In this document: piece after piece, positions 1 to 64,000 of the stretch | How the letters are laid out: every line of letters begins with the position of its first letter | How positions within the stretch are numbered: the first letter of the stretch is position 1 | Sequence record: MN013077.1 | Length of the DNA stretch: 64,000 nucleotides | Direction: 5' to 3' (one strand) | Origin: Klebsiella phage vB_KaeM_KaOmega | Notes under the pieces: model-generated | Databases searched by the model: none | Told to the model about the DNA's origin: nothing | Seen by the model: only the letters and a program-made list of their open reading frames with translations | Program-made: the position numbers and the translations under genes

Positions 1-656
1 GATGCCTCTATCTCCGCATTGGCACGGGCCATGACCGTCTCTGAGTGCTCAGTGAAGGTCTGTAAAGCATAGGCTGTCACTTCTGGCAGCTTGGCATGGA
101 TGGTCTGGAACTTCTCCATCGCCGCCTGCAACTCACCCTTGTTGGCCTTTCCCTTGGCAATCAGCGCCGACAGGGCTTCAAGACCCTCTGCGTGGCGTTT
201 CATCATGATCTTGAGAGATGCCTCAATCTCACGGTTAGCCTGCTCGGTACTGGTGTTCTGTCCATCAATAAGTGGAAGATTACCCTGTCCATGTGGGGTA
301 ATGTAACGCAAAGTGCATGGTACACCATTACCACTGTGGGATGCAACCAGGCCAGCCCATTGGTATGCCGTCAGTTCCAGTTCCAGCACACGGCCTCCAC
401 GGCTCTGCGGCTGGCTGCGGTAGTTAGGGATACCGTAGGCCGTCTCTTCATACGCCAGGTCGATACGGAGCGCTATGCGCTCGTTATGGATGATGTCTGA
501 ACCAAACATCTCGGTATTGCCACCTGACGGGTGGGTCAGTGTGATTCGACCATACGCCGGGTGCTCTTGAATAATACGATCACAACCCGAACCTGTCATT
601 TCTGAACGGATCGTTGGTCGCTCCTTCGGATAAGGTTTGCTTTGTTCTTTACTCAT
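1..656 (-). CDS. hypothetical protein (C-terminus beyond window start)
   Basis: Open minus frame from ATG at 656..654 (MSKEQSKPYPKER...), GAAGGTGG SD upstream, ATGA overlap with upstream stop. Absent from ORF track because it has no stop inside the window. Confidence 0.5.
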   Translation of the reverse strand, partial: MSKEQSKPYPKERPTIRSEMTGSGCDRIIQEHPAYGRITLTHPSGGNTEMFGSDIIHNERIALRIDLAYEETAYGIPNYRSQPQSRGGRVLELELTAYQWAGLVASHSGNGVPCTLRYITPHGQGNLPLIDGQNTSTEQANREIEASLKIMMKRHAEGLEALSALIAKGKANKGELQAAMEKFQTIHAKLPEVTAYALQTFTEHSETVMARANAEIEA

Positions 657-877
657 TTCACCACCTTCACCACGTACCCCGAAGTTTTCTTTGTCTTGCG
701 AACAGAACCACCATCGGTGATGTACTCAATGCTCGCCATATTCAAAGCCTTCGAGAAGCCGATAATCTTGCCACGAGACATCCCGTGACGGTTATACTCA
801 GTAAACACCACTTCATCACCGATTGCAAGTGGGTTTCCGACAAAATCATTCATTTCCATTCGCTCGCTGCTCCTCAA
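653..877 (-). CDS. hypothetical protein
   Basis: 74-aa track ORF in a co-directional minus gene string; start may be an internal Met. Confidence 0.4.
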   Translation of the reverse strand: MRSSERMEMNDFVGNPLAIGDEVVFTEYNRHGMSRGKIIGFSKALNMASIEYITDGGSVRKTKKTSGYVVKVVK

Positions 878-1082
878 AAAACAGTTCGTCTGCCATGTCG
901 TTTAAGACTTGGGCCAGTTCCCGGGCCTTCTCACGGGTGAGGAACATATACTCCTCTCCAAGACAACATGGACCACCTGTCCGGCGGACAGACAATACAA
1001 TCTGGCGATACCCGCGAGGCTCGACCACCGCTGTGGTGGAAGAGTATTTGTCTTCACGTTCACCATCAATAAACTTTTTCAT
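846..1082 (-). CDS. hypothetical protein
   Basis: 78-aa track ORF (MKKFIDGERED...); start overlaps stop of the upstream 327-aa gene. Confidence 0.4.
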   Translation of the reverse strand: MKKFIDGEREDKYSSTTAVVEPRGYRQIVLSVRRTGGPCCLGEEYMFLTREKARELAQVLNDMADELFFEEQRANGNE

Positions 1083-2062
1083 TTCTTCCCCTTACGCTTA
1101 AATTTGTTGTGGCCTTTACCACGGCGCAGTTTGCCCTGCTCCCAGTCACGTGCTGGCTTGTCCAGCTTGGCAATGGCAGCGAAGTCTTTGAAGTTCCATG
1201 TGTCGAAAGAGTCAAGACAAACTGTCTCTTCGCTGTAGTGTTCAGCCAAGAGCTTTGCCATCTTTCCAAAGCCCAACCCTCCACCACCAATAATAGCGAC
1301 TTTCCGGAGCTTGCTTTCGTACATCTCGATTGCCTTTTCCACAGAGATCTCGTCAAGCTGCGACATGTCCAAGTCTTTCTTCTTTCCGCCGTACATTAAG
1401 GTGTACAATGCAGTCTTCAATGCGGGTTTGGTGCCAAAGTAGATCTCCACCTTATATTCTTTTGCCAAGGCTGTCAACTGTGACATCAAGTCTGTACAGG
1501 CACGGGCCACAATGTTGGCATCCGGGATGGCCTCGATGAACATCGGTGGCGCGGGCCAACCCAGAGATTTTTCAGTCTCTCGGTTACGTTCCAAGGTAGC
1601 CTTCAGGCGAGATAACTCCCCCTCGTCATCCACCAGGTCCGTGACCTTGAAGATCATCGGGTGCTTACGGATCTTCAGTGCCGGGTCCTCGCCAGAGATA
1701 TTCAGATCTGGACGGTGAACATCGGCTTTGCAGAGTGTCTCCAAGCGAGACCAATCAATATCGCTTTCCATACGGATGAAGACATCGCCATCTTTTGGCG
1801 GCACATATGTCTTGTTGAGGCGCGGCAGGTGGTCCATATCCAGAATTACTCGGCGGACATCGCTTGGTGAGTCGCTCCCAAAATCACAGGCCCAACCGAC
1901 AATTTCCTTCACCTTATCCATATCAAATTCCAAGTCCAACTCACGCTGCTTACGGATATTCTCCAAGTGTTGCTTGAAGAAAGGGTCCTCGACAAAGACA
2001 CCTTCATCCATGTTTGCACGGGCTTCTTCGAAAGTCTGACCTTGGGATTTGAAATTGTTCAT
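1079..2062 (-). CDS. hypothetical protein with C-terminal Gly-rich GGGGLGFGK motif
   Basis: 327-aa ORF with AGGAAG SD before ATG at 2062. Motif VAIIGGGGLGFGKMAKLL followed by acidic CLDSFD resembles a dinucleotide-binding turn. No confident family. Confidence 0.65.
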   Translation of the reverse strand: MNNFKSQGQTFEEARANMDEGVFVEDPFFKQHLENIRKQRELDLEFDMDKVKEIVGWACDFGSDSPSDVRRVILDMDHLPRLNKTYVPPKDGDVFIRMESDIDWSRLETLCKADVHRPDLNISGEDPALKIRKHPMIFKVTDLVDDEGELSRLKATLERNRETEKSLGWPAPPMFIEAIPDANIVARACTDLMSQLTALAKEYKVEIYFGTKPALKTALYTLMYGGKKKDLDMSQLDEISVEKAIEMYESKLRKVAIIGGGGLGFGKMAKLLAEHYSEETVCLDSFDTWNFKDFAAIAKLDKPARDWEQGKLRRGKGHNKFKRKGKK

Positions 2063-2119
2063 GTTTACTTCCTCATTTGTGTTGGTATGGGGCCATATTA
2101 CAGGCCCCGATCTCTACTG

Positions 2120-2383
2120 TCAACTGAATTTTAATACTTCAGTGAAAAACTGGAAGAGAACCTGTGGAAGGATGATGATGACGAACAGGCGCACAGGCAT
2201 CCAGACCGCAGTGTGCCAAGTGAACAACCCACGGGTAGCCGGGCTGAACAGATAGCGAATACGACGGGCGGTCGCAAACACTTCGTTAACCCAACCATAG
2301 ATGATCCAGAACACACCAAAGAACAGCACAAAAATCAGAGCTTCCGGTGGGGTTACGGTGAAGAAATTAATTAGCGCTTGCAT
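2120..2383 (-). CDS. small membrane protein
   Basis: 87-aa ORF with two hydrophobic stretches (IFVLFFGVFWIIYGW; VWMPVRLFVIIILP). Confidence 0.4.
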   Translation of the reverse strand: MQALINFFTVTPPEALIFVLFFGVFWIIYGWVNEVFATARRIRYLFSPATRGLFTWHTAVWMPVRLFVIIILPQVLFQFFTEVLKFS

Positions 2384-2696
2384 AAGTCTCCCTTAAATCA
2401 GATTCACATTGATAGAAATTATATGTCGGAACATAGTACACCCAAGAGTGCAATAAATCCGACCAGAACATCCCTTGCACTACAAACTCATGACCCTCTG
2501 TTGAAGAGTCCCCGCCACAGATAGCCACTGGCGTACCGCAACGGTATTTCGGCATCCCGAAATTCTTTATCGCCCAACGGTCATGCTGGCACAAATCTTT
2601 ACCGAAGTAAAGCCCCAATGTGTCCAGTTCGACTTCATTAGTACCCATAGTCTTTACCCTCGTCGATTGTGGTAACGGTATCCCGGTGTTTACCAT
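2367..2696 (-). CDS. hypothetical protein (start uncertain)
   Basis: 109-aa track ORF. Internal Met MGTNEVELD near 2648 is more likely because it avoids overlap with the lipoprotein gene. Confidence 0.3.
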   Translation of the reverse strand: MVNTGIPLPQSTRVKTMGTNEVELDTLGLYFGKDLCQHDRWAIKNFGMPKYRCGTPVAICGGDSSTEGHEFVVQGMFWSDLLHSWVYYVPTYNFYQCESDLRETYASAN

Positions 2697-2907
2697 GAGG
2701 GTATTCTGTTGTTACTTGGGCATTAGGACAATAGACAACCTTCAAGTTGCTAACCCCAGAACCCTTGACCTTGAAGATCTCACAGTCCATCTCCTTCAGT
2801 TTTTGAGGGAGGATGTACTCTTCAGTCATATTCTGCGGCGTGTTGTCACAGCCTGCCAAGGCAAACCCCATCAATGCCGCCATTAATATTAGCCGTGTAC
2901 GCTTCAT
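2638..2907 (-). CDS. putative lipoprotein
   Basis: N-terminal signal peptide MKRTRLILMAALMGFALAG followed by Cys (lipobox LAGC); 89 aa. Confidence 0.6.
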   Translation of the reverse strand: MKRTRLILMAALMGFALAGCDNTPQNMTEEYILPQKLKEMDCEIFKVKGSGVSNLKVVYCPNAQVTTEYPHGKHRDTVTTIDEGKDYGY

Positions 2908-3092
2908 TCTTTCTCCTTCTTAACGGTATATCCACGACCTTGTAAGAACAGGACGCAGTATTTTTCAAGAACATGAGAGAATATTCCCATGTCATGTAAC
3001 TCATTTTTGTCAATAACAAAGCCCACGAGGCGTTTGTCATCCTCATTCATTTTTGGTGTGTTGCACAACCGCAGATTAAGACTATCCATCAT
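2904..3092 (-). CDS. hypothetical protein
   Basis: 62-aa ORF abutting neighbours in the same strand. Confidence 0.3.
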   Translation of the reverse strand: MMDSLNLRLCNTPKMNEDDKRLVGFVIDKNELHDMGIFSHVLEKYCVLFLQGRGYTVKKEKE

Positions 3093-3415
3093 ACCTCCGA
3101 GTATGAATAAAAGGCCCTTATAATCACGATCTCCAGTTTAAGGCCGGGATTATCTCTTGTCAACGAATTTTTCTTTCTCTGTGCATTCTCCAAATCACAA
3201 AAGACTTGAAATTTTTTATTAATATCGGGAAGGGTATCGCACCCTTTTATTTTTACAGCATAGTAAACGTCACCGCCCTTCAGTTGCTGCCCCAGCTTAT
3301 GCTGGAACCAAGCGTTAAAGTGGTCGGGTGTTGTGTCAATTGGTTCCGGGAACAGCCTCAGCCACCAACCTTTTAGCATCTTTTTCATCCGTGGCACTCC
3401 ACGCGATAGTGCCAT
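3089..3415 (-). CDS. hypothetical protein
   Basis: 108-aa track ORF with gene-packing overlaps. Confidence 0.45.
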   Translation of the reverse strand: MALSRGVPRMKKMLKGWWLRLFPEPIDTTPDHFNAWFQHKLGQQLKGGDVYYAVKIKGCDTLPDINKKFQVFCDLENAQRKKNSLTRDNPGLKLEIVIIRAFYSYSEV

Positions 3416-3615
3416 TCTTCAGACCAATGGCGTGTCTCATCGGAAGAGTACACATACAAAACCGAATTTTTGCTCGTCGAAAAGAATTTCTGGATCGATT
3501 TTTCATTTACCGGGGTCCCATCTTCAAGAAAGAAACCATCCAGAAGAATTGCCAAGCCTTTTCTGGTCTTGGATACAGAAACGTTGTAACCTTCATCAAC
3601 GGTGGTGTAGATCAT
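3385..3615 (-). CDS. hypothetical protein
   Basis: 76-aa ORF; overlaps the 3089..3415 start by 31 nt, so its start or the neighbour's start may be internal. Confidence 0.35.
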   Translation of the reverse strand: MIYTTVDEGYNVSVSKTRKGLAILLDGFFLEDGTPVNEKSIQKFFSTSKNSVLYVYSSDETRHWSEEWHYRVECHG

Positions 3616-4142
3616 TAGTCGTCATCCTCATTTTTGTATCGGCTACCCTTGACATTAAAACCAACATCAGCCAAGGCATGAGCAGGCAGTCTGCCATCAT
3701 CTGTCCAAAAACTCAAGGACTTTTTCTTCTCTTCCAATTCCTTATCCATCAGGGCCAATAAGACTGCCGGATTAGTCTTCGGCATAGCCTGCTGGCATTT
3801 GGAAAGCGCGGCATTGAACTGGCGGGTAATGATATCGATCTGGTCCACCATGTCAAGTTCATCCATCGCTTCTTTACACACACAGCAGTGACCAATGTTT
3901 TTGTATTCATCCTGCCCGGTGCGGTGGCTGTACTGCTTCTTCTGGATAGGGAGCGCCCGGCGACCACAGTAAGCACACGCCCGCATTCGATCACCCTTGC
4001 CGAGGGTGGCTGTTGGGCGGAGACCTTCTTTGGTGCTGTCCCAACCTTTATGGTTTCCATTACGCCCGTACATCCAAGAGAAGAACTTTTGTGCTCTCTC
4101 ATCGACATGATCTTCGCCTGCGTGTTCTGTGTGTTCAAACAT
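3615..4142 (-). CDS. zinc-ribbon-like hypothetical protein
   Basis: 175-aa ORF with CxxC...CCxC cluster (CAYCGRR...GHCCVCKE). Confidence 0.55.
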   Translation of the reverse strand: MFEHTEHAGEDHVDERAQKFFSWMYGRNGNHKGWDSTKEGLRPTATLGKGDRMRACAYCGRRALPIQKKQYSHRTGQDEYKNIGHCCVCKEAMDELDMVDQIDIITRQFNAALSKCQQAMPKTNPAVLLALMDKELEEKKKSLSFWTDDGRLPAHALADVGFNVKGSRYKNEDDD

Positions 4143-4341
4143 TCCCCTCTCCTTTCATAAATTGAGCGAATGCCAACAAGTCCGCCGGAGACATGTGCTT
4201 TACATACGCCCCGTACTCACCATACAAGTTCTCCAAGACTTCCGGGCATTTGCCGGGGTGGAAGCCGAGGTTCTGGAGATTCTCGATAGTGGTGGCGATC
4301 AGCAGTAATTTTTTGAAGTCTTCTTCTTTCATTCTTAACAT
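4135..4341 (-). CDS. hypothetical protein
   Basis: 68-aa ORF; first gene of the leftward block next to the divergent promoter region 4342-4464. Confidence 0.4.
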   Translation of the reverse strand: MLRMKEEDFKKLLLIATTIENLQNLGFHPGKCPEVLENLYGEYGAYVKHMSPADLLAFAQFMKGEGNV

Positions 4342-4380
4342 TTATCGTTCCTCGTCTGTGTTTGATGAGAGTAATATACA

Positions 4381-4426
4381 GGGTCTCGATCGAGAAATCA
4401 ATACTTGAATCGTATTTTTGTTCATG
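4381..4426 (+). repeat. bipartite repeat element GGGTCTCGATCG-N16-AATCGTATTTTT (copy 1 of 4)
   Basis: Exact 12-mer GGGTCTCGATCG at 4381 with ATCGTATT exactly 28 nt downstream. Same architecture as the three copies at 15713-15905. Lies in the divergent intergenic region just upstream of the HD-hydrolase gene. Confidence 0.6.
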
Positions 4427-4464
4427 CTACCTTATTGTTCACTAAACATGAACAGGAGAGCACC

Positions 4465-5028
4465 ATGAACAAAGTCTTATCCCCGGCAGAGCAGCTTGCC
4501 ATGATGATCAAGCTGGCAGCAACCCACCATATGAAGCAATTCGATAAGGGTGGTCGCCCTTACGTCCTGCACGTCCTGAAGGTGATGCATTACCTTAAAG
4601 ACAAGGATGATGACGAACTCAACTGTATCGCGGTTGGTCACGATCTGATTGAAGACACCCCGGTTCAACAGTGCGATCTGGAACGCTTAGGTATCTCAGA
4701 TCGTGTTATCGACGGGATCACTCGATTGACCAAAATTCCGTTCCAGTCACATGATGAATACCTGAAGGACATTCTGAAGAGCCATGACGCCTGCCGTGTT
4801 AAACTCGCAGACCTGCGCCACAACACAGATATCCGCCGTCTGAAAGGTTTGCGTCAAAAAGACTTGCAGAGAATCCAAAAGTACCATAAAATGCACATGC
4901 AGATTAAGGACATGATTGCATGGTACGAAGACAACCATTTGAGCATGTTCTCTTTCCCGGGTGATTACTTTGATGCCCGCAACGAGCAGGTAAAATCAAT
5001 CATGGAGAAAGAATACGATGCGAATTAA
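4465..5028 (+). CDS. HD-domain (p)ppGpp hydrolase, small alarmone hydrolase (Mesh1/SpoT-HD-like)
   Basis: ATG at 4465 with AGGAGAG SD (track ORF starts 4405). Motifs HHMKQFDKGGRPYVLHVLKV and IAVGHDLIEDTP...IDGITRLTK match the RelA/SpoT HD hydrolase signature (HD...HDxxED...GxTKL). Confidence 0.8.
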   Translation: MNKVLSPAEQLAMMIKLAATHHMKQFDKGGRPYVLHVLKVMHYLKDKDDDELNCIAVGHDLIEDTPVQQCDLERLGISDRVIDGITRLTKIPFQSHDEYLKDILKSHDACRVKLADLRHNTDIRRLKGLRQKDLQRIQKYHKMHMQIKDMIAWYEDNHLSMFSFPGDYFDARNEQVKSIMEKEYDAN

Positions 5029-5185
5029 AGTTTTAGATGCCCCGCTGGGGCATAAGTTTGACCCGGACACTCACTATCGGGTGTTCCGTCCGACAGAACC
5101 AGGCAAGGCTTTCGTTGTTGATGATGACTGCGAGGCTTGCTTCTTGAACGATATGGAATGGGAGGAGGTGACAAGTGAAAGTTGA
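5018..5185 (+). CDS. hypothetical small protein
   Basis: 55-aa ORF (MRIKVLDAPLGHKFDPD...); overlaps the previous stop; below the track length cutoff. Confidence 0.3.
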   Translation: MRIKVLDAPLGHKFDPDTHYRVFRPTEPGKAFVVDDDCEACFLNDMEWEEVTSES

Positions 5186-5378
5186 AATCATTGAGCGCGG
5201 TACGGATGTATTGTTAGCCAGTCGTGATACTTGCATGGGTGGGTTTGTTTGTCCACGTAAGAATGAGCTGATCTACGCAGGCGGTGGTACGTATGTTGTC
5301 CGAGAAGTAAAGTTCTTTTATTATGACGCCATTGGCGGCAATGATGACTTCGTAGAAGTCTTGGTGGATGCAGAATGA
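5175..5378 (+). CDS. hypothetical protein
   Basis: GTG start preceded by GGAGGAGG SD; 67 aa. Confidence 0.45.
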   Translation: MKVEIIERGTDVLLASRDTCMGGFVCPRKNELIYAGGGTYVVREVKFFYYDAIGGNDDFVEVLVDAE

Positions 5379-5905
5379 AAAAGACCCTGAGCATTGAACC
5401 AGTTGTTTCTACGTACCTCGGTCGCCCCTATGGTATGGGTGACGATTCTGTACTTGACGATGGTGACTGGCTGGATCTGGAAGATGACAAGCAGTATACG
5501 ATCACACGCCTTGGGTGCCGGATCAACGGCAAAGAGCCGGAGGAAGTGTACTGTCTCTATTACTTCCTTCACGCCATGAAGCCGGGTTGGAAGGGTGATT
5601 ACCAAAAAGGTTGGACGTGGGATTCTTTCTTCACCTGTTCCTGTGGACACGGCGGCTGTGCCGGGTATCACGAGAACGTTCGTATCCACCGTAAGAAGGC
5701 CACAGTCCGGGTGATGGGTAAGGTGTCAGACGGATACAAAGACGGGGTTGTGGGGACCGGACAGGACGTTGTATACTTCGACAAGAAGCAATGGGACGGT
5801 GTACGGGAATATTATCTCGACCTGTTCCGCAATAACCCGGAAGGTATCTTCCAAGATAACGAAATGTTCTTCACCGGGCGATTTGGCCTGGCAACATGGG
5901 GTTGA
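5375..5905 (+). CDS. hypothetical protein
   Basis: 176-aa ORF; ATGA overlap with previous gene. Confidence 0.55.
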   Translation: MKKTLSIEPVVSTYLGRPYGMGDDSVLDDGDWLDLEDDKQYTITRLGCRINGKEPEEVYCLYYFLHAMKPGWKGDYQKGWTWDSFFTCSCGHGGCAGYHENVRIHRKKATVRVMGKVSDGYKDGVVGTGQDVVYFDKKQWDGVREYYLDLFRNNPEGIFQDNEMFFTGRFGLATWG

Positions 5906-5907
5906 GA

Positions 5908-6522
5908 ATGAAGCGTACCAAAGTAATGAACAAAGCGCGATTCCGCAAATCCTTTTTGGGCTTTGCTGTCGCGGCTGTTGTAACCTTCACCCTGTCCGGC
6001 TGTGAGCAGGCTGACGAAACGGTGAAGCTGTACATGAACTCTGAGCAGTGTGCCAAAGAAAGTGGCAATACTCTCGAACAGTGCCAAACTGCGGAGAAAG
6101 AAGCCCAAAAGGTTGCCGCAGAAACGGCACCGAAGTTTGGGACGTATGCGGAGTGCTACGAAGAGTTTGGCAGTATGTGTCAGCACAACACAGCGGCTGC
6201 TGCCAGCACGGGCGGAGAATCGCCGTGGATGCCTCTGATGATGGGTTACATGCTGGGCAATATGATGGGGTCAAGTAACTCTTATCACGCAGCCCCGATG
6301 TACCAGAGCCGTTCTGGTAAGTGGGTTGACAACAAGGCCCGATCTTACGACATCAAACCTGGAAAGTCGTTCAAGGTTACGAAGTCTGCGATCAAACCAA
6401 AGGTTGAGGCTCCGCGATCCACTTGGTCAGGTTCCAAATCCGGCTTTTCTTCGTCCAAGACAACCACCCGTGGCGGGTTCGGTTCCTCTGTGGGGCGTAG
6501 CAGCAGTTCTTTTGGTGGATAA
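5908..6522 (+). CDS. YgiB-like (DUF1190/UPF0441) outer-membrane lipoprotein homolog
   Basis: MKRTKVMNKARFRKSFLGFAVAAVVTFTLSGCEQADETVKLY... has a signal peptide and lipobox LSGC. From memory it resembles E. coli YgiB (MKRTK..FRK..LAGCE.DETV.LY...TAPK...WMPLM.GYM.G); the Ser/Gly-rich C-terminus also fits. Confidence 0.65.
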   Translation: MKRTKVMNKARFRKSFLGFAVAAVVTFTLSGCEQADETVKLYMNSEQCAKESGNTLEQCQTAEKEAQKVAAETAPKFGTYAECYEEFGSMCQHNTAAAASTGGESPWMPLMMGYMLGNMMGSSNSYHAAPMYQSRSGKWVDNKARSYDIKPGKSFKVTKSAIKPKVEAPRSTWSGSKSGFSSSKTTTRGGFGSSVGRSSSSFGG

Positions 6523-6527
6523 AAGTA

Positions 6528-6555
6528 TTGACTTATCAGATGGCCCATATATAAT
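6528..6555 (+). promoter_or_regulatory. sigma70-like promoter (TTGACT-N16-TATAAT) for MoxR gene
   Basis: TTGACT at ~6528 and TATAAT at ~6550 upstream of SD AAAGAGGAG and ATG 6588. Confidence 0.55.
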
Positions 6556-6587
6556 GGGCCTCATTGACAACAAAGAGGAGAAATTCA

Positions 6588-7826
6588 ATGCAGCAGACTT
6601 ACAAACGTACTGACCAGACCATGTTTAAGAAACGAATCAGTATCCGACAGATGGAAGATCTGATCCGCCTTGGTGCCCGTATCGGTAAAACCACCTTCTT
6701 CTTCGGTGGAGCAGGTCTCGGTAAGTCCCAAAAAGTGTTGCAGGTAGCCAACAACATGTTCCCCCACCGCATCGGGGACAACCTGTGTGACGTTCGTCTG
6801 TCTGACAAAGAACCGCAGGATATCGCAGGCATCCCGGTTCCGGTGACCTATTTCGACCAAGTTCAGGGTAAAGAAGTAACCCGTACCGTGTACGCATGTC
6901 CGAGTTTCTGGCCCACCGACCCAAACTGGGAAGGTATTGTATTCTTGGATGAACTGCCGAACGCAATGCTGGGCACTCAGCACTCTGCGTATCAGGTTAT
7001 TCTCGACCACGTTGCAGGTGACCACCGCTTCCCAAAAGGTTGTGTGTTCGTTGGGGCAGGTAACCGTGATACCGACAACGCTGGCACTACCGAAATGCCG
7101 GGTCCGCTGGTTAACCGTATGATCATGGCGGAAGTTGAATACAACCTGGATGTGTGGATCGAGGACTTTGCAGTCCCATTCAAACTGCACCCGCACGTAA
7201 TCGGCTTCCTGAAGCAGTTCCCGGAACATTTCTACACTGGTGACGTAGAGAAGCGCTCTACTCCTGTGTTTGCATCACCTCGTCAGTGGAAAACTGTATC
7301 TGACATCCTGTACGATTACGAGGTGCAGAAGGACGAATACATCACCGAGATCGCGATCGCAGGTTCTGTCGGAGAGGGTCTGGAAACTGCTGTTCTGGCA
7401 TACCATTTACGTGCCGCCGAACTTCCAAAGGTAGAAGACATCTTCTCTGGAAAGACTAAGAAACACGAACTGTCTCGTGAGAAGAATGACCTGGTTTACG
7501 TACTGGCGCAGACCTGCTTACGTCAACTGGAAAAAGAAGTGATGGACAACAGCATGAATGATGACGAGTTTATCGAACGTGCGAGCAACTTCCTGAACTT
7601 CATGTTTAATAACTACTACAAGGCGAATAAAGATACACTCATCGCACTGATGATCGGTATCTTCCGTGCATCTAATACGGAGCAACAGGCTGTCTTGAGC
7701 CTGAACCCGAAACGTACCAAGATGATCCCGGCGCTACGTAAGAACTGCGAAGCTGTTATGACGATCGTGATGGAATACCAGACCCGTTACGGTAAAATCA
7801 TGGAAGATTTCAACGTTAAGGCTTGA
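6588..7826 (+). CDS. MoxR/CbbQ-like AAA+ ATPase
   Basis: ATG at 6588 after AAAGAGGAG SD. Walker A FGGAGLGKSQ, Walker B IVFLDELPNA, sensor-like GAGNRDTD. Classic partner of a downstream VWA protein. Confidence 0.8.
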   Translation: MQQTYKRTDQTMFKKRISIRQMEDLIRLGARIGKTTFFFGGAGLGKSQKVLQVANNMFPHRIGDNLCDVRLSDKEPQDIAGIPVPVTYFDQVQGKEVTRTVYACPSFWPTDPNWEGIVFLDELPNAMLGTQHSAYQVILDHVAGDHRFPKGCVFVGAGNRDTDNAGTTEMPGPLVNRMIMAEVEYNLDVWIEDFAVPFKLHPHVIGFLKQFPEHFYTGDVEKRSTPVFASPRQWKTVSDILYDYEVQKDEYITEIAIAGSVGEGLETAVLAYHLRAAELPKVEDIFSGKTKKHELSREKNDLVYVLAQTCLRQLEKEVMDNSMNDDEFIERASNFLNFMFNNYYKANKDTLIALMIGIFRASNTEQQAVLSLNPKRTKMIPALRKNCEAVMTIVMEYQTRYGKIMEDFNVKA

Positions 7827-7850
7827 CATCACAATGTGAACTGATAAAAT
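7823..7850 (+). promoter_or_regulatory. sigma70-like promoter (TTGACA-N16-TAAAAT)
   Basis: TTGACA at ~7823, TAAAAT at ~7845, then GGAGGAAATATG (start 7893). Confidence 0.5.
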
Positions 7851-7892
7851 TGGGTCATCTTTCGAGATGGCCCTTTTTCTTTTGGAGGAAAT

Positions 7893-9449
7893 ATGTTCGA
7901 TAATATCATGAGTGCCGAGGAGCTTGAGCTTGCCAACGCAAATACAGAAGAGGCAGAGAAACTCCTTGAGGCTGCAAGTCTTCAACTGATGCGCTACAAG
8001 CCCTTCTACGGGGTAATGTTGGCATCAATGCCGATCACCCGTGCCACGGAGACCATCAACACGATGGCTACCAACGGGCGTGACTTGTTTTATTCCCCAG
8101 AGTTCGTTGCGGGGATGTGTGACAAGCGTAAGGCGCTGGTAAAACAGCGTATTGACCAGCAGGTCAAGGACAAGAAAAAGAACGCAGAGATGAAGTTAAT
8201 GATCGATGTGTTTTATCGTCGCAAGACTGCCCGTGAGGTGGCCTTGGTTCTGGAGCACGAATGCGATCACGTGGTTTCTGAGCACATGTACCGTGGGAAA
8301 GGATACAACTTCGCGCTGTTCAACATCGCAGCCGACCATCGTATCAACACGAACGCTGTTCTGAACCACACAACGAATAATGAAATGGGTACAGCCTGGT
8401 TCCCTCTGGGTGCCAAAACGGTGTTCGACCCAGACAAAGAGTTTGGCTTCATGAAGTGGGCATACTGTGATTTCCAGTACGCAGATATGTATGCCGAGCA
8501 GATCTATGAACTTCTCGTTAAGCAGACTCCTCCCCCTCCACCGAGCGGTGGTGGCAGCGGTGCATCGGGTAGCGGGGAAGAGGGCAAAGGTGATTCCGGT
8601 GATCAGGGGAATGGCCCGATGGGTACTGATCAACACCCAAATGCAGACGGGACCTTCAGCGAACAAGATGGGGAGGACGACCTGTCCAAAGCAATGGGTA
8701 CTGATCCGGGGGCGATGAAGCCACTCACTCAGGAACAGAAGAATTATAACGATACGGTAATGCGCCGGGCAATCGAAAACGCTGTTCAGGCAGCAGGCAA
8801 GGGAGCGCCAGCAGATGCTCGTAAGTTTGTGGAAGAAGCCGGAAAACCGAAGGTTAACTACCTGCGACTGTTACGTCGGACAATTGAGCGATTGTTCAAA
8901 GACAACGTTTCATACCGTCGTTTAAACCGCCGTAGTTACTCCCTGACGCGATCTTTGCGTCAAGCAGGGTATCTTACTTCCCGGCAGACGATCGGCCTTC
9001 CTTCGTACACTAAGGCCAAGACAATCCGTGCCCACGTGTTCTTCGACGTGTCTGGATCGTTCACCGATGATCTTTTGGGGCCAACTAAACGTGAGATCAA
9101 GGGATTGTGCAATCAATATGAGGACTTTGAGGTCACAATGGCGGCTTGGTCCACAAAGGTTGGTAACATTTGCACGTACACGAAGAAGAACCTGAAGGAG
9201 ATTGATAACTATAAGATCCAAACGACTTACGGGACGGACGTGAAGTGCGTGTTCGAATGTCTTGATGAGCTTGACAAAGAGCCGGACCAGATTGTAATCT
9301 ATACAGATGGTTACTTCTCTGATGTATCTCAGACCAAAAACTGGGCGGAGAAGTATGGCAAGAAGACTCTGTGGATCATTTTGGGCCGTCATGGGCCTGA
9401 ATGGACTCCACCGTTTGGAACTGCAATTGACTTTGACAAATACCTGTAA
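7893..9449 (+). CDS. VWA-domain protein with N-terminal putative metallopeptidase (HExxH) module (DUF2201-type partner of AAA+ ATPase)
   Basis: 518 aa. HECDH (HExxH) in LVLEHECDHVVSEH. Pro/Gly/Ser-rich linker. C-terminal VWA with MIDAS-like DVSGSFTDD. Gene pair with upstream MoxR ATPase. Confidence 0.7.
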   Translation: MFDNIMSAEELELANANTEEAEKLLEAASLQLMRYKPFYGVMLASMPITRATETINTMATNGRDLFYSPEFVAGMCDKRKALVKQRIDQQVKDKKKNAEMKLMIDVFYRRKTAREVALVLEHECDHVVSEHMYRGKGYNFALFNIAADHRINTNAVLNHTTNNEMGTAWFPLGAKTVFDPDKEFGFMKWAYCDFQYADMYAEQIYELLVKQTPPPPPSGGGSGASGSGEEGKGDSGDQGNGPMGTDQHPNADGTFSEQDGEDDLSKAMGTDPGAMKPLTQEQKNYNDTVMRRAIENAVQAAGKGAPADARKFVEEAGKPKVNYLRLLRRTIERLFKDNVSYRRLNRRSYSLTRSLRQAGYLTSRQTIGLPSYTKAKTIRAHVFFDVSGSFTDDLLGPTKREIKGLCNQYEDFEVTMAAWSTKVGNICTYTKKNLKEIDNYKIQTTYGTDVKCVFECLDELDKEPDQIVIYTDGYFSDVSQTKNWAEKYGKKTLWIILGRHGPEWTPPFGTAIDFDKYL

Positions 9450-9457
9450 GGAGAATT

Positions 9458-9835
9458 ATGTCACAGTACGGTTATCAATTGGAGTGTGGTCGCCGGGGGG
9501 CGACCCTCTCTGTCTTCCGCTTGGATGCATCCGGCGGCGTGGAGTACACCTGGAGAGCGATTTTCAACAGCCGGGGTATGGAAGTGGTAAGGTCTACAGG
9601 GGAGGGTATTGAAACTCAACTGGCGCACTTTGAGACATTCCTGTACCCAGACTGTGTTGAAGAGGATGAACTGGCATTCGTGGATCTTCTTTCGATGTCT
9701 CCTGTGGAGGAGGACCATGATTTTATCCGGTTGTGTTCCTTCTTGGTTGCCAAGTGGGCAGCGGGCCACAATGAAGAAATGTTGCACGATGTAATTCGTC
9801 CCACACTCAAAAAGTGGTCGGAAGTGACAACATGA
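9458..9835 (+). CDS. hypothetical protein (possible third gene of MoxR-VWA operon)
   Basis: 125-aa ORF with TAAGGAGAATTATG SD; immediately follows the VWA gene. Confidence 0.55.
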   Translation: MSQYGYQLECGRRGATLSVFRLDASGGVEYTWRAIFNSRGMEVVRSTGEGIETQLAHFETFLYPDCVEEDELAFVDLLSMSPVEEDHDFIRLCSFLVAKWAAGHNEEMLHDVIRPTLKKWSEVTT

Positions 9836-10075
9836 CCATGTAGCCCTACGGGACACACGAAGTAATAATAGATCTAACACCTTCGCTACGCTCACCCATC
9901 CGGGCCTACGGGGTGTTGATCTGATCTTATAATAAAACTTCCCCACTCACATTCGTTCGGGGTCAGTTTTATTAAATTTCTTCGAAATTGTCATTGACAA
10001 CAACATTCCCTTCATGTATCTTTGTGTTCAAGGGAGATGACTCCCACACAACAAATAACATGAAGGAGAGACAAT

Positions 10076-10318
10076 ATGAGAGTACGTCAGCATCGTGGTT
10101 CACTGGTGGAAAGCCTGAAGACAGTTAAGCAGATCCCTGCCACCAAAGAAGCGTTGGCAGATCACATCAACATGGTGATGGATTTCCCTGTTAAGTTTGG
10201 ACCTGGCTCCATCAGCCTGATCCATCAGGGTATGGATGATCGAATCGGTTGGGATACTTATCTCATCACGGTTTCAGGTTTGGGTGTGTTTGGTTATTGT
10301 GATGAGGAGGTCAAATGA
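10076..10318 (+). CDS. hypothetical protein
   Basis: 80-aa ORF with GAAGGAGAG SD. Confidence 0.5.
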   Translation: MRVRQHRGSLVESLKTVKQIPATKEALADHINMVMDFPVKFGPGSISLIHQGMDDRIGWDTYLITVSGLGVFGYCDEEVK

Positions 10319-10407
10319 ACGTCCTGTTCGCAGGTATTGTATTGATCCTCGTTGTGGATTTCTTCTATTCAAAATATCGAAGGAATCCATATGGAACTTG
10401 GGGATAA
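10315..10407 (+). CDS. putative 30-aa membrane peptide
   Basis: ATGA overlap with previous stop; MNVLFAGIVLILVVDFFYSKY is hydrophobic. Very short, so low confidence. Confidence 0.25.
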   Translation: MNVLFAGIVLILVVDFFYSKYRRNPYGTWG

Positions 10408-10513
10408 GATCTCAATAGGTCTTGTGCTCCTTGGTGGATCTATGCTACTGTTTGGACTGATCGGAAAGATCATTATGTTCTTCATAACACTCTGTGGAGG
10501 TTTCAGTGGGTAA
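10391..10513 (+). CDS. putative 40-aa membrane peptide
   Basis: AAGGA SD; MELGDKISIGLVLLGGSMLLFGLIGKIIMFFITLCGG forms a single TM. Confidence 0.3.
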   Translation: MELGDKISIGLVLLGGSMLLFGLIGKIIMFFITLCGGFSG

Positions 10514-10627
10514 TATTAAATGGTGGGCACTAATGCCTGCGGCAAATGAGGACGAAGGTGGCGACGGGAAACGTGCGGCTGCACAGCAGTATTTTTGGTG
10601 GCCTTCTAACGTACAACCGGGGGCGTA

Positions 10628-10978
10628 ATGGAAAACATCGTATTTTATTCCCTTTGGGCACTGGCTTCAGTTGTCGGGGTATGGCGTATGATCAACCTGA
10701 TGTCCATGTCCGGTCGCGTGGGTAACGACGATCGTGTGATGGTCCTCTTCATCCTCACGCCAGCCAGTCTCCTGATGACTCCGGTCATACTGGTTGTGGA
10801 ACTTCTGTTCTGGGTAGGGAAGAAGATTGACAACTTCCGGGAATCTCCCCGCTACGTGACTTGGAAGATCCAACGTCAGATTCGTAAACGTCGCCGGGGG
10901 CCTCTGGTTCGTGTTGTTGAGCATCTGTACAATAAGCGTAAGGAGAAGGCACGTGAAAAAGGCGTATCTGAAGTATAA
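10628..10978 (+). CDS. membrane protein with basic C-terminal tail
   Basis: 116 aa with two TM segments then RKRRRGPLVR...KRKEKAREKG. Confidence 0.5.
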   Translation: MENIVFYSLWALASVVGVWRMINLMSMSGRVGNDDRVMVLFILTPASLLMTPVILVVELLFWVGKKIDNFRESPRYVTWKIQRQIRKRRRGPLVRVVEHLYNKRKEKAREKGVSEV

Positions 10979-11111
10979 ATGGCGCTTCTGGGAGCATACT
11001 TTGGTTTTTACTGGGTGGCTCTTCGGATACGGTCATGATGTGTACTACGGTGTGAAGGATAGCCGCAACAAGGCATACTTCGCCTATACTTTCCACAAGG
11101 GGCGAGCATGA
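10953..11111 (+). CDS. hypothetical small protein
   Basis: GTG at 10953 after AAGGAGAAGG SD (track ORF 10911..11111); 52 aa. Confidence 0.35.
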   Translation: MKKAYLKYKWRFWEHTLVFTGWLFGYGHDVYYGVKDSRNKAYFAYTFHKGRA

Positions 11112-11350
11112 ACCTCGGGAAAAACCAAATCGGGGTATTGAAGTGTCTCGGAGATGGGCGTTACGGGTATATCGCTTTTCCTTGGGGCTGCGGGTGGGTG
11201 TGGAACACCCGACAAGGGACGATCAAGATCCTTGAAACTCTGGTCAAAAAGGGCCTGGTTGATAAGGGTACATATACAACCGAAGAGGGTAAGTCTTACC
11301 CTCAATATACCATCTCTCACGCCGGGGAAGTGTACCTCCTCGGAAGATAA
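11108..11350 (+). CDS. hypothetical protein, winged-helix-like
   Basis: 80 aa. GTIKILETLVKKGLV resembles a recognition helix/wing. Likely paralog of the next gene. Confidence 0.45.
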   Translation: MNLGKNQIGVLKCLGDGRYGYIAFPWGCGWVWNTRQGTIKILETLVKKGLVDKGTYTTEEGKSYPQYTISHAGEVYLLGR

Positions 11351-11381
11351 CAGCACAATCCTATTGATAAAGGAACAGATA

Positions 11382-11579
11382 ATGGCTAAACTAACTAAAC
11401 CCCAGCAAAAATTCCTGCTGGCTGCGCTCGGCGGTGACCACAATCGTGACCTGAAGGGAAAGGTCCAAGATAACTTGGCTTCCCAAGGACTGATCCGTTA
11501 TCTTCCGCCGTTTGGCTGGGTTCTCACCGCAGAGGGCGGGGAAATTGCCCGTGAACTGGAGGCCCGTCGTGCAGATTAA
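11382..11579 (+). CDS. hypothetical protein, winged-helix-like (paralog of 11108..11350)
   Basis: ATG at 11382 after AAGGAACAGAT. 65 aa; QQKFLLAALGGD...LASQGLIRYL...GWVLTAEGGEIA parallels the previous protein. Confidence 0.45.
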   Translation: MAKLTKPQQKFLLAALGGDHNRDLKGKVQDNLASQGLIRYLPPFGWVLTAEGGEIARELEARRAD

Positions 11580-12108
11580 GCGTTCCACAATCGAGAAGAT
11601 CCGTATCGAAGACATTCAGGATTCACATCGCCTTGACCCAGTTGAGGTTATTGTGGAGAATTTTGAACCGGGTGCTGGCAAGATTACTATCTCTTGCTAC
11701 GGTCAGGTCTGGACAGGCTTTTGGGGAAGCATGGGCGGCACAGTGGAGGAGTTCTTCCAACGTGTCTCCAATGACTATCTGATCGATAAGATGTCTGACT
11801 ACCGGGCAACAGAGCCGGACCCGGATAAAGACCCAGAGTATCTGAAGTCTTTGATCCTGAAACACCGACGTTCCCGAGACATCACCAAAGACCAGGCGAA
11901 GCAGGCGTGGTACTACGTTGATAGCTACGGGCCGGATCGTAACTCTCTTTGTTACGGCTACGTTCCGGAGGAGTTGCAGGTTATCGAGGGTATGTGTGAA
12001 CCTTGGTACTTTGACTGGCCTCAAATCCCAAGCACTAACTACGCATACCTGGGGCGTATTCTTGATCTCGTTCGTGAAGTTATAAAACCCGGAGGAAACA
12101 ATGAATAA
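11569..12108 (+). CDS. hypothetical protein
   Basis: Track ORF 11512..12108. GTG at 11569 preceded by GGAGG avoids a long overlap with the previous gene. About 179 aa. Confidence 0.5.
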   Translation: MQIKRSTIEKIRIEDIQDSHRLDPVEVIVENFEPGAGKITISCYGQVWTGFWGSMGGTVEEFFQRVSNDYLIDKMSDYRATEPDPDKDPEYLKSLILKHRRSRDITKDQAKQAWYYVDSYGPDRNSLCYGYVPEELQVIEGMCEPWYFDWPQIPSTNYAYLGRILDLVREVIKPGGNNE

Positions 12109-12310
12109 GGTACGCTGTACGTATGTCGAAGAGGATATGGAATGCCACTTCACCGTCGGTAAAGAATATACCTGTAAGGTTGACGAGTCGGCAGCAGATC
12201 CTGACTCAATGATTGTCATTGGCGAGGATAAGGAGACGTGGTACGCCGAACGCTTAGATGACAATAACGTATCTCTGTTGGGCATTTTCGTAAAATTTGA
12301 GTTTATTTAA
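12101..12310 (+). CDS. hypothetical protein
   Basis: 69-aa ORF followed directly by an intrinsic terminator. Confidence 0.45.
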   Translation: MNKVRCTYVEEDMECHFTVGKEYTCKVDESAADPDSMIVIGEDKETWYAERLDDNNVSLLGIFVKFEFI

Positions 12311-12313
12311 TGA

Positions 12314-12345
12314 AAAGGGGTTGACTTCGGTCAGCCCCTTTTGTT
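12314..12345 (+). terminator. rho-independent terminator
   Basis: AAAAGGGGTTGAC-TTCG-GTCAGCCCC stem-loop followed by TTTTGTTATT. Confidence 0.65.
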
Positions 12346-12388
12346 ATTCTTACTTCATCGAAACGAAACAGACAAAAGGAACGACAAA

Positions 12389-12613
12389 ATGAGCATGAAG
12401 AAAAAAGCAAATGACCTGGCGCGTATCGCCAAACAGAAAGGCCACATCGAGGCAGTACGTCGCCTGCAACTGGCTCTTGAACTGGAAATGCGTGACGCTG
12501 GCATCAAAGGTGTTGACGCTGAACTGGCAAAGCTGAACGCGACAATCGGGTTCTACGAGGACTCAATCGGTGGTCAGTACGACAATGCCCTATTCGAACT
12601 GGAGGATATGTAA
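12389..12613 (+). CDS. hypothetical coiled-coil protein
   Basis: ATG at 12389 after AAAGGAACGAC (track ORF begins with TTG at 12341); 74 aa. Confidence 0.45.
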   Translation: MSMKKKANDLARIAKQKGHIEAVRRLQLALELEMRDAGIKGVDAELAKLNATIGFYEDSIGGQYDNALFELEDM

Positions 12614-12801
12614 TGGCTAAGATTGTCCTGTCAGAAGGTGCAAGCTGGGTAGTTGAGCGCCTGCCCAATTCTGTGTACGATAAGGTTAAAAAAGAGATCG
12701 AGGACTTTCTCGAACTGAAGATGTTACAGGTTGGATATGACCAAGGCATTCGTATGTCATTCAACGAAGAAAAACCTGCACGTTTGGAGCGTAAACCATG
12801 A
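12613..12801 (+). CDS. hypothetical protein
   Basis: 62 aa; ATGG/TAATGG junction with previous gene. Confidence 0.4.
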   Translation: MAKIVLSEGASWVVERLPNSVYDKVKKEIEDFLELKMLQVGYDQGIRMSFNEEKPARLERKP

Positions 12802-13160
12802 ACATTAAGACAATCGTCCCGCAGTACATGGTTCGTCAAGGTCTGGGTGACTGTGAGTGCCACATTAACGACTCCTGTGACTGTATGCCGGAGTTGATTC
12901 TGACCAAGAACGGCCTGTCCGGGTTTGGTGTTGGGTACTGGACCTACACCGATGAAACCTGCCCGAAGTCGATTGACTCGTGGGGCAAGGCGTACTGGTG
13001 CGAGTTCCTCGGACTGCCGGGCTTCTGGGCAATGGGTGAAGATGACGCAGCAGAAACTTTGCTCAAACAGCTTGACCTGATGGGTCAGTGTGCTACAATC
13101 AATTTCAGAAACACGAAGGCGGCATCCGCCGCTATCAATGAACTGGAGAAAAATAAATGA
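12798..13160 (+). CDS. hypothetical Cys-rich protein
   Basis: 120 aa; ATGA overlap; 8 Cys including CECHINDSCDC. Confidence 0.5.
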   Translation: MNIKTIVPQYMVRQGLGDCECHINDSCDCMPELILTKNGLSGFGVGYWTYTDETCPKSIDSWGKAYWCEFLGLPGFWAMGEDDAAETLLKQLDLMGQCATINFRNTKAASAAINELEKNK

Positions 13161-13501
13161 ACCACATCTTCGATAACATCAAGAACTTAGAGGCCCTGGC
13201 AGATCTTTGCCAGAAAGATATTCGCCAATACCAAGCTATGCGTACTGGCGGTGCCGAGCGATGGGAGATGGATGCATTCATTCCCCAAATGGATGACAAC
13301 AACTACGCATTCACCGAAGCCGTGCGTAAGCTGAACCTGGACAACCAAGACGAGATGATTAAATTCATCAAGGCCATCAAGGCGCTCGGCGCGGTTGAGA
13401 CACTGGAGCGTATGCAGGAGAGCGAGGAGTTTTCCACATTCGTAAACATCCGCCTTGAAGGCTGGGTAAACCGTATCACTTCGGAGGTTACTGATGACTA
13501 A
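13157..13501 (+). CDS. hypothetical acidic protein
   Basis: 114 aa; ATGA overlap. Confidence 0.5.
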   Translation: MNHIFDNIKNLEALADLCQKDIRQYQAMRTGGAERWEMDAFIPQMDDNNYAFTEAVRKLNLDNQDEMIKFIKAIKALGAVETLERMQESEEFSTFVNIRLEGWVNRITSEVTDD

Positions 13502-13721
13502 GTTGATCCCGCAGAAAGAAGCTGCTAAACTTATCAACCGGGCCTATGAGTTGACCAAGGCACACCCTCAGTTACGTGTGGGCCAGAACCTCTGGAACTA
13601 CGTCAACGAGGACTACCCGGACGTGGCAGCACTGTTTCATGGTGGGGAGCATGATTTCTTCTACCAACCGAATGCGGCAGTATCCGTGGAAACATTCCTT
13701 ATCTATTATGTGGAGAAATAA
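13494..13721 (+). CDS. hypothetical protein
   Basis: 75 aa; overlapping start with previous gene. Confidence 0.45.
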   Translation: MTKLIPQKEAAKLINRAYELTKAHPQLRVGQNLWNYVNEDYPDVAALFHGGEHDFFYQPNAAVSVETFLIYYVEK

Positions 13722-13722
13722 T

Positions 13723-13995
13723 ATGAAAGACCTGAAAATCACACGCACCATCAGCACCGGGGTTATGTTCTTCGTCCCTCATGATGAAGACCGTTATGAC
13801 GAAATTGAAACCACGATCCTGAATGAGTTCATCGACCTCGATTGTGGATCTGTCGCGCTCCATGCTGACGATGCCGAGTTCTGCCAGTATTACCTGACTG
13901 CCGACATCGAGGATGAAGAAGAGTTCCACAAAGTGTGCCAGTGGCTTCTGAAGCGCATGGAAGAACTGGGGACCACACTGGATTTCGTATCATGA
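13723..13995 (+). CDS. hypothetical protein
   Basis: ATG at 13723 (MKDLKITRT...) immediately after previous stop; track ORF 13576 is an over-extended frame. Confidence 0.45.
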   Translation: MKDLKITRTISTGVMFFVPHDEDRYDEIETTILNEFIDLDCGSVALHADDAEFCQYYLTADIEDEEEFHKVCQWLLKRMEELGTTLDFVS

Positions 13996-14219
13996 CAAAG
14001 TACGTTTTCTTGTCCAACATCATGTACAACAGCATGGCTATCCGCCGGGTTCGTTGGTGGCATAAGCTGTTCGGTCATGCAGGGGAAGTTGTCCTTGATT
14101 ACGTATATGTAAATCAGGTTGACAATGAGGACGGGTTCCGCAAGGCGGTTATCTACTTCCGTAATCGGGGCCTGGAGGCCCAGGTTATGGGTATGAAAAT
14201 GCACAAGGGTATCGTATGA
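13992..14219 (+). CDS. hypothetical protein
   Basis: ATG 13992 (MTKYVFLSN...); ATGA overlap. Confidence 0.45.
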   Translation: MTKYVFLSNIMYNSMAIRRVRWWHKLFGHAGEVVLDYVYVNQVDNEDGFRKAVIYFRNRGLEAQVMGMKMHKGIV

Positions 14220-14488
14220 TCTGCTACGACAAATATGGTAAGATGACACCCGAGTTTCAGGCTTACCAACAAGAGGCTTGGGACAAGCTGCGGGCCATTG
14301 CCGGACAACTGACGAAGCAAGCTATTGCCAGTGGCGTTTGTCCCAATGCGATGCGGGATACAATGACCAAGGCCATCGAGTGCGGGTGTGTTGTTGCCAG
14401 TGCGGAGGTCTTCGTTGAAGATAACAAGAAGGATGTGCCCAAGAAAGGCTCTCCTGACTGGCACATGGGGTTCGTGAACGGACTTTGA
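14216..14488 (+). CDS. hypothetical protein
   Basis: 90 aa; ATGA overlap. Confidence 0.45.
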   Translation: MICYDKYGKMTPEFQAYQQEAWDKLRAIAGQLTKQAIASGVCPNAMRDTMTKAIECGCVVASAEVFVEDNKKDVPKKGSPDWHMGFVNGL

Positions 14489-14546
14489 TAAATCATACCG
14501 GGAGAGGCTTGCGCCTCTCCTGATGCGTTACAGGAGCAAATAGAGC

Positions 14547-15407
14547 ATGTCCTCATTTGATGCGGTTTTCTTACACGGTGTTGCTGACTATTCCAAGGGC
14601 ACCAGCCCAACACCCGAGATCCCGGACTGGAAAAATTTACAGCGCCGCCTAGCCGATGTGGAAAAGACTGCCAAGACTGAATGGCAGAACAACGATGCAA
14701 TAGCGTCAGACATTAGCGACATTGCCAGTGACTTTGATTTCGACTCTTCCCTTGAGGATTTCGTAATCAGGGCAAATGATAAGATAGACCATCTGCACCA
14801 AGGTATCCGCGATGCCAGCTATGATCTCAATACCAACTGGGACCCAGATGGGATGACACGTGATCAGATGGTGACTTTTGTCGAGAACCTTAAAGATCAC
14901 CTCCAAGAATACCTTCCAAACTCCCAGAAAATGAGGGAGGTTGCTATCGGTTGGTACGGCTACGAGGTGGCCCGATTTGTTCAGGAGTATCATCCACTGG
15001 GCCAAGCATGGCTCTGCTACACACATGACGACACATATATGGGTGATTTGCACGACTCCAAGCTGGGTGACCTTGCTATCAAGGCTTGTGCCAATGGAAT
15101 CCTGAGATTCACAACCCAATGGGTTCCTGGTTACCTGCACTTTACCAGTGACAATAGGATTGTCATGGGTGACAGGGAAGGTCAGGGCGGTCTCGTGATG
15201 AAGGTGGATGAGTTCAGGACATACTTCGAAGACTGGAGGCGACCAACAGAAGAGGAGATTGGCCTGTTTGATGTTCTCCACCCGGGGGCAAACTGGTCGG
15301 TATTCCGATACCTGCGTGACTACGAAGGGAAGAACTATATATCGAACAAAAAGATCATTACCACCATCCCAACAAACAGTTTGATTTCTGTGAGCACAGC
15401 CCTGTGA
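14547..15407 (+). CDS. hypothetical protein
   Basis: 286-aa ORF; last gene before the 15.4-16.3 kb noncoding repeat region. Confidence 0.55.
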   Translation: MSSFDAVFLHGVADYSKGTSPTPEIPDWKNLQRRLADVEKTAKTEWQNNDAIASDISDIASDFDFDSSLEDFVIRANDKIDHLHQGIRDASYDLNTNWDPDGMTRDQMVTFVENLKDHLQEYLPNSQKMREVAIGWYGYEVARFVQEYHPLGQAWLCYTHDDTYMGDLHDSKLGDLAIKACANGILRFTTQWVPGYLHFTSDNRIVMGDREGQGGLVMKVDEFRTYFEDWRRPTEEEIGLFDVLHPGANWSVFRYLRDYEGKNYISNKKIITTIPTNSLISVSTAL

Positions 15408-15712
15408 TATTTGTGAGCCAAGGACGGCTCAGATTTCAGATCGGTTTTCGATTTGATATTTGTACCTGATATTTGTGTAGATATTTGAAATCAGATTTCA
15501 ACTCGAAATTCAATTTGAGATTTTATTTGGTATGGCCCGGCGGGCCGGAACCCAGATCTGATTTCTTTTTCAGATTTACTGACCAATGTACCAAACTGAC
15601 TGACCTTTGGTCAATACCTATTGCATCATAAATGTTACATTAAGGGGCTTATGACTCGTTAATGACACATAAACGTTACATAGTGAGAGTTATCCTCTGT
15701 CAGAAAATTTGA

Positions 15713-15758
15713 GGGTCTCGATCGACTTTTCATTTTGCCGATCGTATTTTCTGTACAG
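15713..15758 (+). repeat. bipartite repeat element GGGTCTCGATCG-N16-GATCGTATTTTC (copy 2)
   Basis: Exact 12-mer at 15713; ATCGTATT starts 28 nt downstream (15741). Confidence 0.6.
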
Positions 15759-15770
15759 CCCGGCTGTCCG

Positions 15771-15782
15771 GGGTCTCGATAG
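15771..15782 (+). repeat. degenerate half-copy GGGTCTCGATAG
   Basis: 11/12 match to the 12-mer; no downstream ATCGTATT partner. Confidence 0.4.
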
Positions 15783-15790
15783 AAAAATCG

Positions 15791-15836
15791 GGGTCTCGAT
15801 CGGTTTTTCGATTTCCAGATCGTATTCTCGATACAG
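15791..15836 (+). repeat. bipartite repeat element (copy 3)
   Basis: GGGTCTCGATCG at 15791; ATCGTATT at 15819 (offset 28). Confidence 0.6.
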
Positions 15837-15853
15837 GTACAGGTCTCACGCCG

Positions 15854-15905
15854 GGGTCTCGATCGAAAGTTCAAAACCCAAAACGTATTCTCAAAATCTA
15901 TACAG
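15854..15905 (+). repeat. bipartite repeat element (copy 4, second half AACGTATTCTC)
   Basis: GGGTCTCGATCG at 15854; AACGTATT at 15882 (offset 28). Confidence 0.55.
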
Positions 15906-15957
15906 AGGTGAAAATCGAAATGCAAATCGTTATCATTATCACGTCGCCCGGGTCGGA

Positions 15958-15974
15958 ATGAGAATCGTTCTCAT
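15958..15974. promoter_or_regulatory. operator-like palindrome ATGAGAA-TCG-TTCTCAT
   Basis: 7-bp perfect inverted arms with 3-nt centre. A sister site lies 58 bp downstream. Confidence 0.5.
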
Positions 15975-16015
15975 TTGCAAATGTAACTGATAATCATTCG
16001 CATTTAGGTTGTTGA

Positions 16016-16032
16016 ATGAGAATCATTCTCAT
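16016..16032. promoter_or_regulatory. operator-like perfect palindrome ATGAGAAT-C-ATTCTCAT
   Basis: 8+1+8 perfect palindrome. The half-site ATTCTCAT recurs 4 times at 29158-29241. Confidence 0.55.
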
Positions 16033-16308
16033 CTCCAGAATAGCGGGCAGGTCCGGTGATTGTCTCCGGGTCAATTCTCCCCGCTATGTGTATAATATAA
16101 CCCAGGCCCGGCCCGGTGGCAAGCGTCTTTACAGTTCTTTACAAAACTATTTTAGGCGAACTACCGGCGATCCACCTTCCGACCTGGCCCCGGTGCCCGG
16201 TACGTTAGCCCCGCCTTTTCGCCGTGGGGTGGCGTCTCCTCTCCTGTATGTGTACATTATGCACCAGGCCAGCCGGGCCGTCAATACCAAAATCAAAATA
16301 AATTTTTC

Positions 16309-16337
16309 TTGACCCACCAGGCCAGCCGGGCCACAAT
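16309..16337 (+). promoter_or_regulatory. sigma70-like promoter TTGACC-N17-CACAAT with GC-rich spacer (GGCCAGCCGGGCC)
   Basis: Precedes SD AAAAGGAGA and ATG 16368; the spacer motif CACCAGGCCAGCCGGGCC also occurs at 16262. Confidence 0.45.
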
Positions 16338-16367
16338 GCAGGCACACCAACAAAAGGAGATCGACCC

Positions 16368-16700
16368 ATGCAACAGACGAAATATTTTATTGAAGGAACA
16401 GCCGCCGCCCACGCCGGGCAGATCCGCGCCTGCCGCTACAATAAAGAAGAGAACCGCCGGGAATGGTTCGCCGGGTTCGATAGTGTGGATCGTGGCTATG
16501 CCGTGTTTAAGATCCTCCCTGGTCCCGGCGCTGTTAAGCTGGCTGACCTGGACCCCGTTTATATTGGTGGCGTTAAACAATGCCAAGATCGCGCCGTTAC
16601 CCTGCAACAGGCAGACCGCGCCGGGCGCTATGTCATTTATGATATGGCAACGGGCAAGCCGTACCAGGAAAGCACAAAATTAAATTACAAAAATATTTAA
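16368..16700 (+). CDS. cassette ORF, hypothetical protein
   Basis: 110 aa; strong SD; first ORF of the plus-strand array. Confidence 0.55.
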   Translation: MQQTKYFIEGTAAAHAGQIRACRYNKEENRREWFAGFDSVDRGYAVFKILPGPGAVKLADLDPVYIGGVKQCQDRAVTLQQADRAGRYVIYDMATGKPYQESTKLNYKNI

Positions 16701-16708
16701 AATAATGC

Positions 16709-16737
16709 TTGACGGGGCCGACGATAGGCCCCATAAT
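16709..16737 (+). promoter_or_regulatory. hairpin-spacer sigma70 promoter (TTGACG-GGGGCC gacgat GGCCCC-ATAAT)
   Basis: -35 TTGACG and -10 CATAAT 17 nt apart; spacer folds as a 6-bp GC hairpin. Archetype of about 20 copies. Confidence 0.65.
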
Positions 16738-16789
16738 TAACCACATAGCGACGCACACCGCGCCGCACTAACAAAGAGAGACCGTCATC

Positions 16790-17227
16790 ATGTTACATTC
16801 AATCAATAAAGAGCAAAAACTGTACGTCCTGAAGTGTGGCAACGGCTTTACCTGCTATGGGTTCGAAGTGCTGGACACAAACGCCCGCAAGGTTAAACAG
16901 TGGTTAGAATCTGAAGGTGCAACAGTCGAGGATCTCCCATATCGCAAGGGCACAAAGAAGCATTATAAAGCCTGTCAAGATATGATCGCCGCTGGTTGTG
17001 CTTATCATGCCAGAACGGGCAAACGCTGCCTTGCTGGACTCACCAAACAATTAAAGGGCCTGGAGGGTCGCCGGGTAGAGGTTGTCACCATGTACGGCGA
17101 AAAACGCCGCTTTATTGTGGGCCGTTCTACTGGCTGGATGCCTGCCCACTTAGAGATCGCCCGCGTCAACAGTAGCGGCGGCATGAGTGCAGAGCAGGAA
17201 TATAAATCTGTAACTATCGTAAAATAA
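16790..17227 (+). CDS. cassette ORF, hypothetical protein
   Basis: 145 aa; conserved TIR AAAGAGAGACCGTCATCATG. Confidence 0.55.
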   Translation: MLHSINKEQKLYVLKCGNGFTCYGFEVLDTNARKVKQWLESEGATVEDLPYRKGTKKHYKACQDMIAAGCAYHARTGKRCLAGLTKQLKGLEGRRVEVVTMYGEKRRFIVGRSTGWMPAHLEIARVNSSGGMSAEQEYKSVTIVK

Positions 17228-17230
17228 ACG

Positions 17231-17259
17231 TTGACACCGGGGCCACCTAGCCCCATAAT
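17231..17259 (+). promoter_or_regulatory. hairpin-spacer sigma70 promoter
   Basis: TTGACA-CCGGGGCC acctag CCCC-ATAAT. Confidence 0.6.
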
Positions 17260-17309
17260 ACAAACAAGCCCGGCAAATGGTGCCCGGCAAAATCAGAGAG
17301 TAAAAGAAA

Positions 17310-17531
17310 ATGGCTAAAGTAACCTATAAAAAATCACGTGGCGTTTCCTCTGTTAACCTGGCGGCGGTTGTAACCCTGCCCGCATACCGTACCCGTGACG
17401 AGGCGCGCGCCGTTGCCAGTAAGATCCGCGCCGCTGGCGTGACCCCGACAACGCCAACCAAAACGGCGGACGGCTGGCGAGTTACCGCAAAGCATAACGG
17501 CGGCACACTTTCCCGCAACACTCACCGCTAA
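17310..17531 (+). CDS. cassette ORF, hypothetical protein
   Basis: 73 aa; Ala/Thr-rich. Confidence 0.5.
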   Translation: MAKVTYKKSRGVSSVNLAAVVTLPAYRTRDEARAVASKIRAAGVTPTTPTKTADGWRVTAKHNGGTLSRNTHR

Positions 17532-17540
17532 CCAATTGCA

Positions 17541-17560
17541 GGCCCCCGGCGGGGGCCTTT
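17541..17560 (+). terminator. GC hairpin terminator (weak U-tract)
   Basis: GGCCCCC-GGC-GGGGGCC followed by TTTC. Confidence 0.45.
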
Positions 17561-17577
17561 CGTGTGGAGTCAGTAAC

Positions 17578-17922
17578 ATGACCAAACAGATCTACCATGT
17601 ACCGATCACGCCGCTTTTCCGTTGTCATATCTTTTATGACTGTAATGATCTTGCGGGGCAATGGATCGGCGATACCGATCAACAATATGATTTCCCGGAA
17701 TGGGACGAACTAAACCGCCGTGTAAGCAACGCCGCACACAATGCCGATCCTGATAGCCTGGCGGACGTGGAACACTTCCCCGGCGGGGCCGCTTGTTTTC
17801 CTTATATTGAGATCACCGCGCCAACGTGGGCGCTATGTAAAGCGATGGGCGACGCCGTGATCCGTTGCATCCTGGACAATGGCGGGATCGTCGAACCAAA
17901 AGACAACGGAATAAATATTTAA
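17578..17922 (+). CDS. cassette ORF, hypothetical protein
   Basis: ATG 17578 after GGAG (track ORF starts with TTG at 17536); 114 aa. Confidence 0.5.
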   Translation: MTKQIYHVPITPLFRCHIFYDCNDLAGQWIGDTDQQYDFPEWDELNRRVSNAAHNADPDSLADVEHFPGGAACFPYIEITAPTWALCKAMGDAVIRCILDNGGIVEPKDNGINI

Positions 17923-17941
17923 ATTATTTTCGTTTTAGGGG

Positions 17942-17970
17942 TTGACGCCCGGCGGCGTTACCCTCATAAT
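17942..17970 (+). promoter_or_regulatory. hairpin-spacer sigma70 promoter
   Basis: TTGACG-CCCGGCGGCG ttaccct-CATAAT. Confidence 0.55.
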
Positions 17971-18022
17971 GTATCACATAGGGCGACGGAATAACCCGCC
18001 GCCAAAACCAAAAGGTAACAGT

Positions 18023-18262
18023 ATGCAAACCGTAATGATTAGCCACCCGGATCACGCTTCAGACTTCTACGCCCCGATTTACGCGCCGCTTGAATGGCAA
18101 CGCGCCGGACTGCAAAAAACCGCCACGGGCTACGGCACAAAGATCCCGACGTCCTACATGTTGGACTATCAAGGCAAGCGCCGCCGGATCTACGTTGACC
18201 AGTACAGCAACAGCGGCCACACTTACATAATGATCAAAGGCGAAAAAATTACGGTCTGCTAA
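18023..18262 (+). CDS. cassette ORF, hypothetical protein
   Basis: ATG 18023 after AAAAGGTAACAGT (track ORF 17942 runs through the promoter); 79 aa. Confidence 0.5.
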   Translation: MQTVMISHPDHASDFYAPIYAPLEWQRAGLQKTATGYGTKIPTSYMLDYQGKRRRIYVDQYSNSGHTYIMIKGEKITVC

Positions 18263-18271
18263 AAATAATTG

Positions 18272-18301
18272 TTGACCAGGGGCCGGGTTAGGCCCCATAA
18301 T
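18272..18301 (+). promoter_or_regulatory. hairpin-spacer sigma70 promoter
   Basis: TTGACC-AGGGGCC gggtta GGCCCC-ATAAT. Confidence 0.6.
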
Positions 18302-18333
18302 ACCAGACATACCAAACAAACGAGGCTTTAAAA

Positions 18334-18564
18334 ATGAATCTGACTACTATCGGCGCTAACCAAACTATGATCACCCTGGCAAATGGCGCACAGGTTTTCT
18401 TTTCCTACAATACCCCGGTTGCGGCATACCTGCCCGGCGAGGGCTACTTGGTGACCGCCACAAAGCACAGCGCCACCACCTCAAAGCATGTTAACGCTTG
18501 GGCTGGCAAAGGTTGCGAGACCCGCCCACAGGAATTTTTTGATAATCTGATTAAATCCGCTTGA
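18334..18564 (+). CDS. cassette ORF, hypothetical protein
   Basis: 76 aa. Confidence 0.5.
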   Translation: MNLTTIGANQTMITLANGAQVFFSYNTPVAAYLPGEGYLVTATKHSATTSKHVNAWAGKGCETRPQEFFDNLIKSA

Positions 18565-18590
18565 CGTTGGTTTATGCTGGGGTATATAAT
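18561..18590 (+). promoter_or_regulatory. sigma70 promoter TTGACG-N18-TATAAT
   Basis: TTGACGTTGGTTTATGCTGGGGTATATAAT. Confidence 0.55.
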
Positions 18591-18642
18591 CCCCGGCATA
18601 GGCAAGCGAAAGCAAACAACCAAACCGAAAGGATAGTAAACG

Positions 18643-19023
18643 ATGAACATTATCAACACTGTAAACGCTAACGAAATCAAAGAAATTTCCGTAACTGGTA
18701 AACGTTGGTTCCAACGTAGCGCCGGGAACACTTACCACAGTGTAAGCCTGGCGGCGCTGGTATCCGTAGAAGTGGCGGACCGTTTAGGCGCTAACCAATA
18801 CGGAAACAAGTCCGGCGACGTGTGGATCGACCTGGCTTATGTTGGTTTCGCTTATGGGTATGAGCGCGGATTTGAACAAACCGCATTAAGTGCAATGATC
18901 GAGGCGGTGAAGGATTCCCCGGCGGCGTGGCGTAAAATGGTTTACGCTTGCCAGGCGGCGGCGGATCTGGGGGTTGTTTACACTGATAACGTTTACGACG
19001 TAAGCCGCAAAAAAGATTTATAA
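18643..19023 (+). CDS. cassette ORF, hypothetical protein
   Basis: 126 aa; SD AAAGGATAG. Confidence 0.55.
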   Translation: MNIINTVNANEIKEISVTGKRWFQRSAGNTYHSVSLAALVSVEVADRLGANQYGNKSGDVWIDLAYVGFAYGYERGFEQTALSAMIEAVKDSPAAWRKMVYACQAAADLGVVYTDNVYDVSRKKDL

Positions 19024-19029
19024 TTGTGG

Positions 19030-19059
19030 TTGACACGGGGCCGGGTTAGGCCCCATAAT
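19030..19059 (+). promoter_or_regulatory. hairpin-spacer sigma70 promoter
   Basis: TTGACA-CGGGGCC gggtta GGCCCC-ATAAT. Confidence 0.6.
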
Positions 19060-19091
19060 ACCCGCACACCAACAGAAAAGAGATTCACACC

Positions 19092-19301
19092 ATGATCAAC
19101 GAACAGCAAGTAAACGACGTTAAACATGAGGCTTACCAGGTGGCGATCCGTAGCGGTTCCCGCGCCGCCTTTAATCTGGTTGTTGAGTTGTACCCAGAGC
19201 AGGCGCAAAATATCTTGATGCAGGTATCCGTTTTACTGGAGGCGACAAAGCACACCAAATTAAGCGCCGGGATCGACCGCCTCGCAAATAGTTTAAAATA
19301 G
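19092..19301 (+). CDS. cassette ORF, hypothetical protein
   Basis: 69 aa. Confidence 0.5.
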   Translation: MINEQQVNDVKHEAYQVAIRSGSRAAFNLVVELYPEQAQNILMQVSVLLEATKHTKLSAGIDRLANSLK

Positions 19302-19304
19302 TTG

Positions 19305-19333
19305 TTGACATCGGGGCCACCCGGCCCCATAAT
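19305..19333 (+). promoter_or_regulatory. hairpin-spacer sigma70 promoter
   Basis: TTGACA-TCGGGGCC accc GGCCCC-ATAAT. Confidence 0.6.
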
Positions 19334-19383
19334 CTGATACATAGCGACGCACAACGCGCCGCACAAAATAGAGAGACCGTAAA

Positions 19384-19749
19384 ATGACTACTTCCACCAA
19401 AAACACCGCCGCTACTGCCGCCGTTCGCGCTTACGTTGTATCTGTTATCGACTTTGAAGGCACCGACGCCGAAAAGCTGAAATTTTTCTTTGATACCCTG
19501 CAATCTGAATACGGGCACGAGGTTAGCCGCTTGGGTCCACAACGCGCCATCACGGAATATCTTCGCGGCCTGCCGTCGTCAATCAATCATGCTTTTATGA
19601 ATCATGAGATCCTTGATCTTTTGTCTGAATGGGGTTACATTCATTTCCACACCACAGCAGCCCAGGAAGAATGGGAGTTAGATCAGTATTGGACACGTTT
19701 GGCGGGTTCTCTGATTATTCAGGCACGTAAGCACGGGGTGATTGAATGA
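19384..19749 (+). CDS. cassette ORF, hypothetical protein
   Basis: 121 aa; TIR AGAGAGACCGTAAAATG. Confidence 0.55.
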   Translation: MTTSTKNTAATAAVRAYVVSVIDFEGTDAEKLKFFFDTLQSEYGHEVSRLGPQRAITEYLRGLPSSINHAFMNHEILDLLSEWGYIHFHTTAAQEEWELDQYWTRLAGSLIIQARKHGVIE

Positions 19750-20060
19750 TTACAGTTCTAACCTTGATCGGGTTAGCGGCGGCGGCGCTGTACTGCGTCG
19801 CCACTTACAAGGCGTCAGTTTGGCGGAAGGGTCAAAAAATGTACGGCTATTTTGAATATGAGTACAAAGGGGAGAAGGGATCAAGCCGGGACTATGGCGC
19901 GATGTTAGAGATCGATATGGTTGGCGCTATGAATTATCGCCAGGAGTTAGGCGCGGCGATCACTTATGAAGTTTATGATCCCTCAGAAGAGAAGATCGGG
20001 GAGATAATTGATCAACGTTACTATATGGAACAGCAACAAAACAAACGCCGGAGAAAATGA
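19746..20060 (+). CDS. hypothetical protein with N-terminal TM helix
   Basis: 104 aa; ATGA overlap; MITVLTLIGLAAAALYCVATY is hydrophobic. Confidence 0.5.
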   Translation: MITVLTLIGLAAAALYCVATYKASVWRKGQKMYGYFEYEYKGEKGSSRDYGAMLEIDMVGAMNYRQELGAAITYEVYDPSEEKIGEIIDQRYYMEQQQNKRRRK

Positions 20061-20197
20061 GAATGATTCACACTAATATTAACCGCGATAAACAACCGCG
20101 CCGCGCCCGTCTCTCATATGCTGAAGCAGGCGAGCGCCTGCAACGTGAGAAGGCCAACAAACAACAGCGCCGTAAAACGCGCTATAACTGGGAGTAA
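20057..20197 (+). CDS. putative 46-aa basic peptide
   Basis: ATGA overlap; Arg/Lys-rich (QPRRARLSYAEAGERLQREKANKQQRRKTRYNWE); precedes a terminator. Confidence 0.3.
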   Translation: MRMIHTNINRDKQPRRARLSYAEAGERLQREKANKQQRRKTRYNWE

Positions 20198-20243
20198 CCG
20201 CCCCCGGCATGGAAACACCAGGCCAAACCGTTTAAACCGCACA

Positions 20244-20269
20244 GGGGGCCGCTTAGGCCCCTTATTTTT
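20244..20269 (+). terminator. rho-independent terminator
   Basis: GGGGCC-gctta-GGCCCC followed by TTATTTTTG. Confidence 0.65.
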
Positions 20270-20286
20270 GATCTACGGGGTACACA

Positions 20287-20514
20287 ATGCAAAACCTTTA
20301 CAGCATGACCGAATTTATCCGATTGTTAGCAGGTCGCCCGATGGGGTTTACCTGCCTTTACCTGGTAACCGACGGCAAAGGCTATCGTATAACGTCCAAA
20401 TCATTAGCCGCCATTGCAGCGCGGGAAGGGGTGAAGATCTCCACCTCCCAGGCGCTGATTGTGGACCCGGCGACCGTGGCGACGATTGAGGCGATCCGGG
20501 TTACCGTAAAATAA
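20287..20514 (+). CDS. hypothetical protein
   Basis: 75 aa; no cassette promoter directly upstream. Confidence 0.4.
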   Translation: MQNLYSMTEFIRLLAGRPMGFTCLYLVTDGKGYRITSKSLAAIAAREGVKISTSQALIVDPATVATIEAIRVTVK

Positions 20515-20538
20515 TTTAAAATATTTTCATCCTGGGGC

Positions 20539-20567
20539 TTGACGTCCGGCCCCGGTTCCCCCATAAT
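20539..20567 (+). promoter_or_regulatory. hairpin-spacer sigma70 promoter
   Basis: TTGACG-TCCGGCCCCGGTTCCCC-CATAAT. Confidence 0.55.
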
Positions 20568-20617
20568 CTAACCCATAGCGACGCACACCGCGCCGCACAA
20601 ACAAAAGAGAGACCGTT

Positions 20618-21034
20618 ATGACTTCCCCAATTTTCCGTATCAAATCAGGCTTATCGGCTTACGCATTATCTTGCGGTTACTTCCAGCGTATCGAGTCAGA
20701 GATCACCGGGGAAGATATCCGGGTTGACCTTTGGCATGAGTCGGGCCACTTCCACGCCCGCGCCCACAATTTTACAACCTCCACTCGGATCGAATGGGTA
20801 ACAGAAAGTAACCTTGACGACGCCCGCACACAATGGGCCGCGCTTGTCAAACAAATTTTTGGCGACGTGATCCGCACCATTAAAAAGGATAAGCGCTACA
20901 CCGTAAACCGTGAGTTTGCCGGAGAGTCATCACCCGCTTATGTGACCCGCTTTTGTGGCGAATGGGTATCAAACAGCGATACCGCGCCCGGCGCATGGGT
21001 AAAAGCCGCCGAACACAACGCCGAAAGAATTTAA
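20618..21034 (+). CDS. cassette ORF, hypothetical protein
   Basis: 138 aa; TIR AAAAGAGAGACCGTTATG. Confidence 0.55.
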   Translation: MTSPIFRIKSGLSAYALSCGYFQRIESEITGEDIRVDLWHESGHFHARAHNFTTSTRIEWVTESNLDDARTQWAALVKQIFGDVIRTIKKDKRYTVNREFAGESSPAYVTRFCGEWVSNSDTAPGAWVKAAEHNAERI

Positions 21035-21043
21035 AAATAATTG

Positions 21044-21072
21044 TTGACGGGGCCGACGATAGGCCCCATAAT
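21044..21072 (+). promoter_or_regulatory. hairpin-spacer sigma70 promoter (identical core to 16709)
   Basis: TTGACG-GGGCC gacgat AGGCCCC-ATAAT. Confidence 0.65.
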
Positions 21073-21103
21073 ACCCACAGATAAGCAAACCGGAGTTAGA
21101 CCA

Positions 21104-21256
21104 ATGAAACATTATCTTGTAAACATTCCTGGCGTGGCTGGCCCGCTTAAAGTTTTCGGCTATGATGAACAGGACGCAAGAAAGCGCCTACGTGATCGGG
21201 AAGGTTTCGGATCACGCCTCCCACGGGGCACAAAATTTTATTTGCAAAACGCTTGA
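21104..21256 (+). CDS. cassette ORF, 50-aa hypothetical protein
   Basis: ATG 21104 (MKHYLVNIPG...) after GGAG; track ORF 21041 starts inside the promoter. Confidence 0.45.
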   Translation: MKHYLVNIPGVAGPLKVFGYDEQDARKRLRDREGFGSRLPRGTKFYLQNA

Positions 21257-21282
21257 CGTGTGGTTATGCCGTCCCTTACAAT
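21253..21282 (+). promoter_or_regulatory. sigma70 promoter TTGACG-N18-TACAAT with hairpin GCCGTC..GACGGC
   Basis: TTGACGTGTGGTTATGCCGTCCCTTACAATGACGGCAT. Confidence 0.5.
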
Positions 21283-21334
21283 GACGGCATAGACAAACGA
21301 AAGCAAACCAGACAACCAAACGAGGGTTACAATT

Positions 21335-21586
21335 ATGTTTGAAGTATTCGCCGGAATGTGTTTTTATGCTGCCGCCGCTTTAAAACAGTGTGATGATTAC
21401 ACCGTTGAAGCATACGATGATCAATTAACGTGTGAGATCGTCGCCAATGGCTACCGTCAGGACCCGCGCTGGATTAACCCGGCTTGCATACCGGGGCCGG
21501 AAGTGGAAGCAATGCCGGAGGGTGATCCGTGGCTTGAACCTGTACCGCCTGCCGATCATTTCAATGTTAACCCGGCACAAAAATAA
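21335..21586 (+). CDS. cassette ORF, hypothetical protein
   Basis: 83 aa. Confidence 0.5.
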   Translation: MFEVFAGMCFYAAAALKQCDDYTVEAYDDQLTCEIVANGYRQDPRWINPACIPGPEVEAMPEGDPWLEPVPPADHFNVNPAQK

Positions 21587-21589
21587 TTG

Positions 21590-21617
21590 TTGACGTGTGG
21601 TTATAGGTCTGTATAAT
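21590..21617 (+). promoter_or_regulatory. sigma70 promoter TTGACG-N16-TATAAT
   Basis: TTGACGTGTGGTTATAGGTCTGTATAAT. Confidence 0.55.
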
Positions 21618-21660
21618 GCGGACCTATAGACAAACGAAACGCCACCAAACGAGGCACAAA

Positions 21661-22020
21661 ATGAAATCATACGCTGAAGCTATCGCCACCCGTCCCGATC
21701 TCCTGGTAAAGGGTGATCTATTCCTTACGCTGGAGACTTTCGATTTTTCCCGTGATATCAACGGCAATACGATCAACAAATATCGCGCCGCGCTTGTCTC
21801 AGGCGACGAACAAAGCGTTTTAAACTGGTACGCCGCCGCCAATGAGCTGGAGATCCTCAAATCACCTTATCGCCGTGAACAGTCCCATAATGACGGCGCA
21901 AGCGCCGCCCTTTATCGCTTGGGCTTGCTGGGGTACGAACTGGAATACATTACCACACAATACGGCCCCGGCAAGCGCCGCGCCTATCGAATTTTCTACC
22001 GTGTAAAGAATGCAAAATAA
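21661..22020 (+). CDS. cassette ORF, hypothetical protein
   Basis: ATG 21661 after AACGAGGCACAAA (track ORF 21616 over-extended); 119 aa. Confidence 0.5.
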   Translation: MKSYAEAIATRPDLLVKGDLFLTLETFDFSRDINGNTINKYRAALVSGDEQSVLNWYAAANELEILKSPYRREQSHNDGASAALYRLGLLGYELEYITTQYGPGKRRAYRIFYRVKNAK

Positions 22021-22023
22021 GTA

Positions 22024-22052
22024 TTGACCAGGGGCCGGAAAGGCCCCATAAT
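22024..22052 (+). promoter_or_regulatory. hairpin-spacer sigma70 promoter
   Basis: TTGACC-AGGGGCC ggaa AGGCCCC-ATAAT. Confidence 0.6.
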
Positions 22053-22088
22053 ACCAGACATACCCAAACAGGCATAAGAGGCCACAAA

Positions 22089-22268
22089 ATGAAATCATCT
22101 TTACTTTTCGCCCTGGTTGACATCGTGATCGGCAACGGTTGCGGGCAACATACTTTCATAGCTAACCGCCCCTATCCGCTGAAGTCATTGCAGGCCGACG
22201 CCCGCCTAACCGCCGGGCAGATCCGCCGCTACTTTCGTGAACCACACCCGGCAAAAAGTGCAAAATAA
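22089..22268 (+). CDS. cassette ORF, 59-aa hypothetical protein
   Basis: ATG 22089 after TAAGAGGCCACAAA; below the track cutoff. Confidence 0.4.
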   Translation: MKSSLLFALVDIVIGNGCGQHTFIANRPYPLKSLQADARLTAGQIRRYFREPHPAKSAK

Positions 22269-22271
22269 TTG

Positions 22272-22301
22272 TTGACGCCGGGCACCGTCCCGGCTTACAA
22301 T
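22272..22301 (+). promoter_or_regulatory. hairpin-spacer sigma70 promoter (TACAAT -10)
   Basis: TTGACG-CCGGGCACCGTCCCGGCT-TACAAT. Confidence 0.55.
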
Positions 22302-22330
22302 GACCTCACACAAACAAACGAGGCTATAAC

Positions 22331-22627
22331 ATGCAACAGGCTAACACTCTTTTCATTCTGGCAAACGTAGCGGATCACGTCGTGGCTTCATTGTCTAACG
22401 TGGCGGGCACCGTCCAGATCATTTGCCGCCATATGGATGACAAAGCGCCGAACCGCTTACAAATCAACGTAGACCGCGCCGGGAAAGAATTTGTGATCTC
22501 TTATGACGCTATCTACAACGGCAAGCGGATCACGCAAGCAAAAAGCCAGCCTATCCCCGGCGATTTTGTCCAGGACGTGATCGCCGATATCGTAAACGAC
22601 ACGATCCCAGCGGGGGCCGCTGTATGA
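22331..22627 (+). CDS. cassette ORF, hypothetical protein
   Basis: 98 aa. Confidence 0.5.
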   Translation: MQQANTLFILANVADHVVASLSNVAGTVQIICRHMDDKAPNRLQINVDRAGKEFVISYDAIYNGKRITQAKSQPIPGDFVQDVIADIVNDTIPAGAAV

Positions 22628-22779
22628 ATCCGCATAAACTTTTAATCACCAGCTACACCAGCAAGGCGGATCGCCGTGAAACTTTGGACCGCTTAACCCG
22701 CTATTATCAGGAGGCCGGGCACAATAAGACAACCGCCCGCGCCCTGGCTAAAAAACGTTTACGTTTTGGTAAAAATTAG
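22624..22779 (+). CDS. putative 51-aa basic protein
   Basis: ATGA overlap; MNPHKLLITSYTSKADRRETLDRLTRYY... Confidence 0.3.
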   Translation: MNPHKLLITSYTSKADRRETLDRLTRYYQEAGHNKTTARALAKKRLRFGKN

Positions 22780-22780
22780 C

Positions 22781-22809
22781 TTGACGCCCGGCCCGAAAGG
22801 GCCGATAAT
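22781..22809 (+). promoter_or_regulatory. hairpin-spacer sigma70 promoter (GATAAT -10)
   Basis: TTGACG-CCCGGCCC gaaa GGGCC-GATAAT. Confidence 0.6.
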
Positions 22810-22861
22810 CTCTCACATAGGGCGGGGAATGGTTCCCCGCATTATCTAAGAGGTTATGAAC

Positions 22862-23014
22862 ATGTTTACTTTGATGACTTGGGAACACGAATCAAGCGCC
22901 CCGATCCGCCGGACCTTTGAAAACTTATGCGCTGCTTATCGCCTGGCGCAAGGCGGTTACTATAAAGCCCAAATCATCGACGAAAACAATATTGTAATGT
23001 ACGAATTTAAATGA
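22862..23014 (+). CDS. cassette ORF, 50-aa hypothetical protein
   Basis: ATG 22862 with TAAGAGG SD 8 nt upstream; the leader holds the CATAGGGCGGGGAATGGTTCCCCGC hairpin. Confidence 0.4.
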   Translation: MFTLMTWEHESSAPIRRTFENLCAAYRLAQGGYYKAQIIDENNIVMYEFK

Positions 23015-23043
23015 TTGACATCCGGCCCGAAAGGGCCGATAAT
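23015..23043 (+). promoter_or_regulatory. hairpin-spacer sigma70 promoter (GATAAT -10)
   Basis: TTGACA-TCCGGCCC gaaa GGGCC-GATAAT. Confidence 0.6.
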
Positions 23044-23076
23044 GACCCCCACACCAAACAAAAGAGAGACCGTAAA

Positions 23077-23283
23077 ATGATTACTATGATTCTGCAAAAG
23101 TCCCGCCTGATTGATGTTACCGTCACCCTGTCCGCTTGCGGTGAATCATCCCGCCGGGCCGATCATTACCAGGTTACCGCTGTAAGCGACAACGGCGCGA
23201 TCCTGCTGTCTGAGGCGACCCCCGCGCTACATGAGGCATTTTTGACTTATTCGAAGTGGAAAGGGCCGGAAGAAATAAAATAA
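23077..23283 (+). CDS. cassette ORF, hypothetical protein
   Basis: ATG 23077 after AAAAGAGAGACCGTAAA; 68 aa. Confidence 0.5.
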   Translation: MITMILQKSRLIDVTVTLSACGESSRRADHYQVTAVSDNGAILLSEATPALHEAFLTYSKWKGPEEIK

Positions 23284-23290
23284 AAAGTAG

Positions 23291-23319
23291 TTGACGGCGG
23301 GGCCGATAGGCCCCATAAT
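23291..23319 (+). promoter_or_regulatory. hairpin-spacer sigma70 promoter
   Basis: TTGACG-GCGGGGCC gat AGGCCCC-ATAAT. Confidence 0.6.
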
Positions 23320-23353
23320 ACCACCACACCAAACGAATAAAGAGAATCACAAA

Positions 23354-23608
23354 ATGTTAAAATTCATCAAATCACTTTTCACCCGTACCGCCCCGGCTTG
23401 CAAGTTGCCACCCCTGGAGGCGAAAGGTGTGATCGCTCGCAAAGTCTCAGAATTGTTTATCATTTCATTGGTTCACAATGGCGGCGACTGTTACGAAATC
23501 ATCGAAATGGGCCGCTACACTAAAACAGGATCAAGCCGTGTCCGCTACGGTGAACACCGCGCCCGGAATCATTTTGATTCTGTATGCTGTATGGTCGGTG
23601 CAAAATAA
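23354..23608 (+). CDS. cassette ORF, hypothetical protein
   Basis: ATG 23354 (MLKFIKSLF...); 84 aa. Confidence 0.5.
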   Translation: MLKFIKSLFTRTAPACKLPPLEAKGVIARKVSELFIISLVHNGGDCYEIIEMGRYTKTGSSRVRYGEHRARNHFDSVCCMVGAK

Positions 23609-23611
23609 ACC

Positions 23612-23640
23612 TTGACGGGGCCAACGTTAGGCCCCATAAT
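23612..23640 (+). promoter_or_regulatory. hairpin-spacer sigma70 promoter
   Basis: TTGACG-GGGCC aacgtt AGGCCCC-ATAAT. Confidence 0.6.
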
Positions 23641-23690
23641 GTATCACACAGGGCGACACAACGCCGCCCACAAACAAAAGGCAGACCGTT

Positions 23691-24053
23691 ATGATCTTCA
23701 ATATCACCGAACTGAAAAAGAAAATGTCAGAGATGCTCTTCAATATTAGTGAATACGGGCACCCGTCCTACACTATCTTTGAGGCTGTTTTGTCAAAGTG
23801 CCAAAAGTTCGAATTAGTGATCGAGGTTGTACCGGGTCGCCTCCTGAAGTTGGGATCTGGCAAGTGGGGTTATAAACTTGATGCCTACGTCCAACAGTTA
23901 GCCGCCGGGGCCGATCCTATGGCAGATGATTATTGCGATGATGCCGACACTATCGCAAGCGTGGACGGTGAATATTGCCGGACAAAGGCGGCGCTTTTTG
24001 AAGCGATCAGCGAAGTTATCAACGAAGCAAAAGAAAACGTAATAACACGATAA
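23691..24053 (+). CDS. cassette ORF, hypothetical acidic protein
   Basis: 120 aa; TIR AAAAGGCAGACCGTTATG. Confidence 0.55.
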   Translation: MIFNITELKKKMSEMLFNISEYGHPSYTIFEAVLSKCQKFELVIEVVPGRLLKLGSGKWGYKLDAYVQQLAAGADPMADDYCDDADTIASVDGEYCRTKAALFEAISEVINEAKENVITR

Positions 24054-24067
24054 GCTAAAAAGAATTG

Positions 24068-24097
24068 TTGACGCCGGGAAGCGTTACGGGTTATACT
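24068..24097 (+). promoter_or_regulatory. sigma70 promoter TTGACG-N18-TATACT
   Basis: TTGACGCCGGGAAGCGTTACGGGTTATACT. Confidence 0.45.
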
Positions 24098-24145
24098 CTT
24101 TTCATCGGGTCACAACAGACCACAACAAACAAAGAGAGAAACAAA

Positions 24146-24223
24146 ATGAGCGTAATCTTCCTAGTATCTGTTTTCGTAGCTATTGCATCTTCTACCGCAA
24201 TTTGTATCAAACTGGGATACTAA
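24146..24223 (+). CDS. putative 25-aa hydrophobic peptide
   Basis: Own promoter and AAAGAGAGAAACAAA SD; MSVIFLVSVFVAIASSTAICIKLGY. Confidence 0.3.
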   Translation: MSVIFLVSVFVAIASSTAICIKLGY

Positions 24224-24227
24224 TTAA

Positions 24228-24620
24228 ATGACTACTTTCAACGTTTTACACTTAAACGCTTTTATCGCGGGTTACATTGAGGCAATGTTTTTTGCAGAGT
24301 CCGCCACCGATAGCGACGGCGAAGAGATCGAAAGTTTAGCCGGGTATGAGTTAAGCGCTGAAGCCCTGGACGCTGCCCGCATGGATTGTGCCCGCTTTAT
24401 GGACGTTGCGCCTCTGTTACTCAAAGGGGCAATGCTGGCAGGGGTTGACTATGACCACACCCAGGCGGGCCGGGATCTATGGTTTAGCCGTCAAGGGCAC
24501 GGCGTAGGATTCTGGGATCGCGGACTTGGGGCGATCGGTGATAAACTCCACGACGTGGCGAAGACTTTCGGATCAAAAAATCTGTTTATCAATGATGCCG
24601 GATTTATTGAGGTAGAATAA
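24228..24620 (+). CDS. hypothetical protein
   Basis: 130 aa. Confidence 0.5.
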   Translation: MTTFNVLHLNAFIAGYIEAMFFAESATDSDGEEIESLAGYELSAEALDAARMDCARFMDVAPLLLKGAMLAGVDYDHTQAGRDLWFSRQGHGVGFWDRGLGAIGDKLHDVAKTFGSKNLFINDAGFIEVE

Positions 24621-25081
24621 TGAACCTTACAGATCTGAAGTATTACGACGAATTGACCCCAGCGGCGCAAGCTGAAGCCCGGCGCAACGTTGCCGCTAGT
24701 GTGCAGACTCACCACGGGCGGGAAATCGGAAAGGCGTTTTTTAAATTCCAGCGGGACCCAAACAAGGCGATCAATGACCCGCTGCACATCCGCCGGATCA
24801 TCAATGGCGGCGAAGCGTGGCGCAAGATCCGCCAGGAGGGCGACGCCTATCTAATCCGCTTTATCCGGTCCAATAAAGTGATCTTTACTGATTGCGGGGC
24901 GTATGTAGCGTATGTGGACGCCTTCACAATGTTTATTGATGGGTTGGAATACATACCCACAGCCGAACAGCAAAAGACTCTTAGAACGCCTTACATCGAC
25001 GTTAACGGGCGGGGGCCTGCGTTTCATGATTGGCTATACCGTATGCACCACAAAATAAAGTTTTTCATGATCCGGGGTTGA
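24620..25081 (+). CDS. hypothetical protein
   Basis: 153 aa; TAATG junction. Confidence 0.5.
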   Translation: MNLTDLKYYDELTPAAQAEARRNVAASVQTHHGREIGKAFFKFQRDPNKAINDPLHIRRIINGGEAWRKIRQEGDAYLIRFIRSNKVIFTDCGAYVAYVDAFTMFIDGLEYIPTAEQQKTLRTPYIDVNGRGPAFHDWLYRMHHKIKFFMIRG

Positions 25082-25106
25082 CACCCGGCGGAATAGGGCC
25101 GATAAT
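25078..25106 (+). promoter_or_regulatory. hairpin-spacer sigma70 promoter (GATAAT -10)
   Basis: TTGACA-CCCGGCGGAATAGGGCC-GATAAT, followed by leader CATAGGGCGGGGAATGGTCCCCG. Confidence 0.55.
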
Positions 25107-25159
25107 GTCTCTCATAGGGCGGGGAATGGTCCCCGGCCCAATGAACTGGAGTCAGTACA

Positions 25160-25411
25160 ATGGAAATCAAACACGTAATTTCTGCAAACGTCGCCGTTTT
25201 AGGTTCTGTAAGTGAAACCCGTGTGAGTCTGGCGAAATGGTGCGCCGCTCAAACTTTCGGGAGTTACGGCGAAAAGGTAACAGAGGTTAAGCGCTTGCTT
25301 TCCTTTGGCAACGTGGGCCGCAAGTTGTTAACAGAGGATATCGCCCGCCGGGTTGAGATCCATTATTCACTTGCTCAAATCATCGTAAAAGAGATCGAAA
25401 GCGCAATTTAA
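25160..25411 (+). CDS. cassette ORF, hypothetical protein
   Basis: 83 aa; SD GGAG. Confidence 0.5.
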   Translation: MEIKHVISANVAVLGSVSETRVSLAKWCAAQTFGSYGEKVTEVKRLLSFGNVGRKLLTEDIARRVEIHYSLAQIIVKEIESAI

Positions 25412-25449
25412 CCCGGCCCGGCCCCGAAAGGGGCCAAAAGGAAAATAAA

Positions 25450-25629
25450 ATGACTTATTTCAGAAACTTAGAAAACGGGCATTATTACACCATATCCGCC
25501 GGGCGGGTTCGTTGGTGGCTGGATCATTCTGCCGTGTGGGTCCGTAGTGAACATCTAAAGCCGTGTGACCTTGCCCACTATCCGTATATTGGAACCACCA
25601 CCGGACCAGGGGCCGAAAATGGGCGCTAA
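25450..25629 (+). CDS. putative 59-aa protein
   Basis: AAAAGGAAAATAAA SD; follows the GGCCCCGAAAGGGGCC hairpin. Confidence 0.35.
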   Translation: MTYFRNLENGHYYTISAGRVRWWLDHSAVWVRSEHLKPCDLAHYPYIGTTTGPGAENGR

Positions 25630-25843
25630 TACCCGCAACCGCTACGGCATAACGCGCCGTTTCGGGGTCTGCTATATGCTGGCAGATGATCCACAATACA
25701 GGGCATTGCTGGAGGCTTACCAGGTCACCAAACTGGACGCCCAAAAGGGCCGGGCCGAACATGCCGCCCACGTAGCGAACATCAAAGCGTTACACGAATT
25801 TTTAGCCGTCGCTGAAAAGCGCCACGACATCCGCCACCGTTGA
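25619..25843 (+). CDS. hypothetical protein
   Basis: ATG 25619 (MGANTRNRYG...); track ORF 25565 over-extended. Confidence 0.45.
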   Translation: MGANTRNRYGITRRFGVCYMLADDPQYRALLEAYQVTKLDAQKGRAEHAAHVANIKALHEFLAVAEKRHDIRHR

Positions 25844-25854
25844 GAGTGCAAACC

Positions 25855-26049
25855 ATGATCACAGAATCCGAGATCCGCCAAACGTTAGCCGCCTTGCGTT
25901 ACCTCCACGCCTTGCGCCGGGCAAGTGATCCGACTTATGCCGGGTCATGCCTGGCTAACGATGCCGAAAACGGGATCGCCACACTGAAAGAATTAAACGA
26001 CCGCATGAGCGACAGCGACCGATCCGACTTCATAGGGGGCGAAATATGA
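25855..26049 (+). CDS. hypothetical protein
   Basis: ATG 25855 after GAGAG; 64 aa. Confidence 0.45.
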   Translation: MITESEIRQTLAALRYLHALRRASDPTYAGSCLANDAENGIATLKELNDRMSDSDRSDFIGGEI

Positions 26050-26246
26050 TCGACTTATCCGGCGTGAAGCCTGGCGATCTGGTCTGGGCCTTTGACTATC
26101 CGACCGATCCACCGTATGACGTTTGCAACGCTTGCAAACTGGAGTATTTGAACACCGGGAAAAATGAGTACCAGTTACGCCGCCCGGATAACGGCGTGAT
26201 CGTTTACTTTCGCTACATCGCACCAATTGAAGGGGCCAAACCATGA
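26046..26246 (+). CDS. hypothetical protein
   Basis: 66 aa; ATGA overlap. Confidence 0.45.
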   Translation: MIDLSGVKPGDLVWAFDYPTDPPYDVCNACKLEYLNTGKNEYQLRRPDNGVIVYFRYIAPIEGAKP

Positions 26247-26557
26247 TCGCCATTACGCCAACCGTTTTAGATTGGTATCGCCAACAGATCGCGCCGCCGC
26301 TGGCTATCTTCAAACAGGCAGAAAGCAAACAGCGCCGGATCTCCATTCATGAGATCATCACCCTTAACGCCGGGGCGGTCCCGTTCAATCCTGGGGCGGG
26401 TCGCAACATGGGCAACACGTTAGCGCTTTTGAGTTTACGCCGGAAACGGTCCGCCCTTACCTTGGATTCACTCCGCATGATGGGAGATCCGCACCGGGTA
26501 ACAGGTCGCCGGATCGCCAGGGCCTGGGAACGGGCAAACGGTCGAAAGGTTGTATAA
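26243..26557 (+). CDS. hypothetical protein
   Basis: 104 aa; ATGA overlap; followed by a terminator. Confidence 0.5.
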   Translation: MIAITPTVLDWYRQQIAPPLAIFKQAESKQRRISIHEIITLNAGAVPFNPGAGRNMGNTLALLSLRRKRSALTLDSLRMMGDPHRVTGRRIARAWERANGRKVV

Positions 26558-26572
26558 AATAACAGTGTTTAC

Positions 26573-26606
26573 AGGGGTTGAATTGTTCGCCCCTTTTTGT
26601 TATCCT
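26573..26606 (+). terminator. rho-independent terminator (imperfect stem, strong U-tract)
   Basis: GGGGTTGAA-ttg-TTCGCCCC followed by TTTTTGTTATCCTTTTTT. Confidence 0.55.
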
Positions 26607-26699
26607 TTTTTCATGCGATGGCACCTGATGCAGGGGGAGACAAACACCGGACCTGCCCGCTATTCAGGAAGGCGGACCGGACCTGGGTCTCTCCGGATA

Positions 26700-26722
26700 G
26701 ATGAGAATGGTTATCATTCCCA
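26700..26722. promoter_or_regulatory. operator-like site GATGAGAATGGTTATCATTCCC
   Basis: Contains the ATGAGAAT half-site plus ATCATTCCC; related to the sites at 15958, 16016 and 29276. Confidence 0.35.
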
Positions 26723-26975
26723 ATCAAATCAAATACATACTTTCAAACCGTTGTCAAATTTATTTCGTACTCCTGTATAAATGTACATGGTTCTAAAACG
26801 TCCTGAATCGCGTTTTAAGCCGTTTTCCCCTTACCCGGTATCCTACATCATAAAAATATAGATCTCTCGAAATCGGACTTTCGCACTTTTTGCCCTTGCA
26901 AACGTAAAAATTTTATGTTAGACCTGAAGGGCTGAAAGCCGGGTTTACGTTGACAAAACTTTACAATTCTCCCTA

Positions 26976-27003
26976 TTGCATCGATCCGCCATTGTGCTAT
27001 TAT
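26976..27003 (+). promoter_or_regulatory. sigma70-like promoter TTGCAT-N16-TATTAT
   Basis: Upstream of leader CACGTAGGGCGGC...AGAGGAGACAGTAAAAATG (start 27057). Confidence 0.4.
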
Positions 27004-27056
27004 TTATCACGTAGGGCGGCAATGACGCGACGGCCCGCAGAGAGGAGACAGTAAAA

Positions 27057-27428
27057 ATGAACCTGACCAACTTCAACCGCTACTACATCCGCGACGAACA
27101 GGCAAACGCTTTTGGGTACGATCGTTCGTTCGAAATGCAACAGCACGTAGGCGGCGCAAAGTTACACGTTGAAACTGTTACCTTTGAAAACTATTTTATG
27201 GCGACCTTTGACAATGGTTTACAGATCTCCATTGAGTACAAAGGCGGCGTGATGACTCTCGCCACTGAGGATAAATTCCGCAAAAAAGATCTTTTGAATC
27301 ATCCAGGTTTTGCCAGCAACAAAGAATTATTGATTAAAATTTATATCCGCTGGGTAGTGGGCCGCATCGCAACAGAAGAGCAGATCGCCGCCCTGGTGGA
27401 TCTGGCTCTGAATCTGGATTTAAATTAA
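27057..27428 (+). CDS. cassette ORF, hypothetical protein
   Basis: 123 aa; SD AGAGGAGA. Confidence 0.55.
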   Translation: MNLTNFNRYYIRDEQANAFGYDRSFEMQQHVGGAKLHVETVTFENYFMATFDNGLQISIEYKGGVMTLATEDKFRKKDLLNHPGFASNKELLIKIYIRWVVGRIATEEQIAALVDLALNLDLN

Positions 27429-27431
27429 TAG

Positions 27432-27460
27432 TTGACAAGGGGCCGGAAAGGCCCCATAAT
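27432..27460 (+). promoter_or_regulatory. hairpin-spacer sigma70 promoter
   Basis: TTGACA-AGGGGCC ggaa AGGCCCC-ATAAT (identical to the core at 22024). Confidence 0.6.
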
Positions 27461-27505
27461 ACCCACTCAAGCAACAAACCACTAAGAACACTGGAGACCG
27501 TAAAA

Positions 27506-27820
27506 ATGACCAAATCTAAATTTTTCGAAATGCTGGATCGCTACCTGTCAAGCCATAACGAGTGGGCCAAACTTGGCAACGGTTACGACTCATACAAGGC
27601 CGAACAGTTAAAACCTTATGTTTTCCATGAGGACCCGGCGAACCTGGAGAAATGGAAAGCTAAAGATCCGTCCTATCCTTGGACCGCTCACGCTTCAGGT
27701 TTTACCCTGGCTGATTGTTGGCATGTTGAGGTAATGCAACATAAAACCGCTGAAGCGGCAGAAAAGCAAAACAAAATTTTCACCCGCTGGATCGCAGACT
27801 ATCAAAAGGCCCGCGCTTAA
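27506..27820 (+). CDS. cassette ORF, hypothetical protein
   Basis: 104 aa; TIR CTGGAGACCGTAAAAATG. Confidence 0.55.
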   Translation: MTKSKFFEMLDRYLSSHNEWAKLGNGYDSYKAEQLKPYVFHEDPANLEKWKAKDPSYPWTAHASGFTLADCWHVEVMQHKTAEAAEKQNKIFTRWIADYQKARA

Positions 27821-28065
27821 TGTCCCGGCTTTTTAAAATCAATCTTCCATTGTGGGCCGCTTTAGCGGTCCTCATTGCCTTTTTTGGCGATACGGTCAAC
27901 AATTGGATTTTGTCCGCTGTACTTGGACCGGATCAACTGGTCACAACATTTTTAAACGCTTTCGGCGCTACACTGGCAACGGCCCGCCTTGCCTATCGTG
28001 GCAAATCAATAAACCGTTATGATCTGGCGCTATCACTGCCCGCCCTGGTTACCTGCCTAAACTGA
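27820..28065 (+). CDS. small membrane protein
   Basis: 81 aa; two hydrophobic helices (LPLWAALAVLIAFFG; LVTTFLNAFGATLATARLAY). Confidence 0.5.
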   Translation: MSRLFKINLPLWAALAVLIAFFGDTVNNWILSAVLGPDQLVTTFLNAFGATLATARLAYRGKSINRYDLALSLPALVTCLN

Positions 28066-28069
28066 AGAG

Positions 28070-28094
28070 GCCCGCCACCCCGGCGGGCTTTTTG
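28070..28094 (+). terminator. rho-independent terminator
   Basis: GCCCGCC-acccc-GGCGGGC followed by TTTTTG. Confidence 0.7.
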
Positions 28095-28123
28095 TTGCAT
28101 CCAGATCCGTGACCTGTTATAAT
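28095..28123 (+). promoter_or_regulatory. sigma70 promoter TTGCAT-N17-TATAAT
   Basis: TTGCATCCAGATCCGTGACCTGTTATAAT; TIR CTGGAGACCGTAAAACATG. Confidence 0.5.
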
Positions 28124-28169
28124 ACTTACTCACCCGGCAACCGGGCCAAACAACTGGAGACCGTAAAAC

Positions 28170-28370
28170 ATGACAACCGCCAACCGCCTGATCGATGTTC
28201 TGAATGATGCAAAGGCAAACCGTTTAGCCGTGGCAATCAAAGAAGAGGCAAACGGGCTGATCCTGGCAAGTGTTACCGATGGCTGTTACACTGAATCATT
28301 CCATGCTGATACACTGGAGTATCTCGCCCACAGATTAGAAATGATCGTTGACGATTGGCGGCTATTGTGA
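28170..28370 (+). CDS. cassette ORF, hypothetical protein
   Basis: 66 aa; last ORF of the plus-strand array. Confidence 0.5.
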   Translation: MTTANRLIDVLNDAKANRLAVAIKEEANGLILASVTDGCYTESFHADTLEYLAHRLEMIVDDWRLL

Positions 28371-28386
28371 TCCGACCAAACCAAAC

Positions 28387-28412
28387 AGGCCCGGCATAGT
28401 CCGGGCTTTTTA
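28387..28412 (+). terminator. rho-independent terminator
   Basis: GCCCGG-catagt-CCGGGC followed by TTTTT. Confidence 0.7.
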
Positions 28413-28762
28413 GTGCCTGCAATCCGGCCCGGTATTGGTCCGACTCCCCCAGCCTATAAGCCCTTATCATTTAACATTGTGGAAATCAACATCTAATTTT
28501 ATTCATAAAAACATGCATAATTGAATACAGGAGGCGCTAACCCACTAGCCAGGGTTGAGAGTAGCGGGCCGCATAGGGCCTTACAGCGCGTTTTAGCCCC
28601 TATTGACTTCTATCTGCAAACGTGTATCAGGCCACAACTGACTAAATCACCTTTTCTTTACATAACTTGACACTATTTATTCATTTATCTGCATAATGCG
28701 AGAATGATTATCATTTACAATCAATAACTTAACTTTTTATTGACTTCTGACAAAACACGGTT

Positions 28763-28785
28763 TTACGTTCCCACGGATCAAGGGA
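28763..28785 (+). repeat. direct repeat TTACGTTCCCACGG(A)TCAAGGGA, copy 1
   Basis: 14-nt exact core repeated at 28861; both copies preceded by ACGGTTT. Confidence 0.55.
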
Positions 28786-28802
28786 GGGCGCGCCGGAGGC
28801 GC

Positions 28803-28820
28803 GACCAATAGAAAACAGGT
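28803..28820. repeat. left arm of 18-bp perfect inverted repeat GACCAATAGAAAACAGGT
   Basis: Exact reverse complement at 28894-28911. The 73-nt interval contains hairpin CCGTTGC-tagctc-GCAACGG and direct-repeat copy 2. Flanked by GC hairpin GCGCGCC-gga-GGCGCGA. Confidence 0.6.
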
Positions 28821-28860
28821 AACGAACCCTCCCCCGTTGCTAGCTCGCAACGGTTTAGGC

Positions 28861-28883
28861 TTACGTTCCCACGGTCAAGGGAT
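28861..28883 (+). repeat. direct repeat TTACGTTCCCACGGTCAAGGGAT, copy 2
   Basis: See copy 1. Confidence 0.55.
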
Positions 28884-28893
28884 GACCGCTATC

Positions 28894-28911
28894 ACCTGTT
28901 TTCTATTGGTC
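28894..28911. repeat. right arm of 18-bp perfect inverted repeat ACCTGTTTTCTATTGGTC
   Basis: Perfect complement of 28803-28820. Confidence 0.6.
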
Positions 28912-28963
28912 ATTTGTGATTGAAAATCACGTAAAGTCAAGTTTTATTTTACAAATGAGAGTT

Positions 28964-29001
28964 ATTCTTATCTGCATAAAGATTGGTTTTATCTGCATAA
29001 A
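28964..29001 (+). repeat. iteron-like direct repeats TTATCTGCATAAA x2 (21-bp spacing), with further copies at 28688 and 28608
   Basis: CTTATCTGCATAAAGATTGGTTTTATCTGCATAAATACG; related TTTATCTGCATAATG at ~28688 and TTCTATCTGCAAACG at ~28608. The region is AT-rich. Confidence 0.45.
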
Positions 29002-29157
29002 TACGTAAACAGGCGGACCCGGTACGGGCCGGAGGGCCTGAGAGGAGAGGGCCTTTATTGCTCACAAAACAGCCGAAAGCGTAGCTTTTGCCTGGCAAAA
29101 TTCACTCTTCGTGTCAAGCGAAAAATAATTTTTTTTCTTTTTTCGTAAACGATAATG

Positions 29158-29241
29158 ATTCTCATCCGAGAACCATTCTCAAAGGGCGAATGCGAGTCAT
29201 TCTCATTGGCATTCCACAACGTGAGTGAGACTCATTCTCAT
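29158..29241 (+). promoter_or_regulatory. cluster of four ATTCTCA(T) half-sites with GAGAA/TGAGA partners (operator-like array)
   Basis: ATTCTCAT at 29158, 29175 (within palindrome GAGAA-CCA-TTCTC), 29199 and 29234 (within TGAGA-CTCAT-TCTCA). Same half-site as the 16016 palindrome. Confidence 0.5.
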
Positions 29242-29275
29242 CTAGGCCACGGCTGGCGGGCCTCTCCACGTGTTG

Positions 29276-29296
29276 GGAATGATTATCATTATCCCG
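29276..29296. promoter_or_regulatory. near-palindrome GGGAATGATTATCATTATCCC
   Basis: Inner ATGAT-T-ATCAT is perfect; resembles the site at 26700. Confidence 0.35.
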
Positions 29297-29899
29297 AGTG
29301 CGTATAAGGTGTATTATGTTAAATGGGGAAATGTTGGGGGAGGCACACCACAGCCCGGCTGTCAATAAGAGAAGTGTAAAGATGGGCAAGATGGTAGACA
29401 TTTTGTGACTTTGATCGCGTAAAGTTAGGGGCTACCGATCGGGATTCAAGATTGGGAGGGAGAGGCTAAGTAATTGATTATTAAGGATATTTGGGAAAAA
29501 TAACAGGTGCCCCTCCCCACCCCTGTTCGCCATGCCTGGCAGCTATATCCATACGCTGAGATATTTTTCTGGTTTCTGGGCAAGAAGGGCCACCCCTGAT
29601 CGCGTTCTAAAAATTTTGGCGGGAGGGTATTTTGACATAAAAAGAGGGTACACCCAACGGGAGCGCCTCTTCAGGCGTCCCTTGATATTTGGGCAATGTG
29701 GGAATACAGACGGGTACGTCTCTGTGGGAACAGGTATACCCGGCGGGAGAGGGCCTCCCGGACGGGGTATGGCGCTCGCAGAGTTATCAACAGGACAGAA
29801 CACACGTTCGCCTCTTCAGGCAGTGGGTTAGACTCAAGTGGGACTCTTTAGGCCCTGTCAGGTCTACCAGTGTGGGAAACAAAATCCCGGAGGGAAGAT

Positions 29900-29923
29900 A
29901 CAAAAAAGGCCCGCAAAGGGCCT
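29900..29923 (-). terminator. rho-independent terminator ending the leftward gene block
   Basis: Plus strand AAAAAA-GGCCC-gcaaa-GGGCC, so the minus-strand transcript ends GGCCC..GGGCC-UUUUUU just downstream of the stop of gene 29931..30260. Confidence 0.7.
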
Positions 29924-29930
29924 ATGTGGA

Positions 29931-30260
29931 TCACCGGATAGGGAAGTGGGCTTCCTTCAGGTTGCAATTGACGTGTCTGCGGATAGCCATCCACCCGATG
30001 TGACCAAATCCGTTCAGTTCTTCCTCGAACTGCTTCAGCTTCGCCCGGAGGACTGGGTACTCAACCCCAACCTGACCGGAAGATGTTCTGGTCATACATA
30101 TAGTGTGGCACAGATCCATTAGGGCCTCGGACCTGCGCTTATTGTTCCGGGTAACCTGACGAATGGCGTTGGCCTTCCTCAGTTCTTTGATATCTTTGTT
30201 CCAACGGTGGGCAATGGCAGGTCTACAAGGGCAGGTTTGACTCTTCAGGTGTGGTTTCAT
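29931..30260 (-). CDS. basic Cys/His-containing small protein (possible zinc-binding/HNH-like)
   Basis: 109 aa; CPCRP..AHRWNKD...LCHTIC pattern. Weak HNH resemblance only. Confidence 0.45.
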   Translation of the reverse strand: MKPHLKSQTCPCRPAIAHRWNKDIKELRKANAIRQVTRNNKRRSEALMDLCHTICMTRTSSGQVGVEYPVLRAKLKQFEEELNGFGHIGWMAIRRHVNCNLKEAHFPIR

Positions 30261-30324
30261 AGGTGTTCCTCTTTGGCATGTTTGGAATATGTGGGAAGTA
30301 TACTGGTGTTTTGGGAAGGAGTCA

Positions 30325-30345
30325 AGGGCCTTTCGGCCCTTTTAT
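30325..30345 (+). terminator. plus-orientation terminator-like hairpin inside the minus-strand block
   Basis: AGGGCC-tttc-GGCCCT followed by TTTTATA. No plus-strand gene nearby, so it may block convergent readthrough from the cassette array. Confidence 0.4.
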
Positions 30346-30632
30346 ACGATTTCGAAGGATTTGCGAAACAGGTTCATGTGGTCATTGAGGAAGACCCATG
30401 TGGCACTGTCTCCCTGCTCATAATCGTCGTTGTACACAACCACGATATCATATGGTGGGAATTTGTCAGCATATGTGGTGGTCCGGAACCTGTAGGCCTG
30501 CCCAACCTGGAATCCATGCCCGTTGTGCTCAAGGCACCGGGCAACCCCGAACTCCGGAACAGGGAAGTATAACTGCGTCCATGTGGGTCGTGGCGGGCGC
30601 GTAGGGACGTTCCAACGATATGCCTTAGACAT
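30342..30632 (-). CDS. hypothetical protein
   Basis: 96-aa track ORF. Confidence 0.45.
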   Translation of the reverse strand: MSKAYRWNVPTRPPRPTWTQLYFPVPEFGVARCLEHNGHGFQVGQAYRFRTTTYADKFPPYDIVVVYNDDYEQGDSATWVFLNDHMNLFRKSFEIV

Positions 30633-30837
30633 TCACTTTCTCCAGCCAAAAGCCGCTCAGATCGGGCCGCAGGGGGTTAATCGGACCATCATCACGGATG
30701 ATGTATTCCGGATTTCCATCGTTGTCGTAGAGCATACGTGCGCCCTCGTCAACGTAGATGTACCGAAGCTCTTTCTGGGTATACCCATACTGCGGGTACT
30801 GTTCCACAACCTTGACTTCCCGTGATGCATTAGTCAT
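30625..30837 (-). CDS. hypothetical protein
   Basis: 70 aa. Confidence 0.45.
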   Translation of the reverse strand: MTNASREVKVVEQYPQYGYTQKELRYIYVDEGARMLYDNDGNPEYIIRDDGPINPLRPDLSGFWLEKVNV

Positions 30838-30846
30838 GCTACCTCC

Positions 30847-31062
30847 TCAGTAAATGGTCTTTGCCGCTTCCATTCCGGCGTCAGTGATCTTCCAGAATGT
30901 CCCCTGAATATCTTTACAATACCCCAGCTTTTCAAGGCCCCGCATAGTTCTTGTCGGGGGCTTATCATACACAACCGTCAAATATCCCGGTCCGTACTGA
31001 TGTGCAGTCCACAACCTCAGTAACCAATCTTTCTGTGATGGTGTCATGACGAAGCCTTCCAC
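30847..31062 (-). CDS. hypothetical protein
   Basis: 71-aa track ORF; probable start at internal MTPSQKDW. Confidence 0.4.
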   Translation of the reverse strand: MEGFVMTPSQKDWLLRLWTAHQYGPGYLTVVYDKPPTRTMRGLEKLGYCKDIQGTFWKITDAGMEAAKTIY

Positions 31063-31382
31063 CCGGCGTTCCAGCCGAAGTCATAGTCAGTGACGGGTTT
31101 TGCGTTCGGTCCTTTATATCCGCCCGGCGGGCAGTCGCCCTCGAAGTGCTTCAAAGCATCAACGTAGCCAACATACCAGTCTCGTGGCTTATCGTTTGTC
31201 GGATACCATGCCTCACGCAAGACGAATTGACGCCACAGTTCCTGGATAGTGGCTACGTGTTCACGGTGGTAATATCCCGAGTTGTAGAGGTTATGCTCTC
31301 CATTATACAGCGCGTCGAAGACGCGCTTCTCCAGCACTACCTCTTCGTCGCTGTCGGGGAGAATTGGCTCGATATTATCCAC
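31044..31382 (-). CDS. hypothetical protein
   Basis: 112 aa. Confidence 0.5.
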   Translation of the reverse strand: MDNIEPILPDSDEEVVLEKRVFDALYNGEHNLYNSGYYHREHVATIQELWRQFVLREAWYPTNDKPRDWYVGYVDALKHFEGDCPPGGYKGPNAKPVTDYDFGWNAGWKASS

Positions 31383-31391
31383 AGAAACTCC

Positions 31392-31667
31392 TTAGTTATC
31401 AACAGGTTCGCCACTATGGCGGGTTGTTGGAATCAGCACCGCTTGTTGACCTACGCCTACCACAATTTGGAAACGTGGATCACGCCGTGGGTCTGGTTTC
31501 GCCAACATTTCCCGCAACTCGTCCGGGTTAGCTTCCCGGTACGTGTAGTTCAAGTCGGTTATGATGCAGAACGTTTCGGCAATCTCTCTTGCTATTTCCT
31601 TGTCCGGGCAAACTGCAAGCAGCTTTCCTGACGGGTCCAGTATGCTGTGTGCTGCGAGATCCATCAC
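31392..31667 (-). CDS. hypothetical protein
   Basis: 91 aa. Confidence 0.5.
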   Translation of the reverse strand: MMDLAAHSILDPSGKLLAVCPDKEIAREIAETFCIITDLNYTYREANPDELREMLAKPDPRRDPRFQIVVGVGQQAVLIPTTRHSGEPVDN

Positions 31668-31855
31668 AAAACCTCCGGGGGTGTGTAGTCACACTCCAGC
31701 AGGGCCAGAAGCTGATTCAGCTTCAGGTGCCCGGTGATCACGTGCTTCTCTTCCGACAGGTCTTCTTTTGAAGTCAGGAAGACGACGGTAATCGGCAGCG
31801 AACGCTCACAAGACTGATAGAAGTGAGTCAGAACTTTGTCATTTCTCATCAGCAA
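31664..31855 (-). CDS. hypothetical protein
   Basis: 63 aa; ATGA overlap. Confidence 0.4.
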   Translation of the reverse strand: MLMRNDKVLTHFYQSCERSLPITVVFLTSKEDLSEEKHVITGHLKLNQLLALLECDYTPPEVL

Positions 31856-32049
31856 TCTCCCAGACGCCGCATGAAGCTGGCTACGTCATCTTCGTTCGCC
31901 GGGCGGATAATGACCACGAGATGACCACGATACTTCCGGGCCACGAACTCTGCCTGACCCCAGTTGTACGTCATGGCACGGATGTTCCCGTTGATGTCCT
32001 CGATAACGTGAGGGACGTTCAGTGTTTCTTCAGTTGGTGTATAACTCAT
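31849..32049 (-). CDS. hypothetical protein
   Basis: 66 aa. Confidence 0.4.
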   Translation of the reverse strand: MSYTPTEETLNVPHVIEDINGNIRAMTYNWGQAEFVARKYRGHLVVIIRPANEDDVASFMRRLGDC

Positions 32050-32258
32050 TGTTTATCCTCCAATTCCGCCAATCGGGCGGTGTCTCGTGCGATACGTTCT
32101 TTGAGCAGGGCAATCTCCCGATCGCGGTGCTCTTCGTCTGTTGCCAGGGGGTACTCCACAACCAGTCCGGTAGACAGGATCTTCAGTTCGGTACGGTGCC
32201 CGTTGGCATAGTGAATGATACGGGTCCCGGCCTTGTACATCTTCTCCAAATCCTTCAT
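32046..32258 (-). CDS. hypothetical protein
   Basis: ATG at 32258 (MKDLEKMYKAG...) after GGAGGG; track ORF 32046..32369 over-extended. Confidence 0.45.
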   Translation of the reverse strand: MKDLEKMYKAGTRIIHYANGHRTELKILSTGLVVEYPLATDEEHRDREIALLKERIARDTARLAELEDKQ

Positions 32259-32392
32259 AGTCCCTCCACAATCGTGCAGTACCCGGCGAAGGCGAAGATC
32301 GCCGCCAGTAGGCCCCAAGACAGCCATGCGTACCACGCAGGCCATAGTAGATAGTCGCAGTTCTCCCATGCGGCGTTAGGGTTGTCATTCAT
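32255..32392 (-). CDS. putative 45-aa membrane peptide
   Basis: GAGGAAG SD; MNDNPNAAWENCDYLLWPAWYAWLSWGLLAAIFAFAGYCTIVEGL; ATGA coupling on both sides. Confidence 0.35.
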   Translation of the reverse strand: MNDNPNAAWENCDYLLWPAWYAWLSWGLLAAIFAFAGYCTIVEGL

Positions 32393-32568
32393 ACCAGCTT
32401 CCTCTTCTTCGCCTGATCCTGGAGGGTTTCAAACAGGTACATGACCTTCTCATCACGCTCCCAAGCCTCGCCCCGGCGAGCGCTGAGATGGTTCAAGGTC
32501 TCCATCAGGTGTGCGTCGCCCATGCGATCTACGCGACCTGAGATACCCTTCTTATAGTCTTCTGTCAT
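32389..32568 (-). CDS. putative 59-aa protein
   Basis: MTEDYKKGISGRVDRMGDAH...; ATGA overlaps with both neighbours. Confidence 0.35.
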   Translation of the reverse strand: MTEDYKKGISGRVDRMGDAHLMETLNHLSARRGEAWERDEKVMYLFETLQDQAKKRKLV

Positions 32569-32780
32569 TCCACGAGTCCCCTTTTCCCAGCTTCACGCAG
32601 AAGCTCTGCCAGTACCCCCTCCGGCTTACCGTCGGAGTCTTTCCGTTGCCAAGTAACGCTCACCTTGGCAAGCTGAACGTACAGGCTAAGTTTTTCGTCA
32701 GACAGGGCCTTGATTCTGACCTTTAGTAGTTCCAGTTCTTCCTCTGTCACAATCTTCTCCTCTTCAGTTGATATGCCCAA
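32565..32780 (-). CDS. hypothetical coiled-coil protein
   Basis: 71 aa. Confidence 0.45.
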   Translation of the reverse strand: MGISTEEEKIVTEEELELLKVRIKALSDEKLSLYVQLAKVSVTWQRKDSDGKPEGVLAELLREAGKRGLVE

Positions 32781-32852
32781 TATACACCCATATGTTTACG
32801 CTGTAAACATGTTTCGAAGTATTTGTCGAAAAAAGTGTATTTCTTAAACATG

Positions 32853-32876
32853 AAAACCGCCCGGAAGGGGCGGTTG
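32853..32876. terminator. bidirectional rho-independent terminator
   Basis: AAAA-CCGCCC-ggaa-GGGCGG-TTGCGGTTTATTT; immediately downstream of the stop of minus gene 32881..33084. Confidence 0.65.
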
Positions 32877-32880
32877 CGGT

Positions 32881-33084
32881 TTATTTGCGGAAGATTTCCA
32901 CCTGTACCGGGTCGTATGCCCCTTCAGGATTGAACGGGTGTCTCCAGCACGAGAACAGGTTTTGGTCATCCTTGCTGTCCTTGATGCGTTTCCGAACCTC
33001 TTTGAGACTGGTGAAGTACCCGATGTGGACGATGTAGTCTTCTTCCAGGATAAGATACTCAAGCTCATACAGATATGCTTTCAT
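32881..33084 (-). CDS. hypothetical protein
   Basis: 67 aa. Confidence 0.45.
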   Translation of the reverse strand: MKAYLYELEYLILEEDYIVHIGYFTSLKEVRKRIKDSKDDQNLFSCWRHPFNPEGAYDPVQVEIFRK

Positions 33085-33085
33085 G

Positions 33086-33577
33086 TCATTCTCCGTATTT
33101 TGCTTTCAGGCGGGCCAACTGGGCGCGTTCCTCGATCTCCCGACGTTCAGCCGCCTGCTGTTCTGCCTTTTCTGCACGGAGGCGCTGTGCCTCCCGATGG
33201 TCCACCAAACGAGCATCGTACTTGCGCTTGGCGATGATCTCTGCATCCTCCAGCATCAACTGCCGCTCGGCAGAATATTTCTCATAATCTTCGTCAGAGA
33301 TTTCATCAACCGCATAAGAAGATCCGAAGTAGCCGTTAATTCCCAGAGTGATGTCCGCCCCGGCGGTAAACTCGTAGTCCTTGTTCAGGCTACGATCCTG
33401 GGCCACAGTGTCCAGATAGATGGCATGAGCCAGTAACTCAATTGCCTGTTCCCGAGACTGAGTTGACTGAAGGGTCATATCGCTGTCAGTGCGACCTTCG
33501 CAGTAGCCTCCACGGTAAACGGCATCATTCTCACGATAAGAAATAATTGTGTACATTAGAACCCCTGTTTTGTCCAA
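33086..33577 (-). CDS. hypothetical protein with Glu/Arg-rich C-terminal coiled coil
   Basis: 163-aa track ORF; likely start at MYTIISYREN. Confidence 0.5.
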   Translation of the reverse strand: MDKTGVLMYTIISYRENDAVYRGGYCEGRTDSDMTLQSTQSREQAIELLAHAIYLDTVAQDRSLNKDYEFTAGADITLGINGYFGSSYAVDEISDEDYEKYSAERQLMLEDAEIIAKRKYDARLVDHREAQRLRAEKAEQQAAERREIEERAQLARLKAKYGE

Positions 33578-33804
33578 GGCAGTATCATATGGAACTGCCT
33601 GATTGTAAATTCTACGCCGGGGTTAGCCTTAGCCAAGGCCCCGAGGTTATGTGCTGCCACGTGCATGGAGGTGTAGACACAAAACTGCCCATCGATCTGG
33701 ACAACTGCATCATGACCTTTTCGAGTTATGGCAAAAGATTCATGGTAACCGCCCATCGGCAACCTCCACATAATCGGCATCAGGGGCGGCAAGCACATCT
33801 GCAA
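33556..33804 (-). CDS. hypothetical protein (start uncertain)
   Basis: 82-aa ORF overlapping its upstream neighbour by 65 nt. Confidence 0.3.
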   Translation of the reverse strand: MQMCLPPLMPIMWRLPMGGYHESFAITRKGHDAVVQIDGQFCVYTSMHVAAHNLGALAKANPGVEFTIRQFHMILPWTKQGF

Positions 33805-34024
33805 GTTCTTGATTTCTCAGGTCAAGCTCTCTCTGACACTCATCGCCCCAGCGGCGAACATAACTTTTCCCACGGACTGCCGCAGGCTCAGGGTTACGAC
33901 GCAGGTAACCTTTCACAAAGTCAACCTCTTCTTTCAGTCGCTCATCGGTGAGCGCCTTAACGTCCTTACGGATACCGAAACCTGCCATATCACCCTCCGC
34001 AGTATTTGTTGACTGGTTCACCAT
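33740..34024 (-). CDS. hypothetical protein
   Basis: 94-aa track ORF. Confidence 0.4.
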   Translation of the reverse strand: MVNQSTNTAEGDMAGFGIRKDVKALTDERLKEEVDFVKGYLRRNPEPAAVRGKSYVRRWGDECQRELDLRNQELADVLAAPDADYVEVADGRLP

Positions 34025-34265
34025 TGATGTCTAAATCGGTGATTACGTGTTGAGGGCCAGTATAGTCCTCCGCCAGTTTCTTTGCAACCCTTTTCGCTTC
34101 GTCCAAGGTTTCAAAATCCTTGATGTCGGGGTCGCCGTGGGAGTAATGCTGCTGGACATACTGCCAGAAGGGCCACCAGAAGCCTCTGTTATACTTCACC
34201 CGGTAATACTCGACCACCCGCCCGTTGGCGAAGGTCTTTACGTTCTTCTCAATCAGAATTTTCAT
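33990..34265 (-). CDS. hypothetical protein
   Basis: 91 aa. Confidence 0.5.
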   Translation of the reverse strand: MKILIEKNVKTFANGRVVEYYRVKYNRGFWWPFWQYVQQHYSHGDPDIKDFETLDEAKRVAKKLAEDYTGPQHVITDLDINGEPVNKYCGG

Positions 34266-34268
34266 TTG

Positions 34269-34586
34269 TCACCACGATATTTTCACGTTATGCCCCAGAT
34301 TTCCTACTTGGACGTCATAACCCGCATCGAAAAACCTCTTCGACACGTACCTCATTTCTTCCAAACTCTCCGCAGAGTGCATGATCGATCTTTTGGCGTC
34401 CCGATCTCCACACTTGGCGTTCTCAACGAGAGAATTTATCATAATGACCGTCCCGAAAATCTTCTCCTCCCACTTGGAGGGTACGCCCGTAGGATACTTT
34501 TTCCGGATATCCTTTGCAGGAGGTATGTTAACTTGAATGTTATCCGGGTTCAATCCCTCGTCCTTTGCTGTTTTCCACCACGCCAT
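34269..34586 (-). CDS. hypothetical protein
   Basis: 105 aa; SD GGAGGAAAAA before ATG. Confidence 0.5.
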   Translation of the reverse strand: MAWWKTAKDEGLNPDNIQVNIPPAKDIRKKYPTGVPSKWEEKIFGTVIMINSLVENAKCGDRDAKRSIMHSAESLEEMRYVSKRFFDAGYDVQVGNLGHNVKISW

Positions 34587-34599
34587 TTTTTCCTCCGAG

Positions 34600-34676
34600 T
34601 GCCATTATTTTGAAGTTTTCTGTAGAAAAGTGCCAGAATTTTGACTTTTACGTGCAAAAATGGCACCTTTTTACAT
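34600..34676. repeat. three copies of GTGCCA-N-AATTTT (two plus, one minus)
   Basis: AGTGCCATTATTTT, AGTGCCAGAATTTT, and (rc) GGTGCCATTTTTGC in the intergenic region upstream of 34269..34586. Confidence 0.35.
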
Positions 34677-34710
34677 GATTTGTGCAGGATACCTGAAAAT
34701 AAGCCCAAAA

Positions 34711-34938
34711 TCAACGATTTTTGATAAATTGATAGCCCGGAACCTTCAAAAAGGCAATTTGCTTTTCCACCTGCTCCATGACGAACTTTGCCCACTCCGG
34801 ATAGACTGTTTCGAAGAAAGCCATCTCTTCCTTGTCGTACAGGAAGCTGTCACTCAGTTGGTGGACAAAATCTATCACCTCTTCAGGGCAAAATATTGCC
34901 ACAGTCCCCTCTTTTACCTCCAATTCAAGTATTTTCAT
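34711..34938 (-). CDS. hypothetical protein
   Basis: 75 aa. Confidence 0.45.
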   Translation of the reverse strand: MKILELEVKEGTVAIFCPEEVIDFVHQLSDSFLYDKEEMAFFETVYPEWAKFVMEQVEKQIAFLKVPGYQFIKNR

Positions 34939-35216
34939 ACGGCTACGAATCCATCCTCGTTCATGAGTACGTGGTTCGGTGCCCAGAAATTGTGCCGGGA
35001 CTCAAGCCACAGGTAGAATCGACGCTTGCGGGACAACGGGTGTGGCTCTGTCTCGTAGGAAACGAGGGCCGTTCGGCCCTTATTCTTCCCACGCAGGATA
35101 CGCACACGCTGATCCTTTTTCCACTGGCACGGCACCCGTGGAGAGTCGTAGCATTTAGGCAGACATTCCATGATATGGCCCCTTTCCGCAGAACCTTTCC
35201 CAGAGCGCAGAGTCAA
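34935..35216 (-). CDS. hypothetical protein
   Basis: 93-aa track ORF; start may be internal. Confidence 0.4.
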   Translation of the reverse strand: MTLRSGKGSAERGHIMECLPKCYDSPRVPCQWKKDQRVRILRGKNKGRTALVSYETEPHPLSRKRRFYLWLESRHNFWAPNHVLMNEDGFVAV

Positions 35217-35703
35217 TACCGTGTAGCCCCGGCAGCAGTTCTGTGAGTTGTGGTGTTATGCCGGGATACAGAAACTCCAGCATCTCCAGTTCTTCGTTCT
35301 GAATGTCTCGACAATCCAAGAAGAACTCTGTCATCTTTATCGGCGGTTGCCACACCTTTCCGATCCTGCGTTTCAGGAACACATCCCCGCCGGGCATAGC
35401 CATCCAGGCTATCCTGTCCAGCTTCCCCGTTGTGGAAATACTGAAATGTGTTGGCACCGATGTGACTGTACCACCCAAGTATGGGCCGATATCGAAACGG
35501 AACTTAATGGCGGGTTTGCCGACGTTCTGCACGACACGGTTATCCTTGCGGTAGCCTCCGTTTCCTGTGAAGATCAAGTTCCCGACGTATTTACGCCGGG
35601 TCAGATCGCGCCATGTCCACTCCTTGAACAGCTTGTGCAGAGTGGTTTTAGTCATCCGTGGAATCATTACTTTCCTCCGGTAGGATCTCAAATTTGGCAA
35701 CAC
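35155..35703 (-). CDS. hypothetical protein, distant member of the EL-x-FE-x-Y C-terminal-module paralog family
   Basis: 182-aa track ORF (probable start MIPRMTKTT or MTKTT). C-terminus TEFFLDCRDIQNEELEMLEFLYPG matches the family motif. Confidence 0.5.
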   Translation of the reverse strand: MLPNLRSYRRKVMIPRMTKTTLHKLFKEWTWRDLTRRKYVGNLIFTGNGGYRKDNRVVQNVGKPAIKFRFDIGPYLGGTVTSVPTHFSISTTGKLDRIAWMAMPGGDVFLKRRIGKVWQPPIKMTEFFLDCRDIQNEELEMLEFLYPGITPQLTELLPGLHGIDSALWERFCGKGPYHGMSA

Positions 35704-35878
35704 CCAGCACCACTACGTGGCCCAAAGACAGGACTCCTGTCCAAGGTGTACCGTTACGTTTGGGTCGGGTCCCTTCAACGTCACAGAAGCCGTTTTTAAG
35801 CTCCGTGGATGTGAAAATCTGACCCTTTGGAAACACCTTGTTGAAATCCGTAATTACGTTCGTACATCTCAGCTTCAC
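35648..35878 (-). CDS. hypothetical protein
   Basis: 76-aa ORF; overlaps its downstream neighbour by 83 nt. Confidence 0.3.
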   Translation of the reverse strand: MKLRCTNVITDFNKVFPKGQIFTSTELKNGFCDVEGTRPKRNGTPWTGVLSLGHVVVLGVAKFEILPEESNDSTDD

Positions 35879-36128
35879 GATTCATCTCCTCGTACTCAAT
35901 AGCCACGGCTTTCTGCCACTCTTTCACGTGCGGGCTAATAGCATCTACCACGAGGCAGGCCCGCTGCCGAAGGGTTTCAGAGAAGCGCCCGGAGTTCTGG
36001 GTTTCCTGCGTGATCGCTGACACCTCAATATCCAAATCTTTGCCGACAAACCCCTTACGGTACATGTCGTGGGCCTCCACGGCAATGGCTTCCCACAGGT
36101 GCCAGTGCATATCTTCTACTTGCATCAA
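35796..36128 (-). CDS. hypothetical protein
   Basis: 110 aa. Confidence 0.45.
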   Translation of the reverse strand: MMQVEDMHWHLWEAIAVEAHDMYRKGFVGKDLDIEVSAITQETQNSGRFSETLRQRACLVVDAISPHVKEWQKAVAIEYEEMNREAEMYERNYGFQQGVSKGSDFHIHGA

Positions 36129-36391
36129 TAAACCCTCCTTCCGGTTTCCAAAGACATTTCAATCGCCTCGATATCATGAGACGCCGCTGTGATATTTGCC
36201 GAATGTTCAACACGTTGCCAAGGTGTGTACTCATCCGTGTAAACGTCAGTTCTGTTCAGCTTGTCCAGCCAATCCTTCAGGAGCGAAAGCTCCACCTTCA
36301 ATTGTTGCCGCTCATAACTATCAAGCACCTTCCCCGCAGGGATATTACTGTTCGACATAACCCTCCCGTATCCCCTCCAGAGGATAATCAA
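36125..36391 (-). CDS. hypothetical protein
   Basis: 88-aa track ORF; alternative start MSNSNIPAG at 36358. Confidence 0.45.
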   Translation of the reverse strand: MIILWRGYGRVMSNSNIPAGKVLDSYERQQLKVELSLLKDWLDKLNRTDVYTDEYTPWQRVEHSANITAASHDIEAIEMSLETGRRVY

Positions 36392-36458
36392 TTACTTATC
36401 CCGTAAAAGGGATAACCGACATGACTAGTATACACGACTGAATCTGGATTGCAAGCAA

Positions 36459-36480
36459 TAAAAAACCGCCCGAAGGCGGT
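36459..36480 (-). terminator. rho-independent terminator
   Basis: Plus strand AAAAAA-CCGCC-cgaa-GGCGG-TTT, directly downstream of the stop of 36481..37668. Confidence 0.7.
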
Positions 36481-37668
36481 TTAAAGAAGGGAGGAAGTGT
36501 CCAGCAGAGTCCAGTCTCTAACGATGCCGCTCTCAATCCCCGGCAAGAGTCCGTTTGTGGCGTTCCCTGCACCGTAGAGGTTGCCGTTTTCCAAATAATA
36601 GCTCTGGTAAACGTTAGCTCTCGACATATACCAATTTCTGGACGGGTTCATGGTCGCCGATGGCATTTCTACAAAGGTCCCCTTGTAAGCGCCGTTTGTC
36701 CAAGTTGGGTCTCCGGAACTACCTACAGCATTCGATGGCGGGTTGTTCCCTGTACACCACCACTTACCATCGGCATTTAGGAACTTAGCCATGTAAGATC
36801 CAACAGCGAAAGTGGAGTCCTCTATCGAGATATTTGGGGCTGCAACAATCGCCGGGGTCGGATAGTTTGCGTTTGCCCCTATCCCCCTCCCGATGGAACC
36901 GGACGATTGGAAACCGTTTGACCAAATTTGGTGGTAATTCGGCATCGTCGCGTGCGCTCTCAATGTGAACAACGCCTGGTTTCCGCCAACAATTTTCTTG
37001 TTAAGGTTGTTCGTCAAAGAGGGTATAAAGGTCAGAGCCGTGTTGGCATTTGTTGATCCACCAAGCTGACCACCCGCACCGAATCCCCATCCACCAACCC
37101 TACCGTCACTCAACAAGACCCATGTTGTGTCTGAAACATCGAATGGAAACGCAACCTGGAGTATTTCAACGCCAACTGTTGGAGATCCCACATTTACCCA
37201 TGCGTTTTTCTGACTCAATGTGTTTCCTGAGCCACAAGCCCCGTACTGATTTGTCCCTCTCAGCTTCAGTAGTGTGCCACCATTATGCAGGAGAGCAAAC
37301 GTGAAGTTAGAAATTTGCCAGTCTTTAAGTCCGGCAGCAGAAATATCAATCTGGCTAGTGATATCTGTTGCTGTGATAAGTTGTGCGGCAAGAGATCCAA
37401 AGTAATTGTTTACTCCGACCATCTTCCACCGTTCAGTATTAGTCCTCCAGACAACCGTCCTGTAGGCGCATCTGAACTCTTTCACATCGGACCCAAGAAG
37501 GGTCCAAGTAGTGACCGCAGCACCAGTTCCGCTCGTATAGGCATCTGTTATTACGTATAAGTTACCGGATGATGTTAGCGCGGCAATTCCGTTGCCGATC
37601 ATCCCCATTTCTACAATCTTCCCGGCGGGAGGTGGGACTTTACCTCCGGACATCATCAATTCAAGCAT
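36481..37668 (-). CDS. RCC1-repeat (beta-propeller) protein
   Basis: 395 aa; CAGGAGGA SD. Repeated motifs GTNQYGACGSGNT, GGWGFGAGGQLGGST and WKMVGVNNYFGSLAAQ match the RCC1/ATS1 blade signature (G.N..GQLG). Confidence 0.5.
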   Translation of the reverse strand: MLELMMSGGKVPPPAGKIVEMGMIGNGIAALTSSGNLYVITDAYTSGTGAAVTTWTLLGSDVKEFRCAYRTVVWRTNTERWKMVGVNNYFGSLAAQLITATDITSQIDISAAGLKDWQISNFTFALLHNGGTLLKLRGTNQYGACGSGNTLSQKNAWVNVGSPTVGVEILQVAFPFDVSDTTWVLLSDGRVGGWGFGAGGQLGGSTNANTALTFIPSLTNNLNKKIVGGNQALFTLRAHATMPNYHQIWSNGFQSSGSIGRGIGANANYPTPAIVAAPNISIEDSTFAVGSYMAKFLNADGKWWCTGNNPPSNAVGSSGDPTWTNGAYKGTFVEMPSATMNPSRNWYMSRANVYQSYYLENGNLYGAGNATNGLLPGIESGIVRDWTLLDTSSLL

Positions 37669-37832
37669 AAATCCTCCTGTGAAAAGGTAATTTTATCACA
37701 CATCCCTGTGAAATTCACCTTACAGGGGTGCGATATCCGCTCCCGGGACTTCCTGAACTACCGGGCGTCCGCCGATATTGACTTCAACGTACCAGTTCTC
37801 TGTATCAACAACCGGAGAAAGAGTCTTCCCGG

Positions 37833-38342
37833 TCAGACCTTCAAATGGGCCGGAGATGAATCGGATTTGTTGATATTCACTAAGTGGCATTTATCTTCCT
37901 CGTTAATAAACAAAGACATATCTGTCTTAAAGTCGTATTCTCTACGCCAAAAGACAGCCATAGTTTCGATGATTTGCGTCCCGTACATCGTACTGATGAA
38001 CGAAATATCACCGTAGGTTAATTCCTTGCCGACAGGCAAGGCATCATAGAAGTGCCTCGGGACCGGAGACCAGAACTCAATACCCTTCCAGAAGAACTGG
38101 GCCTTTCGGTGCGTTCGCTCGTCGAAGGCATATTTATCCCAAGCATCCCTCCCAGCCATCCCGTCTCGTCCAGTCATGCCCATAGGACCAGTCGGGCCGG
38201 GGTTCTTCTGGGTTGCCCGATAGGCCGACATGTCAGAGATCTCTTCGATGCATCTATACACATCACCAAGGGAGCACTCAACCCCCCGATCTTCAAGAAC
38301 CTTATGGAGGGCCTCAAGGATATTTGGTCTCTCAACTGCCAA
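37833..38342 (-). CDS. hypothetical protein with short collagen-like G-x-y tract
   Basis: 169 aa; NPGPTGPMGMTGRDGMAGRD. Confidence 0.5.
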   Translation of the reverse strand: MAVERPNILEALHKVLEDRGVECSLGDVYRCIEEISDMSAYRATQKNPGPTGPMGMTGRDGMAGRDAWDKYAFDERTHRKAQFFWKGIEFWSPVPRHFYDALPVGKELTYGDISFISTMYGTQIIETMAVFWRREYDFKTDMSLFINEEDKCHLVNINKSDSSPAHLKV

Positions 38343-38354
38343 GGGATACCTCCA

Positions 38355-38741
38355 TCATTTGATGCCCTTAACACCATCGAGGCGGTCGATCTCCTCGCGG
38401 ATCGCATCGGCGTAGTCCTTGTCAACAGTGACTACGATCACCTCAGTGGTTTGGGTCTTCTTCCATCGGCGGAAGAACGTTACCAAGGACAGGTCATGGC
38501 GGCTTGACGGGAAGTCGTCATCGGTCTTGTACACATAACCAGACTCAACCTTCACCTCTGCATCATCTGCCGGGTCATCGTAGTCTTCTTGCTCAACGCC
38601 GTCGAACGTGATCAGGACATCATCGTGATAATGACCTTTCCAGTATTCTTCGTCGTTATAAAACTGCTTCCAGAGGGCACCTTGTACTTTCATTTGAGTT
38701 CTCCGATAAAGTTTGCGACGGGAATGCCCGTCAGGATTCAC
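38355..38741 (-). CDS. hypothetical acidic protein
   Basis: 128-aa track ORF; probable start MKVQGALW. Confidence 0.45.
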   Translation of the reverse strand: MNPDGHSRRKLYRRTQMKVQGALWKQFYNDEEYWKGHYHDDVLITFDGVEQEDYDDPADDAEVKVESGYVYKTDDDFPSSRHDLSLVTFFRRWKKTQTTEVIVVTVDKDYADAIREEIDRLDGVKGIK

Positions 38742-38828
38742 CAGTGCGATTCTGAGAGATTTTCTGGGAGAAGATGATAAATCACCTTGCCTCGGTGCAA
38801 AACCTCTTAGAATGCGTTACAGAGCGTT

Positions 38829-39035
38829 TTACGGAACCTGTGTGCAACTGGCATTGGGACTGCCTTGCATCAATCGGCAGATCATTGTCTTTTCAGATGT
38901 CTTCGTGACGATGTAATCCGGACAGGCAATGATCGTTGCACCACCACCGTGGTCATGTATGGTACACTTATTCAGGTCTTCTTCCGCATTGACCCCGAAG
39001 GCCAGAACTGCCAACAAAATAATCAACTTTTTCAT
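38829..39035 (-). CDS. secreted small Cys-containing protein
   Basis: Signal peptide MKKLIILLAVLAFGVNA|EEDL; 4 Cys in the mature part. Confidence 0.5.
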   Translation of the reverse strand: MKKLIILLAVLAFGVNAEEDLNKCTIHDHGGGATIIACPDYIVTKTSEKTMICRLMQGSPNASCTQVP

Positions 39036-39084
39036 AGCTTTTTACCCAACATGCATCCGATCCAAAAACAACACCCGATCCAAA

Positions 39085-39387
39085 CTACTGAGAAGATTGC
39101 TGCTGCGATGTACGGTCCAACCATTCATCATACTCCTTCTGCAAACCCTCAAGGGTTGAGTTCATGATGAGAGGATTGCCCTCCACCGGCTCAATAACAT
39201 ACAGGGCACCCGACACGTTGTCAACCTCTGACATCATCTTTTTGATGTCTTCTCGGTCAAAAACTTCCCGAGGCATCCCCGGAAAGGCTGTCAGAATCAT
39301 GCTCTTGCAGTTTCTGGCAAAGCCGCAGTTGGAGGGTTGCCCACCGACAACCGCCATGTATGCAACACTTCCGAAACGTGAACGCAT
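39085..39387 (-). CDS. hypothetical protein
   Basis: 100 aa. Confidence 0.45.
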   Translation of the reverse strand: MRSRFGSVAYMAVVGGQPSNCGFARNCKSMILTAFPGMPREVFDREDIKKMMSEVDNVSGALYVIEPVEGNPLIMNSTLEGLQKEYDEWLDRTSQQQSSQ

Positions 39388-39647
39388 CAGTTTAAACTCC
39401 CAAATGAGCCTTCTGCAACTACGGAAAGGCTTTTGTAGTCAACAACTTGGTAGTCGCCATAGGTGATCCCGGAGTTGTGGATCATTTCCTTAGCGCTATC
39501 CACAGACAGAGCCACACCCAAGAAGTCTTTCCATCCGCCAACGGCGTGGTGGTGACTGTTTGCGAATACCAGAAGCATCCGGCCCGGGGTGTATCCCGCT
39601 GCGGCAGTCAGTGCTTCAATTGTAGGTTCTTTGTTCATTTCCAGCAT
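39387..39647 (-). CDS. hypothetical protein
   Basis: 86 aa. Confidence 0.45.
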   Translation of the reverse strand: MLEMNKEPTIEALTAAAGYTPGRMLLVFANSHHHAVGGWKDFLGVALSVDSAKEMIHNSGITYGDYQVVDYKSLSVVAEGSFGSLN

Positions 39648-39649
39648 GG

Positions 39650-39949
39650 TTAATCCTCATCCCAATTGATTTTACTGGCCCGGTGGCAAATCATTAACCG
39701 GGTCGCCTCTGTTTGTTTACCCTGTCCGAGGAGTGTATTGTAATCCCGGCGGAACTGCAACTCTTTTATTGTGTCATCCAGCATCGGCTGGAGAACCTCC
39801 ATCAGCATCTCTGCCTTTTCCGGATGCAAGGTCTCAAAAAGATCCCACCCACCGTCGGTATCCTCCTCCTCATCACCGAAGAACTCTTCACGGAGTTCTG
39901 GAGACATCACATGAACGAGGAGATTAGAGTATCTGGTGTATTTCCCCAT
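39650..39949 (-). CDS. hypothetical acidic protein
   Basis: 99 aa. Confidence 0.45.
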   Translation of the reverse strand: MGKYTRYSNLLVHVMSPELREEFFGDEEEDTDGGWDLFETLHPEKAEMLMEVLQPMLDDTIKELQFRRDYNTLLGQGKQTEATRLMICHRASKINWDED

Positions 39950-40122
39950 CAGCTACGCACCTTGTGCAAGACGCCAATGATAAAAGCGCCAACAAGGCCA
40001 AAGAACAGGCCGTTAACTGCTGCCTGCGGCGTAGTCATTTGGCCCAAATACGCACCAAGCCCGCCAATCAAGGACACTACACCAATGATGAATGCTTTCT
40101 CTGCGGTGGATACCTTTTTCAT
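39949..40122 (-). CDS. putative 57-aa two-TM membrane protein
   Basis: CAGGAGA SD; MKKVSTAEKAFIIGVVSLIGGLGAYLGQMTTPQAAVNGLFFGLVGAFIIGVLHKVRS; ATGA overlap with the next gene. Coordinates +/-1. Confidence 0.4.
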   Translation of the reverse strand: MKKVSTAEKAFIIGVVSLIGGLGAYLGQMTTPQAAVNGLFFGLVGAFIIGVLHKVRS

Positions 40123-40176
40123 TTCTATCTCCTGTTTCGTTTGATAGGACCCATCATACAGGGTCCTGAGTGGATG

Positions 40177-40635
40177 TCAATCTTTTTCGAAAGCATTTAA
40201 TGCCTGAAGCTCTTTCCAGGCTGTCATCCATGCCTGCTTGACCCGGGAATACTCTTTAGGGTGTGCGACCTCCAACAGACGAAGCTCATCCCGGGTAATA
40301 TTCCGCTCATCCTCAAAGAACTCCATAGCCTCGTCAGGAAGGTAAGCCGTAAAGACGATCTCTTTGAACTTGAGCGTCCTGTTTCTCGACGTTGGTGGAT
40401 CGATTATCACCCTTTCGGTAGTGACTGCCGGGCCTGTGATAGTGTTGTTATTCATCTCCCTTATCAACCTTTCCCATTCCCGGGCCTTGATGTCAGAAGG
40501 TGTTGGAGTCCAAGGTTGATGAATATTCGGAGATGTGTACCCATCCCCAATTCTCCACGGTCCGCTAATCCCCGTTGTCTCGCTACCCATCAATGAAGAA
40601 TTGATGTGGTCCTTCAGGCTCTTATGTTCACTCAT
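40177..40635 (-). CDS. paralog-family protein (C-terminal EL-x-FE-x-Y module)
   Basis: 152 aa; FKEIVFTAYLPDEAMEFFEDERNITRDELRLLEVAHPKEY; N-terminus has GSETTGISGPWRIGDG. Confidence 0.5.
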   Translation of the reverse strand: MSEHKSLKDHINSSLMGSETTGISGPWRIGDGYTSPNIHQPWTPTPSDIKAREWERLIREMNNNTITGPAVTTERVIIDPPTSRNRTLKFKEIVFTAYLPDEAMEFFEDERNITRDELRLLEVAHPKEYSRVKQAWMTAWKELQALNAFEKD

Positions 40636-41032
40636 CTGGCATCATCTCCCCCAAGTCAAAGGCCCTATAAGCTCGGCGCTTATTCCACTCGTTCGCCCAA
40701 GCCTCCCGGATCGATTTCCACTCGTACTCATCCACCACCTTGATAAAAGAAAGTTCGTCACCGTTCAATTGGGTAGCATCCTCAATCATGGCAAAGGTTT
40801 CTGGTTTCAACCGTACCTTAAATGGAAGCCCCGCATACGATAAAACATAAAGCTCCGTGCTGATACCCATAGGCCCGGGAGTCCCGGACACCCCTATATC
40901 CCCTCTCGGTCCGGATAGCCCGTCTATCCCCATCACAACCCCTGTTGTCGCATCGTAGCGAAGGTGAGCCGCCTGTAATTCCCGACGAACTCTATCCGCT
41001 GCACTGGGACTAATATTTCGCTTTTGGCCCAT
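40628..41032 (-). CDS. paralog-family protein with collagen-like tract
   Basis: Start moved to MGQKRNIS at 41032 (GGAG SD); the track N-terminus is W/C-rich junk. GLSGPRGDIGVSGTPGPMG; C-terminus GDELSFIKVVDEYEW. Confidence 0.5.
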   Translation of the reverse strand: MGQKRNISPSAADRVRRELQAAHLRYDATTGVVMGIDGLSGPRGDIGVSGTPGPMGISTELYVLSYAGLPFKVRLKPETFAMIEDATQLNGDELSFIKVVDEYEWKSIREAWANEWNKRRAYRAFDLGEMMPDE

Positions 41033-41483
41033 TGTATTTCTCCAGTAAAAGACGATCAGCTTCATCCAAAGCCCCGGCAAACAGGGGCACCATAGGGGCA
41101 AGATCTGCGTACAGAACCTCGAACATTGCCACCTCGCCCTCGTCAACATTGTGAGTATCTAAGAAGATCTCCTCGATCGATAGTCGCTCCGTGTCGTTCC
41201 GTCCAAAGGCATGATAAACCAAACGATCTCCTTTCTCCGGGCAGGTCCGCCATTGTAGAAGACCACTCATGCTTTTGGTCCACAGACGGAGATCTCCATT
41301 CTTCATCTCGTGGCGCATGGTAAACTCACGAGTGGTGTTGGGTCCGGTAGGGACTTCCAAGGACAATCCCCGGAATTTACCTTCCAACTTGGTTACGATC
41401 TGCCGTCTGACCGGATCGCCCATGACCGCCTTCCAACTCCAGTCTCGGGCCAGCCTCTCGATTACATCTTTGATTTCACTCAT
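41010..41483 (-). CDS. paralog-family protein
   Basis: ATG at 41483 (MSEIKDV..., GAAGGA SD); the track starts at TTG 41489. C-terminus IEEIFLDTHNVDEGEVAMFEVLYADL. Confidence 0.5.
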   Translation of the reverse strand: MSEIKDVIERLARDWSWKAVMGDPVRRQIVTKLEGKFRGLSLEVPTGPNTTREFTMRHEMKNGDLRLWTKSMSGLLQWRTCPEKGDRLVYHAFGRNDTERLSIEEIFLDTHNVDEGEVAMFEVLYADLAPMVPLFAGALDEADRLLLEKYNGPKAKY

Positions 41484-41485
41484 TA

Positions 41486-42001
41486 TCAATCCTTCAGTGG
41501 GAAAAATACAGACAGGGTATTAGAACCCGCCGCCTTGTCGAGTTTCCGGATAACACCGAAAAACTCTCGGTTCATATCTATCAACATCTGCTCGTCACCA
41601 TAAAGCATCTGGAACATATCCAACTCTTCAAATGTTGGACGCCAAGGATCGTCAAACATCTCCGTCAGGTGGGTTTTCAATCCTGCACCGTTATCGTAGA
41701 TGCAGGAGTTTCCCGTCACTGTCAAACGAGATCGGGATAGCATCAGTCCGGGAATCTCCAAGCTCACCAAGTCACCCGATTCTGGGTCGATGTTCGCCTT
41801 TACCATCTTCTCGATATCCCAAGAGGAGTCGGTTTTGGTCTTCAGGTAGAACGATGCTCGGCTATCTACATCTATTCCTCGCTCCACCCGGTACTCCAAG
41901 AACTTGAAGAAGACCTGGTGCTTCAACCAGTGGTTCCAACCGATCCAACGGGCACCCTGCCCGAACACCTCACGGGTTATCTCCTCTGAAGTCTTTCTCA
42001 T
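41486..42001 (-). CDS. paralog-family protein
   Basis: Start moved to MRKTSEEI at 42001 (GGAGAG SD). C-terminus LTEMFDDPWRPTFEELDMFQMLYGDE. Confidence 0.5.
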   Translation of the reverse strand: MRKTSEEITREVFGQGARWIGWNHWLKHQVFFKFLEYRVERGIDVDSRASFYLKTKTDSSWDIEKMVKANIDPESGDLVSLEIPGLMLSRSRLTVTGNSCIYDNGAGLKTHLTEMFDDPWRPTFEELDMFQMLYGDEQMLIDMNREFFGVIRKLDKAAGSNTLSVFFPLKD

Positions 42002-42395
42002 ATTTGTCTCTCCACTCGTTAAGTTCATCTTTTGCCAGTTGTTTTGCACGAAGATCCGACCACAGTGCCTCAAAGGCTTTATACTCCTCGGGGTAAGTGG
42101 TTTCGAAGATCGCTAAGTCATCCATGTCCAAATTGTCAGGATCAAGGAACAACTCTGTTATATCATACTCTGACCACAGTGTAACCTTCACACCCTCGTA
42201 AGTCAACTCTTGTTCTGCCTTTCTGATGAAAGGTCCCTGCGGGCCTGTCATAGAACCCAATCCATTCCACTGCCGACCGTCCCATGCGTACAAATCAGAT
42301 CCCACTATGTAGGTATCTCCAGCGGTAACTTTTTGGGGCGGGCACGGCAGTTCATGAACCCCGTTCAGATAACCCTTTATGGATAAACTGTTCAT
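41970..42395 (-). CDS. paralog-family protein with collagen-like tract
   Basis: Start moved to MNSLSIKG at 42395. GLGSMTGPQGP; C-terminus ITELFLDPDNLDMDDLAIFETTYPEEY. Confidence 0.5.
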   Translation of the reverse strand: MNSLSIKGYLNGVHELPCPPQKVTAGDTYIVGSDLYAWDGRQWNGLGSMTGPQGPFIRKAEQELTYEGVKVTLWSEYDITELFLDPDNLDMDDLAIFETTYPEEYKAFEALWSDLRAKQLAKDELNEWRDKYEKDFRGDNP

Positions 42396-42441
42396 AAACC
42401 TCCAAAAGAAAAGGTCGATCGTCTTTCGACGATCGACCCGA

Positions 42442-42885
42442 TTATCCAAAGAACAGTACGATTACTGTTACGATGGCGTATACCGCCGCCCCGGCAATGA
42501 GAATCATCCCGAAGGGCTTGCGTGTGAAGCGCTTGAGGCGAGCAAACAAGGAGTTCCTTTTCTTATGCTCCGCAACAAAATTATTGCAGAGTGTCAGGAA
42601 AGCGTTGATCTCCCCAGCATGTCCCGTCATAGCGAATGGAGTGTGCTTCAACTCTCCGGGGTTCGGGACTGCAATCGGCCCGGAAGGTGTTTCTACCACC
42701 ATTCCGTGCTGATTTACCCGGTAAGTAACCCCTCGGACCTTATCTTCAAGAACATAAGCCCTGAATCCCCGAGCGTCCGCCTTGGCCCTGCGGATAGATC
42801 CGCAAGAGTATTCCAGACGATCCCCTCGGATCAGGTCGAGGTTACCCTCTACCATCGGAAGTTGACGAACGTATGCGTAAAACAT
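42442..42885 (-). CDS. tail-anchored membrane protein
   Basis: 147 aa; C-terminal TM helix FGMILIAGAAVYAIVTVIVLFFG. Confidence 0.5.
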   Translation of the reverse strand: MFYAYVRQLPMVEGNLDLIRGDRLEYSCGSIRRAKADARGFRAYVLEDKVRGVTYRVNQHGMVVETPSGPIAVPNPGELKHTPFAMTGHAGEINAFLTLCNNFVAEHKKRNSLFARLKRFTRKPFGMILIAGAAVYAIVTVIVLFFG

Positions 42886-42934
42886 AGCCTTCCTCCCGTT
42901 GTAAGATTCCGCACACCCATTTTACCATGTTATG

Positions 42935-42965
42935 CAAAAATACAACAGGAGACTCTTGACAAAGT
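42935..42965. promoter_or_regulatory. palindrome TGACA-TGT-TGTCA overlapping TTGACA-like promoter elements
   Basis: TTGACAAAGTTGACATGTTGTCATTTTACAC lies in the intergenic region upstream of minus gene 42442..42885. Confidence 0.3.
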
Positions 42966-43090
42966 TGACATGTTGTCATTTTACACAACAAATTATCCGC
43001 TTCACATTTAAATCGCTAAAATACATTTTAATACATCGAAAATGCCTATCGTCGGGATCTGGTCAATAGGCATAACCTTGCAGTGAATTT

Positions 43091-43684
43091 TTAGTCAAAA
43101 GTTCTTTCACATCTCTGTTGGAATCTCTCCAGTGCGATCGACGTCCTTGGTTCTGCCAATCCGGTGCCGTAAACATAGGAATTTCCCCTCATCGTTTTAC
43201 GAACACCATACGATCCCAACTCCAAGTCTTCGTACATAACGTCGAACCCGTCTTCGGTCTCAATCACCTCTGTTGGAAGAGCATAAAACTCCATCAGGAA
43301 CTTCTTCATCTTTCCGGCGATCCATAGCGCGTCAGTCCGGGTGTAGAAGTTTCTTTCATCACTGAGCTTTATCAGTTCCAGCTTGAGGAACACAGGAAGA
43401 TGTGTCTCATCAAGGATCGGCTCATCCCGGTAGCAAGGGGTCAAAGCCATCCAACGTCCCGGCTTGAGTTTACCTTCTTTCTCCAACTGGAGGAAAGACT
43501 GCTCCGCAGATGCCACGACGGTATCATCACCTGCGCCATACAATCGGCTGTCGTGTACGCCCGCCGGGCAGGTGTGAGACATTACGTCCGGGTCCACAAG
43601 TGCCGGGACCTTCTTGGTCTCGAACCAAAGTCCCCACCAATTGGTGGCGTCCTTGATTAATTGCAGGTTCATAGGATATTTCAT
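43091..43684 (-). CDS. hypothetical protein
   Basis: 197 aa; the C-terminal TEVIETEDGFDVMYEDLELG may be a divergent copy of the family module. Confidence 0.5.
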   Translation of the reverse strand: MKYPMNLQLIKDATNWWGLWFETKKVPALVDPDVMSHTCPAGVHDSRLYGAGDDTVVASAEQSFLQLEKEGKLKPGRWMALTPCYRDEPILDETHLPVFLKLELIKLSDERNFYTRTDALWIAGKMKKFLMEFYALPTEVIETEDGFDVMYEDLELGSYGVRKTMRGNSYVYGTGLAEPRTSIALERFQQRCERTFD

Positions 43685-43685
43685 A

Positions 43686-43946
43686 TCACCCCCGGTGACC
43701 GTTTTTGAATGCCCGTTGAGTAATACCGGAGAACTTTTTCAGATCCTCCATCTTGAACCCCGGGTAGTTTTCTTCCAAGAAGCCCTGCATGGCCCCATAT
43801 AGATCAGACATCTCGACAAGAATCATGACGTGGCTACCCTGACGGTGTGCATCCAGCAGTTCCTCGACCTCTTCTTGAATCTTGCCGAGAGATCCGAAAC
43901 GGCGTTTTTCTATTTTGTCCAAGTGATAACCTGGTTTACTTTCCAC
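43686..43946 (-). CDS. MazG-like nucleotide pyrophosphohydrolase (all-alpha NTP-PPase)
   Basis: 86 aa; LGKIQEEVEELLDA...VMILVEMSDLYGAM matches the MazG E-x-x-E...E-x-x-D metal-binding pattern. Confidence 0.55.
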   Translation of the reverse strand: MESKPGYHLDKIEKRRFGSLGKIQEEVEELLDAHRQGSHVMILVEMSDLYGAMQGFLEENYPGFKMEDLKKFSGITQRAFKNGHRG

Positions 43947-43958
43947 AATGTGCCCTCC

Positions 43959-44450
43959 TCACGGACAACAGCGGTCTGACCCGCCGCAGTAATATGACCA
44001 GTTCTTACCGTTATAGTAATTTACTGATCCGACTCTTTCACATCTCTCGCAGCGTTCCTCTCTTACGTAGTAGTCTATGCTGCACGAGTGTGGCCTGTTG
44101 AAAGCCTCGATTATGTCAAAGCATAAGGTTCTTAACCACTGCATCTGATTATGGTCACAAACCTCCAGCAAGTCAATCTCTTCTTTTCTGGGTCGGGCAG
44201 GATCTTCGAAATATGGTGTCACAACCCACCCAAGTGCGAGACTGGTTACCTCACCGTCCACCACGTTGTACACAATATCCTCTATGTGGCGGACAGTAAC
44301 TTCTTCGATTACTTCCTTGCAGGCTTTTCCACCAATGCTTACTTTCCCGTTACGGATGTTGTCCTCAATCCAACGAATCACCGGGAATTTCTCCCGGTGT
44401 GTTTTCATTGACAACAGGTAAGCCATTCGCCCGTTGTTCATTGTTACCAT
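43959..44450 (-). CDS. hypothetical Cys-rich protein
   Basis: 163 aa; C-terminal cluster CERCERVGSVNYYNGKNWSYYCGGSDRCC. Confidence 0.5.
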   Translation of the reverse strand: MVTMNNGRMAYLLSMKTHREKFPVIRWIEDNIRNGKVSIGGKACKEVIEEVTVRHIEDIVYNVVDGEVTSLALGWVVTPYFEDPARPRKEEIDLLEVCDHNQMQWLRTLCFDIIEAFNRPHSCSIDYYVREERCERCERVGSVNYYNGKNWSYYCGGSDRCCP

Positions 44451-45595
44451 ACAGAATCCTGTACATTGAGGATCAGTTCTTCAGCCAATCGCTTGTTGCT
44501 GTTCTTCGGCAACTTACTCTCGTGGTAAAGAACTTCACGGATCAGTTTGTCCTTGTCTTCTGCCCACTCAACGATATCCTCATAGCTGTGGGTTCCGTTA
44601 CGGATGCCGAGCAATTCCTCTGCGTCCGGTCGGCGAACGATAACCTGACCAGTTTCCAGGATTTCCTGTCCCATACGGAGCAGGCGCACCAAGTGCATGG
44701 CATGTTTGGTGTCGTAACCGAACTTCTCTTCCAGTTCGTGCCGGGCGGCGTTACGGTTCTTCACCCACTGCCAGTAGTTGTGGTGCTTATCTTTCGCCGT
44801 CATGTGATCCTGACGGAGATACTTCACGATGAACAGCGGCGGTTGCTTCTTCACAGATTCCGGGATCTCGTCGTACTGCAACTTACGGATCGAGCCGTCT
44901 GGGTTGAACATTGGCCCAACGTCCGCTCGGTGATCCGGCACAACGCCGTAGATGTCAGCACCGAATGGCACCAAGGTGCATAGACCTTCCATGTTGTTCA
45001 GTTTACGCATGAAGTCTTCGTGCTTCAACACCTTCACGTCAAGGTAGCTCTGCACCAAGCGGAAGAACTCCAGTTGGGTCGGCTTGGCTTCGGGCATCGG
45101 GTTGTTGATATGCTTGTTGTGACCCTTGATGCGTTTCAACTGCGCCATCGCATACCCGCCGAAGCGGTAAGCAACGTTTTTGTTCAGCAGTTCTGGCAAG
45201 AACGACTTCAAGTAGTCCCACGCCGGATGCTTGTACAGGGTCGCTTGGTCATCGGTGAATCCAAGCTCGATGATGTTGGGGTTCATGTCGCAGAACAATT
45301 CCATGAAGTTGTTCAGTTCGTAAACCTTACCATCCTCTTCGTCCTCAATCCCCATTTCACGGAGAGTGCGGAACGGTGCCCGGATGACTCCCGGGCGGGC
45401 AACGATGATGCCACGGATATCGGTATCGCTAGTCGGAGTCGCCGTACCATACGCATGAGATCCGGCGAGACATAACATCAGCACCTTCGACACGTCTTTG
45501 TGACTTTCCAGTTTCTCGACGATGCTTTTTACCCTTCCATTTGTCACAATGGTATTTTCCATTAATCCTCCAGTCGTGCAAATCACAGAGACCAA
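44444..45595 (-). CDS. Pol-beta-superfamily nucleotidyltransferase (GS-x10-DxD class; RlaP-like or CD-NTase-like)
   Basis: 383-aa track ORF (likely start MENTIVTNGR). Core motif LAGSHAYGTATPTSDTDIRGIIV; C-terminal helical domain. The family cannot be resolved by eye. Confidence 0.55.
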   Translation of the reverse strand: MVSVICTTGGLMENTIVTNGRVKSIVEKLESHKDVSKVLMLCLAGSHAYGTATPTSDTDIRGIIVARPGVIRAPFRTLREMGIEDEEDGKVYELNNFMELFCDMNPNIIELGFTDDQATLYKHPAWDYLKSFLPELLNKNVAYRFGGYAMAQLKRIKGHNKHINNPMPEAKPTQLEFFRLVQSYLDVKVLKHEDFMRKLNNMEGLCTLVPFGADIYGVVPDHRADVGPMFNPDGSIRKLQYDEIPESVKKQPPLFIVKYLRQDHMTAKDKHHNYWQWVKNRNAARHELEEKFGYDTKHAMHLVRLLRMGQEILETGQVIVRRPDAEELLGIRNGTHSYEDIVEWAEDKDKLIREVLYHESKLPKNSNKRLAEELILNVQDSVW

Positions 45596-45649
45596 CCCAC
45601 CCGGGCTTCTTCACCCGGATGAAATTGTTGCAGTTCGTACAGTCTTTGG

Positions 45650-46051
45650 TTAGAGACATTTTACCCCGTAAACAATTAGCGCGATCACCATACCACTTGT
45701 GTAGATTGCACCGAAGACATGTTGACCGTAAGTGAACGTTTTGGTCTTGCCTGCATTGGCGATGCCCAAAATGTATCCAACAATGATCGATGCCCAGTGA
45801 ACAATCAGGATGCCGAGGCTCAGTGCGCCAGGAGACCAAATGTACAGCGAGTAAGAAAGGTACGCTGCAAAGATACCCATCAAGGTCTTGAAGAGAAGAG
45901 ACCCGGCACCCAGCGTCCGCTGTTCGAACTTCAATGCTTCCGGCTTAATGCTTTCTAAGAAGAGCATCAGGCCCAAGCTGATTACATTCAGGCTCGCGCC
46001 CAAGCAGAAGATTACCATAAGAACGATGTACTGCCAAGTTGGTGCCAACAT
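45650..46051 (-). CDS. integral membrane protein (about 4 TM)
   Basis: 133 aa, highly hydrophobic. Confidence 0.5.
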   Translation of the reverse strand: MLAPTWQYIVLMVIFCLGASLNVISLGLMLFLESIKPEALKFEQRTLGAGSLLFKTLMGIFAAYLSYSLYIWSPGALSLGILIVHWASIIVGYILGIANAGKTKTFTYGQHVFGAIYTSGMVIALIVYGVKCL

Positions 46052-46452
46052 TATAATTTCTCCTCATAAATATCAGTGATGAGGTCAGAGACCTCGAAAG
46101 GTTCTAACTCTTCGACGTTGATCAGGCGCTTCAAACGCTCAATAACGAAGTCCTTCTTCACAAACACATCCGACAGGTGTGCAATGTCCTGCTTCCCACG
46201 CACCCCACTGACCAACTGCTTGTACCGGATATGCTCATAATACTCTTCCCGGGTGATGTCTGTCAACATCTTTCCATCTGCGAGTTTCAAAAAGACAGTG
46301 CCGTGGTCCCAGTCGAATCCGCTGTGGGCAGAGTCTACACTGACACGGGGTGTTCCGCCAATGGTCACGAAACCTTTGTCGATCTGTACCGCCACTTTGT
46401 CTTCCGGGTTGCATTTCTGCAACTGCTCAATCAACTCTTTAACTTTTATCAT
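46051..46452 (-). CDS. hypothetical protein
   Basis: 133 aa. Confidence 0.5.
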   Translation of the reverse strand: MIKVKELIEQLQKCNPEDKVAVQIDKGFVTIGGTPRVSVDSAHSGFDWDHGTVFLKLADGKMLTDITREEYYEHIRYKQLVSGVRGKQDIAHLSDVFVKKDFVIERLKRLINVEELEPFEVSDLITDIYEEKL

Positions 46453-46748
46453 TTGCCGACCTTACAGAAATGTGCCAGAGCCAACCCGATCAGGGACAGA
46501 ACTGCCGCCGCCAAGATGAAAGGTAAAAAGAACGGCAGTATTGTCAGCAGTACCGGGGTGATGAAGCCAAGAACAGCGCCAACCAATGATCCCAGCATCG
46601 CCCCATTTTCACGATTGTAACTCGGTTCCCCGGCAAGGGCCAAGAGTACCACCCCTAACCACACCAAGACGCCGATTATCGCCCATACCCACCCTATCAT
46701 CACGACACTTCCGATAGCGTTCGAAGCCGCAACCATTAAATCAAACAT
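46449..46748 (-). CDS. integral membrane protein (about 3 TM)
   Basis: 99 aa, hydrophobic. Confidence 0.5.
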   Translation of the reverse strand: MFDLMVAASNAIGSVVMIGWVWAIIGVLVWLGVVLLALAGEPSYNRENGAMLGSLVGAVLGFITPVLLTILPFFLPFILAAAVLSLIGLALAHFCKVGK

Positions 46749-46750
46749 GA

Positions 46751-47206
46751 TTAACCCCTTTTCAGATGGAACTTTTTGAGTTCAACTATGAAATTGCGTT
46801 CTGTTTCCGTAAAGTCTACCCACTGGCAGAAATCACCTTCCTCGAAGTACCCCGCCGGGGCCTCGCCGTCCTCGTCCAGCTTCACGTCGTAAAAGTAATC
46901 TGGCAGAACGAAGGCAATAGCCGTCAGTGCTCCGTTCAGTGCATCTTCTTCCTCGTGGAAGTAGGCATACGGGATGGAATTTGGAATCTTGTCCGCAAAT
47001 TCATACATACGCTGCTGGTATCCTCCATCGAGTACGATGAAGGTCTTGTCCTTCTTCAGCCACTGGTCGATCAGTTTTACCTTCGGATTGTCCCGAGGCT
47101 CATCGGAGTAATCCGCAATCAGTTCGCAGGCGGCGTGTCCGGCTTGGATTCCTGCCTGGATACCCATGATATACTGATTCACCAAGAAATACATGCGAGT
47201 CTTCAC
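46751..47206 (-). CDS. possible PTH2-like peptidyl-tRNA hydrolase
   Basis: 151 aa; LVNQYIMGIQAGIQAGHAA resembles the PTH2 motif (MGKGKIAAQCSHAA). Tentative. Confidence 0.3.
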   Translation of the reverse strand: MKTRMYFLVNQYIMGIQAGIQAGHAACELIADYSDEPRDNPKVKLIDQWLKKDKTFIVLDGGYQQRMYEFADKIPNSIPYAYFHEEEDALNGALTAIAFVLPDYFYDVKLDEDGEAPAGYFEEGDFCQWVDFTETERNFIVELKKFHLKRG

Positions 47207-47526
47207 TCTTTACCTCCGAAAATTTTACGGGCCAATTCCTCATTGCCGATCGTGTGGTTCCAAATCCAGCAGACGATTTCGATAATCCAAGCCACAACAT
47301 AAAACAGGACCAGCAGGCTCCAACCAAGAGGCCACAACACCGCCATCAGGAACCACCCAAGCATCAGTAGGCTCCAGTCCACATTTTTGTGGTTCAACGG
47401 ATCAAGCAGATTACCGTCAAATTTACGAGGCATCTGGATATACCACCCGCACTGGCGTAGCTTAATGCCTAAAAACCAAAGCACGGCACTAATACAGACG
47501 CCAAGTAGGTAAATTTGAATCGTCAT
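47203..47526 (-). CDS. membrane protein
   Basis: 107 aa; Trp-rich TM segments. Confidence 0.45.
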   Translation of the reverse strand: MTIQIYLLGVCISAVLWFLGIKLRQCGWYIQMPRKFDGNLLDPLNHKNVDWSLLMLGWFLMAVLWPLGWSLLVLFYVVAWIIEIVCWIWNHTIGNEELARKIFGGKE

Positions 47527-48811
47527 ATCCTTCCTCCTCTCTTAATTTTTTGATTTCTGCCTTAACCCGGGTCAGGGCACGGGCAACGTATTTTACTTTC
47601 ATCGCTCGGATCTCAGAAGAGATTAATTCACGGCGACCTGCGAGCCTTGTGGAGATCTCTTTGCTTTTCTCGGAGATTTCCAGTCGGTTCTTATGCAACT
47701 CAACAGCACAGGCCCATAATACATGAGGCTGGTCGTAGATGTCAAACATTTTCTCCGGGCCACGGCCCCGGGCATCACACAGACAAGCCTCGATGAATTT
47801 CAGTGCGAACTGATTTTCCTGCGGCTTATGAGCCTTTATGCGTTCAATCAGGTCAAACACCTTTCGAGGCTTCAGGTCCATGATCCTGTGCAGCCGAGTA
47901 TGGTCAGCACAAACACGGTGAGCCAGGTCAGCCCATTTGTTCGGTACGCCGAATCGATCACCCAGTTGTGCAACCAACCCGAGACCGAACTCTTCGTGCC
48001 CGTGCAGGTTCCCGTACTCAAAATACTGGACCTTTCCTAAGTCGTGGCACAGGACTGCCCATTTCACCTCCGGTGACGAAATGATGCGCTGGGCATAGTC
48101 CAAACACAGCAGCGTGTGAACGTATGCGTCACCCTCGGGGTGGTGAGCTTTCGGCTGCAATGCACCCCGCAGGTTAGCCACCTCTGGCATTTCTCCAAGG
48201 TTGCAGAGCATGTCGATCATTAATGATGGTCGGTTATCATTACTCTGGTCCTCGAAGCATTTGCGGATCTCTGCCATCTTACGCTCTTTCGGCAGCGCTG
48301 CCAAGGTCGCCTTTGCACTCTCACAAATGAACATCGTTGAGTGGTCCACGACGAACTTGCCGCCGAAGCGGGCTAAGAAGCGGGCCAGTCGGTAGATGCG
48401 GAGAGGGTCTTCACGCATCGCTGCCGCTGACACGTTCCGAAGTACACCCTTCTGGATATCACGGATACCGCCGTATGGGTCGATGTATTCCCCGGTATCG
48501 AGATCCTTTGCGATCGCATTAATGGTCAGGTCCCGGCGGGCCAAGTCCTCTTGGATCGTCACGTCTGGACTGAACATTACCTCAAAGTCATGGTATCCGT
48601 CACCCGTGGAACTCTCAGTACGGGCCAGGGCATACTCTTCCTTCGTTTCCGGGTGCAGGTAGACTGGGAAAGCCGCCCCGACTTGTTCAAAACCGGAGGC
48701 GATCATGTCTTCGTGGGTGGAGCCGACCACGACGTAATCACGGTCCTTACTCTCAACACCCATCAGTTCATCGCGGACCGCCCCGCCAACTAAATAAACT
48801 TTCATAGCCAT
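47489..48811 (-). CDS. cca: CCA tRNA nucleotidyltransferase with HD domain
   Basis: MKVYLVGGAVRDELMG...RDLTINA head domain plus an HD motif (AVLCHDLGK). Confidence 0.8.
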   Translation of the reverse strand: MAMKVYLVGGAVRDELMGVESKDRDYVVVGSTHEDMIASGFEQVGAAFPVYLHPETKEEYALARTESSTGDGYHDFEVMFSPDVTIQEDLARRDLTINAIAKDLDTGEYIDPYGGIRDIQKGVLRNVSAAAMREDPLRIYRLARFLARFGGKFVVDHSTMFICESAKATLAALPKERKMAEIRKCFEDQSNDNRPSLMIDMLCNLGEMPEVANLRGALQPKAHHPEGDAYVHTLLCLDYAQRIISSPEVKWAVLCHDLGKVQYFEYGNLHGHEEFGLGLVAQLGDRFGVPNKWADLAHRVCADHTRLHRIMDLKPRKVFDLIERIKAHKPQENQFALKFIEACLCDARGRGPEKMFDIYDQPHVLWACAVELHKNRLEISEKSKEISTRLAGRRELISSEIRAMKVKYVARALTRVKAEIKKLREEEGYDDSNLPTWRLY

Positions 48812-48944
48812 TCCCTCTGTTGATAGCCTTTCTTAAACCCGGTCTCCCAGTCTTCAAACTGCACAGTCCCGGGGCGATATGGATTTTTGTTCTCAAACAT
48901 TCCGTTCTTGAATCCCCAGTCGTGGCCCTCCATGTACTCTTTTG

Positions 48945-49343
48945 TCATACTCGCTCTCCTCGTAAGTTTACTGACCAGCGCTCAATATCCTTTTCCCAAT
49001 CCATCGTGCGCTTTGGCATCTCTTTCTCACCACGCAGGTATCTTAGAATATTCAGCGGGTGCTTGTCAACAAAAGAAATGTCACTGAACGGGTCGTACTC
49101 TCCACGAAGCATGTTCTCGAATCGAGTGAACTCGTTATCGGCCTTCGGTTCAATAGTCATCACGTCGAAATCATCGTGTGGGCGAGAAGGATCATGAGGG
49201 TACACGATCATTTCATACCCGGACAGGGTTCTGGCTTTCTTTGTAAACACCGGGCGGTAAAAAATGTCGTATTTCATGATTGTCTCCTCTTCAATGACTG
49301 CCATTATACACATCGCTGAACGCAATGCAACAAAAAAGGCCAC
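48945..49343 (-). CDS. hypothetical protein
   Basis: 132-aa track ORF; likely start MKYDIFYRP. Confidence 0.45.
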   Translation of the reverse strand: MAFFVALRSAMCIMAVIEEETIMKYDIFYRPVFTKKARTLSGYEMIVYPHDPSRPHDDFDVMTIEPKADNEFTRFENMLRGEYDPFSDISFVDKHPLNILRYLRGEKEMPKRTMDWEKDIERWSVNLRGERV

Positions 49344-49369
49344 CTTCGGGTGGCCTTTTTATTATTTTG
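49332..49369. terminator. bidirectional rho-independent terminator
   Basis: AAAAAA-GGCCACC-ttcg-GGTGGCC-TTTTTATTATTTT. Confidence 0.7.
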
Positions 49370-49874
49370 GGGATATCCAGTAGAAGGGTTTCGGAAGATC
49401 CAGTTTTTTCTTCGGGTCCCAAATGAAATACCCGTATCCGGCACCATCTGTTTTACCGTCTTCCGTGAAGGAAGGGCGTTTGGAAAGAGTCACCAAATGA
49501 TCAAGAGGGTACTGTTTCCAGAAATCCTCTCGACGCATACTCTCCAAGAACCCCAAGCGAAGAAGCATGATTACAACATCTGCATCCTTGTGGGCCTTCT
49601 CCACGAACTCCTGTGCCAGCGAGTAAGGCGGGTTGGTTATAATGCAATCCACACGATCGTAAGAAGTATTAAGATAATCAACACCGTCCCTGATCTCTCC
49701 CCACGCCGAACCGATCGGCAGTTCGTTGTAAAAGCGCCCGGAGGCGCGACACGGTTCCATGTAGGTCCAGCCCTTTCGGATTGGAATCAGGTCGAACAGA
49801 CATTTAACAGCCCACTCCGGGGTTTCGTACACGTCGAAAGCCTTACGTTCGCCCTTTGGCTTCAATGCCGCCAT
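49362..49874 (-). CDS. small NPPY-motif methyltransferase (N6-adenine/N4-cytosine MTase-like)
   Basis: 170 aa; motif I-like EPCRASGRF and motif IV DCIITNPPY. No room for a target-recognition domain. Confidence 0.5.
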   Translation of the reverse strand: MAALKPKGERKAFDVYETPEWAVKCLFDLIPIRKGWTYMEPCRASGRFYNELPIGSAWGEIRDGVDYLNTSYDRVDCIITNPPYSLAQEFVEKAHKDADVVIMLLRLGFLESMRREDFWKQYPLDHLVTLSKRPSFTEDGKTDGAGYGYFIWDPKKKLDLPKPFYWISPK

Positions 49875-50887
49875 TAATCTTCCTCTCCAACATAGAACTG
49901 ACTGCCTGCCAGGATTTCTTCAATCAAGCACTCCAGTGCCTGCTGACGAGTATTCTGCGAAGGATCGAGGTCAAGACCAAAGGCAACACCAATCTCCTCG
50001 ATCTCGTCCATATTGTACTCATCGAAATCTTTCGGGCACAAGGTGCTCAGGCGGAACACTTTTTTGTAACCGTCGTCCAGAGTGATGTCGAACTCGTCTC
50101 CCTGCGGGAAGTCTTCCGCTGACTTCACTTTTGTTTCTGGGAACGGCATGGATACAACCTCCGTGGTTGGCTTACCTTGCCCTTTGACCACCAAATCCCA
50201 CCACTCTTTTGGTGATAAATCACCACGTGCCTCTTCACAAGTGGTTGCGCCATATCCCACCAACCCTCCGTCGGGGGTCTTCATCAAAACCCCAGGCTTT
50301 CCATTATCATTGACAATGGCGATTTCAGGTTGATTAGGTGCAGCCTTCTCCAGCCTTTCACGCATCTCTTCTGCGGTCAGGTAGATTTCCCCTGCACGTT
50401 CGAACAACTCAGCCAGTTCAATAGGTGTCAGGACCTCAGCCATCATCCCGTAGAACTTCTCTTTGAAGAGACGTTCATAAAACTTGCTACGGGCGATCAC
50501 GTGGGCACTATCACCACCAGACCCCAACTGAACGTTGTGGAACATGAAATAACAACCGTCTTCGCAAATACGCTCGTCCCCTGCCAGGAAGATCGTGGTT
50601 GCTGCACTGGCGCATTCACCGATAGCACGAGTAATGATCTTCGCCTTGCTGTCACGGAAAGCAGCGAGGTACATGTCGGCAATGTCTACGCGCCCGCCCG
50701 GGGACGTAATCAGGATTTCAATAACATCCTCTTCCTCTGCGGTCCGAATCATGTCCAAACCCTCGAAGTGGTTTCGCGGATCGTTGTCCAGTTCGGTCAC
50801 ATAGAGACGCCAGTCACGGCGCTCTTGAGGGGTACACCACAGATTACCACGGTAAGTCTGGTCAACGGTATCAAATTGCTCTTCCAT
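49874..50887 (-). CDS. ClpP-family serine protease with ~150-aa C-terminal extension
   Basis: ILITSPGGRV, GECASAAT (Ser) and FMFHNVQLGSGG (His) match the ClpP catalytic motifs. Confidence 0.7.
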   Translation of the reverse strand: MEEQFDTVDQTYRGNLWCTPQERRDWRLYVTELDNDPRNHFEGLDMIRTAEEEDVIEILITSPGGRVDIADMYLAAFRDSKAKIITRAIGECASAATTIFLAGDERICEDGCYFMFHNVQLGSGGDSAHVIARSKFYERLFKEKFYGMMAEVLTPIELAELFERAGEIYLTAEEMRERLEKAAPNQPEIAIVNDNGKPGVLMKTPDGGLVGYGATTCEEARGDLSPKEWWDLVVKGQGKPTTEVVSMPFPETKVKSAEDFPQGDEFDITLDDGYKKVFRLSTLCPKDFDEYNMDEIEEIGVAFGLDLDPSQNTRQQALECLIEEILAGSQFYVGEED

Positions 50888-51363
50888 CAGGCCCCCTTGT
50901 TCAGTTCAGTACGGACACGAATGTGGTTCTGGAGAATCCACTCGATAACCTGCGAGCGGTCAGAGTCCACGATCACTTCATGGTGACGCTTAAACATATC
51001 GAGAATCTTCTGTGCCTCTACGGCGTATCGCGCCGCCCGGTCGATAAACAGCAAACGATCCTTTGCTTCGCTGGTCACCGGACAGAGTTCACTCGGAACC
51101 TCGATGTCCGACAGGTGGTCAACAATTTCCTGGCGTTCAGAGAACATCAGGTTCACCTCTTGGTCGATCGGCATAGAGAGGTTGAACAGTTTGTACCAAA
51201 AGCCTGTTTTAACATTCTGCTTACGGATGGCGATGATCTCTTCCTTCATGTTGAGAAAGAGGAGTTCTGCCAGATCCTCAAGGCGTTCGGCATCCACCGC
51301 GCCACAGTTTTTAAGCTCCATCAGCTTACGATGTTCAACCGTAGCGAAAATACCCTTATCCAT
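50887..51363 (-). CDS. hypothetical protein
   Basis: Start moved to MDKGIFATVEH at 51363 (AGGGAGAG SD) to avoid a 70-nt overlap. Confidence 0.45.
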   Translation of the reverse strand: MDKGIFATVEHRKLMELKNCGAVDAERLEDLAELLFLNMKEEIIAIRKQNVKTGFWYKLFNLSMPIDQEVNLMFSERQEIVDHLSDIEVPSELCPVTSEAKDRLLFIDRAARYAVEAQKILDMFKRHHEVIVDSDRSQVIEWILQNHIRVRTELNKGA

Positions 51364-51373
51364 AAACTCTCCC

Positions 51374-51721
51374 TTAGATACCGACGAGGTAGTGAAATTT
51401 TCCGTCATCTGACGTAATTTTGTCAATAACGTAGTACCACTCATTGATACCTCGCTTAACAGGAATGCTTACCCGGTCCCCCGGTGACAACTGCACGTCC
51501 GACACGTGCTCAATCGCCTCTCGGAAATAACGCCAGTGTGTCATCTCCTTGAAAGCACAGATCCGCTTGTTGGACCCATCCACGGTCCAAAGCGCTTGGT
51601 TGGCCCACTGGCCTACCGACCACTTCCCGGTCTTCTTATCCTTACCCAGTGCATAGGCGCTGTTAAGGTTATTCCGATTTAATGCCACGCTTGTTCTCCA
51701 TACTGACCAAAAACTTCTCAA
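51374..51721 (-). CDS. hypothetical protein
   Basis: 115-aa track ORF. Confidence 0.45.
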   Translation of the reverse strand: MRSFWSVWRTSVALNRNNLNSAYALGKDKKTGKWSVGQWANQALWTVDGSNKRICAFKEMTHWRYFREAIEHVSDVQLSPGDRVSIPVKRGINEWYYVIDKITSDDGKFHYLVGI

Positions 51722-52265
51722 GGACTTCGTGGTTTTTATCGTGCAGAAGGTTCAAGGTACGGATACCCTGCTTCTTCGCCAGATTTACCGCCGTCGCCGT
51801 TCCACCTTTCGGGTCTCCCTTCTTGGTTTCGAGGGCGTAATATAGCACAAATTTACTCTGGTTCAAGTACGCATTGCCAAGATCGGCACCGAACAACTGG
51901 TGTACGTTCCGTTCATGGAGCTTGCGAGCACCTTGGGATAACCTCTCCCACCCACCATGCACTTCCTTCACCCAATCCCAACGCATCTCTGCGTGTTCCG
52001 GGAACTGTCTGTCCACAGCGTCCAAAGTGATGTCCCACGTATTGACAAGGCCATCACCACCTGTGAAACCTCTCCAAGGAATGAAGATCTCACATTTTGC
52101 ACCTTCAAATCTCTGCGCTCCACGTTGGAACGCCGCATCTGCCCCGGCAGCTTTACCGGAACGCAAAACAAACCCCATGCGGGCCAGTCGGTAAGCGGCG
52201 TCCTCCATGACGCCTACGACTTCAGCCGGGGTTTCACGGGAACCAATCCCGGTGTATGCCGTCAT
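51669..52265 (-). CDS. SLOG-superfamily Rossmann protein (DprA/Smf-like, DUF2493-like)
   Basis: GIGSRETP...RSGKAAGADAAFQRGA...GGTATAVNLAKKQG matches the DprA/SLOG nucleotide-binding pattern. Confidence 0.55.
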   Translation of the reverse strand: MTAYTGIGSRETPAEVVGVMEDAAYRLARMGFVLRSGKAAGADAAFQRGAQRFEGAKCEIFIPWRGFTGGDGLVNTWDITLDAVDRQFPEHAEMRWDWVKEVHGGWERLSQGARKLHERNVHQLFGADLGNAYLNQSKFVLYYALETKKGDPKGGTATAVNLAKKQGIRTLNLLHDKNHEVLEKFLVSMENKRGIKSE

Positions 52266-52267
52266 TA

Positions 52268-53014
52268 TTACTCCTGATTTAAGTCACGCTCCCGCGCCTT
52301 AACCACTGCCTTACAGAACGGGCTACGGACGATATCGTCACTGGAACCTTCAACAAACTCTGCCAGATGGAAGAGATTGTGACGATCGATAAACTCAATC
52401 GCCCAGTCCAGCCCGGATTCACGGCCCTTCATGTCGTTCTGAGTGACATCCCCCAGGCAGAACATTTTGGAACCCTCACCCAGTCGTGTCATGATCGTGT
52501 ATGCAGTCTCTTCGTCCGTGTTCTGGAACTCGTCGATGATAACCACAGAATCCTCAAAGGATCGACCACGCACGTACTCCAGAGGAACGAACTCAATGTT
52601 CTTGTTGTTCAACTGGGTCTCGTAGTAGTTCGCTCCGTAGCGATCCTTGACCACCTGAACCAGCGCCGCGAGGTACGGTTCAAATTTCTCTCGGATATCG
52701 CCCGGCAGCAGGCCCAAACTGTTACCCATGCCCACGGTTGGGCGGGACAGGACGATCTTTTTAATCTTCCCAGATTTGAGCCAGTCAATGACGGTACTCA
52801 TCACAACGAAAGTCTTACCAGTGCCAGCGGGGCCGTTGACAAACACGGCATCCTTCTGGTTTACCGCGCTCAAAAGGCTTTTCTGGAAGTGGGTACGGGT
52901 TTGGATAGCCTTAGCCAGTTCCACCTCTTCCTTGGCACGTGGTGTTACCACACGCTCACGGCTTGCCTTCTTCTCACGGCGAGATTGACGCTCTTGACGA
53001 TTGTTATGACGCAT
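52268..53014 (-). CDS. phoH: PhoH-like ATPase
   Basis: Walker A VNGPAGTGKTFV; conserved PhoH C-terminal region. Confidence 0.8.
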   Translation of the reverse strand: MRHNNRQERQSRREKKASRERVVTPRAKEEVELAKAIQTRTHFQKSLLSAVNQKDAVFVNGPAGTGKTFVVMSTVIDWLKSGKIKKIVLSRPTVGMGNSLGLLPGDIREKFEPYLAALVQVVKDRYGANYYETQLNNKNIEFVPLEYVRGRSFEDSVVIIDEFQNTDEETAYTIMTRLGEGSKMFCLGDVTQNDMKGRESGLDWAIEFIDRHNLFHLAEFVEGSSDDIVRSPFCKAVVKARERDLNQE

Positions 53015-53029
53015 AGTACCTCCTAACGA

Positions 53030-53413
53030 TTAGGGATATTGCTTAAATGGAAGCTGGAAGTGTGGACCATCCTTAAAGGTGGTCCAGTCACCGCCCCATT
53101 CAAGCGGTACGCCGAGTTCCTTCGCTGCTGCCTTCATAGCATCCGCCAGAGGATAGTAATACTTCCAATCCCAACTGACTTTGCCATCAACCAGAGGCCA
53201 AAGATCCACTGCGTGGCCTGTCAAGTGACGACTATTCATCGTCTTGCTCTTGCCCTCGGCAACGTACTTACGCTGGGTTTCGATGGTCCGAAGACCCTCC
53301 CCAACGGTGAAGTCCCGGTCTACCTTAGTCAGTGCAAGTTTGACAACCTTAACGAGGTCCGGATGGACCCCTTTCAGGCGCTCAAGGCTACGTTTGCCCA
53401 GTACAAATGCCAT
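53030..53413 (-). CDS. endolysin, L-alanyl-D-glutamate peptidase (peptidase M15)
   Basis: SRHLTGHAVDL and the overall sequence resemble T5 Lys (SKHITGDAIDF). Confidence 0.8.
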   Translation of the reverse strand: MAFVLGKRSLERLKGVHPDLVKVVKLALTKVDRDFTVGEGLRTIETQRKYVAEGKSKTMNSRHLTGHAVDLWPLVDGKVSWDWKYYYPLADAMKAAAKELGVPLEWGGDWTTFKDGPHFQLPFKQYP

Positions 53414-53421
53414 ATTACTCC

Positions 53422-53835
53422 TTATTGCAGGGTTGGCTTACTTACGACGCCATAAAGAAGCTCCTGCTGCACTTCCTCAAGCGCCGGGATGATCTGGAGA
53501 TTCATCTCCGAGATCGCATCCTGATACAGAAGATCAGAATGATATTGCTTCAGATAAACCGGATTCAGCGCCGCCAAATGCTCGGTGAAGATGTTCCGCA
53601 GTTTATTGTGATAATCTTCCCCGGCAAGAAGATTGACCAGCTTTTCTTGGTCACGAATGCGGCGAACATCATCTGCCGTCTTGTCTTCGATATCCTGAAG
53701 AAACTCCAGAGTCTCCTCAGCCACCTCAAGCTGCGGGTCGATATTCATTGCCGCCAGTCGGTCCGCCACGATGTGTACCAGATCCAGATGCGCTGCGTCC
53801 GGAGAAACTACGGTATTCTCAGCCAGTTCACTCAT
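53422..53835 (-). CDS. hypothetical acidic protein (no TM, so not an obvious holin)
   Basis: Start moved to MSELAENTVV at 53835 (AAGGAGA SD). Confidence 0.45.
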   Translation of the reverse strand: MSELAENTVVSPDAAHLDLVHIVADRLAAMNIDPQLEVAEETLEFLQDIEDKTADDVRRIRDQEKLVNLLAGEDYHNKLRNIFTEHLAALNPVYLKQYHSDLLYQDAISEMNLQIIPALEEVQQELLYGVVSKPTLQ

Positions 53836-53845
53836 TCCCTTCTCC

Positions 53846-54136
53846 TTACAGTTCGCCAATGTCGAAATCGCCAGCTTTGACGACTTCTTTTTCAGACTCA
53901 AAGTGAGCCACTAACTCAGTGTACCCGCCGATGTAACGATCGTCAAGGAAAATCTGCGGCACTGTGGCAGCAGGTCGCCCCGTCGCATCTTTCACCCAAG
54001 CGTTCATTTGCATGAAGAACACTTCGTCCTCCAGAACATCCTTGTACGTGAACTCCAACAGTTTGGACTGAAGCAGTTCCTTGGCCCGCACACAGTACGG
54101 GCAGTTTTCCTTACCGAACACTGTAAAGTACATCAA
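53846..54136 (-). CDS. glutaredoxin
   Basis: CPYC active site (GKENCPYCVRAKELL); 96 aa. Confidence 0.75.
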   Translation of the reverse strand: MMYFTVFGKENCPYCVRAKELLQSKLLEFTYKDVLEDEVFFMQMNAWVKDATGRPAATVPQIFLDDRYIGGYTELVAHFESEKEVVKAGDFDIGEL

Positions 54137-54357
54137 ACCTCCACGAACATAGCCAATACGGGCGACTTGGCATCGAAGTAATCTACGTGCGCCTCCAGCG
54201 GACCGTGGTTCTCAAAAGTCCCCAACGTGTGAGGGATGCCGTCAGCGTCATAGACCAAGTTCAGGTCTTTGCTGTATTTGTACACAGAACCCGGCTTAAA
54301 CGGGTTATCCATACTCTTTGCTGCCACTTTGCAATAGACATCCTGCAAATCTTCCAT
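54133..54357 (-). CDS. hypothetical protein
   Basis: 74 aa. Confidence 0.45.
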   Translation of the reverse strand: MEDLQDVYCKVAAKSMDNPFKPGSVYKYSKDLNLVYDADGIPHTLGTFENHGPLEAHVDYFDAKSPVLAMFVEV

Positions 54358-54578
54358 TATTCCTCCACGATTTCAAAAGTTGCCACAATCGCGCTGTCTT
54401 CATCGCAACAAGCGGCACGAACCGTAACCCCATCAGGTTCTAATTCCCAGTTGTGATCAGTTTCGTCGATGGAATCGTTGTCAGCAACGCCATACTCCAA
54501 GTCTGCCCCGTACACCTTTCCGATGGTGAAGAATTTTCCATACCCATTACCAACGGTCTTACATTTCAGCTTTGCCAT
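54357..54578 (-). CDS. hypothetical protein
   Basis: Start moved to MAKLKCK at 54578 (AAGGAGG SD). Confidence 0.45.
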   Translation of the reverse strand: MAKLKCKTVGNGYGKFFTIGKVYGADLEYGVADNDSIDETDHNWELEPDGVTVRAACCDEDSAIVATFEIVEE

Positions 54579-54588
54579 AAAAACCTCC

Positions 54589-55686
54589 TTACAGGTCCAT
54601 ATTGAAGTCGGACGCACTCATTGAAGAATCAACCTGACCGGACAGATACTGACCGTTCTCGGTTTCCTGTGGTGTTACTTGGACGTTCCCGGTGTTCAGG
54701 TGGCTGTTGATCCACGGGATGGGGTTCTTGGTCGGCTTGCCGATCAGTTCACCCAGGCCAACTGCTCGCATACGCTGGTCGGTGATGTAGTCGATATAAC
54801 CGTCCAGCATACCTTTGTTCAGACCGATCATAGAACCGTCTTTGAACAGGAAGCTGCCCCAGTCTTTCTCCTGCACCGATGCGTCGATAAAGCCCTGTCG
54901 TGCCTCTTCGTAGCAATCTTCTGCCACACGTGCAAACAGGTCACCTTCGTTACCGTTCTGCATTTCTTTCAGCATATACTGAGTTCCAGACAAATGCAAG
55001 GCTTCATCACGTGCAATCAGTTCGATAATGTTGGTATTGCCCAGCATCACTCCGCGCTCACCAAAAGCAAACGAGCAGGCAAAGCTCACGTAGAAGCGGA
55101 TCGCTTCCAGTGCGTTGATATTGTGCAGGCACAGGTACAGCGCACGGGCATGGGTGTACGGATCAACCGGAAGGTTCAGGGCCTTGCGGCAGTTCAGTTC
55201 GTACAGATCATCATACATCTTCGTCACCGCTTCAGCGCGGGCGATAATCTCCGGAGACTTCATGATATCGTCAAAGACGATCGATGGGTCAGCCAAGATG
55301 TTGCGGATGATGTGGGTGTATGAGCGAGAGTGGATTGTCTCACTAAACGCCCAAGTCTCAACCCAAGTTTCCAGGGTGGTGTCGGATACGATCGGCAGAA
55401 GGACTGCGTTCGGCCCACGGCCCTGTACAGAATCCAGAAGGATCTGGTACTTCAGGTTACTGATGAAGATGTGCTTCTCGTGATCCGGCAGGTTCATGTA
55501 GTCGATTCGGTCACGAGTGACGTTCACCTCTTCAGGACGCCAGAAGAACGCCAGTTGCTTCTCAATCAGCTTCTCGAACTTGGCATGTTTCTGCTGGTCA
55601 TAACGAGAAACGTTCGGTGTCTCGCCGAGGAACATCGGCTGAGTCAGGAAGTCGAATTTGTTCTGGTTGAAAGTGCTGTAAGACAT
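54589..55686 (-). CDS. nrdB: ribonucleotide reductase class Ia beta subunit
   Basis: [22 protein letters not shown]...[26 protein letters not shown] is near-collinear with E. coli NrdB; ATG at 55686 with AAAGGAGA SD. Confidence 0.85.
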
Positions 55687-55717
55687 TGTTTTCTCCTTTT
55701 CTCTAAACTTGTGGTCC

Positions 55718-55745
55718 ATTATACAGATGCCGGACCAAGTGTCAA
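55718..55745 (-). promoter_or_regulatory. sigma70 promoter TTGACA-N16-TATAAT for nrdB
   Basis: The minus strand reads GTGTTGACACTTGGTCCGGCATCTGTATAATGG upstream of the nrdB SD. Confidence 0.6.
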
Positions 55746-55757
55746 CACCCTAAGACA

Positions 55758-55785
55758 GAAAAACCGCCCCGAAGGGCGGTTTACT
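55758..55785. terminator. bidirectional terminator between nrdA and nrdB
   Basis: GAAAAA-CCGCCC-cgaa-GGGCGG-TTTACTATTT. Confidence 0.6.
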
Positions 55786-55954
55786 ATTTCAGGATTCTCT
55801 GCATATCCCGGTATATCGCCCGGTGATCCCTACAGGAGCACAAGTTTACACGATACCCGTTGTTGAGGACATCCTTTTTCATCCCTGCGTCGTAATCCTT
55901 GGTCCAACTAATCATCCGCCAGCGGCGGTAGATGAACCACCATAACACAGTCAT
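55784..55954 (-). CDS. putative 56-aa protein between nrdA and nrdB
   Basis: MTVLWWFIYRRWRMISWTKDY...; AAGGGG SD; the stop abuts the terminator. Confidence 0.3.
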   Translation of the reverse strand: MTVLWWFIYRRWRMISWTKDYDAGMKKDVLNNGYRVNLCSCRDHRAIYRDMQRILK

Positions 55955-55962
55955 ACGGCCCC

Positions 55963-58221
55963 TTACAGTTTGCAAGCACCACCGCCGCAACCATCATCAT
56001 CCTGATCGTTGCCGTCTTTGGTCTCTTGGTAGTACAGAGTCTTCAGCCCATGCTTATACGCCCACATGATGTCACGCAGCACGACCTTAATCGGCAGCTT
56101 ACCGCCCGGGAAATCCCAAGGCTTGTAGAAGGTGTTCGCCGACGCAGCTTGGTCGATGAACTTCTGCATGATTGCCACGAGGCCCAAATAAGGGAGCGGA
56201 GAATCCATGTCCCACTTGTACTCGTAGACCACGCTTGGGTCTTCTACCCCCGGCACCAACACTGGCAGCATCCCTGCGGAGGATTTCTTGAAGGAAATCG
56301 CATCACGAGGAGGCTCGAACCCGTTGGTGGAGTTGGTGATTTGGCTGGAGGTCTCACAAGGCATCATCGTGGACAGCGTAGAGTTACGCAGGCCATGAAG
56401 CGCGATGTCGAGGCGCAGCTTTTCCCAATCCATCTTCAGTTCCGCAGTGTGGAGGGCATCCACTTCTTTCTTGTAACGGTCGATCGGCAGAATGCCTTGG
56501 GAGTACGTGGTCTCATGGAAGAGATCACATTTACCCAGTTCTTTCGCCAGGTCAACCGACGCTTCCAGCAGGTAATACTGGAATGCTTCAGCCAGTTCGT
56601 GAACAGCGTTTGCTGCACGAGGATCGCTGTACTTCAGCCCGCGCTTCGCCAGGTAGTACGCCAAGTTGGTCCAGCCGATACCCAGTGTACGGCGCAGTTT
56701 AGTCTTCTCCGCAGCCAGTACCGGATAGTTCTGGTAGTCCAGCAGACGATCCAGAGCACGAACCAGTGTACGGACAGGCTCACGCATGTCTTCCAGGTTC
56801 TCAATCTTACCAAGGTTAATGGCAGACAGAGTACACAGGGCCACTTCACCCGGGTCTTTCGGGTCGTTAATGTCATTGATCGGGTGCGTCGGCAGCGCGA
56901 TCTCCATGCACAGGTTGGACTGTTTCACCGGGGCCTGTTTAGGGTCAAACGGGCTGTTGGTGTTGCAGTGGTCAACGTGCTGAACATAAATACGACCAGT
57001 TTGTGAACGCTCCTGCCCAAAGACAGAGAATGCGTCCGCCGCAGAGATAGACTTCTTCGCCACGGAAGGATCTGCTTCCAGTTCCTCGTAAAGCTGTTGG
57101 AATTTCTCCTGGTCAGAGAAGAAATACTCATACAGCTTACCACCTGCCACGTTAGGATGGAACAACGTGATGTTTTTGCCATGCTGAAGACGAGTGTACA
57201 GCAGCTTGTTGATCTGGAGGCCATAATCCACATGGCGAGCACGGGTGCTCTCGGTGCCACGGTTGTTCTTCAGAACGATCAGGCTCTCAAAATCCCAGTG
57301 CCACATCGGGTAGAAATAGTTAGCCGATGCCTTACGGACGCCGCCCTGAGAGGTCCACCCAAGAGACTCTTGGTACATACGGACAATCGGCACGGTGCCT
57401 GCGTGTTTAACCTCACCACCACGGATGGCTGCATCCTGACCACGAATCATACCGAAGTTCAGGCCGATCCCTGCACGTTGCGCCGCATACTTACCTTGTG
57501 CGGTGTTGGCATTAAAGATCTGGTTGATGTCGTCACCAGACTCGATCAGTACGCAAGAGCTAAACTGACGGGTCGGGGTACGAACACCTGCCATGATCGG
57601 GGTCGGTAAGGACACCTTCATCAGGGACACGTTCTCGTACAGATCAACAATTCGATCCAGACGGGTCTTTTTATCTTCCTTAGACAAGAGACCCATAGCG
57701 ATCAACATCAGCGCCATCTGAGGAGATTCGTAAATCTCCCCGGTAACACGGTTCTTGACCAGATACTTGTCTTCGTACTGGCGCATGGCGGCATAGGTGT
57801 AATCGAAGTCGCGGTCGTGAACGATCTTATCATTCAGGAAAGCAATCTCATCACGGGCGTAATCGTCCAGCAGGTGACGATCGTACTTGCCGTTGCCCAC
57901 GTTCAGATAAATCTGATGGAACAGGTCGAACGGCTGGAAATCACCATATGCCTCTTTACGGATCTTGAACAGCAGCAGTCGTGCAGCAGCGTACTGATAA
58001 TCCGGGTTCTGAACACTAATCAGGTCGGATGCCGCCTTAATCAGGGTTTCGTGAATGGCCTTTGTTGTTACGCCATCGAACATTTGGATCTGGGCTTTCA
58101 TAAGGATCTCTGATGCACAAACATCGAGACCCTCACATGCCCACTCTACCACACGGTTAGCCTTCTCGGCATCGAACTTCTCTGTCGAACCGGAATTTTT
58201 TACAACATTAATGCTGGTCAA
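55963..58221 (-). CDS. nrdA: ribonucleotide reductase class Ia alpha subunit
   Basis: 752 aa, collinear with E. coli NrdA (ATP-cone, ...GGGACKL C-terminus). TTG start at 58221 with AAGGAGA SD, and an in-frame stop 18 nt upstream. Confidence 0.85.
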   Translation of the reverse strand: MTSINVVKNSGSTEKFDAEKANRVVEWACEGLDVCASEILMKAQIQMFDGVTTKAIHETLIKAASDLISVQNPDYQYAAARLLLFKIRKEAYGDFQPFDLFHQIYLNVGNGKYDRHLLDDYARDEIAFLNDKIVHDRDFDYTYAAMRQYEDKYLVKNRVTGEIYESPQMALMLIAMGLLSKEDKKTRLDRIVDLYENVSLMKVSLPTPIMAGVRTPTRQFSSCVLIESGDDINQIFNANTAQGKYAAQRAGIGLNFGMIRGQDAAIRGGEVKHAGTVPIVRMYQESLGWTSQGGVRKASANYFYPMWHWDFESLIVLKNNRGTESTRARHVDYGLQINKLLYTRLQHGKNITLFHPNVAGGKLYEYFFSDQEKFQQLYEELEADPSVAKKSISAADAFSVFGQERSQTGRIYVQHVDHCNTNSPFDPKQAPVKQSNLCMEIALPTHPINDINDPKDPGEVALCTLSAINLGKIENLEDMREPVRTLVRALDRLLDYQNYPVLAAEKTKLRRTLGIGWTNLAYYLAKRGLKYSDPRAANAVHELAEAFQYYLLEASVDLAKELGKCDLFHETTYSQGILPIDRYKKEVDALHTAELKMDWEKLRLDIALHGLRNSTLSTMMPCETSSQITNSTNGFEPPRDAISFKKSSAGMLPVLVPGVEDPSVVYEYKWDMDSPLPYLGLVAIMQKFIDQAASANTFYKPWDFPGGKLPIKVVLRDIMWAYKHGLKTLYYQETKDGNDQDDDGCGGGACKL

Positions 58222-58239
58222 GCGGATCTCCTTATTGAA

Positions 58240-58470
58240 TTACTTAGCTTCAGGCTTTTTGACTTCGTACTGCTCAACATCTTCCTCGGAAGCCGCACCG
58301 AGGCGGATTGTTTTACCGGAGTACGGGTCGTGGTACGTGTCGTCGTAACCCATCGACTCATCACACAGGTCGTTGAACTGCAACCAGCCAATATACTCGG
58401 CTTTGCTTTGGAAGCCACGTTTGAACCACTTAGTCTGCTCATCCGGAACAGCATTGTTTTTCTTCGCCAT
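58240..58470 (-). CDS. hypothetical protein
   Basis: 76 aa; AAAGGAG SD. Confidence 0.5.
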   Translation of the reverse strand: MAKKNNAVPDEQTKWFKRGFQSKAEYIGWLQFNDLCDESMGYDDTYHDPYSGKTIRLGAASEEDVEQYEVKKPEAK

Positions 58471-58472
58471 GA

Positions 58473-58967
58473 TTATGCTCCTTTCACCAGGTTGAAAATG
58501 TCATCCATGTCATCGAACTCTGGCAAGTCCATGACGATCACGTCGCTACGATCCTCGCGTTTGGTGTACTTGCGAGTGTTGACCTTTTCCACAGACGGAA
58601 TGTCGAACGACAAGGAGTTCACCAGTGCAGCACCAACGGCACTGTTCACGTCGAGGACATCTACTTTATCATAAATTCCCACGAACGGGAAGTCACGTTC
58701 ATCACGCAGACGACCTGAGAAAATGGTTGTCGTGCGGAACATGTAAGGCTTATCAGCACATCGGACATTTACGCCGTCCATGCGGTCAATCTTGCATGGG
58801 ACGTACAGACCAGTCTCTTCATTCAGGACAGAGACCTCAAATCCGATCAGGTGCAACACTTGGCGAAGAGTTTCCTTTTTCTTCATGTCCTTTCCAAGAA
58901 ACTTTGCACACTCGACGATGAAATCCAGAGTCACAGAGCCATATTTAATATTTTTACCGAAAGCCAT
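58473..58967 (-). CDS. hypothetical protein
   Basis: Start moved to MAFGKNIKYG at 58967 (GAGGAGA SD); 164 aa. Confidence 0.5.
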   Translation of the reverse strand: MAFGKNIKYGSVTLDFIVECAKFLGKDMKKKETLRQVLHLIGFEVSVLNEETGLYVPCKIDRMDGVNVRCADKPYMFRTTTIFSGRLRDERDFPFVGIYDKVDVLDVNSAVGAALVNSLSFDIPSVEKVNTRKYTKREDRSDVIVMDLPEFDDMDDIFNLVKGA

Positions 58968-59048
58968 TCTACATCTCCTCGTACACAAATTCCGGGGCCA
59001 ATGCCCCGGTCATAACAGAATAGGGTAAGGTTACTTCTTTGTCAAACT

Positions 59049-60071
59049 TTATTTTGCAACATGGCCCGGAATTAACTGACGGTGCTGGATGAACCCCTTG
59101 AAGTTACCCGACCAGAAGTTACCGTCACGATCAACATGAGTGATCCCCTCTTCCCATGTCTCAACACACCAGAATACGTTTACTTGCTGCTGTCCATACT
59201 CGACGTCATCCCAAGTCTCTTCGATCTCTCGCGCCTGATGTTCGAAAGGAGAAGCATGGACCTTCTTCCCAGCAACCAGTCGGGTGTAGATGTCCAGAGC
59301 CTTGTCCTTGGTGCTATCCAGGCGGCGGTAGCTCACCTGACCACAACAAGAGGCAGAAATACGTAGCGCTTCTTCTTCGGTCAGCATTACCGGGCGATCA
59401 TTCTCGTCCAGAACGCAGTAACCTTCGAAGATATAGGCGTCACCCTCTGGACCGAAGCCGTACACGTGGTCAACATACGGTGTGTGCCATACACCCGCAG
59501 GAAGCAACTCCGGCTCAGAGTTCTCCAGTGCCTCCTTCATGAGGTTAGCCAGAACCTCGATCGTTGGGTCGGCGTCAGCATCGACACGAAGCCACAGGAA
59601 GTTTTCCATTTCCGTTGTGGTCATGACCGTCTTCATCATCTGGAACGGTTCGATCAGGCGATTAGCGATCTGTTTGTGATACCCCGCCTTATCCATCGCC
59701 AGTGCCACACGACCCATGACGGTTGCGGCATATTGCCAAGCCTCTCTTCCAAGTACCGGACCTGGAGCCTTAAACTCCTCTGGCATGATAACACGACCAT
59801 CATGCTCAAAACCTTTGTCCTGCATACCTGACTGATTGGCACCGAAACGAACTGGCATCGCCAAGTTGTTCTGCATCAATTCAACCATCTTTTTGATCGG
59901 CACGGCGCGGGATGACATCGCGTTGCGGCTGAACAGTCGGTGAGTCATAAACTCACTGTGGATGATACGGGGGTACGTCAGTTCAAACGTCGTGATACGC
60001 CCGCCACGCTGACCCACCGAATCCGCAATGATCTGAACTTCGATGTTTCCCTTGCTAAATACCTGACCCAT
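59049..60071 (-). CDS. thyX: flavin-dependent thymidylate synthase
   Basis: ThyX signature RHRxxSxNxxSxR present as THRLFSRNAMSSRA. Confidence 0.8.
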   Translation of the reverse strand: MGQVFSKGNIEVQIIADSVGQRGGRITTFELTYPRIIHSEFMTHRLFSRNAMSSRAVPIKKMVELMQNNLAMPVRFGANQSGMQDKGFEHDGRVIMPEEFKAPGPVLGREAWQYAATVMGRVALAMDKAGYHKQIANRLIEPFQMMKTVMTTTEMENFLWLRVDADADPTIEVLANLMKEALENSEPELLPAGVWHTPYVDHVYGFGPEGDAYIFEGYCVLDENDRPVMLTEEEALRISASCCGQVSYRRLDSTKDKALDIYTRLVAGKKVHASPFEHQAREIEETWDDVEYGQQQVNVFWCVETWEEGITHVDRDGNFWSGNFKGFIQHRQLIPGHVAK

Positions 60072-60086
60072 TAAAATCTCCTCTAA

Positions 60087-60308
60087 TTACTTCAACTTAC
60101 GCAATCGGTAAGGACCAACAATATTGTGCCGGACAGCAAGGTAGATGTCAAACATCTCCTTACACATGTCCTGAGTTACCCGGAAAGAGGTGAGGAGGTC
60201 TCCCTCCTCAGACCTCACCTCAACATGCTCGTCATAGCGAACGATGTATCGACCTTTTCCGCACCGCATTACAGGGTTTCCAGCAGCCACTCGGCAATCA
60301 CGTTCCAA
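60087..60308 (-). CDS. hypothetical protein
   Basis: 73 aa. Confidence 0.4.
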   Translation of the reverse strand: MERDCRVAAGNPVMRCGKGRYIVRYDEHVEVRSEEGDLLTSFRVTQDMCKEMFDIYLAVRHNIVGPYRLRKLK

Positions 60309-60880
60309 TCACTGGATACTAAATCGTATTGGGTACGAGGGGCCTCTTCCTGAGTGAACGGGGTGTCAAATTTTACCTTGATCACCTCGTCCGGGAACTG
60401 GTTCAGGAACTGGTGACGATCGTCGATGATTACGCCACCAGCCACGCCTGCTTTTACTTTTGTCGCATAAAACCCGCTGCCGTCAGAACCACCGTCCAGA
60501 TCCAAAAATGGGCACTGGCGCTTCAGGAAGCGTACTTTGCTGCTGAAGTGGCCCTTCTTGCAGTAAGATACGAACCTAATCGGGTGACCTGCCTCATGGA
60601 GGCGACGGACGGCATCAACTGCCCCCGGCAAAGGCTTCAATTTGTCGTAAAGATGCGGATCTTCCCAGAACTCATAAGGTTCAATGGCTTCCTTGCAGCG
60701 ATTAGGGAAATACTTGGACAGGTTGTAATTATACAATCCATTCTCGTAACGATCGCGCTGCATAGCGTCGCTATCTGGGTCACACTGATACACATCCGTC
60801 ATCCAGTCAAGCCAAGGCCAGCCGGAATCGACAAAGGTCAGGTCCACATCGATCAGGATCGGGGTCTTAGTGAATGACAT
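60269..60880 (-). CDS. HAD-family 5'(3')-deoxyribonucleotidase-like
   Basis: Start moved to MSFTKTPILIDVDLT at 60880 (AAGGGAG SD). Motif I DVDLT and motif IV VIIDDRHQ, as in NT5C/T5 Dmp-type nucleotidases. Confidence 0.55.
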   Translation of the reverse strand: MSFTKTPILIDVDLTFVDSGWPWLDWMTDVYQCDPDSDAMQRDRYENGLYNYNLSKYFPNRCKEAIEPYEFWEDPHLYDKLKPLPGAVDAVRRLHEAGHPIRFVSYCKKGHFSSKVRFLKRQCPFLDLDGGSDGSGFYATKVKAGVAGGVIIDDRHQFLNQFPDEVIKVKFDTPFTQEEAPRTQYDLVSSDWNVIAEWLLETL

Positions 60881-61526
60881 ACAGGTCGCTCCCTTTACAG
60901 TCTTGCACAAACTCACAAATCTTACGGACCGTTCCGTTAAGATCGCCTTCTTCGTTCAGAATATCAGTCTCGTACATCCGGAGATGTTCAGGAAACTCTT
61001 TCGCATAGATATATCGGCGAGAATCCCCATCGAAGTTGTACTCCGTACCATCTTTCTTGAGTCGGTGGATTCGGACAAGGAAATAATTGTCCGGGCCGAC
61101 CACATTCACAACCGGAATGGATTCCTCCAGAAACCCTCCGTCGCTAACCACAACTACCAGTTGCACACCTGCCGGGGTTTCATCCTTCAGCTTTTGCAAC
61201 TTGGCAGCGAAAGCCTTGCCAAACACATCGTTTCCGAAGGTTGGCTTCATGATATTCTCGGAGCAGTGGATCATCCAGTCACGAGGACTGACGTTCACGC
61301 CGTTGACCTGGAGATATGGGCACGGCTTCTCTTTGTACTCACGCTCGTAAAGAGCGAACCACAGCTTCCGGCTCAGGCCCGATGCCCGGATGGCGATATC
61401 GAACAGAAGCTCCTTGAACTCCATGTGGACGACCTCAAACCCCGGCGTATTGATGTAACTGTGGAGACCTTCGCACAATGCATCTTTGCCAGCGCCCGCC
61501 GGGGCGTTCAAATTAATCAGGATCAT
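60867..61526 (-). CDS. deoxynucleoside monophosphate kinase
   Basis: P-loop NLNAPAGAGKD at the N-terminus; size and architecture as T4 gp1/T5 Dnk. Confidence 0.55.
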   Translation of the reverse strand: MILINLNAPAGAGKDALCEGLHSYINTPGFEVVHMEFKELLFDIAIRASGLSRKLWFALYEREYKEKPCPYLQVNGVNVSPRDWMIHCSENIMKPTFGNDVFGKAFAAKLQKLKDETPAGVQLVVVVSDGGFLEESIPVVNVVGPDNYFLVRIHRLKKDGTEYNFDGDSRRYIYAKEFPEHLRMYETDILNEEGDLNGTVRKICEFVQDCKGSDLYVIH

Positions 61527-61831
61527 TAGTTCTCAAACTCCTCTCTGTACCAAGATGGCTTTTTAGCCAAATAACCATTAATCCGCTCAAGTTCATCAAG
61601 GACCGCACGGGCCTTACCTTCACTGGTGAATTTTCGGATTGTTTTCCAACCCTTCCTGTGAAGAGGACTACCAACATAAGGTTCACTTTCCACATACCGG
61701 AACTCCTGAACCTTATACTTAAAGAAGTAGGAAGTTGGGTCATAGAAGACACGATACTTGAACTGGTCCCCATTTTCCCTGTGCGCCTGCTTCTTGTCAA
61801 GCGCAGCTTTCATCTCTGCCGTAATAAACAT
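61526..61831 (-). CDS. hypothetical protein
   Basis: 101 aa. Confidence 0.45.
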   Translation of the reverse strand: MFITAEMKAALDKKQAHRENGDQFKYRVFYDPTSYFFKYKVQEFRYVESEPYVGSPLHRKGWKTIRKFTSEGKARAVLDELERINGYLAKKPSWYREEFEN

Positions 61832-61849
61832 GATCGTTTCTCCCTTTCC

Positions 61850-61878
61850 AAAAATAAAACCGCCCCGAAGGGCGGCTT
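61850..61878. terminator. bidirectional rho-independent terminator
   Basis: AAAATAAAA-CCGCCC-cgaa-GGGCGG-CTTT; downstream of the stop of 61882..62964. Confidence 0.65.
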
Positions 61879-61881
61879 TGA

Positions 61882-62964
61882 TTACAGAATGTTCGCCAGC
61901 GTTTTCTTCATCGCTGCCTTCTCACGAACGTTCTGTCGGTCACGGGCACAAGACCCGCATTCCTGACAACGGTACACCTTAAATTTGGACAGGAAGGTGT
62001 GGGCAGATTTGCCTTTTTCTTCCACCAAATCGTCGGAACCGCAGCGTACACATCGCATCACAGACTGATCCGGGTGGAACAGGGCAATGTTGGGGTGCTT
62101 ACGCATAAACGGACGAACGGTCAGGTACAGTTCTTCCAGTGTCGGGATATCCCCGATGTTGTACTCTTCCATTTCGTCGAATGCCGTAGGATCACCTTCC
62201 ACACAGCGACGCCACAGACCGAATCCTTCGTGAGACAACTTACGGCTGTCCAGTTCGAAGTAGTTACACGCCGCTTCCAGTGCATTGGAAGGCAGAGAAA
62301 ACGACTCCTTCAGTGCCGCCAGTGTGTCGATCGTGATGTATGGGCTTGGTGGTTGCATACCGTAATATGCGAAACGCTGGTTGGCCCAACCACGGTCGAA
62401 ACGGGCGTTGTGTGCAATGAAGATATCACACTCGTCAAGGACTTGCCAGAGATCCTGAATCAGTTTTTTATCTGATTGATGATCTCGTGCAAACTCTTCC
62501 GGGTAGTCGGTCAGTTTACGACTGAAGATGGACGGGTTGTGCAGCCACTTCCCGGCGAACGTCAGCATGTACGGCTCTTGAATAACCTGCTTCGGCGCGA
62601 TGAATTGCTTGAAGCGACCAAACGAATAGGCGATGCTCGGAGAGGTCTCGACATCACCAAGAAACACTTTGGCACCCGGGTTATTTTCCTTCACCTTTTC
62701 AATGAAGGTCTTTTGGATCTCAGCGACAGTCTTGCCGCTATTGACCTGTTGCTGCATGAAATCCGCATACTCGTCCGGAGTTGGGATGCTGTCGATCAGT
62801 TCCTGAACAGTGTCCAGATTACGTGCTTCCAGTTCACGCTTCAGCATGTTGCGTACAGTTGACTCTTGAGATTCCTTGCCCAGTTGACGGGCCACCTCAC
62901 GTTGGGACAACCCACCCTTCATCAGAGCCATAACCTGTTCAACAGTAAAAGTCACATTAGCCAA
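61882..62964 (-). CDS. DnaQ-like (DEDDh) 3'-5' exonuclease with N-terminal HTH and C-terminal zinc ribbon
   Basis: Exo motifs FLGDVETSP and IAHNARFD; N-terminal GLSQREVARQLG; C-terminal CVRCGSDD...CQECGSC. Confidence 0.55.
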   Translation of the reverse strand: MANVTFTVEQVMALMKGGLSQREVARQLGKESQESTVRNMLKRELEARNLDTVQELIDSIPTPDEYADFMQQQVNSGKTVAEIQKTFIEKVKENNPGAKVFLGDVETSPSIAYSFGRFKQFIAPKQVIQEPYMLTFAGKWLHNPSIFSRKLTDYPEEFARDHQSDKKLIQDLWQVLDECDIFIAHNARFDRGWANQRFAYYGMQPPSPYITIDTLAALKESFSLPSNALEAACNYFELDSRKLSHEGFGLWRRCVEGDPTAFDEMEEYNIGDIPTLEELYLTVRPFMRKHPNIALFHPDQSVMRCVRCGSDDLVEEKGKSAHTFLSKFKVYRCQECGSCARDRQNVREKAAMKKTLANIL

Positions 62965-62978
62965 AATTAATCTCCCGA

Positions 62979-63242
62979 TTACTTACAAAATTCGATAATG
63001 TCTACCACGGCGAAGTCACGAACATCGTCTTTATCGACATCGTGCGCCTTGATGAACCACTGAGCGCCTTTATGGTACTCACTTTCCCCGTACCAGAACA
63101 TTGGGGCACCCTTGATGGTTCGATAACCGCATTCACCTCTCCAGTTACGGTAGAAGAACCGAATGTTCGGGGCATCCAACCCCGCATACAGACTTCGATC
63201 GATCTTACTCATAAAGATAGTCTTCCTCCAATTTCCGGACAA
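62979..63242 (-). CDS. hypothetical protein
   Basis: 87 aa. Confidence 0.45.
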   Translation of the reverse strand: MSGNWRKTIFMSKIDRSLYAGLDAPNIRFFYRNWRGECGYRTIKGAPMFWYGESEYHKGAQWFIKAHDVDKDDVRDFAVVDIIEFCK

Positions 63243-63774
63243 ACTCAGTGACGTAGATGGTGATCATTACGCCCTTGTCCAGGTTCTCGTCAATAACGAT
63301 ACCGAAGTTCAGGTAGGCGTTACGGGCGATAGTTTCCTTTGTCCACCTCTTGAGTGACTTCTTCAAGTCGGCGACAATCTCTCCGTGGAACTTATGGTGG
63401 AGATAGTCCCTTTCAAGATAGTCTGCCAGTCTACGCAGAGTTTCACTCATTGTCAACCCTGTTTTTCCTTCCATGTGCTTAGACCACAACTTCTGGACTC
63501 CGCCCTCGAAAAGATTAAGAGTTGACCCAATGACCCCACGGCATTTTCCGTCGTAATGGTCATGGTCCAAACATGGGTCTGTCATCGGCTCCCGCAGGAT
63601 AGCACAAAGGCCACCCTGCTCCAAAAGGAGTTGATCCCTATAGGCCGCAATACTCTTCGACCCAGACACCCACTTATCCTTGCTCAAAGGTACACGAATC
63701 GGCGTTGTAGCCTTCACTTTAGCAGTGAAGCTGGGCTTCCTCGATCGCCTTCTTCTCCCTGTCCGTATTGCCAC
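63205..63774 (-). CDS. endonuclease VII-family Holliday junction resolvase
   Basis: GGLCAIL...PCLDHDHYDGKCRGVIGSTLN matches the EndoVII C..C...DHDH..G..RG signature. Confidence 0.7.
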   Translation of the reverse strand: MAIRTGRRRRSRKPSFTAKVKATTPIRVPLSKDKWVSGSKSIAAYRDQLLLEQGGLCAILREPMTDPCLDHDHYDGKCRGVIGSTLNLFEGGVQKLWSKHMEGKTGLTMSETLRRLADYLERDYLHHKFHGEIVADLKKSLKRWTKETIARNAYLNFGIVIDENLDKGVMITIYVTEFVRKLEEDYLYE

Positions 63775-63997
63775 TAATACCCTCCATCGTCAGAGCGAAA
63801 AGGAACTCCTCCCGGGTCGGGTTTTTGAAGTCCTCAAAATATCCCAGCATGGTCCGGCGGAACAGAGTAACAGGAAAGTCAAACTTATCCGACAGTGATC
63901 CGACATTTGTACCGACGCCTGTACTGGTCAGGGCAATATCTGAACCCAGCCCGTTCCTTATCCTCTCGTCGTTTTGCGTTAAGAGGAACATAGCCAT
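63719..63997 (-). CDS. hypothetical protein
   Basis: 92-aa track ORF starting 3 nt from the window end. Confidence 0.4.
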   Translation of the reverse strand: MAMFLLTQNDERIRNGLGSDIALTSTGVGTNVGSLSDKFDFPVTLFRRTMLGYFEDFKNPTREEFLFALTMEGISGNTDREKKAIEEAQLHC

Positions 63998-64000
63998 GCC

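Follow-up and report, generated by a model that had tools for sequence, protein, structure and literature searches.

We found that a one-directional signal of 38 bp, consisting of GGGTCTCGATCG (box 1), a short TTC box, and ATCGTATTYT (box 2) at fixed spacing, occurs at four sites in the window, that is, the whole 64-kb stretch of DNA analyzed here. Three copies stand in tandem in a large non-coding region (the hub), and one lies between two divergent operons (the junction). Comparison of related sequences indicates that the motif is conserved across four phage genera, and we found no earlier description of it. We tentatively favor, with confidence somewhat short of even, the reading that each full module is an activator- or factor-dependent promoter.

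In a search of the window, the exact 12-mer GGGTCTCGATCG was present at 4381, 15713, 15791, and 15854, always on the + strand, against a chance expectation of ~0.008 copies (64 kb, both strands). A one-mismatch copy, GGGTCTCGATAG, was present at 15771. From the start of each full copy, ATCGTATT or AACGTATT begins exactly 28 nt downstream (4409, 15741, 15819, 15882) and CGTATT 30 nt downstream. The positions, the near-copy, and the 28-nt distance given in the first-pass annotation were therefore all reproduced. Its description of the 16-nt spacer as not conserved did not hold. In a conservation profile built from 36 non-identical copies of 11 phages, T17 is invariant and C18 (33/36) and R19 (35/36) are strongly kept after a run of T. 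The -10-like box is kept at T32 (36/36), A33 (35/36), T34 (34/36), T35 (35/36), and T37 (31/36). A weight matrix spanning offsets 0-38 scored the four sites at 47-56 bits and the partial copy at 15771 at 23.8 bits. Elsewhere in the window, and elsewhere in the closest relative's complete genome (149.8 kb), the maximum was 4.6 bits, and that in shuffled genomes was 12 bits. A broad 'middle promoter' class was rejected, because the weight matrix revealed no weaker sites. The tandem modules start 78 and 63 nt apart, which is not in helical phase. The counterpart of the partial copy in relatives is GGGTCTCGGTAC, and the half site upstream of module 3 is kept as AGGTCTC(G/C) in Certrevirus relatives and L045.

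Table 1. Positions of the motif copies and of neighboring signals in the window. Scores are from the weight matrix.
Feature	Position	Strand	Details
Leftward sigma70 promoter P_L, TTGATT-17-TATATT	4373..4401	-	box 1 of the junction copy forms its 17-bp spacer
Junction copy	4381..4418	+	box 1 GGGTCTCGATCG 4381-4392; TCA mini-box 4398-4400; box 2 ATCGTATTTT 4409-4418; 47.0 bits
Junction copy, -10-like TATTTT	4413-4418	+	
Alternative rightward promoter, TTGAAT-17-TACCTT	4405..4433	+	overlaps box 2; below the 9/12 scan threshold
Tandem module 1	15713..15750	+	box 1 15713-15724; TCA mini-box 15730-15732; box 2 ATCGTATTTT 15741-15750; 54.1 bits
Tandem module 1, -10-like TATTTT	15745-15750	+	
Box-1-only partial copy GGGTCTCGATAG	15771..15782	+	20 nt upstream of module 2; 23.8 bits
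Tandem module 2	15791..15828	+	box 1 15791-15802; TCG mini-box 15808-15810; box 2 ATCGTATTCT 15819-15828; 55.9 bits
Box-1-like half site AGGTCTCA	15841..15848	+	13 nt upstream of module 3
Tandem module 3	15854..15891	+	box 1 15854-15865; TCA mini-box 15871-15873; box 2 AACGTATTCT 15882-15891; 49.5 bits
Four Fur-box-like palindromes (TGAGAATCrTTCTCA, TGATAATCATTCGCA)	15918..16037		directly downstream of module 3
Leftward sigma70 promoter TTGCCA-17-TATATT	16122->16094	-	conserved; faces the three modules
Leftward sigma70 promoter TTGACG-17-CATAAT	16284->16256	-	conserved; faces the three modules

The window belongs to Certrevirus (Vequintavirinae, rV5-like), with 92.8% identity to Enterobacter phage vB_ExiM_F1M1E, and not to a T5-type phage. 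The weight matrix found exactly four sites in the complete genome of F1M1E, at the same two loci as in the window, so the idea of a genome-wide 'class' signal was not borne out. The first-pass annotation had also named a lack of further copies in the genome among the grounds for refuting the element. The closest complete genome does lack extra copies, but this does not refute the element, given that four genera keep the module in register. The triple tandem module is present without any internal indel in Certrevirus, Mydovirus, Seunavirus, and Vequintavirus, and the box-to-box distances are free of indels in the 36 non-identical copies, IMG/VR contigs included. In every lineage examined, the triple module points at a Fur-box-like palindrome array within a non-coding hub of ~1 kb. 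The junction copy is at the same place in F1M1E, CR3, CR9, POP15, phiTE, and the IMG/VR contigs L152 and L156, whereas the Mydo junction lacks it. Modules 1 and 2 of phiTE have an intact box 1 (12/12) and a decayed box 2, and box-1-only partial copies are also kept in relatives. Since box 1 persists where box 2 decayed, it behaves, as far as such comparisons can tell, as an autonomous protein site.

Among 2.9 million IMG/VR contigs, a relaxed motif matched 17 DNA stretches on 16 contigs, most of them ~140-153 kb; two matches look like chance and the remainder have tandem or junction-type copies. A pattern with 14 specified bases gave mostly chance matches, and a stricter pattern worked. In 596 Gb of bacterial sequence (185,579 species genomes), the strict motif gave seven scattered single matches, none of them in Enterobacterales. 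By our own estimate from these counts, this is chance level and not the signal of a host regulon; a host transcription-factor regulon or decoy was rejected on this ground. The motif is not mentioned in the Certrevirus paper (PMC7344957). Our queries of the phiTE, rV5, and P7_Pc papers did not turn it up either, and a literature search found no report of the 12-mer in a phage context.

All four copies are plus-oriented, as the first-pass annotation had stated, and each is oriented as the downstream genes are. The accompanying statement that they sit upstream of plus-strand genes needs correction: the 4381 copy is the only one directly upstream of a gene (SAH start codon 4465). The tandem copies are 460-650 nt upstream of the next ORF, at 16368, an ORF with its own sigma70 cassette promoter at 16309. 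The Certrevirus early promoter, AAAA(N3)TGTTGAC(N19)TATAAT, is sigma70-like (Buttimer et al., 2020; PMC7344957). Like the motif, it is found in these genomes as a two-part signal that recurs ahead of + strand genes. It differs in sequence, in its G+C-rich hairpin spacer, and in its many copies, with 15 + strand matches of at most one mismatch between 16309 and 27460 of the window. TTGAC-N19-ATAAT, with at most one mismatch, matches none of the four motif sites. The motif is thus distinct from the cassette promoters, as proposed earlier, and it is best read as a protein-binding or promoter-like element.

The anatomy of the motif suggests how such a promoter would work. Box 2 would provide a -10-like hexamer, TATTYT, at offsets 32-37, and the bases kept in it are those important for recognition by the sigma70 family. 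With a start near offset 44, box 1 (GGKWCTCGATCG) would lie at about -44 to -33 and stand in for a proper -35. Box 1 would then be the docking site of a sequence-specific protein, probably phage-encoded, that recruits or re-targets the host RNA polymerase in the manner of class II activators. We infer from this layout that RNA polymerase may start at the modules and that such a factor may exist. Since the modules would be independent promoter units, variation in their start-to-start spacing is expected. The rigid distances between the boxes and the orientation in common with the downstream genes speak for this reading.

Both promoter elements depart from the consensus. Motif offsets 9-14 read TCGAnn, 17 bp before the -10-like box; the pair has 8/12 consensus matches, which is below the scan threshold. 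TCGAnn matches the -35 consensus at 2-4 of 6 positions, and the consensus scan called no module in the window or in PVP-SE1. The -10-like hexamer is TATTYT in Certrevirus and Seunavirus, TATTTG or TAATTG in Mydovirus, where all copies have G at offset 37, and GATTTT in rV5-like copies. Phage nomo has lost CGT and kept A33-T34-T35 and T37 (GGATTTTCT). An ECF-sigma-type -10 with a CGT core was weakened as a candidate, because the rV5-like copies lose CGT but keep ATTTT. In sigma70 -10 elements, the T at -7 is nearly invariant. The G37 of Mydovirus violates this rule and counts against the promoter reading, as does the lack of a real -35.

The modules might instead be weak constitutive sigma70 promoters used by unmodified host polymerase, with box 1 as an unusual upstream or -35 element and the tandem arrangement just raising output, as in T7 A1-A2-A3. 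The 8/12 matches of TCGAnn-17-TATTYT and its correct spacer fit this view, and so does the related Klebsiella phage FBKp34, in which three consensus sigma70 promoters pointing rightward take the place of the three modules. We nevertheless consider it improbable: sigma70 has no need to conserve GGKWCTCGATCG, T17-C18, and A28 across four genera, the Mydovirus copies have G at -7, and box 1 outlasts box 2 in phiTE. Weak promoters would also lose out to the early promoters of the phage itself, which are near-consensus. T7 A1, A2, and A3 are likewise three co-oriented promoters, spanning ~200 bp where the early region begins or ends, and the FBKp34 units are consensus sigma70 promoters. Unlike the strong T7 promoters, which drive early genes, the modules are non-consensus, carry extra boxes, and face palindromes and opposing promoters.

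The factor-dependent promoter that we favor has counterparts in T4 middle promoters (MotA box and -10, with sigma appropriation), the lambda cII promoters pRE, pI, and paQ, and the Mu Mor and C promoters. Like the motif, these combine a fair or good -10 with a poor or absent -35, and they have a conserved asymmetric box, overlapping the -35 position or just upstream of it, whose distance from the -10 is fixed. Lambda cII and Mu C also control small regulons, with 3-4 sites per genome compared with the four sites here. The boxes differ: GGKWCTCGATCG lies at -44 to -33, whereas T4 MotA has TGCTT at -30, lambda has TTGC-N6-TTGC, and Mu has dyads. A MotA box, (a/t)(a/t)(a/t)TGCTTtA, is centered at -30 and lies 11-13 bp upstream of the -10. 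In the modules, -30 to -26 reads TTTTCR, which is not a MotA box, and GGKWCTCGATCG is 20 bp upstream of the -10-like hexamer. Four sites per genome also differ from the many promoters of the T4 middle class, and Pfam and PHROG searches with the window ORFs scanned, of low sensitivity, gave no MotA or AsiA match. Also unlike these activator promoters, three of the four motif sites stand in tandem before non-coding DNA. In scans of the window ORFs, again of low sensitivity, we found no homologs of MotA, AsiA, cII, Mor, or C, nor any sigma-, MotA-, or AsiA-like or other DNA-binding protein; with the ORFs concatenated, Pfam did not detect even the HD domain of SAH. A literature search found no transcriptome or start-site map for Vequintavirinae.

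The junction copy lies between a leftward block (first ATG 4341) and the rightward SAH operon. The -35 of P_L is the reverse complement of the AATCAA that holds the mini-box. P_L is kept as TTGATT-17-TATAGT in CR3, CR9, POP15, and phiTE, and the spacer of its Mydo ortholog, TTGATT-17-TATCTT, has no box 1. The Certrevirus-specific single copy is placed back-to-back with P_L and within the P_L spacer, so that its occupancy would turn transcription away from the leftward block and toward the SAH operon. The consensus scan found no + strand sigma70 promoter of at least 9/12 in the junction region, and in the rightward block of 11 kb (4465-15407) the cassette pattern has a single weak match, intragenic and with one mismatch (11633). 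On these sequence grounds, the junction module is the best candidate promoter for the block. The alternative rightward promoter in Table 1 is the positional ortholog of the consensus promoter TTGACA-17-GATAAT that takes the place of the Certrevirus module at the Mydo junction (L137 19513-19541). Canonical promoters thus replace modules by position both there and at the FBKp34 hub, which favors the promoter reading. Junction box 2 lies in the spacer of the ortholog of the Mydo rightward promoter, an arrangement that fits an operator as well as a promoter. The first leftward gene (3615-4142, - strand) encodes a Cys-rich 175-aa protein, and its promoter carries box 1. This protein was considered as the binder and set aside for lack of support, as it has no Pfam or PDB match; it also has no homolog in the first 50 kb of Mydo.

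At the hub, the three tandem modules would fire rightward into the palindrome array and a conserved non-coding element, in opposition to the two conserved leftward sigma70 promoters. These promoters (16094..16284) flank a very conserved non-coding element of ~150 nt. The palindromes match GATAATGATAATCATTATC at 13-15 of 19 positions, and the array is kept in 408 phage records, including the non-coding terminal-repeat region of T5-like phages. The genes flanking the hub (14547-15407 and 16368-16700) have PHROG matches without assigned function only and no Pfam match, and no PDB match was found for 14547-15407. The rV5 genome paper labels the region 'non-coding'. In the F1M1E annotation small ORFs are placed over the repeats, and the CR3, CR9, POP15, and phiTE records leave the region unannotated. 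A protein-coding reading was rejected, because several frames are open at once and, in phiTE, each frame is interrupted by two or more stops. There is no ORF for the tandem modules to express, and the next gene is served by a promoter of its own, which speaks against the promoter reading. Some related records start at the hub. The hub as genome termini was rejected: the phi1_175008 record is simply circular, and what tuntematon and alia have annotated as 'repeat_region' consists of local repeats. The pseudo-ToxI antitoxin repeat of phiTE was also rejected as the identity of the motif.

The serious alternative to promoters, which we consider possible but less probable, is that the modules are iterons or operators, i.e., sites for a phage-encoded DNA-binding protein. 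In that case, the three direct repeats would nucleate a nucleoprotein complex in the hub, serving as an origin activated by the flanking leftward transcription or as a control region, and the fourth, Certrevirus-specific copy would be an operator over the -35 regions of both divergent junction promoters. Iteron replicons combine a cluster at the origin with a site at a promoter. The motif offers three direct repeats in the same orientation and four sites per genome, one of which overlaps promoters; phiTE retains box 1 where box 2 has decayed, and partial copies persist in relatives. Further repeat families of the hub (GATATTTG in four copies and GATTTC/GAAATC) and its A+T tracts of 65-72% at 15440-15520 fit this alternative, as do GATC sites 20 bp apart in modules 1 and 2 of a phage whose DNA is Dam-methylated (PMC7344957). 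Tandem repeats of a different kind occupy this spot in each lineage: the three of phage alia (Stephanstirmvirinae) are not promoter-like, and T5-like phages have 8-9 iteron-like 14-mers upstream of the same palindromes, which in Spc35 are GTCGGATTTGCACA repeats beside DnaA boxes. These repeats favor iterons and count against promoters. G37 of Mydovirus is also compatible with iterons. The direct repeats, A+T tracts, GATC sites, promoter-overlapping extra copy, and low copy number recall pSC101, P1, R6K, and lambda ori. The 38-bp asymmetric, tripartite unit is, however, longer and less regular than known iterons of 17-22 bp, its spacing is irregular (78 and 63 nt) and out of helical phase, and no initiator or Rep-like gene was identified nearby. 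Iterons also leave unexplained the -10-like conservation profile and the three consensus promoters of FBKp34. Cumulative GC skew has a local minimum at the junction, which would suit an origin. In this family GC skew tracks the direction of transcription (PMC3606486), so it is uninformative on the origin, and we rejected it as an origin locator.

A function at the RNA level, in which processing or antitermination sites or a repeat RNA would arise from transcription of the hub in either direction, is very unlikely. In its favor, promoters on both strands could transcribe through the modules, the CGATCG of box 1 is able to base-pair with the box 2 GATCG in modules 1 and 2, and the sequence at 15769-15798 has a predicted terminator-like fold. 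This pairing is missing in module 3 and the junction copy (AACG, AATCG), and a conserved box 1-box 2 hairpin or terminator was rejected, as the pairing is not conserved. The predicted fold is a direct repeat with G-T pairs, and its U-run is not conserved in CR3. No Rfam family matched: a search of 14000-18000 against Rfam 15 gave only two sub-threshold chance matches, neither on the modules. The junction copy, moreover, lies upstream of any plausible rightward start.

The least probable reading is a T5- or P1-type nick, pac, or terminase signal, to which we give almost no credence. The repeated sequence with GATC recalls the Dam-controlled hexamers of P1 pac, and the palindromes next to the modules look like a portion of the non-coding DNA in the T5 terminal repeat. 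The genomes of the Certreviruses CB7 and phiTE are circularly permuted and lack defined ends, and headful packaging is inferred for both (PMC7344957). Circular permutation of Certrevirus genomes, which show even read depth and no BAL-31-sensitive ends (PMC7344957), makes a nick or packaging signal of the T5 type unlikely; in addition, the modules are ~80 kb from terL in F1M1E, one copy is within a promoter region, and the window is not from a T5-like phage. Thus, of the candidates originally listed, a special transcription signal and iterons were retained as the two leading explanations, and the nick or packaging signal was not.

The non-coding 'Repeat Region 3' of the T5 left terminal repeat has been proposed as the injection-stop region (Davison, bioRxiv 10.1101/866236), a function that is itself unproven. 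Like the hub, it has lineage-specific direct repeats directly before AATGAGAATCATTCTCATT-type palindromes. DNA similarity of the palindromes to T5-like records is ~75-77% in most of those listed and 83% in Erwinia phage KEY. Unlike the hub, the T5 region has 14-mer direct repeats (GTCGGATTTGCACA) that bear no relation to the motif, a terminal-repeat location, and DnaA and LexA boxes.

If the promoter reading is extended to all of these elements, the motif may be a new promoter class that host RNA polymerase reads only with a DNA-binding or sigma-remodelling factor encoded by Vequintavirinae. The three rightward modules, the Fur-like palindrome array, and the two leftward consensus promoters may be the parts of a convergent switch. 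In rV5-, PVP-SE1-, Mydo-, and CR3-like phages, this switch could govern the early-to-middle transition or a transcription-activated origin. The palindrome core in common with T5 would point to a control module common to unrelated virulent enterobacterial phages, possibly iron-responsive via Fur. We regard this combination of a new class, a switch arm, and a common module as rather unlikely to be right in all its parts.

Vequintavirinae, among them rV5, PVP-SE1, CR3, and the Klebsiella Mydoviruses, have been isolated widely and are in use as candidates for biocontrol or therapy. A 38-bp signal with four sites, in register across four genera and without host copies, can serve as bait for its cognate factor and as a target when 5' ends or origins are mapped, and phage engineers could either exploit the site or steer clear of it. 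MotA-, AsiA-, or gp55-like proteins were not detected in the window and have not been reported for rV5. If the motif is a factor-dependent promoter, it would show how a phage family without its own polymerase re-targets the host polymerase; if it is an iteron array, it would locate the origin.

The exact 12-mer GGGTCTCGATCG occurs at 4381, 15713, 15791 and 15854, all on the plus strand; a further copy at 15771 has one mismatch. (A/T)A(T/A)CGTATT starts at a fixed 28 nt downstream in all four full copies, just as the first-pass annotation had described. The tandem copies (modules 1-3) form three 54-nt repeats with spacings of 78 and 63 nt. A position weight matrix from 36 non-identical copies in 11 phages or contigs scored the four sites at 47-56 bits, whereas the next-best site in the window and in the complete genome of Enterobacter phage vB_ExiM_F1M1E reached only 4.6 bits, and shuffled genomes gave at most 12 bits. 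Each genome thus has exactly four sites, split between two loci, and no weaker family; the further copies to be sought genome-wide did not appear in the complete F1M1E genome.

The consensus of the 36 copies was G0 G1 K2 W3 C4 T5 C6 G7 A8 T9 C10 G11 A12 n w T T T17 C18 R19 ... A28 W29 C30 G31 T32 A33 T34 T35 Y36 T37, and none contained an indel between boxes. T17 and A28 were invariant without being imposed by the collecting pattern, so the element is tripartite (box 1, a TTC-type mini-box and box 2) and not, as first proposed, bipartite with an unconserved 16-nt spacer. Partial sites with box 1 only precede module 2 (15771) and module 3 (15841) and are kept in relatives. Protein-coding modules were rejected: several frames are open simultaneously, phiTE has at least two stops in each frame, and the stretch is unannotated in four of five annotated relatives. 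No Rfam family matched the module stretch; a role at the RNA level is very improbable.

The 3-kb segment around the modules showed 92.8% identity to F1M1E, 83-86% to Cronobacter phages CR3, CR8 and PBES02, and about 80% to Pectobacterium phage phiTE. By these identities the phage is a Certrevirus of the subfamily Vequintavirinae (rV5-like); the relatives all belong there, and none is T5-like. The window corresponds to approximately 64.5-128.5 kb of the 149.8-kb F1M1E genome. Position 4381 is the divergence point between a leftward block, with DNA polymerase farther along, and a rightward block, inside which 15713 lies.

The tandem modules are located in a non-coding hub of about 1 kb (15408-16367), a comparable region of which was drawn only as 'non-coding' in the rV5 genome paper (PMC3606486).

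Features of the hub and of the junction (window coordinates)
Feature	Position	Strand	Remarks
Junction leftward promoter TTGATT-17-TATATT or TATAGT	4401 to 4373	-	conserved
TTGAAT-17-TACCTT	4405-4433		overlapped by junction box 2
Inverted repeat TGTTCATG ... CATGAACA	4419-4454		SAH gene leader; kept in CR3, POP15 and phiTE, not CR9; left arm overlaps the junction module's predicted start
Four copies of (T/A)GATATTTG with inverted GATTTC/GAAATC repeats	15405-15580		leftmost hub part, directly after the upstream gene's stop codon
Two CATAAAYGTTACAT boxes			between GATATTTG repeats and modules
Three tandem modules			right of CATAAAYGTTACAT boxes, left of palindromes
Four Fur-box-like palindromes	15918-16037		13-15/19 matches to E. 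coli Fur consensus
Hairpin			between palindromes and first leftward promoter
Leftward sigma70 promoter	16122 to 16094	-	
Extremely conserved element of about 150 nt	16100-16250		between the two leftward promoters
Second leftward sigma70 promoter	16284 to 16256	-	
First rightward cassette promoter TTGAC-N19-ATAAT	16309	+	

From the palindromes through the second leftward promoter, DNA identity was 70-96% in 408 phage records of Vequintavirinae and Stephanstirmvirinae. Both leftward promoters were kept in every lineage examined, and the TTG of one leftward -35 appears, as its reverse complement, in the alignment's invariant CAAGC. Because they oppose the rightward modules, the hub is a convergent-transcription arrangement. 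In PVP-SE1 and Mydo, a third leftward promoter directly adjoins module 3 on its right. GATATTTG repeats were also present at the equivalent place in Mydo, PVP-SE1, L045 (a 146-kb contig), FBKp34 and Schickermooser. The F1M1E record places three 'hypothetical proteins' (UNA02749-UNA02751) across the hub, covering the repeats and the conserved element as well (80086-80876, or 4023-4813 of L002; approximately window 15520-16312), which are probably spurious.

The 150-nt element, which is better conserved than any other DNA in the region and occurs in 408 phage records of two subfamilies, is non-coding, since its loop lengths vary among lineages. On the plus strand, its consensus fold contains a stem of 11 bp, three of them G-U pairs (CGUUAGCCCCGC...GUGGGGUGGCG); in this fold no compensatory pairs were scored, and Rfam gave no match. 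The element may act as structured RNA or as a signal in single-stranded DNA. A direct repeat, TCTTTACA, occurs twice within it, adjoining the -35 of a leftward promoter. Directly right of the element, some phages carry a small minus-strand gene (phiTE_079, L008 13885-14316; tuntematon, L133 2838-3104; alia, L134 2851-3063; unannotated in FBKp34, L011 ~2850-3140), which the window, CR3 and POP15 lack. Our reading of its N-terminus, MxTNTxxLMxxLxWQGGTVHQVAxxTGLTVSEILDL, suggests a helix-turn-helix protein. Farther right, 15 cassette promoters, TTGAC-N19-(C/G)ATAAT, lie on the plus strand in 16309-27460 with G+C-rich hairpins as spacers, and correspond to the published Certrevirus sigma70-like early promoter. 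A leader, GCGACGCACACCGCGCCGC ... AGAGAGACCGT, is repeated between several of them and the start codon (e.g., 16737-16790).

Fur-box-like palindromes of types TGAGAATCATTCTCA and TGATAATCATTCGCA also occur at 20053-20071, 26703-26721, 28700-28718 and 29145-29293; the best, GATAATGATAATCATTCCC at 29293 (-), matched 17/19 of the E. coli consensus. The window contained 44 sites with at least 13/19 matches, versus 10.6 in shuffles. The array at 15957-16032 was 75-83% identical to the non-coding left-terminal-repeat region of T5-like phages (e.g., Spc35, S131, NBSal005); Fur boxes linked to T5 were not found in the literature searched.

With orientation and register unchanged, and directly upstream of the palindromes, the triple module was found in Certrevirus (F1M1E, CR3, CR9, POP15, phiTE and IMG/VR contigs L079, L150, L155), Mydovirus (Mydo and BIS47-, Ro1- and KB57-like contigs), Seunavirus (PVP-SE1, L069, L153), Vequintavirus (nomo, third copy decayed) and the unclassified L045. 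Positions 2-3 vary (GT, TT, TA), and every Mydovirus copy has G at position 37. Box 2 of rV5-like phages reads GGATTTTCT, so CGT is not universal, but A33-T34-T35 and T37 persist in these copies. In phiTE modules 1 and 2, box 2 has decayed beside a box 1 that still matches 12/12, indicating that box 1 has its own function. A strict pattern gave seven scattered single matches in 596 Gb (genomes of 185,579 species), none in Enterobacterales, which by our calculation is about chance expectation. A relaxed pattern in IMG/VR matched 17 DNA stretches on 16 contigs, mostly ~140-153 kb; two were chance-like and the others had tandem or junction-type copies. The element is thus peculiar to this group of phages and not taken over from a host regulon.

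The junction copy at 4381 was restricted to Certreviruses. Its box 1 forms the 17-bp spacer of the leftward promoter, and its mini-box is part of that promoter's -35. At the orthologous junction of Mydo, this leftward promoter recurs but box 1 is missing; three bases separate the leftward -35 from a consensus rightward TTGACA-17-GATAAT, which occupies exactly the position of the Certrevirus TTGAAT. This layout allows two readings: the copy may itself be a rightward promoter (TCGAGA-17-TATTTT, predicted start ~4425) or else an operator that spans the two divergent promoters. The rightward block (4465-15407) contained a single weak, intragenic one-mismatch match to the cassette-promoter pattern (11633). 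For a Cys-rich 175-aa protein encoded just left of the junction, the initial 50 kb of Mydo yielded no homolog.

At the place equivalent to the tandem modules, three rightward promoters of sigma70 consensus type (TTGACT-17-TATAGT, TTGACA-17-CATAAT, TGGACA-17-CATAAT) occur in Klebsiella phage FBKp34 (Stephanstirmvirinae), along with both conserved leftward promoters. In phage alia, a unit of ~90 bp is repeated three times in tandem, with different boxes and no sigma70 match. In T5-like Spc35, 8-9 GTCGGATTTGCACA repeats lie upstream of closely similar palindromes, and DnaA boxes and a LexA box come next, within the non-coding portion of the left terminal repeat, a region proposed in T5 as an injection-stop signal (Davison, 10.1101/866236). 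Thus, the analogies run both ways, to promoters (FBKp34) and to iteron-like repeats (T5). The paired DnaA boxes (TTATCCACAGACTTATCAACAG; TTATTAACAGACTTATCCACAG) and perfect LexA-type box (TACTGTATAAATATACAGTA) of Spc35 (L138 1470-1590) adjoin the Fur-like palindromes, clustering sites of several host global regulators in one non-coding stretch.

We infer the function of the module from sequence and tentatively favor factor-dependent promoters, because the -35/-10-like geometry is rigid and inter-unit spacing free, the conservation profile fits a -10 element (T-12, A-11, T-7), the modules are co-oriented with downstream genes, canonical promoters take both loci in other lineages, and the 11-kb SAH operon, the rightward block, is nearly without other promoters. 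Moreover, box 1 is independently selected and occupies the position of class II activators (about -44 to -33), where it would dock the proposed factor. Scanning of window ORFs (Pfam, PHROG; PDB for two ORFs), at low sensitivity, returned no sigma-like protein or DNA-binding domain, and no candidate for the factor emerged. That the modules are plain sigma70 promoters is unlikely. The main rival, an array of iterons or operators, is possible: it accounts for the low copy number, the autonomy of box 1, the Mydovirus G37 and the fourth copy overlapping promoters, and it fits the T5 analogy, but it leaves the -10-like profile, the irregular spacing and the FBKp34 promoters unexplained. Of the original candidates, a special transcription signal and iterons still lead; nick or pac sites are scarcely credible, as they clash with the circular permutation of the CB7 and phiTE genomes, for which headful packaging was inferred (PMC7344957).

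The Certrevirus literature describes only the sigma70-like cassette promoter (PMC7344957), and the motif was not found in the phiTE, rV5 and P7_Pc papers queried or in a phage context in the literature searched. We conclude that the module is a real, deeply conserved and previously undescribed cis-element, of a familiar kind (promoter-like or iteron-like) and new in its sequence, tripartite form and setting.

Follow-up and report, generated by a model that had tools for sequence, protein, structure and literature searches.

The stretch of Klebsiella phage vB_KaeM_KaOmega DNA analysed here (record MN013077.1, 64,000 nucleotides; hereafter the window) contains a block of early gene cassettes driven by sigma-70, with about 20 early promoters (window promoter scan; rV5 annotation). 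Both borders of this block carry short palindromes of the motif TGAKAATNATTMTCA, which by sequence comparison is indistinguishable from the enterobacterial Fur box. At the left border an earlier note had described two of them, 58 bp apart, and their sequences and coordinates check out (ATGAGAA-TCG-TTCTCAT at 15958, and the perfect 8+1+8 palindrome ATGAGAAT-C-ATTCTCAT at 16016). Two further boxes had been overlooked there, one at 15988, between the pair, and one at 15921, and together they form an array tiled at 29 bp. The features of this border are as follows.

15921..15935: predicted Fur box, distal and weaker (19-mer 15919-15937, AATGCAAATCGTTATCATT); 17.8 bits by the phage matrix, 21.1 bits by the host-derived matrix
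15959..15973: predicted Fur box L3, TGAGAATCGTTCTCA; 27.9 bits by the phage matrix, 23.8 bits by the host-derived matrix, whose top match in the window it is
15988..16002: predicted Fur box L2, TGATAATCATTCGCA, 29 bp from either neighbour
16017..16031: predicted Fur box L1, TGAGAATCATTCTCA, proximal, a perfect palindrome with 0 mismatches
16038..16087: element adjoining box L1 (GAATAGCGGGCAGGTCCGGTGATTGTCTCC) with the hairpin ATAGCGGG...CCCGCTAT, made of columns invariant in two alignments
16094..16122, minus strand: predicted promoter P_L1, TTGCCA-17-TATATT, leftward toward the array, start site at about 16087
16126..16249, minus strand: highly conserved non-coding element, found in 405 phage records and in a multi-genus alignment
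16256..16284, minus strand: predicted promoter P_L2, TTGACG-17-CATAAT, leftward, with a consensus shared with the cassette promoters

Box L1 occupies the identical alignment position in 8/8 phages from 7 genera infecting 7 host genera. The -35 and -10 hexamers of P_L1 are kept in 8/8 phages, with differing spacer sequences (read from the alignments), and P_L2 is likewise functionally conserved in 8/8 by alignment. Relative to the predicted P_L1 start (about 16087) box L1 lies at about +57 to +71 and the array overall at about +57 to +130, downstream of both conserved leftward promoters. The 29-bp tiling recurs in F1M1E, phiTE, BIS47, ChuuTotoro and Schickermooser, and the distal box is also kept in F1M1E and phiTE. 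The element at 16038..16087 is the probable 5' leader of the P_L1 transcript, and its hairpin shows one compensatory change in rV5 (ATAAC/GTTAT), spotted by eye in the alignment. The element at 16126..16249 is probably an RNA transcribed from P_L2, a strand assignment taken solely from promoter conservation; RNAalifold of the left conserved element gave near-equal energies for the two strands (-15.6 vs -16.1 kcal/mol). A plus-strand promoter with box L1 in its spacer (TTGAAT-18-CAGAAT) was rejected as the main reading, since the essential -11 A is absent in phiTE, BIS47 and pEa55. Two ORFs overlapping the left boxes (16016-16312 and 15709-15990) have no Pfam support. The array adjoins three 54-nt repeats and GATC-rich repeats, all of them lineage-specific.

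Two boxes, at 20058 and 26702, lie inside the block, and a terminator marks the end of its rightward genes.

20058..20072: predicted Fur-like box TGAGAATGATTCACA, which shares bases with the stop codon of ORF 19746-20060 and with the start of a small ORF (ATGAGAATGATT, encoding MRMI)
26636..26716, plus strand: the left-border module repeated in inverted orientation, with GGAGACAAACACCGGACCTGCCCGCTATTC (26636-26665) ahead of the predicted Fur box TGAGAATGGTTATCA (26702-26716), 24.9 bits
28389..28411, plus strand: terminator, read from the sequence, closing the plus-strand early cassette array (GCCCGG-CATAGT-CCGGGC, then TTTTT)

The box at 20058 is identical in F1M1E (position 84666) and phiTE (43999); it and other interior boxes at ORF starts (MRMI) may partly be a coding coincidence. 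The module at 26636..26716 sits within a 500-bp non-coding gap of the cassette array, and its first part was matched by eye to the reverse complement of 16038-16067. The hairpin at 28389..28411 was assigned to the opposite strand by the terminator tool.

Beyond this terminator a 1.1-kb non-coding island forms the right border. Its boxes start at 29150, 29167, 29191, 29226 and 29274, with two more at 28699 and 28956.

28667..28698, plus strand: promoter-like element TTGACACTATTTATTCATTTATCTGCATAATG, a putative promoter (-35 TTGACA, 19-nt spacer, -10 CATAAT)
28699..28713: predicted Fur box CGAGAATGATTATCA, spanning about -5 to +10 of the preceding element and so its predicted start site
28715..28915, plus strand: conserved structured RNA downstream of the boxed promoter-like element, with the long closing helix GACCAATAGAAAACAGGT / ACCTGTTTTCTATTGGTC
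28956..28970: predicted Fur box TGAGAGTTATTCTTA, immediately adjacent to a second ATCTGCATAA element
29150..29240: right-border array of four predicted Fur boxes (29150, 29167, 29191, 29226)
29274..29294: two overlapping predicted Fur boxes, TGGGAATGATTATCA and TGATTATCATTATCC, the window's closest match to the classical 19-mer
29298..29328: invariant, quasi-palindromic -10-like pair AGTGCGTATAAGGTGTATTATGTTAAATGGG, adjoining the last box
29505..29522, minus strand: terminator-like hairpin where the minus-strand block ends, closing the island

The half-site that the earlier note had counted four times at this border occurs exactly as ATTCTCAT three times (29158, 29199 and 29234), the fourth copy being ATTCTCAA (29174). 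The promoter-like element at 28667..28698 is identical in the window, F1M1E, CR9, POP15 and phiTE and differs at 1 position in CB7; it was not called by the promoter scan because of its non-canonical 19-nt spacer. Box 28699 is kept in six of six Certreviruses. Box 28956 is lost or replaced in CR9 and POP15, suggesting that it is less constrained. RNAalifold predicted 57 pairs in the RNA at 28715..28915, 9 of them with compensatory double changes, and the plus strand is favoured by an invariant U-G pair. As a general phage promoter motif ATCTGCATAA was discarded, as it is not enriched outside the island (6 vs 3.5 expected). In the right-border array the box positions are kept across six phages and the spacers between the boxes drift; together with the positional invariance elsewhere, this points to selection on the boxes themselves.

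The pair at 29298..29328 is identical in 5/6 Certreviruses, with one substitution in POP15, and the boxes of rV5 are adjoined by a homologous element, GCGCATAATAGGTATTATGTTAAAT. It can be read on the plus strand as TTATCC-17-TATTAT, with box 29274 over the -35, or on the minus strand as a CATAAT directed leftward through the array; the transcript directions at both borders are ones that we infer. The right-border boxes lie past the terminator of the rightward cassette array. An ORF overlapping them (29162-29401) was dismissed, having no Pfam support and being broken by indels in relatives. Across 15.3-30.0 kb an Rfam scan returned no known RNA family, the sole sub-threshold match being Trp_leader (23.8 vs 41 bits), and a tRNA/tmRNA scan found none. 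The right gap of rV5 contains GTRAACAG repeats.

Could such palindromes be a chance or compositional product of AT-rich non-coding DNA? The bare 8-mer half-site is only about 3-fold enriched (9 vs 2.84 expected; 1/100 shuffles reaches 9) and some interior boxes overlap ORF starts, as this explanation would have it. The full palindrome behaves otherwise: the 15-mer with at most 3 mismatches was found 16 times vs 3.08 expected (0/100 shuffles reach 16), matrix matches of at least 13 bits numbered 13 vs 0.77 expected (maximum 4), and the two non-coding border regions (1,989 bp) hold 11 boxes vs 0.037 expected under a local Markov-1 null whose maximum was 1 box in 1,000 runs. In the closest relative, whose genome is complete (149.8 kb), 15/16 sites fall inside the equivalent 12.6-kb block against a whole-genome expectation of about 1.4, so the motif is concentrated locally and not genome-wide. 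This clustering, the conservation of positions across 7 genera, the local-null count and the cross-recognition with host operators described below effectively refute a chance origin, whose likelihood we regard as negligible.

The resemblance to the host Fur box holds in both directions. A matrix built from phage sites only and scanned on 158 kb of E. coli K-12 returned Fur operators as 7/8 of its best matches, recovering ryhB (24.8 bits), fhuA (20.0), entC/fepB (two sites), feoA, fepD/entS and fepA/fes. In the reverse test a matrix built from 7 host operators placed its best 14 matches in the 64-kb window all on phage boxes. The classical 19-mer GATAATGATAATCATTATC with at most 3 mismatches has 3 matches vs 0 expected, at positions that include 28700 and 29275; GATAATGATAATCATTCCC, in the 29274 region, differs from it by 2 mismatches, a quality for which 0 matches are expected. 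Seven sites lie within 2 mismatches of the 7-1-7 consensus TGATAATNATTATCA. Either G or T stands at position 4 of the boxes, matching the host ryhB, fhuA and feoA sites, and orthologous boxes swap these two bases there, toward the canonical TGATAAT.

The palindromes are thus probably Fur boxes, that is, predicted sites for the host ferric-uptake regulator (the Fur-Fe2+ dimer) and not operators of a phage protein, a judgement drawn from sequence comparison. The motif is that of the chromosomal operators of Enterobacterales (ryhB, fhuA, feoA, entC-fepB, fepA-fes), down to the ATTCTCAT half-site at ryhB, fhuA and feoA. As in classical Fur operators, at least one phage box sits on a predicted promoter start site: an invariant promoter-like element has its -5 to +10 region under box 28699, and box 29274 plausibly lies on a -35. 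The arrangement nevertheless differs. Host Fur operators usually have 1 to 3 overlapping boxes at one iron-gene promoter. In this lytic phage the boxes stand apart, 4 to 5 of them spaced at 29 bp within extended non-coding DNA, and no gene in the vicinity is related to iron. Unlike host operators, most phage boxes are also off any recognisable core promoter, the other right-border boxes having no clear promoter and the left array lying well downstream of P_L1.

The earlier note had read the palindromes as operator arrays for a dimeric regulator flanking the cassette block. Their operator-like form, the marking of both borders and the conservation of this layout across genera bear that reading out; the phage-encoded binder proposed with it is not supported. 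On that proposal a small phage DNA-binding protein, such as the products of ORFs 11108-11350 and 11382-11579, would bind the palindromes and switch or insulate the cassette block, its site resembling a Fur box by coincidence or the protein competing with Fur. A palindromic 7-1-7 architecture would fit any dimeric regulator, and ORF 11108-11350 is weakly reminiscent of a PadR winged helix (E 0.004), but at 17.5 bits vs a Pfam cutoff of 27 the match is sub-threshold. It was also the only match among eight ORFs at or near the borders, and ORF 11382-11579 matched no Pfam family. The two ORFs, presented as winged-helix paralogs, gave no BLASTP alignment to each other at E<=100.

The distribution of the candidate argues further against it. 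ORF 11108-11350 is present in 22 phage records, all Certrevirus, and tblastn at E<=1e-3 found no copy in any Vequintavirus (e.g. rV5), Seunavirus (e.g. SSE121) or T5-like record. In F1M1E and CR9 its product is 48-52% identical and the boxes are essentially unchanged, so it fails to track the boxes in either presence or divergence, as a phage DNA-binding protein would be expected to. Lambda OR/OL-type arrays offer a parallel in layout, with a number of palindromic operators, recognised by a dimeric protein, placed along the edges of an early transcription block. The repressor of those arrays, however, is encoded by the phage, and the operators change as it changes, as is normal for phage repressors, whereas here no phage protein co-varies, and unrelated phage families and host operators alike show the host Fur consensus. 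We therefore consider a phage-encoded binder very unlikely, and the early-to-late switch suggested in the same context found no specific support. A boundary element is still a viable idea if the protein on the arrays is Fur, which the host would supply: a tblastn search of the window and of two complete relatives turned up no Fur homolog.

Vequintavirinae and Phapecoctavirus, phages that infect seven host genera, share the two-border layout, which is present in phiTE, rV5 and SSE121. Box copy number at the left border ranges from 1 to 4 among 8 phages, with boxes gained and lost, and in the right-border alignment of six Certreviruses gains accompany insertions. Beyond these, a perfect 19-mer is carried by at least 120 viral contigs from about 60 unrelated clusters; in 24 of the contigs, 3 or more boxes fall inside 400 bp. 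The arrays thus range over two subfamilies of large myoviruses, the T5 family and dozens of clusters of unclassified viral contigs.

Although Fur boxes belong to the textbook repertoire, the only phage examples known are single operators before prophage cargo genes, among them one at stx1. In the open-access papers and bioRxiv preprints searched, phage Fur boxes appeared only on prophage cargo, for example sitABCD on lambdoid coliphages (PMC6969025), with none reported for Vequintavirinae or for T5 arrays and no transcriptome of Vequintavirinae infection. The common point with sitABCD and stx1 is a phage-borne box linking expression to host iron status. In those cases, however, single operators precede a bacterial-type accessory gene of a temperate phage; here the boxes make up tiled arrays, conserved within the core regulatory DNA of lytic phages and flanking the early region.

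Motif identity, clustering, conservation and geometry are what the sequences show; occupancy by Fur, repression and iron dependence are what we infer from them, and a role in cis is the most likely mechanism. In an iron-replete cell abundant pre-existing Fur would coat the arrays at DNA entry, ahead of any phage protein, and the coated arrays would act in cis, stopping host RNA polymerase at either outer edge of the sigma-70 early block. The arrays are tiled at about one dimer footprint (29 bp) in the two non-coding control regions, with a few single boxes inside the block. The left array, at about +57 to +130 from the leftward promoters, would stand in a roadblock position; at the right, box 28699 would cover the start site of the promoter-like element driving the structured non-coding RNA and box 29274 the -35 of another. 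Early transcription would then be confined to the cassette block and the border RNAs kept silent under plentiful iron; in an iron-starved host Fur would depart and the border transcripts would be made or extended. An iron-dependent protein would be an odd choice for a constitutive insulator. If Fur does bind, early development would be wired to host iron status, which contrasts sharply between laboratory media and infection sites, and several of these phages are therapy candidates (against E. coli, Klebsiella, Salmonella, Cronobacter and Pectobacterium). It would also be a clear case of a virulent phage using a pre-existing host repressor for immediate-early control or insulation.

Alternatively the arrays might act in trans as a decoy, the 13 to 16 near-consensus boxes per genome copy soaking up Fur and derepressing host iron uptake, which could for instance feed the phage's iron-dependent class Ia ribonucleotide reductase. 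The boxes are indeed nearer to consensus than most host operators, one being a perfect palindrome, they lie in non-coding DNA, and NrdA and NrdB are phage-encoded (F1M1E annotation). An E. coli cell holds about 5,000-10,000 Fur molecules, against thousands of phage-borne sites late in infection, and the FURTA assay relies on multicopy Fur boxes on a replicating element to sequester Fur. The present case would be alike in placing many predicted high-affinity boxes on a replicating element; FURTA titration, though, is a laboratory plasmid artefact, and we know of no natural phage decoy for Fur. The variable copy number at the left border, with gains on insertions, resembles dosage variation, but is equally compatible with a roadblock. 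Against a pure sponge, different genera keep the boxes at the same positions with respect to promoter-like elements and block borders, which titration would not need and which, unlike FURTA, suggests a role in cis. The sites are moreover confined to one 13-kb region rather than spread genome-wide, and T5, which degrades host DNA within minutes and could gain nothing from derepressing host genes, has the arrays nonetheless. We consider a decoy unlikely.

The window-derived matrix gives 21.7 to 28.7 bits to three annotated T5 palindromes, E (9473), G (9577) and I (9612) (AY587007 annotation). These boxes are tiled about 35 bp apart in non-coding DNA at the edge of the first-expressed, sigma-70-driven pre-early region, coincide with palindromes E, G and I and the DRC repeats, and lie directly left of the 7.9% nick, which marks the first-step-transfer boundary. 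No promoter is annotated in the DNA around the array, which lies past the final annotated pre-early terminator; such a position speaks more for a boundary or structural function than for classical promoter repression. The literature consulted on this injection stop signal region (palindromes E-J, direct repeats C; Davison, bioRxiv 10.1101/866236) treats it from the side of DnaA and DNA structure and does not mention Fur. Tentatively, and with rather less confidence than the odds of an even bet, tiled Fur-box arrays might be a widespread, hitherto unrecognised class of cis-element in virulent phages of Gram-negative bacteria, acting as an instant nucleoprotein fence or an iron sensor around the first-expressed DNA, with T5 palindromes E, G and I functional in the injection stop signal. 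T5 two-step DNA transfer or pre-early confinement would in that event depend on Fur, and the unexplained palindromes by the stop signal would, if Fur binds, gain a concrete protein partner.

The T5 arrangement also raises the reading that the arrays act as structural or boundary elements apart from transcription, Fur (possibly with other host proteins) marking the limit of the first-entering or first-used DNA or organising a nearby origin. Besides the T5 boxes next to the 7.9% nick, the array of the T5-like phage Kenya-K18 adjoins DnaA boxes and a perfect LexA box, the repeats beside the left array look iteron-like, and the right gap of rV5 has its own repeats. T5 belongs to a different phage family with no common flanking sequence, and its array lies inside the terminal repeat beside DnaA boxes and the nick; no terminal repeat is evident in the window, and a scan of the window borders for DnaA, LexA and IHF sites found no clustering, a single DnaA-type match (TTATACACA at 16087) and no LexA boxes. 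The paired DnaA boxes of T5-type stop signals are thus missing as well, the Fur-box array being the sole shared component. There is no evidence of two-step DNA injection in Vequintavirinae, and T5 replication origins map near the genome centre. The boxes are also poor iterons: iterons are lineage-specific, as a rule evolving in step with the initiator of their phage, whereas unrelated families and host operators all carry this one motif. Such a role is quite unlikely here, and roadblocks in cis remain our preferred reading; given the separate lineage-specific repeats, an origin near the left array is possible.

The phage, a large lytic myovirus, belongs to the genus Certrevirus (Vequintavirinae). 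Its nearest complete relative is Enterobacter phage vB_ExiM_F1M1E (~91% identity); the Cronobacter phages PBES02 and CR3/8/9 and the Pectobacterium phages phiTE and CB7 are also related. The operator-like palindromes reported in the earlier note at the borders of the cassette array occur exactly at the positions it gave. On the left, what it had overlooked was their regular tiling; on the right, the half-site ATTCTCAT does recur, but in three exact copies rather than four, and it had gone unnoticed that the non-coding right island contains seven boxes (palindromes resembling the operator of Fur, the host ferric-uptake regulator).

Left-border boxes: 15921 (weaker), 15959, 15988 and 16017, the last three spaced 29 bp
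Right-island boxes (n = 7): 28699, 28956, 29150, 29167, 29191, 29226 and 29274

Because orthologous boxes swap G and T at position 4 (window TGAGAATCATTCTCA, F1M1E TGATAATCATTTTCA), the real motif is TGAKAATNATTMTCA, within which lies the canonical Fur 7-1-7 box TGATAATNATTATCA. The classical 19-mer GATAATGATAATCATTATC has a match at 29275 with 2 mismatches (0 expected), and ATTCTCAT also serves as half-site in the operators of ryhB and feoA, with a one-mismatch variant, ATTCTCGT, in fhuA. In a blind two-way test, a matrix built from 12 phage sites only was first run over E. coli K-12 sequence (158 kb) picked to include known Fur targets; seven of its best eight matches were the operators of ryhB (AATAATAATCATTCTCATT, 24.8 bits), fhuA, entC/fepB (two sites), feoA, fepD/entS and fepA/fes. 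Conversely, the top 14 matches in the 64-kb window of a matrix made from those seven host operators were exactly the phage boxes. The motif is thus that of the Fur operator, and its left-border spacing corresponds to about one Fur-dimer footprint. The remaining K-12 match is a strong Fur-like box in the map-rpsB intergenic region (NC_000913.3, 189581-189599; ATTGAGAATCATTCTGAAT, 19.4 bits), to our knowledge the one match of the eight that does not belong to a known Fur target.

By itself, the 8-mer shows weak enrichment (9 observed vs 2.84 expected). For the 15-mer, 16 occurrences were observed against 3.08 expected, a number reached in none of 100 shuffles, and at ≥13 bits the position weight matrix gave 13 matches in the window against an expected 0.77. 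Within the two border regions (1,989 bp) there were 11 matches where local composition predicts 0.037, which leaves a chance origin of the boxes with practically no probability. The motif is strongly local: 15 of the 16 sites in the whole F1M1E genome (149.8 kb) fall within the homologous 12.6 kb, and in phiTE all matches ≥16 bits except two lie in the homologous block, the five weaker ones (10-12 bits) being no excess over the 4.7 expected from shuffled sequence. The earlier note had counted a lack of excess of the half-site elsewhere in the genome, together with absence of protein binding, as refuting its reading; the excess is indeed lacking there, but this does not refute a local element.

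As binders, two small proteins encoded at 11108-11350 and 11382-11579 had been suggested, and described as winged-helix paralogs. They do not align with each other in BLASTP at E ≤ 100; the second has no family match, and the first has only a weak, sub-threshold match to PadR. Moreover, the first is present in just 22 records, all Certrevirus, and has only 48-52% identity in F1M1E and CR9, yet the boxes there are the same as in the window; no copy was found (tblastn, E ≤ 1e-3) in rV5, SSE121 or T5-like phages, all of which carry the motif. A phage-encoded binder is therefore very improbable. Since host operators and phages of unrelated families share the identical motif, the sequences point to a conserved host protein, with Fur the obvious candidate; a tblastn search for Fur homologs encoded in the window and in two complete relatives found none (best E 2.3). 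That the boxes are Fur-binding sites under selection appears highly likely.

The two-border layout is found in phiTE (left 39474-39569, right 49210-50021), in rV5 (left 14990-15155; right 26946-27080, between plus- and minus-strand blocks) and in SSE121. We aligned eight phages representing Certrevirus, Seunavirus, Vequintavirus, Mydovirus, Henunavirus, an unclassified Serratia phage and Phapecoctavirus (Stephanstirmvirinae), with Enterobacter, Pectobacterium, Salmonella, Escherichia, Klebsiella, Serratia and Erwinia as hosts. The proximal left box (16017) keeps its position in all eight, accompanied by 0-3 extra boxes at steps of exactly 29 bp. In the right island of six Certreviruses the boxes, which are under purifying selection, are kept and the spacers drift, with gains on insertions (CB7, phiTE) and losses (CR9, POP15).

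This constant geometry marks the outer edges of the array (16.3-28.4 kb), where a promoter scan found a run of ~20 sigma-70 promoters close to consensus (TTGACR-17-CATAAT), with small plus-strand ORFs downstream of each. As sigma-70 promoters are also annotated in the homologous region of rV5, the array is the early region, read by host RNA polymerase. The promoter spacers between 16700 and 27460 are often GC-rich (for example CCAGGCCAGCCGGGCC), an unusual composition that seems to be a family trait. Several interior boxes, at 20057 and in F1M1E (OL744211) at 84356, 84666 and 89812, fall on ORF starts with the sequence ATGAGAATGATT (MRMI...) or ATGAATGATAAC; either Fur boxes are set over translation starts here, or the ORFs share an N-terminal coding motif resembling the box.

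Features of the left border are as follows:

16284-16256, minus strand: promoter P_L2, TTGACG-17-CATAAT (sigma-70 scan)
16249-16126, strand inferred as minus: conserved non-coding element of ~125 nt, shared by 405 phage records, exclusively from Vequintavirinae and Phapecoctavirus
16122-16094, minus strand: promoter P_L1, TTGCCA-17-TATATT (sigma-70 scan)
15405-15905: iteron-like repeats of three kinds, directly left of the Fur array
26636-26716: inverted copy of the leader-plus-box module

The -35 and -10 hexamers of both promoters are preserved in 8/8 phages despite unrelated spacer sequences, which is good evidence for leftward transcription, as judged from conservation. P_L2 would produce the strongly conserved element, probably a small RNA, although folding did not confirm its strand; the P_L1 transcript (start ~16087) would cover a conserved hairpin and then reach the Fur boxes at ~+57 to +130. 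A plus-strand promoter with the 16017 box in its spacer is unlikely, the -11 A being absent in three phages. The repeats comprise three 54-nt units (GGGGTCTCGATCG...GATCGTATTCTC...ACAG) at 15711, 15789 and 15852, four TCAGATTTC-type units at 15429-15577 and three copies of TGATATTTGTG. In the Klebsiella and Serratia phages, too, units of a similar kind, TCTCGATCG...CAGATCGTAT, stand ahead of the boxes. The repeats may be an origin or a further array bound by protein. A transcription-independent role of the boxes, as a boundary or in organising an origin, we consider quite unlikely. In rV5, the 2.6-kb non-coding gap that holds the right-border boxes also contains ~ten GTRAACAG repeats (26440-26600) that look like origin iterons.

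The right island contains the following:

~28412-29500: the island, between the plus-strand array terminator (28389-28411) and a minus-strand terminator-like hairpin (29522-29505)
28667-28697: invariant promoter-like element (TTGACA, 19-nt spacer, CATAAT)
28715-28915, plus strand: conserved structured non-coding RNA, 57 predicted pairs, 9 with compensatory double changes in six Certreviruses
29298-29328: invariant -10-like pair, adjoining the last of five boxes (29150-29294)

Box 28699 directly follows the promoter-like element, at ~-5 to +10. The RNA, which matches no Rfam family, contains two copies of TTACGTTCCCACGG(A)TCAAGGGA and is conserved in part in Salmonella phage SSBI34. Because the -10-like pair, whose homologue also lies alongside the rV5 boxes, is quasi-palindromic, the adjoining box either covers the -35 of a promoter reading rightward or lies downstream of one reading leftward. 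The deposited PBES02 genome starts and ends within the RNA region (window ~28820-28895), and ~75 nt are lacking where its two ends would join; the probable cause is an assembly break at the 18-bp inverted repeat, not a physical terminus.

These arrangements suggest a mechanism in which host Fur-Fe2+, abundant and present before any phage protein, would sit on the arrays and block RNA polymerase in cis: initiation at 28699 and perhaps 29274, and elongation both of leftward transcripts leaving the block (P_L1, P_L2) and of rightward read-through. Iron starvation would lift the block. We regard cis-blocking as an evenly balanced proposition, and the combined reading, selected Fur-binding sites together with cis-blocking, as moderately likely.

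In BLAST searches with the left border, T5-like phages match across the box triplet only. In T5 (AY587007.1, 9473-9636) the annotated palindromes E, at 9473, G, at 9577, and I, at 9612, match the Fur box at 21.7-28.7 bits, as do the copies of "direct repeat C". Tiled at ~35 bp, they lie past the last pre-early terminator and immediately to the left of the 7.9% nick marking the first-step-transfer boundary; the first 50 kb has only 3 further matches ≥12 bits (231, 6022, 17096). The repeats, palindromes and DnaA boxes of this region are treated in a detailed analysis and in a 2026 paper, with Fur unmentioned in either. The near-consensus sites and variable copy number would also suit a decoy acting in trans on Fur, but box positioning is conserved and T5 destroys host DNA, so that we think this unlikely. 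In Salmonella phage Kenya-K18, non-coding terminal-repeat DNA (3995-4556) carries at least eight boxes in 550 bp, alongside six copies of TGTCGGATTTGCACA, two perfect DnaA boxes (TTATCCACA; 4233-4241, 4306-4314) and a perfect LexA/SOS box (TACTGTATAAATATACAGTA; 4323-4342), and so resembles a hub at which host proteins would bind.

At least 120 viral contigs contain the perfect 19-mer AATGAGAATCATTCTCATT, where a rough estimate of chance gives <1. Among the contigs listed, at least 52 have two or more boxes within 400 bp and at least 24 have three or more; 14 are T5-like or Vequintavirinae-like, and the others fall into ~60 clusters. Non-coding tandem arrays occur in unclassified contigs of 31-59% GC:

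L133, 7038-7134: period 26 bp, four boxes, 56% GC
L085, 1810-1888: period 30 bp, three perfect boxes
L051, 2688-2780: period 37 bp
L100, 1470-1669: period ~35 bp

The similarity of L085 and L133 to known phages is limited to the array, and in some such contigs the array lies just upstream of consensus sigma-70 promoters. The prophage cargo gene stx1 has a single Fur box. The same arrangement precedes sitABCD in lambdoid coliphages (PMC6969025). Searches of open-access papers and bioRxiv yielded no account of virulent phages with conserved arrays of tiled Fur boxes in their core regulatory DNA; the operator type is known, and the architecture and context appear to be new. Some of the 19-mer contigs may be prophages, with boxes that are ordinary operators of cargo genes.
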